Sequence record: SRR31156797_3965
Length of the DNA stretch: 42,739 nt
Strand: one strand, 5' to 3'
The notes below the pieces were generated by a model, which made no database searches, was not told where the DNA came from, and worked only from the letters and a program-made list of their open reading frames with translations. Positions 1-42,739 of the stretch are shown here, piece after piece; the first letter of the stretch is position 1; every line of letters starts with the position of its first letter. A program made the translations under genes and the position numbers.

Positions 1-29
1 CCTACTAAAATTACTTTGTTTACTGACAT
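1..29 (-). CDS. ssb: Single-stranded DNA-binding protein, 5' fragment (runs off the window)
   Basis: Reverse complement reads ATG TCA GTA AAC AAA GTA ATT TTA GTA GG = MSVNKVILVG, the typical SSB N-terminus. It lies directly downstream of mutY, as is usual in Bacteroidota. Not in the ORF track. Confidence 0.85.
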
Positions 30-64
30 AGTTTTTATGTTTTTGTTAAAAAATCCGTACAAAG

Positions 65-1117
65 TTATATGAATTTTTCTTCCTTATTCAAAAAAATATC
101 GGTTAATCTTGAAACAGGTTTAGTATGTATTCTATTTAAATTAGTATCTAATTTAATTTTTTTTGGTTTTTGGGTTAAATCCATAATTATGAAAGTAGCG
201 AAAATATGTTGGTGGGTTAAAATATGCTTAATCTGGTCTGAAAAGCGTATTTTTTTGATATCATTCTCATTAATTCCCCATTTCTTATTAGCAATTTCTA
301 AAAGATCCTCTCCATTTAAAGCTATCTGCGATTCATGCAATGGAAATTCAAAAAGTCCTTTCCAAATATCATTACCTGTACGTTCTTGTAGGCATGTTTC
401 ATTATTATGCACAAACACATAATAGTAAAAAAAGCGTTTACGTACCTTTACTTTTCTTTCTTTATAGGGTATATTGTATTGAGTGTTTAGTTTTTTTGCT
501 TCACAAAATAAAGCTAAAGGGCAAAAATCGCATTTAGGATTCCGAGGTAAACAAACTGTAGCTCCAAGCTCCATGATAGCCTGATTAAAATCGCCTGATC
601 TTTTATTATCAATCAATTCATTTGCTAAATCCGTGATTAACTTTACAGTTTTAGCATTATCAATAGGCTTATTTATATTATATAAGCGTGAAAAGACTCT
701 TTTTGCATTACCGTCAATGGCAGCCACTGATTCATTAAAAGCAATGGAAGCTATTGCAGCAGCAGTATATGGTCCAACACCCGGAATTTTTATAATTTCA
801 TTATAAGTATTAGGGAATTCTCCTTTTAATTCATTCATTACATATTGTGCTCCTTTATGAAGGTTTCTGGCTCTTGAATAATAACCTAAACCCTGCCACA
901 ATTTTAGCACATCCTGTTGATTTGCCTCTGCAAGCGCTTTAACATTTGGAAAAGTTTCAATAAATCTTAAAAAATAATTCATACCCTGATCTACCCGAGT
1001 TTGTTGAAGAATTATTTCAGAAATCCATATATTAAAGGGGATTTTATTTTCGCGCCAGGGCAGATCACGCTTATTTTTGTCGAACCAATCCAATAAATAT
1101 TTAGAAAACTTAATCAT
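65..1117 (-). CDS. mutY: A/G-specific adenine DNA glycosylase MutY
   Basis: Motifs RDLPWR, WISEIILQQT, WQGLGYYSRARNL, HhH (IPGVGPYTA), DGN and the 4Fe-4S motif C-x6-C-x2-C-x5-C. ATG at 1117 preferred over the track's TTG at 1147. Confidence 0.96.
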   Translation of the reverse strand: MIKFSKYLLDWFDKNKRDLPWRENKIPFNIWISEIILQQTRVDQGMNYFLRFIETFPNVKALAEANQQDVLKLWQGLGYYSRARNLHKGAQYVMNELKGEFPNTYNEIIKIPGVGPYTAAAIASIAFNESVAAIDGNAKRVFSRLYNINKPIDNAKTVKLITDLANELIDNKRSGDFNQAIMELGATVCLPRNPKCDFCPLALFCEAKKLNTQYNIPYKERKVKVRKRFFYYYVFVHNNETCLQERTGNDIWKGLFEFPLHESQIALNGEDLLEIANKKWGINENDIKKIRFSDQIKHILTHQHIFATFIIMDLTQKPKKIKLDTNLNRIHTKPVSRLTDIFLNKEEKFI

Positions 1118-1225
1118 GGCACGAAAATAGTATAAAAAGACTTGCAAAATTGCTGCAAAAATTACTTTTTCAAAAAGTTAGAAAAAATTTACCGCCGTAT
1201 CTTTCTTATTTTGAAATGAAAAATA

Positions 1226-1233
1226 TATATTTG
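1226..1233 (+). promoter_or_regulatory. Bacteroidota primary-sigma -7 element upstream of HU
   Basis: TATATTTG matches TAnnTTTG, about 53 nt before the HU ATG. Confidence 0.6.
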
Positions 1234-1286
1234 CAGTCCGTTTGATAGAGAATTGATAATTAATTGATAATAAAAACGTTTTAGTA

Positions 1287-1577
1287 ATGACGAAAGCAGA
1301 TATCGTAAACGAAATCTCAAAAAACACAGGAATTGAGAAAGTAACCGTTCAAAAAACGGTTGAAGCAATGATGGAAACTGTTAAAAGTTCCTTAGAAAAA
1401 GGTAATAATGTATATCTTAGAGGCTTTGGTAGCTTTGTAGTTAAAAAACGTGCTCAGAAAACTGCACGCAACATTTCTAAACAAACTACTATAATCATTC
1501 CTGAGCATTATATACCATCGTTTAAGCCATCAAAGAGCTTCGTAACTAAGGTGAAAGATAATGTGAAGGTTAAATAA
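1287..1577 (+). CDS. hup: HU/IHF-family nucleoid DNA-binding protein
   Basis: MTKADIV...VYLRGFGSF...ARNI...PSFKPSK signature; 96 aa, basic. Confidence 0.95.
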   Translation: MTKADIVNEISKNTGIEKVTVQKTVEAMMETVKSSLEKGNNVYLRGFGSFVVKKRAQKTARNISKQTTIIIPEHYIPSFKPSKSFVTKVKDNVKVK

Positions 1578-1592
1578 GAAAATTGAATAGTT

Positions 1593-1685
1593 ATGCCAAG
1601 CGGAAAAAAGAAAAAGCGTCATAAGATGTCGACGCACAAACGCAAAAAGCGTCTAAGAAAAAACAGACATAAGAAGAGGAAATAA
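1593..1685 (+). CDS. Small basic protein, bS22-like 30S ribosomal protein (AURKAIP1/COX24/mS38-like), 30 aa
   Basis: ATG..TAA ORF translating to MPSGKKKKRHKMSTHKRKKRLRKNRHKKRK. It resembles the Bacteroidota bS22 pattern (MPSGKKRKRHK..THKRKKR) and sits between HU and rng. Below the ORF-track size cutoff. Confidence 0.88.
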   Translation: MPSGKKKKRHKMSTHKRKKRLRKNRHKKRK

Positions 1686-1711
1686 CTTTTTCTTACTTGA
1701 AAATTTTACTG

Positions 1712-1748
1712 GAACCTAAAGAGCGTCTGTTCTTTAGGTTCTTAGTTT
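1712..1748 (+). terminator. Stem-loop between the bS22 gene and rng (weak terminator or processing hairpin)
   Basis: GAACCTAAAGAGC-gtct-GTTCTTTAGGTTC, 13-bp stem with one G.U pair, followed by an imperfect T-tract. Confidence 0.6.
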
Positions 1749-1772
1749 ACACCAAAAGCGAAATCTTTTTTT

Positions 1773-3323
1773 GTGGAAAATAAGGAGTTAATAGTTGATG
1801 TTTCCAGCAACGAAATCTCAATCGCATTGCTGGAAGATAAAAGATTAGTCGAGTTAAACAGGGAATCATCAAATAATCAATTCTCTGTAGGTGACATTTA
1901 CCTTGCTCGAGTTAAAAAAATTATGCCGGGACTTAACGCGGCATTTGTAGATGTAGGTCATAAAAGAGATGCCTTTTTGCATTACCTTGACCTTGGTCCA
2001 CAATTCAGATCACTTGCAAAGTATGTTCAAATTGCTTTGCAATCAAAACCATTACCTCCATTAAGCCGATTTAAACGAGAAAAAGACATTGATAAAAACG
2101 GAAAAATCAGTGACGTTTTAAAAGGCGGACAACAAATTATTGTTCAAATTGCTAAGGAACCCATTTCCACGAAAGGACCAAGGTTAACAAGCGAAATTTC
2201 TATTGCAGGAAGAAACCTTGTATTAATGCCTTTCTCCGATAAAGTATCCATTTCACAAAAAATTAATAACTCTGAAGAAAAGGTTCGTTTAAAGAATCTC
2301 CTTAATTCAATTCGACCTAAAAACTACGGAATTATTGTTCGCACAATGGCTGAAAAGCAAAAAGTTGCTGAGCTTGACACTGAATTAAGAGAATTAGTAG
2401 AAAAATGGGAAAAATCTGTTTTCAAGCTTAGAAAAGCCCGCCCTCCAAAAATGGTATTGGGTGAAGTAAGCAGAACAACAGCCATTTTAAGAGACATTCT
2501 GAATGATTCATTCAATCATGTATATGTAAATGATCAGAATGTTTACAACGAAATAAAAAACTACATAGGGAACATATCACCAGATCAACAAAAAATTGTG
2601 AAGCTTTACTCAGGCAAGACTCCAATTTTAGATCAATATGGTGTAACCAAACAAATTAAAACAAACTTTGGTAGAACTGTTCCAATGAAAAAAGGCGCCT
2701 ATCTGGTTATCGAGCACACTGAGGCACTACATTCCATTGATGTAAACTCCGGCAACAGAAATAAAGATGCCACCAATCAGGAAGAAAACGCCATTGATGT
2801 AAATATGGTTGCTGCAGAAGAAATAGCTCGTCAGCTTAGGCTCCGGGATATGGGCGGTATAGTGGTAGTTGACTTTATTGATATGCAAAAAAATGAGAAC
2901 AAGCAACAGCTGCTTGATCACATGAAGCAATTAATGACGAAGGACAGGGCAAAACATCATATATTACCACTAAGTAAATTCGGGCTAATGCAAATTACCC
3001 GACAAAGAGTTAGGCCAGAAACCAATATAAGTACTATTGAAACCTGCCCTACCTGTAAAGGAACAGGTGAAATTCAACCTCCGGTGCTTATAATAGAAGA
3101 AATTCAAGACAAAGTCAGGTATGGAAAAATCAAAAAGCCAAAAGGGAAAATTGAACTCCGCGTTCATCCATTTCTGCATGCTTTCCTCACAAAAGGTTTT
3201 TTTAGCAAAAGTTTTATTTGGAAGCTAAAATACAACAACCGACTGATTATCAATCCCGATCAATCATACACTTACCTTGAATACAATTTTTTCGATCGTA
3301 AAGGGAATATGCTGAATTTGTAA
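1773..3323 (+). CDS. rng: Ribonuclease E/G family (Rne/Rng)
   Basis: S1 domain (GDIYLARVKKIMPGLNAAFVDVG), KEPISTKGPRLT, IDVNSG, RLRDMGGIVVVDFIDM and Zn-link CPTCKGTG; GTG start. Confidence 0.95.
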   Translation: MENKELIVDVSSNEISIALLEDKRLVELNRESSNNQFSVGDIYLARVKKIMPGLNAAFVDVGHKRDAFLHYLDLGPQFRSLAKYVQIALQSKPLPPLSRFKREKDIDKNGKISDVLKGGQQIIVQIAKEPISTKGPRLTSEISIAGRNLVLMPFSDKVSISQKINNSEEKVRLKNLLNSIRPKNYGIIVRTMAEKQKVAELDTELRELVEKWEKSVFKLRKARPPKMVLGEVSRTTAILRDILNDSFNHVYVNDQNVYNEIKNYIGNISPDQQKIVKLYSGKTPILDQYGVTKQIKTNFGRTVPMKKGAYLVIEHTEALHSIDVNSGNRNKDATNQEENAIDVNMVAAEEIARQLRLRDMGGIVVVDFIDMQKNENKQQLLDHMKQLMTKDRAKHHILPLSKFGLMQITRQRVRPETNISTIETCPTCKGTGEIQPPVLIIEEIQDKVRYGKIKKPKGKIELRVHPFLHAFLTKGFFSKSFIWKLKYNNRLIINPDQSYTYLEYNFFDRKGNMLNL

Positions 3324-3394
3324 TTGCATGATTTTTGCTACAAGATAAAACTGTTTTGTAACATATTATTCATGAAATTTCAAACTACTTCGCT

Positions 3395-5404
3395 ATGAAA
3401 AGAGTACTTGGTAGGTTGCTAATTTTAGCAGCTTTTCTACTTCCACTATCTGTTTCTGCACAGGTACTAGAACCTGTAAAATGGTCGTTTAGTAAAGAAA
3501 AACTGGATGACAAAACCTATGAATTGTTTTTCAAGGCTACTATTGATGACAACTGGCATGTATATGACCTTACACTACCCGAAGGAAATATATCATTACC
3601 AACCGTTTTCAGATTCGAACTTAGTGGTGAAGCAAAACTAATTGATTCAGTAATTAGGCACTCCGAAGTGCTAGAAGAAATGGATGAGTTAGCCGGTGTG
3701 CCAACTCGCTACTATGCTAAAGAAGCTATTTTTTCTCAAAAAGTTGAAATAAATAGCCCCACAGATACTGTAAAAGGATTTGTGGAATATATGGTTTGTG
3801 ATGATGAGCAATGCCTTCCCCCTACTGAAGAAGGACATACATTCACATTTGAACCAGACCAAAAAAAAACATCCGGTGAAGATGACACCCTATTTTGGTT
3901 CTTCCTTGTAGCATTTGGAGGAGGTTTACTGGCCATTTTTACTCCTTGTGTATTCCCTATGATACCAATGACAGTATCGTTTTTCATGCATTCAGGTGAT
4001 AGTAAAGCCAGATCAAAATTTCAGGCAACTGTATTCGGAGTTTCAATAATTGCAATATATGTAATACTAGGAACACTGGCAGCCATTCTATTTGGGCCTG
4101 CTTTTGCCAATTTCTTAAGTACTCACTGGTTACCTAACGTATTATTCTTCCTGATTTTCTGGTTCTTCGCAGCCTCATTCTTTGGAATGTTTGAGTTAAC
4201 TTTACCAAGCTGGATGGCAAGCAAATCTGATAAGCAAGCAGATAAAGGTGGAGTAGGTGGCGCATTTTTCATGGCCTTAACACTAGTAATTGTATCATTT
4301 TCATGTACAGCACCAATTGTAGGATATATTTTAGTAGAATCCGCTGGTGGTCAGATATTAAAACCAATTATTGGAATGCTTGGATTTGCATTGGCATTTG
4401 CGCTCCCGTTTAGCTTTTTTGCCTTCTTTCCACGTTACCTTAACAAAATGCCTAAATCCGGCGGTTGGTTAAATTCCGTTAAAGTTGTACTTGGATTTAT
4501 TGAATTAGCTCTTGGTCTAAAATTCCTATCTGTAGCTGATATGACGTATGGCTGGGGACTTCTTGATCGTGATGTTTATATTGCACTTTGGATTGTAATC
4601 TTTACACTAATGGGCATCTATCTTCTTGGTAAAATCAAATTTGCTCATGATTCGGATGTGAAACATATAAGTGTGCCAAGGCTCTTATTAGTAATTGCTA
4701 CATTTACATTTGTTGTTTATTTAATTCCAGGTATGTGGGGAGCACCACTTAAAGCACTATCAGGTTATTTACCACCAATGAAGACACATGATTTCGATGT
4801 AAATCGAATTGTACGTGATAATGTTAAGCTTTATGCTAATCAGATTATCGAATCTAATAATAAAGTTCAACAAAGCAATGGCAATAGTGTATTTGGAAAT
4901 GTTGGATTCACCCCTTCGAATTCTGAGGAATGTGAAGACCCAAAATATGCCGACAAACTTGAATTGCCTCATGGTCTGGAAGGATATTTCGATTACGATC
5001 AGGGAATGAAATGTGCTAAAGCTCAAAACAAACCTGTATTTATTGACTTTACAGGCCATGGATGTGTAAACTGTCGCGAAATGGAGGCTAATGTATGGTC
5101 AGATCCAAGAGTATTAAAATTACTGAGAGATGAATATGTTATCATTGCACTATATGTAGATGATAAAAGAGATTTACCAAAAGAAGATTGGTATGAAAGT
5201 AAATACGATGGCAAAATGAAAAAAACTATCGGGGCTAAATTTGCTGACTTCCAAATTACACGTTTTAATGTCAATGCTCAACCATATTATGTATTGTTAG
5301 ATCATAATGGTGAAACACTAACAGATCCAAGAGCATACGATTTAGATGTGCAAGCATTTATTGACTTTTTAGAAGAAGGTGTGAAAAACTTTCAGAAAAA
5401 ATAA
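3395..5404 (+). CDS. dsbD: Thiol:disulfide interchange protein DsbD
   Basis: Signal peptide; N-domain CDDEQC; TM domain with TPCVFPMIP and SFSCTAP; C-terminal thioredoxin fold FTGHGCVNC. Confidence 0.92.
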   Translation: MKRVLGRLLILAAFLLPLSVSAQVLEPVKWSFSKEKLDDKTYELFFKATIDDNWHVYDLTLPEGNISLPTVFRFELSGEAKLIDSVIRHSEVLEEMDELAGVPTRYYAKEAIFSQKVEINSPTDTVKGFVEYMVCDDEQCLPPTEEGHTFTFEPDQKKTSGEDDTLFWFFLVAFGGGLLAIFTPCVFPMIPMTVSFFMHSGDSKARSKFQATVFGVSIIAIYVILGTLAAILFGPAFANFLSTHWLPNVLFFLIFWFFAASFFGMFELTLPSWMASKSDKQADKGGVGGAFFMALTLVIVSFSCTAPIVGYILVESAGGQILKPIIGMLGFALAFALPFSFFAFFPRYLNKMPKSGGWLNSVKVVLGFIELALGLKFLSVADMTYGWGLLDRDVYIALWIVIFTLMGIYLLGKIKFAHDSDVKHISVPRLLLVIATFTFVVYLIPGMWGAPLKALSGYLPPMKTHDFDVNRIVRDNVKLYANQIIESNNKVQQSNGNSVFGNVGFTPSNSEECEDPKYADKLELPHGLEGYFDYDQGMKCAKAQNKPVFIDFTGHGCVNCREMEANVWSDPRVLKLLRDEYVIIALYVDDKRDLPKEDWYESKYDGKMKKTIGAKFADFQITRFNVNAQPYYVLLDHNGETLTDPRAYDLDVQAFIDFLEEGVKNFQKK

Positions 5405-5424
5405 TCTCATAACCGAATTTCTTT

Positions 5425-5467
5425 CTGAGATGCATCAATCATAATACTGATGCATCTCAGCTTTTTT
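5425..5467 (+). terminator. Rho-independent terminator after dsbD
   Basis: CTGAGATGCATCA-N10-TGATGCATCTCAG perfect 13-bp stem, then CTTTTTT. Confidence 0.85.
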
Positions 5468-5514
5468 AAGCACTACTTTATCAAACATTTTATGGAATAA
5501 AGCACAAACTTTAT

Positions 5515-5522
5515 TAGCTTTG
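5515..5522 (+). promoter_or_regulatory. -7 promoter element for the sensor phosphatase gene
   Basis: TAGCTTTG (TAnnTTTG) 35 nt before the TTG start. Confidence 0.55.
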
Positions 5523-5557
5523 TTTATAGAATTTGCTTGAAACTAACTCATTAGAAT

Positions 5558-8059
5558 TTGAAAAAACTTACTATAATATTCATTCTCAATTTATTGTTGG
5601 CATCCAATGTTTTCAGTAATCATAAAGTGGATTTATGGATACTTGAAGATAGTATGCATATATACCAACCAGAGGATATTATTAAACAATTTCCGCAGCG
5701 ATTTCAAATTCTTGAAAATTATAATCTAAATTATGGCCTAAGTTTAAATGAATATTGGATTGTTGTTGATATTGAAAATGTTAGCGATAGTGAATTTAAT
5801 GGTAGACTAGTTATAGACTTCTCACTAATCAATCACCTTCAATTATATGAAATTCAGGGGCTTAACTACAAGACAATTGATGAAAAAACAAGCACTCATG
5901 CCCATATTTTTGAAGTTAAAGTTTTACCTAGTTCCAAAAAACAATATTTACTTAATTTCAAAGGAGATGGCATGCCTTTGATCGTACCTTTACATGTCAA
6001 CGATTATAATAGTTTTCTATCCTCTGAATTAGCTCATACTTTTACACATGGTGGTTTCTATGGAATTATTCTTTTTTTATTTATAATAATACTTCTTGTA
6101 AATATCTTCCAGCGAAATCACTTATTCAGATATTTACTGATCTACACAACCATTACAATATTGTTTTTTGCCTTTCGTGATAGTTTACTCTCAAAATTTG
6201 GTTTTATAAATATAGCTTCCATCGAGTTCAGTTTGTACTTATCGATGATCCCTTTATTGATTCCAATATTTGAACAGTCAATAAAGAAATATTTTAAAGA
6301 TCTAGACCTTAATTATTATAATAAAAAAAGGACAAAAGCGCTTCATTTAATCTCTGCGCTAATTATATTGGTCTTGGTATCAAGATTATTCCCTCAAAAC
6401 GTGAATTTTCTTATCTCATATAGCTATGTACTAATATCATTACCAATAATACTTTCCAGTTTAATAAAGAAAGAACTTCTTTCAAGAAAAACAACTATTT
6501 CAATTGTAGGAGCCCTTGGAGTCTTGTTCATTGGGTTTACAATTGATTTGTTTCATAAAACAGGACTTCTATCTAATAGTTTTTTTACAATTCATATACT
6601 AAAAATCACCTATTTAGTTCATATTGTAATTTTCCTTATTGGTGTATTTGAAAGATTCCAGGTTTTACGTAAAAAATCCCAATTATTCAATCAACAGCTC
6701 TCTGATTTAGTAAAAGAAAAAACAACTGAAATAGATCAGCAAAATGAAGAATTAAAGGTTCAAACTGAAGAACTTTCAACTCAAAAAGAGGAACTTGAAT
6801 CACAAAAAGAAGAATTACAGACTCAAAAAGAAATACTTGAGGATCAGAATAAGAAACTTGAAAAACTAAATTTAGCTGCCTCAAATACTGAAAATGTAAT
6901 TTATATCTTTAATCCAAAAGGCAAGTTACAATGGTTTAATGCCTCATTCTCAAGCCAATTGGGTATGTCATATGAAAATTACCTTAAAACAGAATCTGAA
7001 TTTGATATTCGAGACTTAAGTCATTACGAGCATATCAATGAAGTTGTAGAGAAAATTATCAAAGAAGAAATTTCAATAACCTATGAGTCAGTAATTGAAA
7101 AGGATGATCAAACCCATTATTACCAAACAACTTTAACTCCAGTCAAAAGTGAAGGTAAATTAAAATACATTGTTGCCATAGACACTGATATTTCTAAATT
7201 AAAAGTTTATGAAGAAAAAATAATTAAGCAACAAAAGGACTTTGAAGAACAAAAAAATATTGCCATTAAAAAGCGTAAAGAGGTAGAATTACAACAACTT
7301 GAGATTACTGATAGTTTAAATTATGCCAAACGTATCCAAACAGCTATTCTACCTTCTGCAAAAAGCATAAGTCGATTCTTCCCGGAAAGCTTTGTATTAT
7401 TTATGCCCAGAGATATTGTAAGTGGTGATTTCTATTGGTTCCATAGAATTGAAGATAAATACATATATGTAGTAGTTGACTGTACAGGTCATGGTGTACC
7501 AGGAGCATTTATGTCAATAATAGGCACATATTTATTAAATAATATTATCATTCAAAATGGTGAAACCCGTCCGGGTGAAATATTAAAGCAGCTCAATCGT
7601 AAATTAAAAATCTCTCTTAAAAACACAGACCCGCAAGAACAAACCAATGATGGTATGGATGTGGCTCTGGTAGTAGTTGATAAAGCAAAAGACACGCTCA
7701 GTTTTGCTGGCGCCTTACGCCCATTATTCCTGTTTCAGGATAATAACTTTATTGAACAAAAAGGTGATAAAATACCAATTACAAGTGCCATTGCCGGCAA
7801 TACAATGGCAAACTTCAATGAATATACATATAATATAAAAGAAGGTGATTCTTTCTATTTATTCTCCGATGGAGTTGTTGACCAGTTCGGAGGTCCCAAA
7901 AACAAAAAATTTCTAACTAAGAGATTGAAACAGGTAATATTTGATTCTCAAATGTATGATATGAATGAGCAAAAGAGAATAATCCAAAAATCATTGATTG
8001 ATTGGAAAGGCAAAAATCTGCAAATTGATGATATTCTGGTAGTTGGGGTGAAAATCTAA
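5558..8059 (+). CDS. Membrane sensor Ser/Thr phosphatase: 7TM-DISM extracellular + 7TM, coiled coil, PAS, SpoIIE/PP2C (RsbU-like)
   Basis: Signal peptide, periplasmic region with YW motif, about 7 hydrophobic helices, EEL heptads, PAS-like segment. PP2C motifs YAKRIQ, PRDIVSGDFYW, DCTGHGVPGAFMS, DGMD, FSDG and IDDILVVG. Confidence 0.88.
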   Translation: MKKLTIIFILNLLLASNVFSNHKVDLWILEDSMHIYQPEDIIKQFPQRFQILENYNLNYGLSLNEYWIVVDIENVSDSEFNGRLVIDFSLINHLQLYEIQGLNYKTIDEKTSTHAHIFEVKVLPSSKKQYLLNFKGDGMPLIVPLHVNDYNSFLSSELAHTFTHGGFYGIILFLFIIILLVNIFQRNHLFRYLLIYTTITILFFAFRDSLLSKFGFINIASIEFSLYLSMIPLLIPIFEQSIKKYFKDLDLNYYNKKRTKALHLISALIILVLVSRLFPQNVNFLISYSYVLISLPIILSSLIKKELLSRKTTISIVGALGVLFIGFTIDLFHKTGLLSNSFFTIHILKITYLVHIVIFLIGVFERFQVLRKKSQLFNQQLSDLVKEKTTEIDQQNEELKVQTEELSTQKEELESQKEELQTQKEILEDQNKKLEKLNLAASNTENVIYIFNPKGKLQWFNASFSSQLGMSYENYLKTESEFDIRDLSHYEHINEVVEKIIKEEISITYESVIEKDDQTHYYQTTLTPVKSEGKLKYIVAIDTDISKLKVYEEKIIKQQKDFEEQKNIAIKKRKEVELQQLEITDSLNYAKRIQTAILPSAKSISRFFPESFVLFMPRDIVSGDFYWFHRIEDKYIYVVVDCTGHGVPGAFMSIIGTYLLNNIIIQNGETRPGEILKQLNRKLKISLKNTDPQEQTNDGMDVALVVVDKAKDTLSFAGALRPLFLFQDNNFIEQKGDKIPITSAIAGNTMANFNEYTYNIKEGDSFYLFSDGVVDQFGGPKNKKFLTKRLKQVIFDSQMYDMNEQKRIIQKSLIDWKGKNLQIDDILVVGVKI
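6746..6838 (+). repeat. Imperfect 21-bp tandem repeat encoding heptads EELKVQT/EELSTQK/EELESQK/EELQTQK/EIL
   Basis: Units start at 6746, 6767, 6788, 6809 and 6830. Confidence 0.8.
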
Positions 8060-8065
8060 GTTTTT

Positions 8066-8548
8066 TTAATCGGTTATTGATTTCTTTGATAATCGTTCAT
8101 GATAATCATTGACCAAAATTAATGCAGCAGAGCCATACCAGGGTTTAAGCTCCATTGAAAGCGTCCCAGCCTGAATGGCGGGATCCGTTTCTGTTAATTT
8201 TCTAGCTTCTTCAATTGATCTTACATTAAAAATATATATCCCCCTAATATCACCGCTATCTAAAAAAGGTCCCGCTACAACCAAATGGCCTTCCTTTGCC
8301 ATTTTCTGAATATTTTCTAAATGAGCTTTTTGCAATGCTGCAGCACGTTCCTTTGAAACGGTATCATTATCTCCTCTCCTAAGGAAAGCCATCACATATT
8401 GTTTCATTCCATAATCATCAGCTCCAACTTTTTGAGCAAGGATAGAATCAAATCCTTTTGGATCCTCATTCAGGCTTTTTTTAGCCAATTGCTGGTCACA
8501 AGCAATAAAGAATAATCCAACAATTATAAAAACTATTATATATTTCAT
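8066..8548 (-). CDS. YciI-family protein, probable lipoprotein
   Basis: Lipobox-like FFIAC; AHLENI, LVVAGPF, GIYIFNV and TDPAI YciI-like motifs. Confidence 0.75.
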   Translation of the reverse strand: MKYIIVFIIVGLFFIACDQQLAKKSLNEDPKGFDSILAQKVGADDYGMKQYVMAFLRRGDNDTVSKERAAALQKAHLENIQKMAKEGHLVVAGPFLDSGDIRGIYIFNVRSIEEARKLTETDPAIQAGTLSMELKPWYGSAALILVNDYHERLSKKSITD

Positions 8549-8558
8549 TTATAGGAAT

Positions 8559-8993
8559 TTATTGTTGTTCTACAAAATTTTTAAAATCAACAAGGTATTT
8601 TTTCGATTGTTTCTTGAAAGCACCGGGCATAAACCATCCCATCAATTTCATAAAACCCTTGAATACAAACTCTTGATCATTATGAACCAGGGTCTTAGTA
8701 TCAGATAAAGCTTCAAATCTATTTCCAACCTCATTATACACAGCACCTGCTTTATAGCTAACTTTATATTCATCTGGAAGATTATTTTTCAGCACCTGTT
8801 CCTCCATTTCCATTTCTCTCTTTCCCATTTTAAAATGAAAATTCGAGATTGTTCCTTCTTTTCCAAAATCACCTTTAATAACTTCATGTTTTTGCAATCC
8901 TTTCATCCATTTTGGATAATGTTCAGGATTATTAAATAGCTCAATAACCTTATTTTTGGGTTTATTGATTTCAATGCTTACTGTATATTTCAT
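8559..8993 (-). CDS. SRPBCC (START/Bet v1) family protein
   Basis: N-terminal 'SIEINKPKNKVIELFNNPEHYPKWM' and C-terminal helix 'LVDFKNFVE' typical of SRPBCC; ATG at 8993. Confidence 0.8.
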   Translation of the reverse strand: MKYTVSIEINKPKNKVIELFNNPEHYPKWMKGLQKHEVIKGDFGKEGTISNFHFKMGKREMEMEEQVLKNNLPDEYKVSYKAGAVYNEVGNRFEALSDTKTLVHNDQEFVFKGFMKLMGWFMPGAFKKQSKKYLVDFKNFVEQQ

Positions 8994-9022
8994 AATCAAT
9001 TAGTTAGTTATATGTCATAAAC

Positions 9023-9054
9023 AAAAAAAGCCACTGAAAAGTTTCAGTGGCTTT
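9023..9054 (-). terminator. Rho-independent terminator of the Omp28/T9SS gene
   Basis: AAAGCCACTGAAA-ag-TTTCAGTGGCTTT inverted repeat; the A-tract on + gives a U-tract on -. Confidence 0.85.
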
Positions 9055-9071
9055 AGTAAAATTGTAATATG

Positions 9072-11459
9072 TTATTCTACTATAATTTGCTTCACTCCAA
9101 TTTGTGAATCATTAGAGATTTTTACAAAATACATTCCTGAACTTAGGTTATTCAATGAAACATAACCATTTCCATCAATAACTTTGGATAAAATAACCTG
9201 ACCTACAGCATTCATTATCTTAACTTCAAATTCTCCAGGTAATTCTATGTTTAGAATATCTTTAACCGGATTAGGATAAATATTAAAATCAATCATTTGT
9301 GCGGCATTGATTCCAACATAATCCAATACAATATTTTCAGTTACATCTTGGTCAACGATTGTAGCAGTACCCGAAACTGTAGTATAATCAGTTGCAGAAA
9401 CCGTATAATCATAATCATCTGCAAGTAATTCAGTTAAAATAACCTGACCATTTGCATCAGTCGTATTATTTCCTATTCCAAAAATGAATACAATCGCACC
9501 TTCTATTGGATCTGTTCCATCAGTTACATTAATTGTAAGCGTGTAAGTTAGAATTTCAACAAGGGTAATATCAACAGTTTGAACATCACCATCAACAGTG
9601 AAGGTTCCATTTGCTGATTCATATCCTTCCATCATTGCATCATAGGTATAATCGTCATCTATAAACTCAACTTCAACAACACCAGACGCATCAGTCATAT
9701 AATCTATGCCGTTTATTGTTACAGTAGCATTTTCCAATGGATTACTGCTATCATCAACAACATTAAAGGTAACCATATGACCGGGAATTTCAACATCATT
9801 AGCATTTAAAACTTTTCCTGAAGCTTGATCGATTAGTAAACCAATAAAATCCATTTGGTTTGGATTATATCCAGCAGGTACTGTATATTCATAAGAGTAA
9901 GAATGAGTTTCACCAGCCGAAACTGATGCAGGAATACTACTTGCAGTACCATCCCAACCACCAAGAATTTCACGTGCAACATGCATATATACCATTTGAG
10001 AGGCAGGTACAGGATTTGGTAAACTTTCATATCCTCCCATTGGACCATAAGTACCCCCGGCATAATTATTTGCCTGAGCATACCCACTTGTAGTGCCAGT
10101 CACATAATTTTCTGAAACAACTGCATTGAATCTTAGGTTTTCTTGATCGATAACAAATTCTGAACTAATATCAAAAGTTACAACTCTGGTATCAGAATCC
10201 CATCCTGTAATTTCAACATCAATAGTTGCGGGTGGGACAACATTAATTTGCTGTAAATATGCAGACTCAAATGCTGATGGATCAAAATTACCAGGAATAC
10301 GATCAACCAAACCACTAGGATAACCGCCAATCATATTTCCAAGTCCACTATCATAAACGGTATTTACCATTGGATCACCATTATGAACAGCCACACCAAT
10401 CCAAGTATCTGGATATTTGTAAGCCATTGAGTCCATATATACATGACCTCTTACACACCAAGGACACCATGTTCCTGTTCCCTCTTCACCGAAAACTTTC
10501 TTTTCAGGAATGAATGAAACCACATGAACTGTTCTTTCGATTGTATCATTGATATTGAACTCATCTCCTCCTGTTCCGTTCATATTTGACACCCATACTT
10601 TAAGCTCATAATCACCCAACGTAGCAGCCCAAACATCACTATGCGAGAACGAATACGTATCATTAAGCTCCAATGTTAAATCGCTAATGGTTTCTGTATA
10701 AACTGTACCATCATCAATTTGCCAATTAATATCAATTGAAGTTACATTTGTTGATCCATAGTTTGCAATAGTTCCATCAATTGTAACATCTCCTTCAACT
10801 TGAAAGTTTGTTACATCTAATTCTGCTAATGCAGCATCATTCGCTAAGATTTCACCTACTAATGCACGAATGTTCCAGTTATATGTCAAAGCGGCATTTA
10901 AGTCTGGCAAATGACTCCATGCGCCACTTAACACAATCCAGTCACCATTTCCATTTGCAGCTGTAGGACCAGCATCACACCCGGCCGGATAACCTCCTGA
11001 CACATTCATGAAATAACCTAAGTATAAATCTTGCGAGGCATTTAACTCATAAGGTGTTGTAAGAATTACAGTATTCCAACCATCAACCGGTGTAAAAGAC
11101 TGTGTATAAACAGCGCCTGCAGTTTGATCATGATGAATCTCAATTTCAGCAGTTGAAACATCTGAAACACCGTTAATATAAAGCATCACTTGTTTAATGT
11201 ACTTTCCAACATAATTTGACGTTGTATCAGTTGGCATATACATATAAACACCAAAAGAATTAGCACTTCCAGTACCTATACCATTGTCATTAATTCCATC
11301 ATAATGAATAGTATCTGATATTGACTTTGCTCCTTTAATATCAGTTTGATCCATTTGGAACCCTTGTGTTTTTTGTGCTTCAAATTTTTGAGCAACAGAT
11401 TGATCTACAAATAAGCCAAGTACGGCTAAAAAAGTTAAATAGCTAAATAGCTTTCTCAT
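9072..11459 (-). CDS. Omp28-related CxxC protein with Ig-like domains and a T9SS type A C-terminal sorting domain
   Basis: Signal peptide; EEGTGTWCPWCVRG, GVAVHNGDPM, GYPS and HVAR Omp28-like motifs; two carboxypeptidase-regulatory-like repeats; CTD IYPNPVKD...GMYFVKI...KQIIVE. Confidence 0.88.
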   Translation of the reverse strand: MRKLFSYLTFLAVLGLFVDQSVAQKFEAQKTQGFQMDQTDIKGAKSISDTIHYDGINDNGIGTGSANSFGVYMYMPTDTTSNYVGKYIKQVMLYINGVSDVSTAEIEIHHDQTAGAVYTQSFTPVDGWNTVILTTPYELNASQDLYLGYFMNVSGGYPAGCDAGPTAANGNGDWIVLSGAWSHLPDLNAALTYNWNIRALVGEILANDAALAELDVTNFQVEGDVTIDGTIANYGSTNVTSIDINWQIDDGTVYTETISDLTLELNDTYSFSHSDVWAATLGDYELKVWVSNMNGTGGDEFNINDTIERTVHVVSFIPEKKVFGEEGTGTWCPWCVRGHVYMDSMAYKYPDTWIGVAVHNGDPMVNTVYDSGLGNMIGGYPSGLVDRIPGNFDPSAFESAYLQQINVVPPATIDVEITGWDSDTRVVTFDISSEFVIDQENLRFNAVVSENYVTGTTSGYAQANNYAGGTYGPMGGYESLPNPVPASQMVYMHVAREILGGWDGTASSIPASVSAGETHSYSYEYTVPAGYNPNQMDFIGLLIDQASGKVLNANDVEIPGHMVTFNVVDDSSNPLENATVTINGIDYMTDASGVVEVEFIDDDYTYDAMMEGYESANGTFTVDGDVQTVDITLVEILTYTLTINVTDGTDPIEGAIVFIFGIGNNTTDANGQVILTELLADDYDYTVSATDYTTVSGTATIVDQDVTENIVLDYVGINAAQMIDFNIYPNPVKDILNIELPGEFEVKIMNAVGQVILSKVIDGNGYVSLNNLSSGMYFVKISNDSQIGVKQIIVE

Positions 11460-11643
11460 AATAAATTTGTTTAGGTTAGTAAATAGTTCATAGCAAATAA
11501 AAAATTCCTTTTTACACTACTATAACCCAAAAGTAAAAATACACACCAACGAAATCATGATCCTTCGTATACCAATATAGGCCTATGATATGAATAGATT
11601 GTAGTAAGTAACATTTCACTAACGGGTTAAAGTATAGCGACGT

Positions 11644-11674
11644 CAAATATATAGGAGGATTTTTCAAAAACAAA
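11644..11674 (-). promoter_or_regulatory. Bacteroidota primary-sigma promoter for the Omp28/T9SS gene
   Basis: On the minus strand: TTTG (11674-11671), N19, TATATTTG (11651-11644), matching the TTTG-N19-21-TAnnTTTG consensus. Confidence 0.65.
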
Positions 11675-11699
11675 AAAAAGCGATATGTATATCGCTTTT
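11672..11699 (-). terminator. Rho-independent terminator after 11723-12727
   Basis: AAAAGCGATAT-gt-ATATCGCTTTT with flanking A8 tract. Confidence 0.75.
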
Positions 11700-11722
11700 A
11701 ACATATGTGGATGGGTTCCATA

Positions 11723-12727
11723 CTATCCCTTTTTATAATACTTTTGAAGACTTTTTTGAAATACTTCTTTATTTACTTCATTGATCTCATTTATTAAGGC
11801 ATTAATTGTCTTCTTCCTTTCTTCCAGCTCCTGAGATGAAATATTATTCTGGTCACGGAAAACAATTTTTTTAATAGTGTAACCTCCTTCATCAAGCGTC
11901 ATTGCCACGGCTGCATTAAAATTATCTAAAATTATAACTGATGGTAATTGATTTACAGAATAGCGACTCATAGCTTTCAATACACTGTTCTTAATATATT
12001 TAATTTGTGTTTCGCTTAAATAATTAGTAGCAAGCAAAATTTTAATCAAATCTATTTTAGCCAATTTATCAATATCTTTATTTACTTTCAATTCATGATA
12101 TTCTTTATCGTTAGTCTCCAAAAATAAATCGATGAAATCTCCCGGAACAGTTTGTAAATCTTTAAGCTCATTATTTTTAGATTTTTTCTTATATTCCTTA
12201 ATTGCATTCTTCTGACTTACTGGCACATAATACTCCCATTTCTTGGTTCTCTTGTAAGACTCAGTCATTGGGTTAGGCTTCCAATTACTCTCTGGTCTTT
12301 TCATCAAGGGAGCATCAACTTTTAGCTCACCAGTTTCAAGTGCATATAGCAGAGAATTAATAAAGTGCACGTACTCACCTCCTATTGAGAAATGAATAGC
12401 AGACCATAAAGTTTTATTGCTGGATTTATAATCAGTAGAGGTAGTATCTGAATTAGAAATTTTTCTCTCCTTTAGTTGTTCAATAAAGCTTTTTCCCAAA
12501 CCCACAGGATAATAAACTAACTCATTTCTGTTATTTTTGGTAAAACTAGCCGAATGAAATAACTCTTCAACATTATATACATGGCTGGAATCATTTGTCA
12601 GTTTCATTTCTACTGTAAATTCATTTCCCCAGGTCATTTCCTGAATTTCAGGAAACGGCTTTTCGGTTTGCCCAAAAACAAATACTGACAAACATATAAA
12701 CACACAAACTACTGATAATCTGAACAT
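11723..12727 (-). CDS. Hypothetical exported protein
   Basis: 334-aa ORF with a Sec-type signal peptide (..VFG-Q); no family recognised. Confidence 0.7.
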   Translation of the reverse strand: MFRLSVVCVFICLSVFVFGQTEKPFPEIQEMTWGNEFTVEMKLTNDSSHVYNVEELFHSASFTKNNRNELVYYPVGLGKSFIEQLKERKISNSDTTSTDYKSSNKTLWSAIHFSIGGEYVHFINSLLYALETGELKVDAPLMKRPESNWKPNPMTESYKRTKKWEYYVPVSQKNAIKEYKKKSKNNELKDLQTVPGDFIDLFLETNDKEYHELKVNKDIDKLAKIDLIKILLATNYLSETQIKYIKNSVLKAMSRYSVNQLPSVIILDNFNAAVAMTLDEGGYTIKKIVFRDQNNISSQELEERKKTINALINEINEVNKEVFQKSLQKYYKKG

Positions 12728-12968
12728 AAAAATATTTTTTTTTGTGATATTTTCGAAACTTTAAGATAGCAACTAAATTTCAATAAGTTTGTCCAATCAT
12801 TGTATTTTTTATCTTTAATTATTAACAATATCAATATAAAAAAAGAGAAATTAATCAAAACTATAGCTACTCAATGTGATTGTTTTTTGTTAATAAAATT
12901 TTAACATAAAATTTCTTTACAAAAAATAAAAATACTACTTTGCATTTTATTATTTTTTATTTCCGCTT

Positions 12969-15320
12969 ATGAAATCAATCCAACCTGAAGCACAACAGCA
13001 TAAAATTTTTAAGAGAATCGTAAGAAGTATTGGTTCTCCTGCGCTTATTATAAACCATGAACTTGTAATAATTGAATTCAATGATATTTTTTGCGACTAT
13101 TTTAAAACTCCCGCTAATACCCTTAAAAACATTAACATTAAGAACCTCCCCCATGAAAATCAAATTATACAAGAACTAAAAATATTTGTTCAAAGTGCAG
13201 ACAATAAAAGCTTAAAAATAGACACACTTCAATTGAATAGAAAAAGTGGTCATTCAATTTTTATTGATTGCCAGATGCTATTCGATAATGATAATAACCA
13301 TATCGGTTTTTTAGTAGTAATTAATGAGGAATTAATTGATAGTAGTGAGACACACAAAAAAGAATCATCAATAAAAGATGATAAAACAGATTCAAGTATA
13401 TTCGGAATAGGTGAAATGACAAAGGAGGGAGTTTTCGTTTCAGCCAACCAACAACTAGCATTAAGTTTTGAAAAAACCAAGGATAATTTCATCAATACCA
13501 ATCTTAAAAACTACGTTGATATTGATGACTACAAAAATCAACTAGAAACTATTCAAAGGGCACTGGAATTAAATGAACCACTTGAAGCAATAGGGAAAAG
13601 AGAAGGAAGAGAATTTCAAATACTCTATATACCTTTCAAAGGTTCAGATATTGTTAAAGTAGTAACTCGTGAGTATACTGAGGAGCTCAAAGCAAAACAG
13701 AAATTAGTGTTAAGTGAATCGAGATACAAAGCTTTATTTGAATGGGCTGCTGATGGAATTTTAATAGGAAACCCAGAAGGTACTGTGATAAACTGCAATA
13801 ACAGTATCACTCAAATTTCAGGATATGAAAAAGATGAAATTATTGGTTATAAAATCAATAAGCTTTTTGCGGAAGACGAATTAAGTAAAAAACCCTTTAA
13901 TTACAAAGCTATTCTTGAGGGTAAAACTATACTTACGCAAAGAGTTCTAAAGCGTAAAGATGGTAAGCATATCACCATTGAAATGAATACCAGAAAAGTT
14001 GCCGATGGAAGACTGCAAACCTATTTAAGAGATATTTCTGAGCGAATTGCTGCACAAGAACGCATCAAAGAGCAGAACGAAGAATTATTACAAGCAGAAG
14101 AAGAACTTAAATCTACAAACAACGAACTTATTGCTTTAACAGAAAAGCTAATCAATCAAAGAGAAGAACTTAAGATTGCTAAAGAAAAAGCTGAAGAGAG
14201 CGATCGATTAAAGTCTGCATTTCTGGCAAATATGAGTCACGAGATTCGTACTCCAATGAATGGCATAATCGGTTTTGCTCAAATGTTGAGAAGAGGAAAT
14301 TATCCGGCCGAAAAGCAAAAACGTTTTCTTGGAGTCATCCACTCTCTAACCAATCATTTATTACAAATTATTAATGATATTGTCGATATATCAAAAATAG
14401 AGGCAGATCAACTTTCAATTTATAAAGAGACCTTTTTTGTAAACGACTTATTGCATGAGCTATACAATACATTTACGGAAGAAATACAAAATCAGAATAA
14501 AACTGAACTACAACTAAGACTAGTAAGTAGCTTAAAAAGAGATGAATCTCATATTCACACAGACAATATTCGTTTAAGACAAATCTTAACAAACCTCTTA
14601 AGTAATGCCGTAAAATTTACTGAACAAGGACATATTGAAGTTGGATATAAACTTGAAAATGACAGTTTCATTTTTTATGTAAATGATACAGGTATTGGGA
14701 TATCCAAATCTAAACAAGAAGAAATATTTAATCGATTCCAACAGGCAAATGAACCTATGACCAGAAAATTTGAAGGAACCGGTCTAGGGTTATCCATATG
14801 TAAAAGTCTAGCAGAAAAATTAAATGGTTCAGTTTGGGTAGAGTCTAAAGAAGCAACAGGTTCTACATTTTATGTACGAATTCCCAGGGGAAACATTACA
14901 GATATTAGAATTGACAACAAAGCTGATCAAAAAATTCAATATAATTGGGTCAACTATTCAGTACTAATTGTTGAAGATGAAGAAGCCAATCAAATATTCA
15001 TAAAAGAATTACTCGAACCAACTGGTATAAAAATTACTTTAGCTGAGAACGGAAAAAAAGCACTGGAACAATATAATTCAAACACAAATTTTGATATCAT
15101 TTTATTAGATATTAGACTGCCAGATATATTAGGTCTTGAAGTAGTTAAAGAAATAAGAAAAGTCAACAAATCTATTCCAATAATTGCACAAACAGCCTAT
15201 GCTATGGGCGATGACAGAGAATCATCACTTCAAGCAGGATGCAATAATTATATCTCAAAACCTATCGACATTAGTTTGCTATTATCGATGATTGATGATT
15301 ATTTAACACAAAAATCGTAA
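12969..15320 (+). CDS. Cytoplasmic PAS-domain hybrid histidine kinase/response regulator
   Basis: Several PAS-like regions; H-box [16 protein letters not shown]-box [25 protein letters not shown]-terminal receiver (IVEDE, LLDIRLP, AQTA, SKP). Confidence 0.93.
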
Positions 15321-15377
15321 AAGCGAAAACAATTCGCCTTAAAAATGGTAAGGTCTGTAGTAACAAATATTTTAACT

Positions 15378-15785
15378 ATGGAGCCTACTATTCAAACAAT
15401 CTATCTTGGTCAACTAAGAACTGAAGCAGAACATGTTCGTTCTGGAAATAAGATTATTACTGATGCCCCTATTGACAACAAAGGCAAAGGGGAATTCTTT
15501 TCGCCCACAGACATGCTTGCCACTTCTTTAGCCAGCTGTATTTTCACAATAATGGGAATTAGAGCAGAAGAGGGAGGCTTCAGTATTGACGGAGCCACAG
15601 CAAAATCATGGAAAATAATGGCTAATGATCCACGTCGAGTTGCAGAAGTGAAAGTTGAATTTGATTTTTCAAAATGCGAACTTGAACCAAAACACAAAGA
15701 AATTCTAAAAGGTTTGGTAAAAGTAAGTCCTGTGCCTCTAAGCGTGCATCCAGACCTTAAACAAAACGTAACCCTAAAGTTTTAG
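15378..15785 (+). CDS. OsmC/Ohr-like family protein
   Basis: TDAPIDNKGKGEFFSPTDMLATSLASC signature; ATG at 15378 preferred over 15345. Confidence 0.85.
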   Translation: MEPTIQTIYLGQLRTEAEHVRSGNKIITDAPIDNKGKGEFFSPTDMLATSLASCIFTIMGIRAEEGGFSIDGATAKSWKIMANDPRRVAEVKVEFDFSKCELEPKHKEILKGLVKVSPVPLSVHPDLKQNVTLKF

Positions 15786-15794
15786 CAATCACAT

Positions 15795-16568
15795 ATGAAT
15801 CTGAACATAAACAATCAATCCTTTATAGTTTGCGGCGCAACCAGCGGTTTTGGCAAAGGTACCGCAAGAGCACTTATTGAAGATGGTGCAAAAGTAATTG
15901 GAATTGCCCGCAATCAAGAAAAGCTAGATCAAACACAAAAAGAATTTGGTAAAAAATTCACTCCTGCTCAAGGTGATATAACTAATTCCGAAACTATAAA
16001 AAAAGTAAGTTTACTTGCCTCAGAGCATCAAATCTCAGGCATTCTTATTAATGCAGGAGGCCCTCCAGCATTAAGTTTTATTGAAACAACTTTATCTGAT
16101 TGGGATAATGCATACCAGAACCTCCTGAGATGGAAAGTTGAATTGGTTAAAGTTCTTCTTCCCTATTTTCAAAAAAAACAATACGGACGATTCGTATTTA
16201 TTGAAAGTTCTTCGGTAAAACAACCAATTGAAAATCTAATTTTAAGCACGTCATTAAGGCTAGCAGTAACCGGAATGATGAAAACCATCTCACAAGAAAT
16301 TAAAGGCGAAAATGTCAACTTTAATATGATTGCTCCAGGTTCACATGCCACACCTGCCATTGAAAGATTGATTAAAAAGAAAAGTGAGGTTGATAATATA
16401 CCTTATGAAGAAGCATTAGAAAAATGGGAAGCAAATATTCCGGTTGGGAAAATGGGTAGTGCTAATGATTTAGGACAGTTGGCAGCCTGGTTGCTCTCAC
16501 CTGGATCAAGGTTTGTAAACGGACAAGTTTACGCTGTGGATGGTGGCACAATAAAATCTACGTTGTAA
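15795..16568 (+). CDS. SDR family oxidoreductase (FabG-like)
   Basis: GATSGFG Rossmann motif, NAGGPP, S..LR catalytic-region variant, GQVYAVDGG. Confidence 0.88.
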   Translation: MNLNINNQSFIVCGATSGFGKGTARALIEDGAKVIGIARNQEKLDQTQKEFGKKFTPAQGDITNSETIKKVSLLASEHQISGILINAGGPPALSFIETTLSDWDNAYQNLLRWKVELVKVLLPYFQKKQYGRFVFIESSSVKQPIENLILSTSLRLAVTGMMKTISQEIKGENVNFNMIAPGSHATPAIERLIKKKSEVDNIPYEEALEKWEANIPVGKMGSANDLGQLAAWLLSPGSRFVNGQVYAVDGGTIKSTL

Positions 16569-16569
16569 T

Positions 16570-16595
16570 AAAAAAGCCCTGCAATGGCAGGGCTT
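16570..16595 (-). terminator. Terminator between the convergent SDR and fabD genes
   Basis: AAGCCCTGC-aatg-GCAGGGCTT preceded by an A-tract (U-tract for fabD). Confidence 0.8.
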
Positions 16596-16603
16596 GCGAT
16601 ATC

Positions 16604-17485
16604 TTATAAACTTGCGCTTTCACAAGGCATTTGCCGATCTACCTTTTTGATCATTCCTTGTAAAGCTTTACCTGGTCCAACTTCTGTAAATGAAGAAGCA
16701 CCGTCTGCAATCATATTTTGAACAGTTTGCGTCCATTTTACCGGAGCAGTCAGCTGCTTTTTAAGGTTTTCTTTAATTACAGCAGGATCTTTTTCTGCTT
16801 TTGCACTTACATTTTGATAAATGGCACAAACAGGTTCGCTCACTTCAGTTTCATTTATAGCAGCCTCCAACTCAACTCTTGCAGGCTCCATCAAAGGTGA
16901 ATGAAATGCTCCACCTACAGGCAACTTAAGCGCTCTTTTAGCACCTGCCTCAGTAAGTTTTTCTATAGCTTTATCAATTCCTGCAACTGAACCGGAAATA
17001 ACTAATTGACCAACAGTATTATAATTTGCAGGAACAACTACATCTTCAATATCTGCACAAACTTTCTCAACTACCTCATCTTCAAGGCCAATAATTGCAG
17101 CCATAGTTGAAGGTTCAAGCTCACAAGCTTTTTGCATAGCCATGGCACGTTTTGAAACTAGCTTTAAACCATCTTCAAATGACAATGCTCCTGCTGCAAC
17201 TAATGCTGAAAACTCTCCCAAAGAGTGACCGGCAACCATTTCAGGTTTAAAAGCCTCTCCCATCATTTTAGCTAAAATAGTTGAATGAAGAAAAATAGCA
17301 GGCTGCGTTACTTTTGTTTGTTTTAAATCTTCATCGGTGCCTTCGAACATTAAATCTGTAATTCGAAAACCTAGTATCTCATTAGCTTTTTCAAACAAGT
17401 CTTTTGCCTCAGCACTGGTATCGTACATATCTTTACCCATCCCAACATACTGGGCTCCCTGTCCGGGAAAAACGAATGCTTTCAT
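16604..17485 (-). CDS. fabD: Malonyl-CoA:ACP transacylase
   Basis: FPGQGAQ, TQPAI, GHSLGE catalytic Ser, GGAFHSPLM, EVGPG. Confidence 0.97.
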   Translation of the reverse strand: MKAFVFPGQGAQYVGMGKDMYDTSAEAKDLFEKANEILGFRITDLMFEGTDEDLKQTKVTQPAIFLHSTILAKMMGEAFKPEMVAGHSLGEFSALVAAGALSFEDGLKLVSKRAMAMQKACELEPSTMAAIIGLEDEVVEKVCADIEDVVVPANYNTVGQLVISGSVAGIDKAIEKLTEAGAKRALKLPVGGAFHSPLMEPARVELEAAINETEVSEPVCAIYQNVSAKAEKDPAVIKENLKKQLTAPVKWTQTVQNMIADGASSFTEVGPGKALQGMIKKVDRQMPCESASL

Positions 17486-17517
17486 AGTTATCTGTGTTTT
17501 TTAGTTTTAAACGGCTA

Positions 17518-17525
17518 CAAAGGTA
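17518..17525 (-). promoter_or_regulatory. -7 promoter element for fabD
   Basis: TACCTTTG on the minus strand, 32 nt upstream of the ATG. Confidence 0.6.
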
Positions 17526-17606
17526 TAATTTTTAACTCTTTGTCAGAATTTTTTTTCAGTGCCAGCAATTTTGAATATTTTTAAAGTCTAATAACTAACT
17601 AAACTA

Positions 17607-18308
17607 ATGCAAATGAAAAAATTACTTTTAATTATTGCTGTTCTATTAGCAGCAAATATGGCGCATACACAAGTCTTTACAATATTTGGAAAAGACATAG
17701 GCTATCTTTATGTAGGACCAAAATTCGGTATGGGAACATCTTTTATTTCAAATTACACTCCAGATGGAATGGATACAAAACTATTCTTATCAGCTTCTGG
17801 TGGAATTGTTGGTAAATTTGGGATAACAGATAAGCTTGCAATTCAACCTGAGATAATTTTCTCAAGGAAAGGTGGAAAATCGTTTGAAGATAATCAAGAC
17901 TTTAACTATGAAGGGACTTATAAAACAATTGCAAATTATATTGGTATTCCAATCCTTGCAAAATTCTCATTTTTAAAGATAAAAGACTTAAAGATACACG
18001 CTTCAGGTGGATTTTACACAAGTGTAACAACAAAGCAAGAAAATAAATCTGAAATCGTATATCCTGATCAAACTTTTGATGATGATCATGGTATTGAAAA
18101 AGAATTTTATAAAACAGTTGACTTCGGTTTAAGTGTTGGTGGAGGAGCAGAATATGATTTGGGTATTGGTTTACTTGTAGGAGAGTTATTAATAGACCAT
18201 GGATTTGTTGATAATTATGAAAACGATTTTAAAGAAAAAAGCAATAGGCACACATCTGTAACCGTTGCTTTTACTTTCTTATATGATTTGGCTGAATTAA
18301 TTAAATAA
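17607..18308 (+). CDS. Outer-membrane beta-barrel protein (PorT/OMP_b-brl_2-like porin family)
   Basis: Signal peptide; GPKFG, AIQPEIIFSRKG, YIGIPIL and DFGLSVGGGAEY beta-strand motifs. Confidence 0.8.
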   Translation: MQMKKLLLIIAVLLAANMAHTQVFTIFGKDIGYLYVGPKFGMGTSFISNYTPDGMDTKLFLSASGGIVGKFGITDKLAIQPEIIFSRKGGKSFEDNQDFNYEGTYKTIANYIGIPILAKFSFLKIKDLKIHASGGFYTSVTTKQENKSEIVYPDQTFDDDHGIEKEFYKTVDFGLSVGGGAEYDLGIGLLVGELLIDHGFVDNYENDFKEKSNRHTSVTVAFTFLYDLAELIK

Positions 18309-18319
18309 AAATATAAAAC

Positions 18320-18358
18320 CTAAAAAGCCCCGCATAATTTTTATGCGGGGCTTTTTAG
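18320..18358. terminator. Bidirectional rho-independent terminator
   Basis: CTAAAAAGCCCCGCATAA-ttt-TTATGCGGGGCTTTTTAG perfect 18-bp inverted repeat between convergent genes. Confidence 0.9.
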
Positions 18359-18366
18359 TATTTTAA

Positions 18367-18999
18367 TTAACTGAGTTTTGCTCCTATTAGATGAATAAAC
18401 TCTTCACGAGTACTCATTTTTTCCAAAAACGCTCCTGTAAAAGCTGAAGTTGTAGTAACAGAACTTTGCTTTTGAATTCCTCTCATTTGCATACACATAT
18501 GCTGTGCTTCTATTACAACAGCAACCCCCAATGGGTTTAGCGCATTTTGAATAGAATCTCTGATTTGATTTGTTAAGCGCTCCTGAACTTGTAATCTTCT
18601 TGAAAAAACCTCCACTACTCTGGCAATTTTACTCAAACCTGTAATATAACCATCTGGAATATATGCCACATGTGCTTTACCAAAAAATGGCAGCATGTGG
18701 TGCTCACACATTGAATACAATTCAATATTCTTAACCAATACCATGTGACGATAATCTTCTTTAAACTTGGCTGAGTTCAAAATATCTTCTGGTGATTGAT
18801 GATATCCTTGCGTTAAAAATTGCATGGCTTTGGCAACTCTTAAAGGAGTTTGTACCAATCCTTCTCTATCCGGATCTTCACCTATTGCACCAAGCACCCC
18901 GTAATAATGTTCGGAAAGTTTTTCAGTTGCTTCATCATTAAACTGATCTATTCTGGTATAGCCATCGTCGACTTTTGAACCATTTGCTTTTACTTTCAT
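18367..18999 (-). CDS. folE: GTP cyclohydrolase I
   Basis: [50 protein letters not shown]. Confidence 0.97.
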
Positions 19000-19013
19000 A
19001 AGTCAAAAATTAA

Positions 19014-19427
19014 TTAATCTCCATAATACTCCACATAATTATTCTCTGTTTCAATCAATTTCACACAATGCAATGAAGCTCCCAATAGCTTTATATCGTG
19101 CTCAATTTGCTGCCAGAAAGCTTTAGCTAAATTCTCAGAAGAAATAATTTGACCTTCTAAGAAATCTACTTCCAAATTTAGGTTTTTATGGTCGACCTTT
19201 TCTGTTATCCGTTTTTTGATAATCTTACTCAAATCTTTCAAATTAATTACAAAACCAGTTTCACCATTAACCTTTCCTTTCACGGTTACAAAAATTTCAT
19301 AATTGTGGCCATGCCAGTTCGGGTTGGAGCATTTTCCAAATACCTCCATATTTTTATCATCAGACCAATCCTTGCGGAAAAGCCTGTGAGCAGCATTAAA
19401 ACGTTCTCTTCGGGTTACATAAACCAT
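19014..19427 (-). CDS. 6-pyruvoyl-tetrahydropterin synthase family (COG0720), PTPS-II-type motif
   Basis: FNAAHRL, GKCSNPNWHGHNY (C-x5-HGH), DHKNLN, SSENLA, ETENN. Confidence 0.9.
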   Translation of the reverse strand: MVYVTRRERFNAAHRLFRKDWSDDKNMEVFGKCSNPNWHGHNYEIFVTVKGKVNGETGFVINLKDLSKIIKKRITEKVDHKNLNLEVDFLEGQIISSENLAKAFWQQIEHDIKLLGASLHCVKLIETENNYVEYYGD

Positions 19428-19449
19428 ATTATAAATAATTATGTGGTTT

Positions 19450-19457
19450 CAAAAGTA
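19450..19457 (-). promoter_or_regulatory. -7 promoter element for the PTPS-folE operon
   Basis: TACTTTTG on the minus strand, 22 nt upstream of the ATG. Confidence 0.55.
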
Positions 19458-19553
19458 ATGCTTTGATTTTAAAACATTAAATATTTACTTTAAAAGTTCA
19501 ACACTTCCTTATTGAAAATGTTGTAAAATGTTTTTACTAAAAAGTTAAACAAA

Positions 19554-20228
19554 ATGATAAAGCATCACCTCATAGTCGCCGCCACAAAAATTGAAGTAAA
19601 TCCAATTATTTTTTTAATTCAACCCAAACACATAACATCCTCAAACTATTATAAATTAAGCGATAATATAAATTTATTAATAACAGGCATAGGTCAATAT
19701 AATACAATTAGATCGATTACAGAACACATAAACAAGTATGGAAAACCTATTAGCATGTTAAACATAGGAATAGCAGGAACCTATAAGAATACTTTGAAAA
19801 TCAATACACTCATTAAAATAAATAAAGATATTGCGTACGATCAGAAAGTTGTTGATAATAATCAAATTTCGAACTGGTCTGAAGCATCCTTACCAGAAGC
19901 TACTTCAAATATTTTTGAACCCACATTACCTTCATATTATGCAGATATAGACTTAAACGAAGGAATAGGATTGACCTCAGATACACTGTCTAATAACGAA
20001 GATCGAATTAAACATATCACTCAAACTTATAATGCAGCCTGTGAATCTATGGAAGGCGCGGCAGTTTTCTATTTAGCAAATCATTACAATATTCCATCAA
20101 TGCAAATTAGAAGTATATCAAATACTGTAGGAGAGCGTGACAAAAGTCTATGGAAAATAAAAGAATCCATAGAAGAATTAAATAGATTTGTAGAAACGGA
20201 AGTAATTCATAAACTCTCTTCAAAATGA
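19554..20228 (+). CDS. mqnB: Futalosine hydrolase (PNP/MTAN fold)
   Basis: LIVAAT..E, ITGIG, NIGIAG, ESMEGAA, QIRSISN.VGERDKSLWKI; ATGA overlap with mqnD. Confidence 0.85.
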   Translation: MIKHHLIVAATKIEVNPIIFLIQPKHITSSNYYKLSDNINLLITGIGQYNTIRSITEHINKYGKPISMLNIGIAGTYKNTLKINTLIKINKDIAYDQKVVDNNQISNWSEASLPEATSNIFEPTLPSYYADIDLNEGIGLTSDTLSNNEDRIKHITQTYNAACESMEGAAVFYLANHYNIPSMQIRSISNTVGERDKSLWKIKESIEELNRFVETEVIHKLSSK

Positions 20229-21049
20229 AACTAAAATTGGCTTACTCAACCTGCCCTAATGATACCTTCATGTTCCATGCACTGGTGCATAAACTAATTG
20301 ATACGGGTATATACACTTTTGAAGTAAACCTTGGAGACATTGAAGAATTAAATGAACAAGCTGAACAGCAAATTAATGATATCACAAAAATTAGTTTTAA
20401 TGCTTTTGGGCAACTAACATCAAATTATCAACTCCTTCGTTCTGGTGCTGCTTTGGGTTTTGGAAATGGGCCGCTAATTATAAGTAAACATAAAATATAT
20501 CAGGATGAATTAGCTGATGTTTCTATTGCAATTCCCGGATTCAAAACCACTGCTAATTTATTGCTAAGTATTCTTTTCCCTGAGGTTAAAAATAAAAAAG
20601 CCTACCTTTTTTCAGATATCGAAGAAGCTGTTTTAAGCAATGAAGCAGATGCCGGACTTATAATTCATGAAACCAGGTTTAGTTATCATAAAAGAGGTTT
20701 AATTAAGGTTGCTGATTTAGGAGAGGTATGGGAAGAAAAGCTAAAATTACCTCTTCCATTAGGAGGAATAGCAATCAGAAGAGACTTCGATGATAAAGTT
20801 AAATCAGACATTGAAAAATTACTTGCAGAAAGTGTAAAATTTGCATTTAATAATCCTAAGGAATCTGCTAATTATGTAAAGCAATATGCGCGAGATTTAG
20901 ACGACAACGTTATTAGAAAACATATTGATTTATATGTAAATGATTATAGCATAAACTTTAAAGAAGACGGAAAATCATCAATTGAATACTTAGTCAAAAG
21001 AGCCGCTCAACTAAACAACCAGATCTTAACCCAACCCATATTTATATGA
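20225..21049 (+). CDS. mqnD: 1,4-dihydroxy-6-naphthoate synthase
   Basis: AYSTCPNDTFMF, DIEELN, GAALGFGNGP, TTANLL, IIHETRF, DLGEVW, PLPLGG, HIDLYVN. Confidence 0.93.
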   Translation: MKLKLAYSTCPNDTFMFHALVHKLIDTGIYTFEVNLGDIEELNEQAEQQINDITKISFNAFGQLTSNYQLLRSGAALGFGNGPLIISKHKIYQDELADVSIAIPGFKTTANLLLSILFPEVKNKKAYLFSDIEEAVLSNEADAGLIIHETRFSYHKRGLIKVADLGEVWEEKLKLPLPLGGIAIRRDFDDKVKSDIEKLLAESVKFAFNNPKESANYVKQYARDLDDNVIRKHIDLYVNDYSINFKEDGKSSIEYLVKRAAQLNNQILTQPIFI

Positions 21050-22113
21050 AATCAATCAACTCTTTAAAACCACTCCTGCCATTTTGCATTACCATATGTT
21101 TTATTTTGATATATGGCCAAAAAATTATGGCTCAACCCATTACAAGTATGGAAATATCTGGACAGGAAGAACCCAAGTTTGATTCAACTTTCATAGAATC
21201 TTACTATGATGATTTAGTAATTGGCTTATCTATTCCAAAGAAAAACGTCAACTTTTCATTATCTGACGTCCAAAATGAACAGGAGTTAATGTATCAAGTA
21301 AATACTAAAGCTTCAATTGGATTTAAAGCGTCATATAAATGGCTGGGAATAAGCCTTGGAATTGGAATTCCGCAAACAAGAACAAATGTCGAACAATATG
21401 GCAAAACAGAAGGACTGGATCTTCAAATCAATACATATCTCAGAAAAATAGTAATAGATGCATATTTTCAATATTATAAAGGGTTTTATTTAGAAAATAT
21501 GGATGAATATTTTGATGACTTTAATGATTTGAATTTAAATTATTATCAAAGACCTGATCTTGCTTTTGCTAATGTAGGACTATCGGTCAGGTATGTAAAA
21601 AACAATAAAAAATTCTCATATAAAGCCTCTTATGACTATAATGAAAAACAGAAAAAACGAGCAGGATCTCTGCTTTTAGGGGGCTATGCCTTTATTAGTA
21701 GTGCTGCAGCTGATTCACTTGTAGTTCCTCATTTTGCGATAGAAGAATTCTCTGAAAAAGGCCAATTTTCAAGTATTGTAGCCATCAATATGGGATTCTC
21801 AATTGGCTACATTTACACTTTTGTTTATCGCAATTTTTTCTTGACTTTGGGATTTGTTCCAGGTTTTGGATTACAAACCTATACAGCATACAATCCACAA
21901 GGAGCAGAAGTTGATAAAAAAAATGGTTTAGGCATAAGCACTGTTGGACGAGCATCTCTTGGGTACAATAAAAATCGGTTTTATGCCGCATTATCTGGGG
22001 TATCTGGTTCCAATAACCTATTTAACGAAGATCAAACAGCGATAAATTTTGGGTATGGAAATGTCAGATTTACGGTCGGATACCGATTTGGACTGAAAAA
22101 GAAACTGTTCTAA
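21046..22113 (+). CDS. Outer-membrane beta-barrel protein, DUF4421-like
   Basis: Signal-like N-terminus; YKWLG, YKGFY, KFSYKA...Q.K.AGS and VGYRF motifs recalled for this Bacteroidota family; ATGA overlap with mqnD. Confidence 0.7.
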   Translation: MKSINSLKPLLPFCITICFILIYGQKIMAQPITSMEISGQEEPKFDSTFIESYYDDLVIGLSIPKKNVNFSLSDVQNEQELMYQVNTKASIGFKASYKWLGISLGIGIPQTRTNVEQYGKTEGLDLQINTYLRKIVIDAYFQYYKGFYLENMDEYFDDFNDLNLNYYQRPDLAFANVGLSVRYVKNNKKFSYKASYDYNEKQKKRAGSLLLGGYAFISSAAADSLVVPHFAIEEFSEKGQFSSIVAINMGFSIGYIYTFVYRNFFLTLGFVPGFGLQTYTAYNPQGAEVDKKNGLGISTVGRASLGYNKNRFYAALSGVSGSNNLFNEDQTAINFGYGNVRFTVGYRFGLKKKLF

Positions 22114-22155
22114 AATAACATTGCATTCTTATCCTTCATTTCCTAAAAATTTGTC

Positions 22156-22163
22156 TATTTTTG
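22156..22163 (+). promoter_or_regulatory. -7 promoter element for transketolase N-subunit
   Basis: TATTTTTG 19 nt before the ATG. Confidence 0.55.
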
Positions 22164-22182
22164 CAGCCAAATTCAAATTATC

Positions 22183-23028
22183 ATGAGTAATATTCAAAAA
22201 CTACAAGATACTGCGTCTCAAGTGCGAAGAGACATCATCAGAATGGTTCATGGCGCCGCTAGCGGGCACCCTGGTGGTTCATTGGGATGTGCAGATTTTC
22301 TAACTGCCCTTTACTTCGAAATTTTGGATCACGATCCTAAAAACTTTGATATGGATGGAAAAAATCAAGATGTATTTTTTCTTTCTAACGGTCATATTTC
22401 GCCAGTGTGGTATAGTGTATTGAGTCGTATTGGTTATTTCCCAATTAGCGAGCTTGGAACGTTCCGTAAACTGAATACCAGACTTCAGGGACATCCTACT
22501 CCAGAAGAGGGTTTGCCGGGAGTTAGGGTAGCATCAGGTTCTTTAGGACAAGGTCTATCTGTTGCTTGCGGTGCTGCACAAACTAAAAAACTAAATGGTG
22601 ATAAAAAATTGGTTTTTACATTGCATGGTGATGGTGAGTTACAAGAAGGTCAAATATGGGAAGCTGCAATGTATGCTGCTGCCAATAAAATTGACAATCT
22701 AATTGCAACTGTTGACTATAATGGACAACAAATTGATGGGCCTGTTGATAGTGTATTATCTCTTGGTGATCTCAAAGGAAAATGGGAATCTTTTGGTTGG
22801 TTAGTTTTAGAAATGAATGGCAATAATATAGAAAATATTATTAAAGTTGTAAATGAAGCCAAAAAGAACACCGGAAAAGGAAAACCTGTAGTAATTTTAA
22901 TGAAAACTGAAATGGGATATGGTGTTGATTTTATGCAAGGTACACACAAATGGCATGGCGCAGCACCAAATGATGAACAAAAAGAAAACGCTTTAAGTCA
23001 ACTAGCAGAAACGCTGGGTGATTATTAG
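22183..23028 (+). CDS. tkt: Transketolase, N-terminal (TPP-binding) subunit
   Basis: SGHPGGSLG, LSNGH, LQGHP, GSLGQGLS, TPP motif GDGELQEGQIWEA...N, KWHG; only 281 aa (split form). Confidence 0.93.
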   Translation: MSNIQKLQDTASQVRRDIIRMVHGAASGHPGGSLGCADFLTALYFEILDHDPKNFDMDGKNQDVFFLSNGHISPVWYSVLSRIGYFPISELGTFRKLNTRLQGHPTPEEGLPGVRVASGSLGQGLSVACGAAQTKKLNGDKKLVFTLHGDGELQEGQIWEAAMYAAANKIDNLIATVDYNGQQIDGPVDSVLSLGDLKGKWESFGWLVLEMNGNNIENIIKVVNEAKKNTGKGKPVVILMKTEMGYGVDFMQGTHKWHGAAPNDEQKENALSQLAETLGDY

Positions 23029-23045
23029 TAAATAGCCACAGAATT

Positions 23046-23080
23046 AAAAGGAGTGCGTATTACTGCGTACTCTTTTTTTT
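23046..23080 (+). terminator. Rho-independent terminator after tkt-N, overlapping the lnt stop codon
   Basis: AAAAGGAGTGCGTA-ttac-TGCGTACTCTTTTT (G.U pairs form on the + transcript), followed by a T-run. Confidence 0.7.
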
Positions 23081-24667
23081 GGCTAAAATTCGAGATACAA
23101 GCATCATTAAAATAATGAGCACAGTTAAAAAGGTTGCAACCCGACCCAAATAATCGCCATTCTCAGCATAATAAGTCATTTCAGTATTTTCATATATTTC
23201 ATGCCTAATGGCTGTTGGCACCCACCATTTCGTTGGCTTTATGATATCGCCTCTTTGATTAATAAATGCAGAAATACCTGTATTGGCAGAACGAGCTATA
23301 CTTCTCCTATTTTCAATGGCCCTTAAAGTTGCATAGCGCAAATGTTGCTTATATCCGGGTGTATTTCCCCACCAACCGTCATTCGTGATAATAAATAACA
23401 AGGTAGCACCTTTTTTAACATATTCTGTTACATATTCAGCATATATAGACTCATAACAAATAATAGGCGCTGCAAGCGATCCTTTAAACTTAAACACCGA
23501 TGGCTCTTCCTGCACGCCAAGACTTCCTACCGTCCCTCCTAAATCAGCTGACAAATTATCTAAAAACTTAAAATACTTATAATAAGGCATCTTTTCAACA
23601 CCTAATACCAACTTCGACTTATGATAATAACCAATACCATAGGTAGTAATCTGCATCGCAGTATTAAACCTATCATAATATCGATCAACATTTTTAAACT
23701 TTCTTGCTGTAGGTGGCAACTCCTCCCCCTCCTCATACTCCTTGCGCGTTGAGGCTCCAACGATAAAAGATACATGGCTATTTTCTTTAAGCCATTTGTT
23801 TATCATCCGAATTGAAGCAAAATTATTAGCATGTCCTTCCCATATAATTTCAACTATTGCAGTCTCCGGGCCCACGACATACTTGGTGTTGGGAGTTATC
23901 ATATTATCTGCAACATTGAGCAGTCGCTCGACTTGCTCAAGGGCATCCATTGAATCAAACTTTTCATGATAGGGATCAATATTAGGCTGCAAAACAACAA
24001 CTTCAACGGGTTCTCCTTGCTCCTCATGATTATTATAAATCACAACAGATATTACAATAGGTACAACAATCAAAATCAATAATAATGAACCATTAGCAAT
24101 TAGCCTTCTTATCATTGTTTGGCGGTGAATAACTACCTCAGCAATAGTCGAAACAATAATTATATTTGAAAACAATACCCACAAACTTCCACCTAAAACA
24201 CCAGTATATTCAAACCATTGCACTATGCTTACATTATCAGCAAATGCATTACCTAAAGTAAGCCAGGGCCATGATATTTCTGTTCTGTAGAATAAAAACT
24301 CAAAAGTTATCCACCAAAATATAAGGGCATAACGCCCTACTTTACCATTTGTATACCTTCTTGATAGATGATATAACCAAAACACAAAAGCCATCAATGC
24401 ACTATTAGCAAGCACTGCCATGACCGCTCCTACCGGTGTTGCTTTATAAATCCAATAAGTAGTAGCCAAATTCCAAATAAAAAACGTCAAATACGCATAA
24501 TTAAAAACACCAAAAGAGTTCTTACCTGAATCTAAATAATTTTCCTCAATCAATAATAGTGGAACAAATGCTACAAAAAGTAGAAAAATCAATGATGAGC
24601 TGTACCAAACAGCAACTAACATAATAGCAGATAATAACGCCAGGGAAATTTTCAATTTGGGCTTCAT
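23060..24667 (-). CDS. lnt: Apolipoprotein N-acyltransferase
   Basis: Multi-TM N-part with PWLTLG; nitrilase domain QPNI, GPETA (Glu), HKSKLV.GVE (Lys), ICYES (Cys), TNDGWW, RAIENRR, RSANTGISA. Confidence 0.95.
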   Translation of the reverse strand: MKPKLKISLALLSAIMLVAVWYSSSLIFLLFVAFVPLLLIEENYLDSGKNSFGVFNYAYLTFFIWNLATTYWIYKATPVGAVMAVLANSALMAFVFWLYHLSRRYTNGKVGRYALIFWWITFEFLFYRTEISWPWLTLGNAFADNVSIVQWFEYTGVLGGSLWVLFSNIIIVSTIAEVVIHRQTMIRRLIANGSLLLILIVVPIVISVVIYNNHEEQGEPVEVVVLQPNIDPYHEKFDSMDALEQVERLLNVADNMITPNTKYVVGPETAIVEIIWEGHANNFASIRMINKWLKENSHVSFIVGASTRKEYEEGEELPPTARKFKNVDRYYDRFNTAMQITTYGIGYYHKSKLVLGVEKMPYYKYFKFLDNLSADLGGTVGSLGVQEEPSVFKFKGSLAAPIICYESIYAEYVTEYVKKGATLLFIITNDGWWGNTPGYKQHLRYATLRAIENRRSIARSANTGISAFINQRGDIIKPTKWWVPTAIRHEIYENTEMTYYAENGDYLGRVATFLTVLIILMMLVSRILAKKKSTQ

Positions 24668-24694
24668 AATTTTACAAAAATCATATTAAAGGGA

Positions 24695-24702
24695 CAAAAA
24701 TA
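24695..24702 (-). promoter_or_regulatory. -7 promoter element for lnt
   Basis: TATTTTTG on the minus strand. Confidence 0.5.
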
Positions 24703-24809
24703 GTAAACGGTGAATGATATCAACGTATTATTATAAAAACTTTAGGTAAAAGTAAATTATTAGTTTTTGTATTTATGAAAGGTCCTAAAAAGAGAACAAC
24801 TCAAAATAT

Positions 24810-25193
24810 TCAAATCTCTGCTTCACCAAGTGCCTTAGAAACAGTTCTACTTATTTTATCCAATAAATAAGGTTTGGTAATCAAATCATCAAACCCGGCA
24901 TTTTCAAAAGTTTCAAAAAAATCATCCGGATTATGCGCAGTCAACGCCACAATAGGCATTCTTGATTTTGGAGAATTCAATTTCTCACGAATATACTTCG
25001 TTGTTTCAATACCATTCATAACAGGCATTTCTATATCCATCAATATCAAATCTATTTGATCAGTCTCAACTCTTTCTATAGCTTCCTTTCCATTAGATGC
25101 TTGGGCATATTTATATCCTAACTTCTTGATTAATTCGGTAAGAAGCATCCTGTTAATGATAATATCATCTACAATAAGAATTTTATAATCCAT
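24810..25193 (-). CDS. Stand-alone response regulator receiver protein
   Basis: ILIVDD, LMDIEMPVMNG, ALTA, ITKPY; divergent from the che cluster. Confidence 0.92.
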   Translation of the reverse strand: MDYKILIVDDIIINRMLLTELIKKLGYKYAQASNGKEAIERVETDQIDLILMDIEMPVMNGIETTKYIREKLNSPKSRMPIVALTAHNPDDFFETFENAGFDDLITKPYLLDKISRTVSKALGEAEI

Positions 25194-25329
25194 AGACTTC
25201 CCAATTTTAATTGTAAAGGTAGCAATTCTATTTATTTAAAATAAGGTAATTTAACCCATATTATTGCTACAAAAAATGTAGTAATATCGTAAAATATTTC
25301 ACAGTCATTGTACAATAACGTAGTTATGT

Positions 25330-27072
25330 ATGAAAAAATATAGTTCAAAAGAGATACAACAACTGATAAACGAAATTGTAAGCAGTTTTTCATCAATTGA
25401 TCAAAAAGTTCTAGAGCTAACACATGTAAGCAATGAAGATTTTTCTGCCTTGAATAACATCATGAAAGATCATCATAAAACAACACATGACATTGCTAAA
25501 AGTACTATTGAGCTAATAGATAGAATCCAAAAGCTAAAAAGCAACTCCACATTATTAAAACTTAGAAACACAATTGATTCTACTCAGGCTGCAACAAGTA
25601 AGGTAAAGCAAAACATTAGCGATTTTATAAGTGAAGCTAATCATCTGAATCAAGATTTCAAACATGTTTTTATTCCTATTTTAAACTTTAAGCAAAATAT
25701 TTCTACATTAAAGTTTCTATTGGCAAATTTAAAACTTAATCAAGGCTTAATTGGTAAAAAAGAACATACTGAAACCAAACAATTAATTGAGACTTTAACT
25801 GCTAGGATTGAGTTAATACAGGTTGAAATACCTGTAATAGCTAAAGATGTTGATTTACTCAAAGAAAACTACAATAACTCCATTGAAAAAGCTGATTTAG
25901 CAGCCAAACAAATTGAAGTAGACCTAGCTGATGATGTAACTTTCTTAAATAAATATATCGCAATCATTGAAAATGGTATTAAAAACTCAAATACCATAAA
26001 ATCAAAGGTTGAACAAAAAAATCAGGAAGGATTCCAAAACTTAAATCATATCATAACAAACCTGCAATACCATGATATTATCAGGCAAAAAATTGAACAC
26101 ATACAAGATACGCACAAAAGCATTCTAGAGGAATTAAATACAATCGAAAAAGAGGATGATATCATTCAAAAAGGATTAAAGTACCTGAAACAAATACCCG
26201 GAATTACTGAAATTCAAGCAGGGCAACTTATTCTAACAAATAAAGAATACCAAAGCGCCATTGATAATATTTCAAAAAAGCTTTTGGAAACATCGAAATC
26301 AATGGAAGAAGTCAACAATTTATCTTTCAGTATTTTTAATATTAAAAACAATAGTTTTTCAGCCAATTCAATTTCAGAAACTACACAAAAAATTAACACT
26401 AAAATTTCCGATTTCTCAATTAAAATCAATGATCTATTAGAAAGCAACAATGTACTTCAGAACTCAATTAAGCTACATGATCAGCATTATAAAAAGCTCG
26501 AACAAATTGAAAAAGATATTAGCGAAATAATCAATAAAATAAACAAACATTTAATAGAAGAAACTGATGTTAAAACTATATCAAATAAGCTCATTTCACT
26601 ACTAAATGATATTAATGAATCCAGGAGTAATATTGGGAAAATTATTAACTCTCATAAAAACAACCATCTCATTCAAATTATTTCAAACATTGAAAATGAG
26701 GTTAAAGCACTAGAGAATAGCCCAATAACCCCAGAAGAGACCGATTCATTTATAAATGAATTCAATAATATAAACGATAAAATAATCTACAACTGCCAAT
26801 CATTTAAATCATTTGACAATGATTTAAAAAACACACTCGGAAACATTAAATATTATGACTTTTACGAACATCAGGTAGAAGAAATAATCAACCAACTCAA
26901 TATTGTATACAAAAAAATGCTGCCTATTTCAGAAGAAGGTGGAGAACAGGGAGACCTTTTAAGTTCAATGAAAGAGGCATATACAATGCAATCGCAAAGA
27001 GATATTCATGAAAAATCCGACTTAAATGCGGAAAATCAGGATGAAGATGATGATAACCTTGAATTATTTTAA
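25330..27072 (+). CDS. Soluble coiled-coil chemosensory protein, degenerate MCP-like/CheZ-like
   Basis: 580 aa, predicted all-helical, no TM segment. LQYHDIIRQKIEH resembles the CheZ D-x3-Q site; C-terminus YTMQSQRDIH...DDDNLELF; first gene of the che cluster. Confidence 0.65.
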   Translation: MKKYSSKEIQQLINEIVSSFSSIDQKVLELTHVSNEDFSALNNIMKDHHKTTHDIAKSTIELIDRIQKLKSNSTLLKLRNTIDSTQAATSKVKQNISDFISEANHLNQDFKHVFIPILNFKQNISTLKFLLANLKLNQGLIGKKEHTETKQLIETLTARIELIQVEIPVIAKDVDLLKENYNNSIEKADLAAKQIEVDLADDVTFLNKYIAIIENGIKNSNTIKSKVEQKNQEGFQNLNHIITNLQYHDIIRQKIEHIQDTHKSILEELNTIEKEDDIIQKGLKYLKQIPGITEIQAGQLILTNKEYQSAIDNISKKLLETSKSMEEVNNLSFSIFNIKNNSFSANSISETTQKINTKISDFSIKINDLLESNNVLQNSIKLHDQHYKKLEQIEKDISEIINKINKHLIEETDVKTISNKLISLLNDINESRSNIGKIINSHKNNHLIQIISNIENEVKALENSPITPEETDSFINEFNNINDKIIYNCQSFKSFDNDLKNTLGNIKYYDFYEHQVEEIINQLNIVYKKMLPISEEGGEQGDLLSSMKEAYTMQSQRDIHEKSDLNAENQDEDDDNLELF

Positions 27073-27090
27073 TCTATAATTGATAATAAT

Positions 27091-27402
27091 ATGACCAAAC
27101 AAGCTGTAAATATCAGACGAACTAAAGAAAGCTTGAATATTACTGTTAATCAGACAATTTCCGTTCAAAATATTGACCTTATCTACAACAAGCTTAAAAC
27201 AACCAATTTTGATAGGGATAACATTGTTTTCATTCTACCCGATAATTATGATACGGACTTTGCATTTATTCAATTGTTAATTAGTTTTCAAAGGTCAAAA
27301 CTAACAGAAAGTCAAAAAATCACGTTAAAAGCCCCATTGAATGATGGCAAAAAAAACGTAATTTTAAATGAAATAAAAGAATTCCAATTTGCAACAATAT
27401 AA
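27091..27402 (+). CDS. STAS-like domain protein
   Basis: 103 aa; 'ISVQNIDLIYNKL...DTDFAFIQLLIS' resembles the STAS_2 proteins found next to cheY/cheA. Confidence 0.6.
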   Translation: MTKQAVNIRRTKESLNITVNQTISVQNIDLIYNKLKTTNFDRDNIVFILPDNYDTDFAFIQLLISFQRSKLTESQKITLKAPLNDGKKNVILNEIKEFQFATI

Positions 27403-27414
27403 AAACGACCAAAA

Positions 27415-27780
27415 ATGGGAAAAAAAATACTCATTGTCGATGACTCAGAAAGCATACGTGAAGTAGTAAGTTTCACGCTCGAAAATGCCGGACACGAAGT
27501 TCAAAAAGCTATTGACGGCGACGATGCACTTACTTACCTGGATGGTCAGCCATACGACCTGATTATTACAGACTTGCATATGCCAAATAAAAACGGGATT
27601 GAGCTCATCAGAGAAGTTAGGAAACTAGAAGCGTATAAATTTATCCCCATTCTATTCCTGACCACTGAATCACAAACTGCCAAAAAGATAGAAGCAAAAG
27701 AAGCAGGTGCAACCGGTTGGATTGTTAAGCCATTTGTACCTGAAAAATTATTAGCTGCAGTAAATAAAGTAGTAAGATAA
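27415..27780 (+). CDS. cheY: Chemotaxis response regulator CheY
   Basis: ILIVDDS, IITDLHMP, FLTTES, AGATGWIVKPF; stop overlaps the cheA start (TAATG). Confidence 0.92.
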   Translation: MGKKILIVDDSESIREVVSFTLENAGHEVQKAIDGDDALTYLDGQPYDLIITDLHMPNKNGIELIREVRKLEAYKFIPILFLTTESQTAKKIEAKEAGATGWIVKPFVPEKLLAAVNKVVR

Positions 27781-29813
27781 TGGAAGCATTCAAACAAAAA
27801 TTTGTCGAAGAAGCCACGGAACAAATCAATGAGCTGGAACAGGCACTGGTTCAATTAGATCAGAACCAGGAAGACATGGCTACCATTGAATCAATCTTTC
27901 GGGTAATGCACTCTCTTAAGGGAGGAAGTGCCATGTTTGGATTCGAAAAAATAGACAAATTCACACATATTCTCGAAAATATTTACGATAGAATTCGAAA
28001 TAATGAACTTAAAGTATCAAAACAAATACTCGACCTTACATTTGAAGCAGTAGACCACTTGCGTAACTTGCTTGAGGAAACCAACGATAATGAAATGTTG
28101 CTCGAGGTTACCAATAAAAAGTTCATTGATAGAATTCAGGATGCCCTTGACGAAAAACAAGTTCCAGAGCATACGTCAATACAAGGTGAACCAGTTGAAG
28201 GCAAAACCAAAACATACTTCATCAGATTTGTTCCAAACGAAGATATAATGCAAAATGGAACAAATCCCATGTTCTTATTGGAAGACTTAGCTGAATTAGG
28301 TACCATCCTTATTAGTCCTGTTTTAAATAAAATTCCTGAATTTGATAAGCTGGACCCAACAAAAACTTACACAAGCTGGAACATTATTCTAAGCACCAAT
28401 GCAGGTATAAATTCTATTATTGACGTATTTATTTTCGTTGATGATGAAGCAAAAATTGAAACCCACAAAATATCTGACTTTAACCTATTGGCTGACAAAG
28501 CCATAAAAAATATTCTAAAAGATACATTATCTCAAAAACCCGACATCAAACCTACTGAGATACAAGAACTCATTATTGATCTTGAAGGAGTTTATCAAGA
28601 AAAAGAGAAAAAAGAATCGGGCACAGATATTCGCAAAAAAGCTGATCATAGCATTTCGAGTATTAGAGTAAGTTCAGACAAGTTAGATAATTTAATTAAC
28701 TGGGTAAGTGAACTTGTAACCATTCAGGCACAATTAACTTTATATGCCAAAGAGAATAGCTACGAAGGATTGAATCCTATTGCTGAAGAAATTGAAAAAA
28801 TATCGCGAAGGCTTAGAGATGATGTATTTAGCATTAGATTAATTCCTATTGCAAATATGGTAACTCGTTTCCAAAGATTAGTAAGAGAATTATCTAATGA
28901 CCTTGGAAAAGAAGTTGATTTTATAACTAAAGGAACTGAAACTGAATTGGATAAAAACATCATCGAAATGTTAGTAGATCCAGTGATGCATATTATCCGA
29001 AACAGTTTAGATCATGGTATAGAAACGCAAGAAGAACGTATCAAAAATGGAAAGTCGCCCAAAGGCGCTATCACCATGAATGCCTTTTATTCTGGAACAT
29101 TCGTTTACATTCAAATTATTGATGACGGAAAAGGCCTTGATGCGGAGGCTATTCGCCAAAAAGCAATTGAAAAGAACATCATAAGTTCAGATACTGAATT
29201 AACTGAAAATGAGATATACGATCTTGTATTTACATCAGGATTTAGCACAGCAAAAGCTGTTACAAATCTATCGGGTCGTGGTGTGGGTATGGATGTAGTA
29301 AAGCAAAAAATAGCTGAACTTAGAGGTGAAGTTGAAATCTCAAGTAAACTAGGAGTTGGAACTACTGTAACAATCAAACTGCCACTTACGCTATCAATTA
29401 TTGATGGATTACTCGTAAGAATTGAACGAACAAAATTCGTAATTCCACTTTCTGCAGTTCAAAAAATATATGAATTCACGCATAAAGAAATTGAAGATAC
29501 CATCAACAATCTATTTCTTGCAGATGAAGAAAGATATCCATTTATCTACTTAAGAGATGCGCTTAAAATTGAAGGGAAACCACCTGAAATTGAACGCATT
29601 GTAAATGTAGAATTCCAGGACTCTTACATGGGATTAACAGTAGATGAAATTATAGGTGAATACCAGGCTGTTTTAAAACCATTGGGTAACATGTTTAAAG
29701 ATGTCGACATTATATCTGGAGCAACCATACTTGGAGATGGTACAGTAGCATTGGTAATAGATCCAAACAGGTTAATAAACGAATTTACAAATAAAGAAAT
29801 TATTGGAGGATAA
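27780..29813 (+). CDS. cheA: Chemotaxis histidine kinase CheA
   Basis: Hpt FRVMHSLKGG; P2-like region; SIRVSSDKLDNLINWVSELV; HIIRNSLDHG; DDGKG; GFSTA; SGRGVGMDVV; LPLTLSII; CheW-like P5 (GATILGDG). Confidence 0.97.
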   Translation: MEAFKQKFVEEATEQINELEQALVQLDQNQEDMATIESIFRVMHSLKGGSAMFGFEKIDKFTHILENIYDRIRNNELKVSKQILDLTFEAVDHLRNLLEETNDNEMLLEVTNKKFIDRIQDALDEKQVPEHTSIQGEPVEGKTKTYFIRFVPNEDIMQNGTNPMFLLEDLAELGTILISPVLNKIPEFDKLDPTKTYTSWNIILSTNAGINSIIDVFIFVDDEAKIETHKISDFNLLADKAIKNILKDTLSQKPDIKPTEIQELIIDLEGVYQEKEKKESGTDIRKKADHSISSIRVSSDKLDNLINWVSELVTIQAQLTLYAKENSYEGLNPIAEEIEKISRRLRDDVFSIRLIPIANMVTRFQRLVRELSNDLGKEVDFITKGTETELDKNIIEMLVDPVMHIIRNSLDHGIETQEERIKNGKSPKGAITMNAFYSGTFVYIQIIDDGKGLDAEAIRQKAIEKNIISSDTELTENEIYDLVFTSGFSTAKAVTNLSGRGVGMDVVKQKIAELRGEVEISSKLGVGTTVTIKLPLTLSIIDGLLVRIERTKFVIPLSAVQKIYEFTHKEIEDTINNLFLADEERYPFIYLRDALKIEGKPPEIERIVNVEFQDSYMGLTVDEIIGEYQAVLKPLGNMFKDVDIISGATILGDGTVALVIDPNRLINEFTNKEIIGG

Positions 29814-29816
29814 CTT

Positions 29817-30347
29817 ATGGACGATAAACAAATAAATCAAGCTAATACAATGGAAACATTTCTCTCATTTAAATTGGGTAAAGAAGTATTTGCTGCTTCA
29901 GCAAATAACGTAGTCAATATTCTTGAGTTAAAACCCATTACAAAGGTACCACATGCTCCTGAATACATGAGCGGTGTAATCAATTTAAGAGGACAAGTAC
30001 TCCCTGTTATTGATATGCGAATTAAATTTGGCATGTCTCCCATTGAGCCAACAGTTGACACCTGTATAATTGTACTCAACCTAAACATTGATAATGAAGA
30101 GGTTAAACTTGGTATTTTGGTAGATGCCGTAAGTGAAGTACTAGAGCTGGAAGACAATCAAATTGAGCCTTCACCGACAATTGGAACAAAATATAAAGCT
30201 GAATTTATTAAAGGTATGTTTAAAAAAGATGAAAGCTTTATCATGTTGCTGAATATTGACCTTATATTCTCAAAGGACGAAATAGTTTTAGTTGAAGAAA
30301 CAAAGACAAAAGCAGATGTAGCCCCTGAGGAAGAAGAAGAGAAATAA
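29817..30347 (+). CDS. cheW: Chemotaxis coupling protein CheW
   Basis: ITKVPHAPEYMSGVINLRGQVLPVID, GILVDAVSEV. Confidence 0.96.
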   Translation: MDDKQINQANTMETFLSFKLGKEVFAASANNVVNILELKPITKVPHAPEYMSGVINLRGQVLPVIDMRIKFGMSPIEPTVDTCIIVLNLNIDNEEVKLGILVDAVSEVLELEDNQIEPSPTIGTKYKAEFIKGMFKKDESFIMLLNIDLIFSKDEIVLVEETKTKADVAPEEEEEK

Positions 30348-30441
30348 CAAATAGACCTGACCATACTGCTTCAACGAACCTATGATCATCAATTAATTCA
30401 TGATTAAATGTTTTTTGAAGCAGTTTTATTCTAAAGCAAAC

Positions 30442-31704
30442 ATGAAAAATAAACTAGTATTTGCATTAATTACCTTATTAGTTTTACAAATAACCATTAA
30501 AGCACAAGATAATAACAAATGGACCAATAAGCTCTATGGATTTATAAGAGCTGATGCATTTTATGATACCCGAAAAAGTGTTGAAGCAGTAGACGGCATG
30601 TTTCTGTTATATCCTGAGAATGCATTTTATGATTCAACCGGACAAGATATAAATAACATAAGCAGGTTAACTATGACAAGTATCTCAAGTAGATTAGGTC
30701 TAAATATCACAGGTAAAGAATTTCTCAATAAAAAAGCACAATTAAATGCTAAAGTTGAGGCTGATTTTACTGCCAGATCAAACTCAAACTCATTGAGATT
30801 AAGGCATGCATATGTTAGTGTAAATTTTGAAAAACATAAGTTCCTAATGGGTAGAACCTGGCATCCTATGTTTACACCAATGGCTTTTCCATTAACATTA
30901 AGTATAAATGTTGGAACCCCTTTCAATCCATTTAATCGAAGTCCACAGCTCAGATATACCTATACACCAAACGAAAAAATATCAGTTATTGCTGCGGCTC
31001 TCTATCAGAATGATTATAAAAATCTTGGCCCAGGCGACAATGGAGAAATATCAAAACAACTTGATTTAATGCGCAATAGCAAAGTTCCAAACATGCATTT
31101 GCAAGGTATATGGAAATTACAAAAACTAACATTTGGAATTTTTGGTGACTATAAAAAACTTCAGCCCAGAACCTACACAACAGGTGATGCGGGAATATTT
31201 AAAACATCAGAAACAATAGATAGCTATTCTGCCGGAATATTTACAAATTTCACATTCAATAAACTAAAAATTAAGGCTAAAAGCATTTATGGACAAAACC
31301 TTACTGACCAATTATTAACAGGTGGTTATGGCATTAAATCCCTTAATAATGAGACAGGTTACGAAACCTATACTACCTCCAATCATCTTTTTAATTGGAT
31401 AAATATAGAATATGGAAAACAATTGATGGGAGGCTTACTTTTAGGCTACAGTAAAAATTATGGGTTTAATCATAATCTTATAAATGACGCTCCTATATAT
31501 GCAAGAGGGGCCGATATTGATTATATTTATAGAGCATCAACCTATATTAAATGGTCAAAAAGTAGATTTGAACTATGGGCAGAAACTGAAGTGACTACTG
31601 CCGCCTATGGTGAAATTAGATACGATAGTAAAGGAAAGATTAGTAATACGAAGGAATTTACAAACATACGTTTTCAATTTTCATGTGTTTACCTTATTCT
31701 TTAA
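30442..31704 (+). CDS. Outer-membrane porin, DcaP-like beta-barrel
   Basis: Signal peptide from ATG 30442; YGFIRAD, SRLGL, VEADF, RLRHAY, GRTW and RSPQLRY motifs; aromatic-containing terminal beta-strand. Confidence 0.75.
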   Translation: MKNKLVFALITLLVLQITIKAQDNNKWTNKLYGFIRADAFYDTRKSVEAVDGMFLLYPENAFYDSTGQDINNISRLTMTSISSRLGLNITGKEFLNKKAQLNAKVEADFTARSNSNSLRLRHAYVSVNFEKHKFLMGRTWHPMFTPMAFPLTLSINVGTPFNPFNRSPQLRYTYTPNEKISVIAAALYQNDYKNLGPGDNGEISKQLDLMRNSKVPNMHLQGIWKLQKLTFGIFGDYKKLQPRTYTTGDAGIFKTSETIDSYSAGIFTNFTFNKLKIKAKSIYGQNLTDQLLTGGYGIKSLNNETGYETYTTSNHLFNWINIEYGKQLMGGLLLGYSKNYGFNHNLINDAPIYARGADIDYIYRASTYIKWSKSRFELWAETEVTTAAYGEIRYDSKGKISNTKEFTNIRFQFSCVYLIL

Positions 31705-31707
31705 AAA

Positions 31708-32553
31708 ATGGATAAACCTCTAGCATTTAATAATATAGAGCTCAAGCAGTCAGAATTTGACAAGCTTAGTAATTATATTTTTTCCAATTATGGAATTAAG
31801 ATGCCTCCTGCTAAAAAGATAATGCTTCAAAGTAGGTTACAGAAGCGATTACGTCACTTGAATATTAGCAATTTTCAAGACTATATAGAGTTCGTATTTA
31901 GCAAAGAAGGTGATCAGGAAATTATCCATATGATGGATGTTGTTTCCACCAACAAAACAGACTTTTTCCGAGAACCTACACATTTCGAATTCATGAATGA
32001 AGTTATTCTACCTGAAATTTATGAAAGAAACCAACGTGACGTTAAAATATGGAGTGCAGGAAGTTCAAGCGGTGAAGAAGCCTATACTATTGCTATGGTT
32101 ATAGAAGAATACATTGCTAAGCATGGTCATGTGAGTTATCAGATTTTAGGTGCTGATATTTCAACTGATGTATTACAAAAAGCTGTGAATGGAGTCTATA
32201 AATTTGAAAAAATAATCACCATTCCTGATTCATTAAAGAAAAAATACTTGCTTAAAAGCAAGGACCCCCAAAAAAAACTTGTTAGAGTAAAACCTAACTT
32301 AAGAACAAAGGTGAAATTCTTCCGTTTAAATTTAATGGATAACGTTTATAATGCTCCAAAAGATTTTGATATCATATTTTGTAGAAATACATTAATATAT
32401 TTTGAAAGAGAGACCCAGGAACAAGTAATAAACAAATTATGTAATCATCTTAAACCAGGAGGCTATTTTATTTTAGGTCATTCAGAATCGATTACGAATA
32501 TGGAAGTTCCTTTAGACAATGTGAAACCAACAATATTTAGAAAAACCTTTTAA
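31708..32553 (+). CDS. cheR: Chemotaxis protein-glutamate methyltransferase CheR
   Basis: TNKTDFFRE, IWSAG.SSGEEAY, ADIS, DIIFCRN.LIYF, GGYFILGHSES. Confidence 0.96.
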   Translation: MDKPLAFNNIELKQSEFDKLSNYIFSNYGIKMPPAKKIMLQSRLQKRLRHLNISNFQDYIEFVFSKEGDQEIIHMMDVVSTNKTDFFREPTHFEFMNEVILPEIYERNQRDVKIWSAGSSSGEEAYTIAMVIEEYIAKHGHVSYQILGADISTDVLQKAVNGVYKFEKIITIPDSLKKKYLLKSKDPQKKLVRVKPNLRTKVKFFRLNLMDNVYNAPKDFDIIFCRNTLIYFERETQEQVINKLCNHLKPGGYFILGHSESITNMEVPLDNVKPTIFRKTF

Positions 32554-32562
32554 CGAAACCAG

Positions 32563-32949
32563 ATGCTAACTAATGTACTAATTATTGACGACGATATTTT
32601 CCTTAGAGAATTAATCAAAGACATTCTCATTGATTACCCTGTTAATGTATTCGAAGCCGGAAATGGAGATCAAGGTTTAGATATATTAAAGCAAGAACCC
32701 ATTCATTTAGTAATTACTGATATTATTATGCCTGAAAAAGAGGGATTAGAAAGTATTATTGAAATTATTCAGAAGTATCCGGGCATTAAAATATTAGCTA
32801 TTAGCGGAGGAGGTTCAAGCGGTAGCCAGCAATATCTAGACATGGCAAGTAATTTAGGTGCCCATGCTACGCTTTCCAAACCTTTTGATAAAGAAGACCT
32901 ACTCGAAAAGCTAAATGAATTAGTAGACAACAGATTTACGCTAAACTGA
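32563..32949 (+). CDS. Stand-alone response regulator receiver protein
   Basis: VLIIDDD, ITDIIMPEKEG, AISGG, LSKPF. Confidence 0.92.
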   Translation: MLTNVLIIDDDIFLRELIKDILIDYPVNVFEAGNGDQGLDILKQEPIHLVITDIIMPEKEGLESIIEIIQKYPGIKILAISGGGSSGSQQYLDMASNLGAHATLSKPFDKEDLLEKLNELVDNRFTLN

Positions 32950-32988
32950 TTAATAATAAGTTATTAGTCAAACTTAAATGCTGCAATT

Positions 32989-33900
32989 ATGAACAAAAAA
33001 ATAACTGACGAAGAATTGTTGACCGAATTAAAAATTCGTTTTGAGCAAAATAAAAAAGCACTTTCTGAGCTTCAACAAAAATCAGAGCAGCTAAGAAAAG
33101 TAAATGAAAAACTTAAGGAAAGTGAGGCATTAAAAAGCCACTTCCTTTCTAATGTAACCAATGAAATCGTCAACCCATTTGCTTCAATACTTGGTCTTAG
33201 CCAAAGTATAACAAACCTGACAATTACCGAATATGAAAAAATAAAACCCCTAGCACAACTTATTCATGCAGAGGCATTTAATCTTGACTTTCAATTAAAA
33301 AATATCTTTGCTGCAGCAAAAATTGAAGCCGGACTCGCACAACCAGAACTTACAAATGTGAATATTAAATCACTTATTGAAAGCATTATTGAAAGCTATA
33401 GATATAAAGTCCAACAAAAAGAGCTAAAGATTAAATTCAACTATCAATGTCAAGGCAAAACAAAAGATGTCAATGAATTCCCTACTGATTCTGAGAAGCT
33501 AAAATTAATGATGTCCAATCTATTAAATAACAGTATTAAATACAGCAATGCTGCTCAAAAAATTGAAATATGCTCTGAGATTACAGATGATGATGAATTA
33601 AAAATTAAGGTTAAAGATTATGGTGTAGGAATCAAAATCGAAGATCAGAAAAAAATGTTTGATCGATTTGAAAAAGGAGAAAGCACCATACACTCTCTAA
33701 ACGAAGGATATGGATTAGGATTATCTGTCACTAAAGCATATGTTGAATCGCTTGAAGGAAAAATTACAATAGAAAGTGAACCACAAAAAGGAGCGCTTTT
33801 TACAATTTATATACCCAGACCAGACGGAACAAATTATTTAGAAGGTTTTTCAGACGACGGAAATGAAATATTCTTCGGAGATTCTGATGAAGAATTTTAA
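32989..33900 (+). CDS. Histidine kinase-like ATPase (HisKA + HATPase) lacking the canonical phospho-His
   Basis: H-box reads FLSNVTNEIVNP; N-box NLLNNSIKYS, G1 DYGVGI, F-box FDRF and G2 GYGLGLS are intact; no sensor domain. Confidence 0.88.
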   Translation: MNKKITDEELLTELKIRFEQNKKALSELQQKSEQLRKVNEKLKESEALKSHFLSNVTNEIVNPFASILGLSQSITNLTITEYEKIKPLAQLIHAEAFNLDFQLKNIFAAAKIEAGLAQPELTNVNIKSLIESIIESYRYKVQQKELKIKFNYQCQGKTKDVNEFPTDSEKLKLMMSNLLNNSIKYSNAAQKIEICSEITDDDELKIKVKDYGVGIKIEDQKKMFDRFEKGESTIHSLNEGYGLGLSVTKAYVESLEGKITIESEPQKGALFTIYIPRPDGTNYLEGFSDDGNEIFFGDSDEEF

Positions 33901-33902
33901 AC

Positions 33903-34376
33903 ATGGATAAAGAAATACCAATATACTATCTCTATCCTGCAAATCTATATGCACCTAAGGAACCTTACCTGATCAATACTTTATTAGGTTCATGTATTGC
34001 CATTTGCATGTATGACCCCATTACACAGATTGGAGGAATGAATCATTATATGCTTCCGCTATGGAATGGCGAAGGATTAGCATCGCCAAAATATGGTAAT
34101 ATCGCCATTGAGAAGTTACTGGAAAATGTGATCAAGAATGGAGCTAAAAAGTCTACAATAGTTGCGAAAGTATTCGGAGGAGGAGAAGTTATTGAATCAC
34201 AACATCACTATTTCAATATTGGACAACGTAATATTGAATTAGCCCATAAAATGTTAAAAGAATTAAACATCCCGATTAAAGGTGAAAGTATTGGAGGAAA
34301 ATTAGGACGAAAAATACAATTCGATACCTTTTCAGGGAGTGTGAAAATGAAATATATCAATAAGCAACAAACGTAA
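33903..34376 (+). CDS. cheD: Chemoreceptor glutamine deamidase CheD
   Basis: [39 protein letters not shown]. Confidence 0.95.
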
Positions 34377-34419
34377 AAATTTTATTATATTTAGTTTAAC
34401 ATTCAATACTGCATTTTTT

Positions 34420-35511
34420 ATGAAAAAACCAATACGCGTGCTTGTTGTAGATGACTCAGCAGTAGTTAGACAAACTTTAGCAGAAATATTAAATGCTGAT
34501 AAACAAATTGAAGTAATAGCAACAGCATCAGACCCTTATTATGCTGCAAAAAAAATACAGAAAGAGGTACCTGATGTCATTACACTCGATGTAGAAATGC
34601 CGCGAATGGATGGGCTTACATTTTTACGAAAAATAATGACTCAACATCCTATTCCAGTTGTTATTATTTCCTCACTAACAGCAAAGGGAACAGAAACTGC
34701 CATCAAAGCCCTTGAATATGGTGCCGTTGAAATCATCACAAAACCAAACATGAGCACCAAACAATTCTTTGAGGAATCAAGTATGCGTATTACTGATGCA
34801 GTAAAAGCAGCTGCCAGAGCAAAAGTTATCAGGAAAAAAGTCAGGAAAATAAAACCCGTACCTGCTGCAATGCAAAAAGTAGCACCTAAATTATCTGCTG
34901 ATGCTGTTATTCAGCAAAGTAGAAACAGAGCTATGGTTGAAACAACCGATATGGTTGTAGCGGTTGGGGCCTCCACTGGAGGAACTGAAGCCTTAAGGGA
35001 ATTCCTCATGGCCCTCCCCCCTGATAGTCCGGGAATTGTAATTGTACAGCATATGCCTGAGCATTTTACCCGTTCATTTGCAGAACGATTAAATGAATTA
35101 TGTCAAATTTCAGTCAAAGAAGCAGCAGAAAATGATACAATCATTCGTGGTAGAGCACTTATTGCTCCCGGAAATCACCATTTACTTGTAAAACGATCCG
35201 GTGCAAGATATTATGTTTCAATAAACAATGGTCCATTAGTTAACAGACATCGCCCTAGTGTTGATGTAATATTTAGGTCAACATCTCAATATGTTGGAAA
35301 AAATGCCATAGGAATACTGATGACAGGTATGGGTGATGATGGAGCTCAGGGTCTTCTGGAAATGAAAGAATCAGGAGCAATTACAATTGCCCAGGATGAA
35401 AAATCATGTGTAGTTTTTGGGATGCCTAAAGAAGCAATTGAAAGAGGAGCAGCCCAACATATATTGCCGCTCAATCAAATAGCTGGTTTCGTAAACAAAC
35501 ACAAAAGATAA
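34420..35511 (+). CDS. cheB: Chemotaxis response regulator protein-glutamate methylesterase CheB
   Basis: Receiver (VVDDS, TLDVEMP) plus GASTGG, QHMP, HRPSVD, TGMGDDG, VVFGMP. Confidence 0.97.
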
Positions 35512-35676
35512 TCACAAGAGATACTGATTCTTTCTCACCAACTATACAGGTCATTCAAAACTTTGAAATGATTGACAATTCTTTCACAAATCTTTTCCAA
35601 TGAGTTGCTGTAAATAACTCAAAAAATAATATATTTGATAATTGATAAACAACCATGTTCGCGAAAATGTAATCTC

Positions 35677-37947
35677 ATGGGGAAAAATAATAAACTCAGC
35701 ATCATTTTTTTATTTGCAGGAATTTTAACTGCTGCTCTATTCCACTTCTTTATAATCAAAGGGTTACTTAGTGGGCAAAACCTAAATTTTACGTGGAATA
35801 ATTTCATCAATTTACATGATAATCTTGCCCTTTATCTAATTGATAGTTTATGGATAGTATTTCCATTATTTGGATGGTTTACAGGCAAATATTTTGAGAA
35901 AAAGATAAACAAACTGGTTATTGAAATTAAAAATACAAATCAACAATACAGCAAGGTAAATGAAATTGCTACAAACCTTAGCGAAGGAAATGTTGATTTT
36001 GAAGAAGAGGAAAATAATGACAAGATAATCAGAAAACTACTTGGACTTCGGGATAGCCTCAAAAAACAAAAAGAGGAAGAAGAAATTAGGAAAAAAGAAG
36101 ATAATCAACGTCATTGGGTCGCTGAAGGGTTAGCCAAATTTGGCGACATTTTAAGGCAAAATAATGACGATGTTAATAAACTATCATTTGAAATCATCAG
36201 TAAGCTATGTAATTACACTGGCGCCGTACAAGGAGGATTTTACTTATTAGAAGACTCAGATCAAACAGATATACATTTTGAATTAACTGCTCATTTTGCT
36301 TACGACAGACAAAAGTATAATGAAAAAAGACTTGAATGGGGCGAAGGGTTAATTGGTAGATCAGCATTTGAACAAAAAACACTTTACATTGACGAGGTAC
36401 CTCAGGATTATGTAGATATAACATCTGGTTTAGGAGAAGCAAATCCAACAGTTTTACTTATTGTACCACTCAAATTTAACGAAGAAGTGCACGGAGTAAT
36501 AGAACTATCAAGCTTTGCGCATTTCGATCAGTACAAAATAGAATTTGTTGAAAAAATAGCAGAAAATATTGGTTCCACCATTAGTAATGTTAAAATTAAC
36601 ATTAAAACTGCTAAGCTTCTAAAAGATAGCCAGGAACAAGCTGAAAGGTTATCGCAACAAGAAGAAGAAATGAGGCAGAATATGGAAGAGTTGCAAGCTA
36701 CACAAGAAGAAGCAGCAAAACAATCGAAAGAGTTCATAAGCTTTACAAATTCAGTAAATCATACGCTTATTAGAGCTGAATATGATGTAAATGGAATTCT
36801 TCTTTACGCCAATTCTAAGTTCCTAAAATTGCTAGATTACGAGAATAACAGTGAAGTTGAAGGCCATCATATTTCAATGTTTATAAGTGAAAAAGATAAA
36901 GAATGGTTTAATGATATCTGGAGTGAGCTTTCAAGGGGCGGACATCACTTCGAAGGTTATATGAAACATGTAACCAAGAAAGGTAAAGACCTTTGGACAA
37001 TGGCAACCTATACTTGTGTTAGAAATGAAAGTGGTGGTGTAGAAAAAGTATTATTCCTGGCCATTGATACAACGGAGCACAAAAAACAATCAATGGATTT
37101 TGAAGGACAAATTAAAGCCCTCAATCTTGCAAACATTAAGGCCGAATATGCACCTTCAGGTAAATTTATCACATGTAATGAAAGATTTGTTGAAGCCGTA
37201 GGCTATAGCATGGATGAAGTAAAAGAGACAAGTATTTTTGATTTCTTTGCAGATGATGATCAAACAAATTTTGATGAGTTGTGGAATAATGTTGTAAACG
37301 GAACTCCATATCAAGGACAACTAAGTGTTGTGGTAAAAGATCAAAAAGTAAAATGGTTCCAAATGACATTCATGGCAGTAAATAACATGTACAATGAAGT
37401 AGATAAAATACTTGTTTTAGCTCTTGATATTACTGATCAAAAAGAACTACAACTAACAATTAGCGAACAAAATAGGACATTAAAACAACAAGAGGAAGAA
37501 CTCAAAAACTCCGAAATTGAGCTTCAAAAAAGATTAGATACCGCCAAAAAAGAACTCCGTCAACATTTTAAAGAAGTAGAAAAAAGTAAAATCCGAAATG
37601 AAAAAACACTTGAAGGAGCCCTTGATGCTATTCTAACTGCCGATCAGGATGGAAAAATAGAGTTTTTCAACAAAGCAGCTGAAGAGCTCTGGGGTTTTAG
37701 CAGAAAAGATGTTGTAGGTCAAAATGTTAAAATGCTATTCAATAAAGATATCATCAAAAATGATGAATTTGTTAATCGCTTTGTTTCACCCGATAAAGAA
37801 AAAATTGTAAGTGAACGCAGAGAGGTAAGTATAGCGACTAAATCTGGAGAAACAGTACAGGTTCTTATGCTATTATCAGATGCTACAGTGGATAAAATCC
37901 ATACATACACTGCATTTATCCAAAAAATTGAAGTTGAACTTTTCTAA
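35677..37947 (+). CDS. Membrane sensor: 2 TM, HAMP-like, GAF, Glu/Gln-rich coiled coil, three PAS domains; no kinase or MCP output domain
   Basis: Two hydrophobic helices; W..EGLAKF.DILR; GAF (GEGLIG, ITSGLGEA.P, GVIEL); QEEEMRQNMEELQATQEE; PAS/PAC repeats; ends at IEVELF. ATG at 35677. Confidence 0.85.
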   Translation: MGKNNKLSIIFLFAGILTAALFHFFIIKGLLSGQNLNFTWNNFINLHDNLALYLIDSLWIVFPLFGWFTGKYFEKKINKLVIEIKNTNQQYSKVNEIATNLSEGNVDFEEEENNDKIIRKLLGLRDSLKKQKEEEEIRKKEDNQRHWVAEGLAKFGDILRQNNDDVNKLSFEIISKLCNYTGAVQGGFYLLEDSDQTDIHFELTAHFAYDRQKYNEKRLEWGEGLIGRSAFEQKTLYIDEVPQDYVDITSGLGEANPTVLLIVPLKFNEEVHGVIELSSFAHFDQYKIEFVEKIAENIGSTISNVKINIKTAKLLKDSQEQAERLSQQEEEMRQNMEELQATQEEAAKQSKEFISFTNSVNHTLIRAEYDVNGILLYANSKFLKLLDYENNSEVEGHHISMFISEKDKEWFNDIWSELSRGGHHFEGYMKHVTKKGKDLWTMATYTCVRNESGGVEKVLFLAIDTTEHKKQSMDFEGQIKALNLANIKAEYAPSGKFITCNERFVEAVGYSMDEVKETSIFDFFADDDQTNFDELWNNVVNGTPYQGQLSVVVKDQKVKWFQMTFMAVNNMYNEVDKILVLALDITDQKELQLTISEQNRTLKQQEEELKNSEIELQKRLDTAKKELRQHFKEVEKSKIRNEKTLEGALDAILTADQDGKIEFFNKAAEELWGFSRKDVVGQNVKMLFNKDIIKNDEFVNRFVSPDKEKIVSERREVSIATKSGETVQVLMLLSDATVDKIHTYTAFIQKIEVELF

Positions 37948-37968
37948 AAAATATCCAACATAAATTTG

Positions 37969-38010
37969 AAATAAATCGGTGAATAATCATCGATTTATTT
38001 TTATTTATTT
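37969..38010 (+). terminator. Rho-independent terminator closing the chemosensory cluster
   Basis: AAATAAATCGGTGA-ataa-TCATCGATTTATTT followed by a T-rich run. Confidence 0.7.
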
Positions 38011-38050
38011 GCCACACTAACAATTTTAAATAAACGTTTACCAATATAAA

Positions 38051-39493
38051 ATGCGAATCACTCTATTCATATTTAGCTTAATAGCAATTATATTTTCATC
38101 ATGTAAAGACGATGACATATTAACCAGTCCATCGGTAAAACTTAAGTTTTCTACTGATACGGTGATGTTCGATACTGTTTTCACGGGAATAGGCTCAGCA
38201 ACAAAAAGATTCAAAGTTTATAATACCTACAATCAACCCATTAAGATCAGCAGTATCAGAATGGCAAAAGGTAATACTTCAAACTACCATATGAATGTAG
38301 ATGGAATTTCCTCCAATGATGTTAGCAATTTAGAAATAGCTGAAAAAGATAGCATTTTTATCTTTGTCGAAGTGAATATCAATCCATCAGAAGATGACAT
38401 ATTAGAAGAAGATTCCATAGTATTTCAAACCAATGGCAATATTCAAGATGTAAATATGTTGGCTTTTGGACAAAATGTACATTTATTAAAAGATACTGTT
38501 TTGAGTACTTCTACATGGACACCAGACAAACCTTATCTTATTTATAGCCCTATTGCTGTCGACACTTTGGAAACACTTAATATACTACCTGGAACAAAAG
38601 TCTATTTTCATCAAGGGGCCAGCTTATTTGTATTAGGGTCTTTAAAAGCTAATGGAACACTGGCTGAACCTATTATTTTTCAGGGTGACCGCTTAGAGAC
38701 CTTTTACGAAGACAAACCCGGACAATGGGGTGCGTATACTTTTCTTGAAAATGGAGCCACATATGTTTTTGGAGGTATACATTTTTTCCCTGGAAGTTTT
38801 GAAAATGAGATAGATTACGCTATAATAAAAAATGCAAATAAAGGAATTCAATTAGATTCAGCTGTAGGAACCCAACCAACATTAAAAATATCCAATACGA
38901 CTATTTCGAATATGAATCTTGCAGGTATTTATGCGCAAACAAGTAGAGTAAATGGGCACAATATTGTTATAAATAACTGTGCTACCCATGCCATTGTACT
39001 GGCACTTGGAGGTACTTACAACTTTAATCAGGTTACTATTGCCAATTATACTCCCTATGCAATTCGTAATACTGCTTCAGTTGCACTCAATAACTACTAT
39101 GTCGCTGGCAATATTGCCTTTGCTTATGACTTAAATGAAGCAACCTTCACCAACTCAATTATCTATGGAGATGGTGGTGAAGATGGTAATGAAATAGTCC
39201 TTGATTATGCCGGAGAAGGTGCCTTTAATTATTTATTTGATCATTGTTTGGTTAGGCTTAGTGAAGACTTTAATACAAACGACGAAACCCATTTCAAAAA
39301 CCTAATAATCAGTCCTGAAGAAGGCCCAAGATTTATAAGCCGAGATGATTATAACTTTGAATTAGATACGCTCTCACCGGCAATTAATGCAGGTAAAATT
39401 GACTATGGATTATTACACCCAATTGATTTAAATGGCAATAACAGAACAATTGATGAAGCTCCTGATCTTGGAGCTTACGAAAGAAATAACTAA
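38051..39493 (+). CDS. Surface lipoprotein with Ig-like and right-handed beta-helix regions
   Basis: Lipobox FSSC followed by KDDD; FSTDTVMFDTVF; PGQWG; Asn-rich beta-helix repeats; C-terminal SPAINAG...DLNG..R...PDLGAYE (choice-of-anchor-Q-like). Confidence 0.75.
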   Translation: MRITLFIFSLIAIIFSSCKDDDILTSPSVKLKFSTDTVMFDTVFTGIGSATKRFKVYNTYNQPIKISSIRMAKGNTSNYHMNVDGISSNDVSNLEIAEKDSIFIFVEVNINPSEDDILEEDSIVFQTNGNIQDVNMLAFGQNVHLLKDTVLSTSTWTPDKPYLIYSPIAVDTLETLNILPGTKVYFHQGASLFVLGSLKANGTLAEPIIFQGDRLETFYEDKPGQWGAYTFLENGATYVFGGIHFFPGSFENEIDYAIIKNANKGIQLDSAVGTQPTLKISNTTISNMNLAGIYAQTSRVNGHNIVINNCATHAIVLALGGTYNFNQVTIANYTPYAIRNTASVALNNYYVAGNIAFAYDLNEATFTNSIIYGDGGEDGNEIVLDYAGEGAFNYLFDHCLVRLSEDFNTNDETHFKNLIISPEEGPRFISRDDYNFELDTLSPAINAGKIDYGLLHPIDLNGNNRTIDEAPDLGAYERNN

Positions 39494-39499
39494 ATAAGA

Positions 39500-40519
39500 A
39501 TGAAAAAACTGTTTCTTTATATAACTCTTGTTCTTTTTTCAAGTACCATTTTCTCTCAAGAAAGTGATTTCAGAATAGTTTTCTATAATGTTGAAAATTA
39601 TTTTGACCCATTAAACGATAGCCTTACAAGAGATGACGAATTTACTGAAGAAGGAACACGTCATTGGTCATGGTATAAATTCAATCAAAAAACCGCTAAA
39701 ATATACAAAGCCATCTCAGCTTTTAGTCAATGGAAAATACCTGATATTATTGCATTCTGTGAAATAGAAAACAGGTTTGTGCTGGAAAAACTCATCGAGA
39801 AAACTCCTTTCATTGATCAGGATTTCCAAATTATTCATGAAGAAAGTGAAGATTTTAGAGGAATTGATGTAGGATTAATTTATAATCCGGAAACAGTTTG
39901 GCCATTGGAACACCACATGGTCAAAATTCGTTTTGAGGGTAAACCTGACAAAAGGACAAGGGATATATTGCACTTTAAAGCACTTTTAAAAAACAAAGAT
40001 ACTTTGCATGTTTTTGTAAACCATTGGCCCTCAAAATACGGAGGTGCTATAGCTACCATTCCGTTCAGAGCAGAAACTGCAAGAACACTCAAAAAATATA
40101 CAGATAGCATTTTAAATGTAAATCCAAAAGCACATATTGTAATTACCGGCGACTTTAACGACACACCTGATGATGAGTCAATTACAAAACATTTAAATGC
40201 TGCTGACATAGATAAAGCACAAACTGGTCAATTAATCAATCTAAGCTCAAATATTAGTAAGCTTGGTTATCAAGGAACGCATCGCTATCAGGGACAATGG
40301 TCAACCATTGATCAATTTATAGTATCATCTCAAATGGTGAATAAAAATAGTAAAATTTATACCTCTGAAGAATTGCTAAAAGTAGGATATATTGATTTAC
40401 TATTAGAAGAAGATAAGAAGTATACTGGGAGTAAACCTTTCAGAACATTTATTGGGTTTAAATACCATGGTGGGTTCAGTGATCACCTTCCGATTTTACT
40501 TGATTTAAAGCTTCAATAA
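39500..40519 (+). CDS. Exported endonuclease/exonuclease/phosphatase (EEP) family protein
   Basis: Signal peptide; FYNVENYFD, CEIEN, RGIDV, NHWPS, GDFND, DQFIVS, GFSDHLP. Confidence 0.92.
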   Translation: MKKLFLYITLVLFSSTIFSQESDFRIVFYNVENYFDPLNDSLTRDDEFTEEGTRHWSWYKFNQKTAKIYKAISAFSQWKIPDIIAFCEIENRFVLEKLIEKTPFIDQDFQIIHEESEDFRGIDVGLIYNPETVWPLEHHMVKIRFEGKPDKRTRDILHFKALLKNKDTLHVFVNHWPSKYGGAIATIPFRAETARTLKKYTDSILNVNPKAHIVITGDFNDTPDDESITKHLNAADIDKAQTGQLINLSSNISKLGYQGTHRYQGQWSTIDQFIVSSQMVNKNSKIYTSEELLKVGYIDLLLEEDKKYTGSKPFRTFIGFKYHGGFSDHLPILLDLKLQ

Positions 40520-41945
40520 CCTCTTCTTTTGTTTTCTGAATCTCAAATCCTTGCTTACGGGCAAAATTTTTCATAAAATCCCAGGCTTCATCAAAATCAT
40601 TGGCTATTTCACCATCCAATATAGCATTTTTAATGGCTTTTTTTGTGTCTCCCACAATCTTTGAGGGTTTTATATCTAATGCCATTATAATCATTTCTCC
40701 AGTCACAGGAGGCTGAAAATTTCGAACCCGATCTTTCTCCTCCACTTCCTGCAATTTTTTTCTTACAATCTGATAATTATTCAAATACCGTTGTACTTTC
40801 TCATGGTTTTTAGAAGTAATATCAGCTTCGCATAATAACATCAAATCGTCAATATCATCACCTGCCTCATTGAGCAATCTCCTTATAGCAGAATCAGTTA
40901 CCACATCTTCAACAAGCACAATGGGTCGCATGTGCAAGCTTACCATTTTCTGTACATATTTCATTTTTTGATTCAGCGGCAACTTTAATTTTTTAAAAAT
41001 AGCAGGTATCATTTTAGCTCCTTTGAACTCATGCCCATGAAATGTCCATCCATGTCCTTCAGCAAAACGTTTTGTTGGAGGCTTACCAATATCATGAAGT
41101 AATGCAGCCCAGCGCAACCATAAATCATCAGTCAATCTGGCAATATTGTCCAATACTTTAAGAGAATGAAGAAAGTTATCTTTATGAGCCATTCCAGCTT
41201 TTGTTTCGATACCACTCATCGCAGCCAACTCTGGAAATATAAATGACAAAATGCCAGTCTTGGACAATAATACAAAACCAATACTGGGTTTGGGAGATAA
41301 CATTATTTTATGTAATTCATCATTGATTCTTTCCCTTGAAATTATTTCAAGACGTTCCACATTCTTTACAATAGCGTTATAAGCGACATCATCAATTTGA
41401 AAATTTAATTGGGTTGCAAACCTAATAGCTCTTAGCATTCTAAGTGGATCATCAGAAAATGTAATATCAGGATCTTGAGGGGTCTTAATTAAACCCCGCT
41501 TCAAATCAGATAACCCATCAAATGGATCAATTAGTTCCCCAAAATTGTCTTTATGCAAGCTAATTGCCAGCGCATTAATTGTGAAATCCCTTCTTATTTG
41601 ATCATCTTTGATGGTACCATCTTCCACAACAGGTTTTCGTGAATCTCTGGTATAAGATTCCTTTCGCGCACCAACAAACTCATACTCAACCCCCTCCCAT
41701 TGAAACATGGCCGTTCCAAAACGTTTGAAATATGACACATAAATTCCCGGATTAATTTTTTCCGCAGCTTCTTTCGCTAAGCCTATCCCACTGCCTTCAA
41801 CCACAATATCAATATCCTTTGATGGTCTATCTAAGATCAAATCACGTACATAGCCTCCAATCACATATGCTGGCTGATTTTTGGCTGAAACAATTTCTGA
41901 AACAGTCTTAAAAACTATATTTTGAGATAGTTCACTAAACTTCAT
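40476..41945 (-). CDS. cca: CCA tRNA nucleotidyltransferase with HD domain
   Basis: GGYVRD, DIDIVV, ARKESY, RRDFTINA, DDPLRMLRAIRF, ERI, LLHDIGK, FHGHE. Confidence 0.92.
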   Translation of the reverse strand: MKFSELSQNIVFKTVSEIVSAKNQPAYVIGGYVRDLILDRPSKDIDIVVEGSGIGLAKEAAEKINPGIYVSYFKRFGTAMFQWEGVEYEFVGARKESYTRDSRKPVVEDGTIKDDQIRRDFTINALAISLHKDNFGELIDPFDGLSDLKRGLIKTPQDPDITFSDDPLRMLRAIRFATQLNFQIDDVAYNAIVKNVERLEIISRERINDELHKIMLSPKPSIGFVLLSKTGILSFIFPELAAMSGIETKAGMAHKDNFLHSLKVLDNIARLTDDLWLRWAALLHDIGKPPTKRFAEGHGWTFHGHEFKGAKMIPAIFKKLKLPLNQKMKYVQKMVSLHMRPIVLVEDVVTDSAIRRLLNEAGDDIDDLMLLCEADITSKNHEKVQRYLNNYQIVRKKLQEVEEKDRVRNFQPPVTGEMIIMALDIKPSKIVGDTKKAIKNAILDGEIANDFDEAWDFMKNFARKQGFEIQKTKEEVIEALNQVKSEGDH

Positions 41946-41971
41946 CCGGTTCTATTTGTTTAAAGAATGAA

Positions 41972-41979
41972 CAAAAGTA
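41972..41979 (-). promoter_or_regulatory. -7 promoter element for cca
   Basis: TACTTTTG on the minus strand. Confidence 0.55.
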
Positions 41980-42060
41980 AAACTTTTAAGTTTTTGTTCG
42001 AAAGCAAATGCCATGTAAATTATAATATTCAACTTTTAATCAAAATTGAACCTACTTTAA

Positions 42061-42076
42061 TGGCATGCCATTTGCA
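42061..42076 (+). promoter_or_regulatory. Putative sigma-54 (-24/-12) promoter of trxA
   Basis: TGGCATGCCATTTGCA: GG-N10-GC, one mismatch to TGGCACG-N4-TTGC, 43 nt upstream of the ATG. Confidence 0.65.
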
Positions 42077-42119
42077 ACATATCTAGAAATTTAAATTTAT
42101 TCATAAAACAAACAAAGAC

Positions 42120-42485
42120 ATGCCTGAATTTTTAACTAAGGAGACATTTAAAGAAAAAATTTTCAACTTCGAAGATAATAAAGATTGGAAATTTGAAGGT
42201 GACAAACCAGCCTTAATTGACTTTTACGCAGACTGGTGTCAACCATGTAAAATGGTAGCCCCTATATTGGATGAACTTGCAAATGAATATAAAGGTCTTA
42301 TTGATATCTATAAAGTAGATACTGAAGATCAAAAGGAACTTGCAGCAATGTTTGGAATTCAAAGTATTCCATCATTATTATTTATCCCAACAGACGGACA
42401 ACCTCAAATGGCAGCGGGTGCTTTACCAAAAGAAACATTCAAAAAAGCATTTGCTGACGTACTTAAAGTAGAAGAACCAGCATAA
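42120..42485 (+). CDS. trxA: Thioredoxin
   Basis: IDFYADWCQPCKMVAP, GIQSIPSL. Confidence 0.95.
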   Translation: MPEFLTKETFKEKIFNFEDNKDWKFEGDKPALIDFYADWCQPCKMVAPILDELANEYKGLIDIYKVDTEDQKELAAMFGIQSIPSLLFIPTDGQPQMAAGALPKETFKKAFADVLKVEEPA

Positions 42486-42503
42486 TTATATTATAGCTTA
42501 ATT

Positions 42504-42533
42504 AAAAACCTGCCGAATCGGCAGGTTTTTTTT
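42504..42533 (+). terminator. Rho-independent terminator after trxA
   Basis: AAAAACCTGCCG-aat-CGGCAGGTTTTTTTT. Confidence 0.9.
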
Positions 42534-42646
42534 ATTTCAAAATTACTAAACCCGATATTCTTCACTGATTTTTAGGTGCTCGTGAATATAAAACATATAA
42601 AATAGCCGAAAACCAGTATTACATTAAGATTCCTAATATTTTTTAT

Positions 42647-42654
42647 TACATTTG
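42647..42654 (+). promoter_or_regulatory. -7 promoter element driving the TPP riboswitch leader
   Basis: TACATTTG just upstream of the aptamer. Confidence 0.65.
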
Positions 42655-42671
42655 CAGACAAATATAGGTCG

Positions 42672-42739
42672 CAATCGGGGGTGCCGTTATGGCTGAGATC
42701 ACACCCAATGAACCTGATCCGGGTAATGCCGGCGAAGGG
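42672..42739 (+). ncRNA. TPP riboswitch (THI element), truncated by the window edge
   Basis: GGGGTGC-CGTTATG-GCTGAGA-TCACACCC-AATGAACCTGATCCGGGTAATGCCGGCGAAGGG contains the conserved GCUGAGA, ACCC, GAACCUGA and UAAU..GCG.AGG elements. Confidence 0.95.

Follow-up and report, generated by a model that had tools for sequence, protein, structure and literature searches.

The region at positions 25330–37947 of the window, the 42.7-kb stretch of DNA that was analysed, is one conserved Che operon; its host is probably a Salinivirgaceae-like member of the Bacteroidales, non-flagellated and gliding as judged from its relatives. The reading that we favor, with a probability of roughly 0.55, is an ordinary split Che pathway that includes a putative new CheZ-like phosphatase, designated cc580, and relies on chemoreceptors (MCPs) encoded elsewhere, with gliding or a non-motility function as its output. 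The operon comprises 12 ORFs, all on the + strand, with a spacing that ranges from a 1-nt overlap to 52 bp except for 123 bp before the last gene. ORF calls, Pfam matches, and synteny bear out the co-directional, tightly packed 12-gene array described in an earlier sequence-only reading of the window, and its assignment to the Bacteroidota was also correct. The features are as follows.

24810..25193, - strand: recUp, divergent single-domain receiver (Pfam Response_reg 1.4e-27)
25330..27072, + strand: cc580, 580-aa all-helical protein, putative CheZ-like CheY-P phosphatase, without a Pfam or NCBIfam match
27091..27402, + strand: 103-aa divergent STAS-like protein, positional orthologues of which match STAS
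27415..27780, + strand: CheY (Response_reg 1.6e-28)
27780..29813, + strand: CheA, with Hpt, H-kinase_dim, HATPase_c, and CheW domains (Pfam; NCBIfam CheA 1e-121)
29817..30347, + strand: CheW (Pfam CheW 6.7e-38)
30400..31704, + strand: 434-aa outer-membrane beta-barrel, DcaP-like (porin; language-model likeness 0.99)
31708..32553, + strand: CheR methyltransferase (Pfam CheR_N and CheR, CheR 8.7e-60)
32563..32949, + strand: rec2, second single-domain receiver (Response_reg 3.5e-22)
32989..33900, + strand: hk303, His-less HisKA/HATPase pseudokinase (weak HisKA and HATPase_c, Pfam)
33903..34376, + strand: CheD deamidase (Pfam CheD 1.8e-27)
34420..35511, + strand: CheB, REC and CheB_methylest (Pfam)
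35635..37947, + strand: membrane-anchored sensor with GAF and three PAS domains, without an output domain (Pfam)
37968..38001, + strand: terminator-like hairpin, 15-bp stem followed by a T-rich run (consensus match only)

The core of a Che pathway is present in Pfam and NCBIfam searches: CheA with its full domain set, CheW, and CheY. The active-site residues of CheY are conserved (D9, D10, D53, T83, and K105 are all present), and its mean identity across 26 orthologues is 84%. The hairpin with its T-rich run does lie just past the last stop, where a closing terminator had been proposed, but it is a consensus match only because the scan found 6 terminator-like sites versus 6.5 expected.

As judged from its sequence, cc580, encoded by the first gene of the operon, is an undescribed protein family, which comprises 242 clusters at E<=1e-10. 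It belongs to the Che system, as seen from its linkage to cheA and its confinement to CheA-positive genomes: cc580 and cheA occur together in 60 of 80 related loci, and among 201 genomes sampled at the order level (73 with CheA and 46 with cc580), cc580 was found only in genomes that have CheA (46/46) and in 0/128 of the CheA-negative ones. The gene for recUp lies directly upstream of, and divergent from, the cc580 gene in 41/80 of the related loci. The AF2 model of cc580 consists entirely of helices (pLDDT 80) and has a disordered acidic tail (pLDDT <50) that ends in NLELF in the window and in E-[L/F]-F in 77/77 orthologues. The motif ITNLQYHDIIRQ occupies residues 242–253, of which D249 and Q253 do not vary across 37 aligned sequences. 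The residue preceding the Asp is H in 73/80 loci and Q in 7/80, and alignment A1 includes one more database sequence with Q in place of H248; the pattern [Y/F][H/Q]DII[R/K]Q occurs in 80/80 loci and was counted as a CheZ-type motif (aromatic, Q, DxxxQ). In the available parts of the sources, CheZ is defined, together with its architecture, by F/Y-Q-DxxxQ (PMC7750401), and the HisKA_3 H-box carries H-DxxxQ (PMC3510030). Since either H or Q precedes the Asp, H-DxxxQ as in HisKA_3 and F/Y-Q-DxxxQ as in CheZ both occur in the cc580 family. Searched against the PDB, a motif-region profile gave nothing significant, and no CheZ; neither CheZ nor any histidine kinase resembles cc580 at the level of sequence profiles, the CheZ Pfam model did not match at E <= 10, and fold searches returned generic helical bundles only. 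In rumen MAGs, an orphan CheW, not CheY, adjoins cc580 (L047 and L051) or lies within ~7 kb of it (L064 and L077), and among the language-model features of cc580 an MCP-named cluster ranks second (0.95; 14/30 hits; PF00015 in 38% of members); both observations hint at an array-associated role for cc580.

cc580 is predicted to bind CheY through its invariant motif helix and its acidic C-terminal peptide. The model of the complex, which was built without an alignment, has an ipSAE of 0.65, as compared with 0.00 for the best of three controls, a mark that was reached by 51/78 solved complexes versus 2/108 mismatched pairs; the ipSAE is the model's own confidence, could stem from CheZ-CheY or DHp-receiver complexes that the model has learned, and does not distinguish among the four receivers as binding partners. 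At least 87% of contacts are shared between runs, and the partner pLDDT is at least 87. The modelled interface comprises residues 38–46, 238–253, 552–553, and 576–580 of cc580 and residues 9–21, 55, 83–86, and 99–119 of CheY. In the model, D249 touches CheY residues 11, 13, and 14, tail residues 576–580 contact CheY, and motif and tail together sit on the CheY active site. Conservation of at least 90% is found in 18/24 interface residues versus 36/556 others (Fisher p = 1.4e-15); another conserved set of residues (119–133, 289–314, and 508–509) is outside the predicted interface. The model suggests that cc580 is probably a CheZ-like CheY-P phosphatase that would switch off CheY, with the [Y/F][H/Q]DxxxQ helix placed at the CheY active site and the E-[L/F]-F peptide binding CheY too. 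CheZ (PF04344), CheC, and CheX have no Pfam match in any (0/5) of the genomes of five relatives, which are MAGs of other species with completeness not stated.

The operon contains no MCP gene, as the sequence-only reading had noted. MCPsignal matched 0/12 operon proteins at E <= 0.01 (Pfam) and nothing else in the 42.7-kb window, and the 580-aa, 103-aa, and 434-aa proteins remained without a match even at E <= 10. The description of the system as having no canonical chemoreceptor did not survive the comparison with relatives, because sister clusters and 5/5 of the MAGs carry canonical MCPs. MCPs are present in 23/80 related loci, and in the orthologous clusters Cache/4HB-HAMP-MCPsignal genes occupy the exact slot of the window's porin. 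Among the 29 related loci possessing both cheW and cheR, the interval between these genes holds MCP genes in 8, a porin in 3, a gap of <400 bp in 16, and something else in 2; the 434-aa porin is in the MCP slot only in L001, L003, and L005. The five MAGs have 14, 7, 6, 16, and 9 MCPsignal matches. Ten of 11 in-cluster MCPs, and many of those in the MAGs, end in the canonical pentapeptide xZxxZ (Z = F, W, or Y), as defined in the accessible part of PMC7390727, where it is reported to be abundant in Bacteroidetes. Because canonical MCPs are held by the sister clusters and by all five MAGs, we infer from these relatives that the receptors are most likely ordinary MCPs encoded elsewhere and acting in trans, which was the second alternative of the earlier reading. 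Its first, that non-MCP proteins are the methylation substrates, is disfavored by the canonical MCPs of the orthologous clusters and genomes, many of them with xZxxZ, and by a CheR of the Salmonella type. Signal input would come from canonical MCPs elsewhere in the genome, many with the pentapeptide, that would couple via CheW to CheA; CheA would phosphorylate CheY, and CheR, CheB, and CheD would adapt the MCPs in the usual way.

These three adaptation enzymes appear, from their motifs and alignments, to be catalytically intact, in agreement with the earlier claim. The matches of CheB to 6YMZ and 1A2O (E about 1e-108) have identical triad motifs, and its GASTGG, QHMP, and GMGxDG sequences and receiver Asp are identical to those of the solved enzymes. 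CheD retains the Cys and His motifs of 2F9Z (E 2.9e-24). CheR aligns with Salmonella CheR (1AF7/1BC5; E 1.6e-47) ungapped through the beta-subdomain, the length of which is Salmonella-like. The residues within the CheR, CheB, and CheD motifs are those that we take to be catalytic.

Gliding motility, or else a function other than motility, is the probable output of the pathway because the relatives lack flagellar and pilus-ATPase genes and have gliding/T9SS genes. FHIPEP (FlhA), Flagellin_N, and T2SSE (T2SS/T4P ATPase) were each found in 0/5 MAGs. GldM is present in 5/5 and full-length GldJ-like matches in 5/5, three of them above the curated cut-off, which indicates T9SS/gliding capacity, not control by Che. 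The sequence-only reading had proposed that MCPs elsewhere together with flagellar genes would make this a standard split system; the MCPs were found, in relatives, but flagellar genes were found in none of the five genomes.

Of the remaining members of the operon, the 103-aa protein is assigned to STAS by orthology only: STAS matches 26/35 positional orthologues (best E 4.7e-8) but the window's copy has no Pfam match; its slot is filled by an 80–140-aa ORF in 58 loci. The likeness of the porin to DcaP-type outer-membrane barrels (0.99) comes from a language model and agrees with the earlier assignment. rec2 is present only in Salinivirgaceae-type loci. The description of hk303 as a His-less kinase was confirmed: Asn replaces the phospho-accepting His in the H-box, which is N-E-x-x-N-P both in the window and in 13 orthologues shown out of 31 aligned sequences; E (+1) and N (+4) are retained, and the ATP-binding motifs are intact. 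The gene lies between cheR and cheD in 30/30 loci that have both. The hk303 pseudokinase keeps the HisKA phosphatase residue, and it is another candidate phosphatase within the system. By sequence, hk303 and the output-less GAF/PAS sensor carry tails similar to that of cc580. The acidic tail of hk303 ends in SDEEF in the window and in F in 29/30 orthologues; the sensor ends in IEVELF in the window and, among complete orthologues, in IEVELF in 10/11 and DLF in 1/11. Through these tails, both proteins may dock to the same receiver(s) as cc580. The tails of cc580, the GAF/PAS sensor, and hk303 (NLELF, EVELF, and SDEEF) were also considered as MCP pentapeptide tethers and rejected: xZxxZ calls for an aromatic residue at position 2 as well, and in these tails the final residue is the only aromatic one. 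The GAF/PAS protein was likewise rejected as an MCP, having no MCPsignal match (Pfam).

Predicted CheY binding fits equally with cc580 being the output of the pathway, a switch target that CheY-P would bind as it does FliM and whose bundle would relay to gliding/T9SS or another effector. No other CheY target is recognizable in the non-flagellated relatives, cc580 never occurs in the sampled genomes that lack CheA, and the second conserved surface could bind a downstream partner. We nevertheless regard this as unlikely: an invariant D and Q with DxxxQ spacing, predicted to sit at the CheY active site, are needed for catalysis, not for binding alone, and no gliding gene is linked to the cluster in the window or in the 80 loci, which were screened for cluster genes and not for gliding genes specifically. 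A role as a phosphorelay or phosphate sink, in which H248 would be a HisKA_3-like acceptor of phosphate from CheY-P or would pass it to recUp or rec2, is very improbable, since H248 gives way to Q in the seven loci and the A1 sequence noted above, whereas D and Q never change, and cc580 has no ATPase domain or kinase profile similarity. In its favor, the modelled interface on CheY involves helix 1 and the beta5-alpha5 loop, as in solved kinase-receiver complexes, and three extra receivers are encoded nearby. The H-DxxxQ arrangement also matches the HisKA_3 H-box, as given in the available part of PMC3510030.

The earlier reading's idea of non-MCP inputs or methylation substrates would make cc580, and possibly also the GAF/PAS protein, a soluble receptor-like array component of high divergence that binds CheW/CheA and is tethered by its C-terminal peptide to CheR/CheB; this is improbable. 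The MCP-named language-model cluster, the orphan CheW genes of the four rumen loci, a Thermotoga MCP at the top of the PDB profile search (E 5e-9), and a linker followed by an acidic F-ending peptide, which recalls MCP tethers, fit such a role. However, the PDB matches lie among designed coiled coils, out of register with the hairpin tip, and are at the level of composition; MCPsignal did not match even at the relaxed threshold, the tails depart from xZxxZ, canonical MCPs exist in sister clusters and genomes, and the predicted partner of the best-conserved motif is CheY and not CheW. That the organism has lost its MCP genes altogether, with input, for example, solely via the GAF/PAS sensor, would fit a window devoid of MCP genes and a porin gene that fills the MCP slot. 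It is extremely improbable because the closest relative has an identical porin-containing, MCP-less cluster and yet 14 MCPsignal matches in its genome, and because intact CheR, CheB, and CheD would be left without a substrate. A CheZ-like phosphatase in a pathway served by MCPs in trans is the reading that we favor.

Among known systems, cc580 resembles the HisKA_3 DHp domain of the NarX type, as described in the available part of PMC3510030, in having H-D-x-x-x-Q on a long helix, and in predicted contacts with helix 1 and the beta5-alpha5 loop of CheY. It differs in that it has no catalytic ATPase domain or Pfam match and that the His is dispensable in 7/80 loci. CheZ, the CheY-P phosphatase of Proteobacteria (PF04344), is similar to cc580 in being a helical bundle with aromatic-[Q/H]-DxxxQ and, beyond it, a C-terminal peptide on a flexible linker (CheZ as portrayed in the accessible portion of PMC7750401); motif and peptide of cc580 are both predicted to contact CheY, and its gene lies next to cheY. 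In contrast to CheZ, cc580 shows no detectable sequence or profile similarity to it, has 580 residues versus about 214 for E. coli CheZ (same portion of PMC7750401), is modelled as an intramolecular bundle and not as a dimer of hairpins, usually has H instead of Q before the Asp, and is found in Bacteroidota without flagella, as judged from the relatives' genomes. The system as a whole is similar to split pathways with pentapeptide MCPs, such as those with E. coli Tar/Tsr tethering, in that CheA, CheW, CheY, CheR, CheB, and CheD are present, sister clusters and genomes have xZxxZ MCPs with the pentapeptide after a flexible linker, and the CheR beta-subdomain is Salmonella-like. Unlike those pathways, it occurs among relatives without flagellar genes, this copy of the operon has no MCP genes, and it includes extra conserved members: cc580, the STAS-like protein, the His-less kinase hk303, and the GAF/PAS sensor that lacks an output domain, with tails that are pentapeptide-like but non-canonical.

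The gene array at 25330-37947 is real and conserved, and most likely encodes a normal Che core working with canonical chemoreceptors (MCPs) supplied in trans, rather than a receptor-less system. It comprises 12 ORFs in one direction, the number expected from the sequence-only reading. Pfam and NCBIfam assign CheY, CheA (Hpt, dimerisation, ATPase and CheW-like domains), CheW, CheR, a second receiver, a HisKA-like/HATPase protein, CheD, CheB and a protein with a GAF and three PAS domains. Three of the 12 proteins have no family match in either database: the 580-residue product of the first gene (cc580), a 103-residue protein and a 434-residue protein. A Pfam search at E <= 10 with these three and a 480-residue protein encoded downstream gave chance-level matches only. 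The 434-residue protein resembles DcaP-type outer-membrane barrels (score 0.99 from language-model features). CheR, CheB and CheD, proposed earlier to be catalytically intact, align over their full length with solved enzymes and have identical active-site motifs at the residues that we take to be catalytic. Downstream of the last gene there is a 15-bp hairpin with a T-rich run behind it; the window is AT-rich (~33% GC), and the number of terminator-like sites in the region does not exceed chance expectation. The features of the window referred to here are as follows.

25330-37947, forward strand: Che gene cluster
27091-27402, within the cluster: STAS-like protein
38051-39493, forward strand: 480-residue lipoprotein, directly after the terminator-like hairpin
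5558-8059, forward strand: 7TMR-DISM receptor fused to a SpoIIE-type phosphatase
9072-11459, reverse strand: T9SS-sorted surface protein (Por_Secre_tail)
12969-15320, forward strand: PAS hybrid histidine kinase

The STAS assignment holds by orthology, with 26 of 35 positional orthologues matching Pfam STAS, but the window copy itself has no match. The protein carries a D-[L/I]-S-F-x-Q motif with Ala at a position where most orthologues have Ser (Ala in the window, L001 and L004; Ser in L003 and L005). The Ser in the STAS domain of anti-sigma antagonists is a phosphorylation site; if that of the orthologues is one as well, the protein of the window lineage would have lost it. The 480-residue lipoprotein has a signal peptide ending in Cys and a C-terminal choice-of-anchor Q domain but belongs to no Pfam family; its gene may be part of the Che unit because it recurs after the GAF/PAS gene in six related loci (L014, L021, L022, L056, L059 and L069). 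No linkage of the other three signalling or surface genes to the Che cluster was seen in the relatives, as far as these were examined.

cc580 has homologues in Salinivirgaceae, Tenuifilaceae and many Bacteroidales MAGs, and gene order was compared in 80 related loci. The closest, L001 from a Salinivirgaceae MAG, encodes a cc580 that is 72% identical and has the identical 12-gene order, porin included, together with a divergent upstream single-domain receiver (recUp) that is present in 41 of the 80 loci. The recurrent order is recUp (reverse strand), cc580, STAS, cheY, cheA, cheW, a variable slot, cheR, in some cases the second receiver, the pseudokinase gene hk303, cheD, cheB and the GAF/PAS sensor gene. 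cheA occurs together with cc580 in 60/80 loci, and in each of the 30 loci with both cheR and cheD, hk303 is situated between them. A second type of cluster (L012, 12230-19463; similar in L015, L016, L018, L019, L024, L030, L054 and L058) has two tandem cheY genes and an unannotated 269-residue ORF between cheA and cheW, and after cheW an MCP (4HB, CZB and HAMP) and a large REC-PAS hybrid kinase, these genes replacing cheR, hk303, cheD and cheB. In one related cluster (L029, 18138-19220), a 360-residue ORF with no Pfam family is located between cheD and cheB.

The absence of an MCP from the cluster, noted previously, is confirmed, as none of the 12 proteins matches MCPsignal (PF00015) in Pfam. 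The headline drawn from it, that non-MCP proteins replace the receptors, is not supported: canonical MCPs are encoded in the sister slots and in the genomes of relatives. The slot between cheW and cheR, occupied by the porin in the window, often carries in related loci a gene for a protein of 680-875 residues with a Cache or 4HB sensor domain, HAMP and a full MCPsignal domain. Among the 29 loci with both cheW and cheR, the slot contains an MCP in eight, a porin in three, a gap of <400 bp in 16 and something else in two; an MCP is present somewhere in 23/80 loci. Five MAGs behind related loci, including that of the nearest relative with its identical MCP-less cluster, all have MCPsignal matches over the curated cut-off (14, 7, 6, 16 and 9), which favours the earlier fallback of MCPs acting in trans. 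An xZxxZ pentapeptide (Z being Phe, Trp or Tyr) follows a linker in 10 of 11 in-cluster MCPs and in about half of the trans MCPs inspected (e.g. EFEKF and DFENF). The survey PMC7390727 defines the CheR/CheB tether by xZxxZ and describes pentapeptide MCPs as abundant in Bacteroidetes. The window CheR aligns best with the Salmonella enzyme solved with such a pentapeptide, without gaps through the β-subdomain. The slot MCPs, the MCPsignal matches, the pentapeptides and the Salmonella-like CheR thus suggest a system built for canonical MCPs, and by comparison with its relatives those of the window lineage are most likely encoded elsewhere. In G001, the genome of the closest relative, a second CheA is encoded (G001:C106:13929-16688) with an MCP gene ~2 kb downstream; relatives may therefore run two Che systems, possibly with common receptors.

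MCPs elsewhere together with flagellar genes had been named as the mark of a standard split system. The receptors are present in all five relatives' genomes, but flagellar genes are not: FlhA (FHIPEP) and flagellin were each matched in 0/5. The T2SS/T4P ATPase family was likewise matched in 0/5, with a model that matched 13 of 14 control genomes. All five contain GldM and a full-length GldJ-like protein, the latter over the curated cut-off in three and just under it in two. The Bacteroidota gliding/T9SS machinery is provisionally the only motility apparatus recognisable in these genomes, as they are MAGs of unstated completeness and the absence of flagellar and pilus genes is accordingly provisional. 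The output of the pathway is probably the control of gliding or a function other than motility. The region represents a variant Che pathway, undescribed in the literature searched, in which non-flagellated Bacteroidales have four additional conserved members (cc580, the STAS-like protein, hk303 and the GAF/PAS sensor). A search for CheZ-like proteins or for a Che system in Bacteroidetes yielded no relevant paper, PMC13070061 having matched "cheating" and not CheA.

One extra member, cc580, belongs to a new Che-restricted family, predicted to bind CheY via a DxxxQ helix and a C-terminal peptide. The family is coherent, with 570-620 residues, 242 clusters (50% identity) at E <= 1e-10 and a full-length span in all matches listed; source names are "hypothetical" or automatic coiled-coil labels only. 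A sample of 201 genomes of the order includes 73 with CheA and 46 with cc580. Every one of these 46 is CheA-positive, and cc580 occurs in 0/128 CheA-negative genomes. In rumen MAGs with two CheA genes and 14-25 MCPsignal matches, cc580 is found outside the Che cluster, beside or near an orphan cheW. These detached loci, from rumen or gut Bacteroidales MAGs (L047, 3890-7256; L064, 2139-11818; L077, 6205-11803), have a conserved neighbourhood of orphan CheW, ApbE, a GT2 glycosyltransferase and DUF4199. When a profile of the motif region was searched against longer proteins, the best 120 matches were all of the cc580 family and no fused architectures were found. The alignment has a few sharply conserved blocks within an otherwise variable helical protein.

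D37, F38, N42 and K46
N119 to N133
Residues 242-257: ITNLQ[Y/F][H/Q]DII[R/K]QK[I/M]EH
Q296 to I314, including NKEYQxAI
Residues 508-509: YY
Residues 551-553: YTM
C-terminal end: acidic gap-rich linker, then invariant E-[L/F]-F

Asp249 and Gln253 are invariant, and the residue preceding Asp249 is His in 73/80 loci and Gln in 7/80. The form with Gln is that of the conserved CheZ active-site region, aromatic-Q-DxxxQ (PMC7750401), and the form with His is that of the HisKA_3 H-box, H-DxxxQ, whose Asp and Gln carry phosphatase activity in NarX (PMC3510030). The alternation of His and Gln disfavours an essential phospho-histidine and favours a water-positioning role for DxxxQ. The AF2 model of cc580 is all-helical apart from a disordered tail, with helices reaching 100 residues (mean pLDDT 80.4, pTM 0.62), and was matched only to generic long helical bundles by Foldseek (best TM 0.24) and to generic bundles by VIA-align (top Z 16.5, a designed four-helix bundle). 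Profile similarity to CheZ or kinases was not found with the motif region against the PDB or in Pfam at E <= 10; by sequence, therefore, cc580 is not a member of either family.

The model of the complex between cc580 and the operon CheY has an ipSAE of 0.65 (0.64-0.65 in three runs), as compared with 0.00 for the best of three controls; in calibration, 51/78 solved complexes and 2/108 mismatched pairs reached the ipSAE mark. At least 87% of contacts are shared between the runs, the partner pLDDT is at least 87, and the predictor was given no alignment. The predicted interface involves residues 38-39, 42, 46, 238-253, 552-553 and 576-580 of cc580, which are separate conserved blocks of the family plus the tail, and, in CheY, residues 9-21, 55 and 83-86, which surround the phosphorylation site, and residues 99-119 of the β5/α5 face; Asp249 contacts CheY residues 11, 13 and 14. 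Conservation of at least 90% applies to 18 of 24 interface residues versus 36 of 556 others (Fisher p = 1.4e-15). The evidence is internally consistent and, at the level of a prediction, supports binding of cc580 to CheY; the score may stem from CheZ-CheY or kinase-receiver complexes that the predictor has learned. Outside this interface, conserved blocks at residues 119-133, 289-314 and 508-509 (window 25684-25728, 26194-26271 and 26851-26856) contain the motifs NKEYQxAI and YY, which are nearly invariant, and may form a second binding surface.

The predicted CheY interface does not account for that second conserved surface. cc580 might instead be a CheY-P-binding protein with an output or scaffold role, or combine scaffold and phosphatase roles. 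An association with arrays would agree with the orphan CheW found beside or near cc580 in rumen MAGs, and an MCP-named cluster ranks second for cc580 by language-model features. A Thermotoga MCP was the top PDB match of the full-length profile, but it stood amid designed coiled coils with its alignment out of register; it was rejected as a homologue and treated as a match of composition. The consensus for MCP methylation is E-E-x-x-A-S/T, and NKEYQxA does not fit it by eye. CheZ, CheC and CheX have no match in the five relatives' genomes, where CheD consequently stands without CheC. This absence, together with the motif, the complex model and the conservation, makes a putative CheZ-like CheY-P phosphatase the best, though unproven, reading of cc580.

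The description of hk303 as a His-less kinase is borne out: where a phospho-accepting His would stand, the window copy and the 13 orthologues shown, of 31 sequences aligned, have Asn. Glu at +1, Asn at +4 and the ATP-binding motifs are retained. PMC3510030 gives Asn at H+4 as the one residue that HisKA phosphatase activity requires; hk303 keeps this residue but without the His. In the GAF/PAS protein, two hydrophobic segments at the N-terminus are combined with the GAF and the three PAS domains; an output domain is absent, and the protein may signal through its tail alone. This tail is IEVELF in 10 of 11 complete orthologues and DLF in one; cc580 ends in E-[L/F]-F in all 77 complete orthologues, and hk303 in an acidic stretch plus Phe in 29/30. 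By analogy with the cc580-CheY model, we hypothesize that CheY or another receiver is the docking partner of all three tails.

Che pathways are textbook systems, and those of Bacteroidota are, to our knowledge, essentially unstudied. The cc580 family offers a testable handle on CheY-P turnover outside the CheZ, CheC and CheX families and on what a chemotaxis pathway controls in gliding bacteria; the shared tails, should they be CheY-docking peptides, would give signals a new route into a Che pathway. With a probability of about one in five, a Che pathway of the Bacteroidales' own would steer gliding, not flagella, and CheY-P would be handled by three accessory proteins of no described system: cc580 as a giant analogue of CheZ, hk303 as a His-less HisKA pseudokinase keeping only the phosphatase residue, and an output-less membrane GAF/PAS sensor. 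All three would dock CheY through a common acidic C-terminal E-x-F peptide, so that sensory input, for example redox, light or small ligands, would reach the pathway after CheA, through the lifetime of CheY and alongside MCP input. These tails resemble the tethers of MCPs but fail the xZxxZ rule of the latter, having an aromatic at the last residue only.
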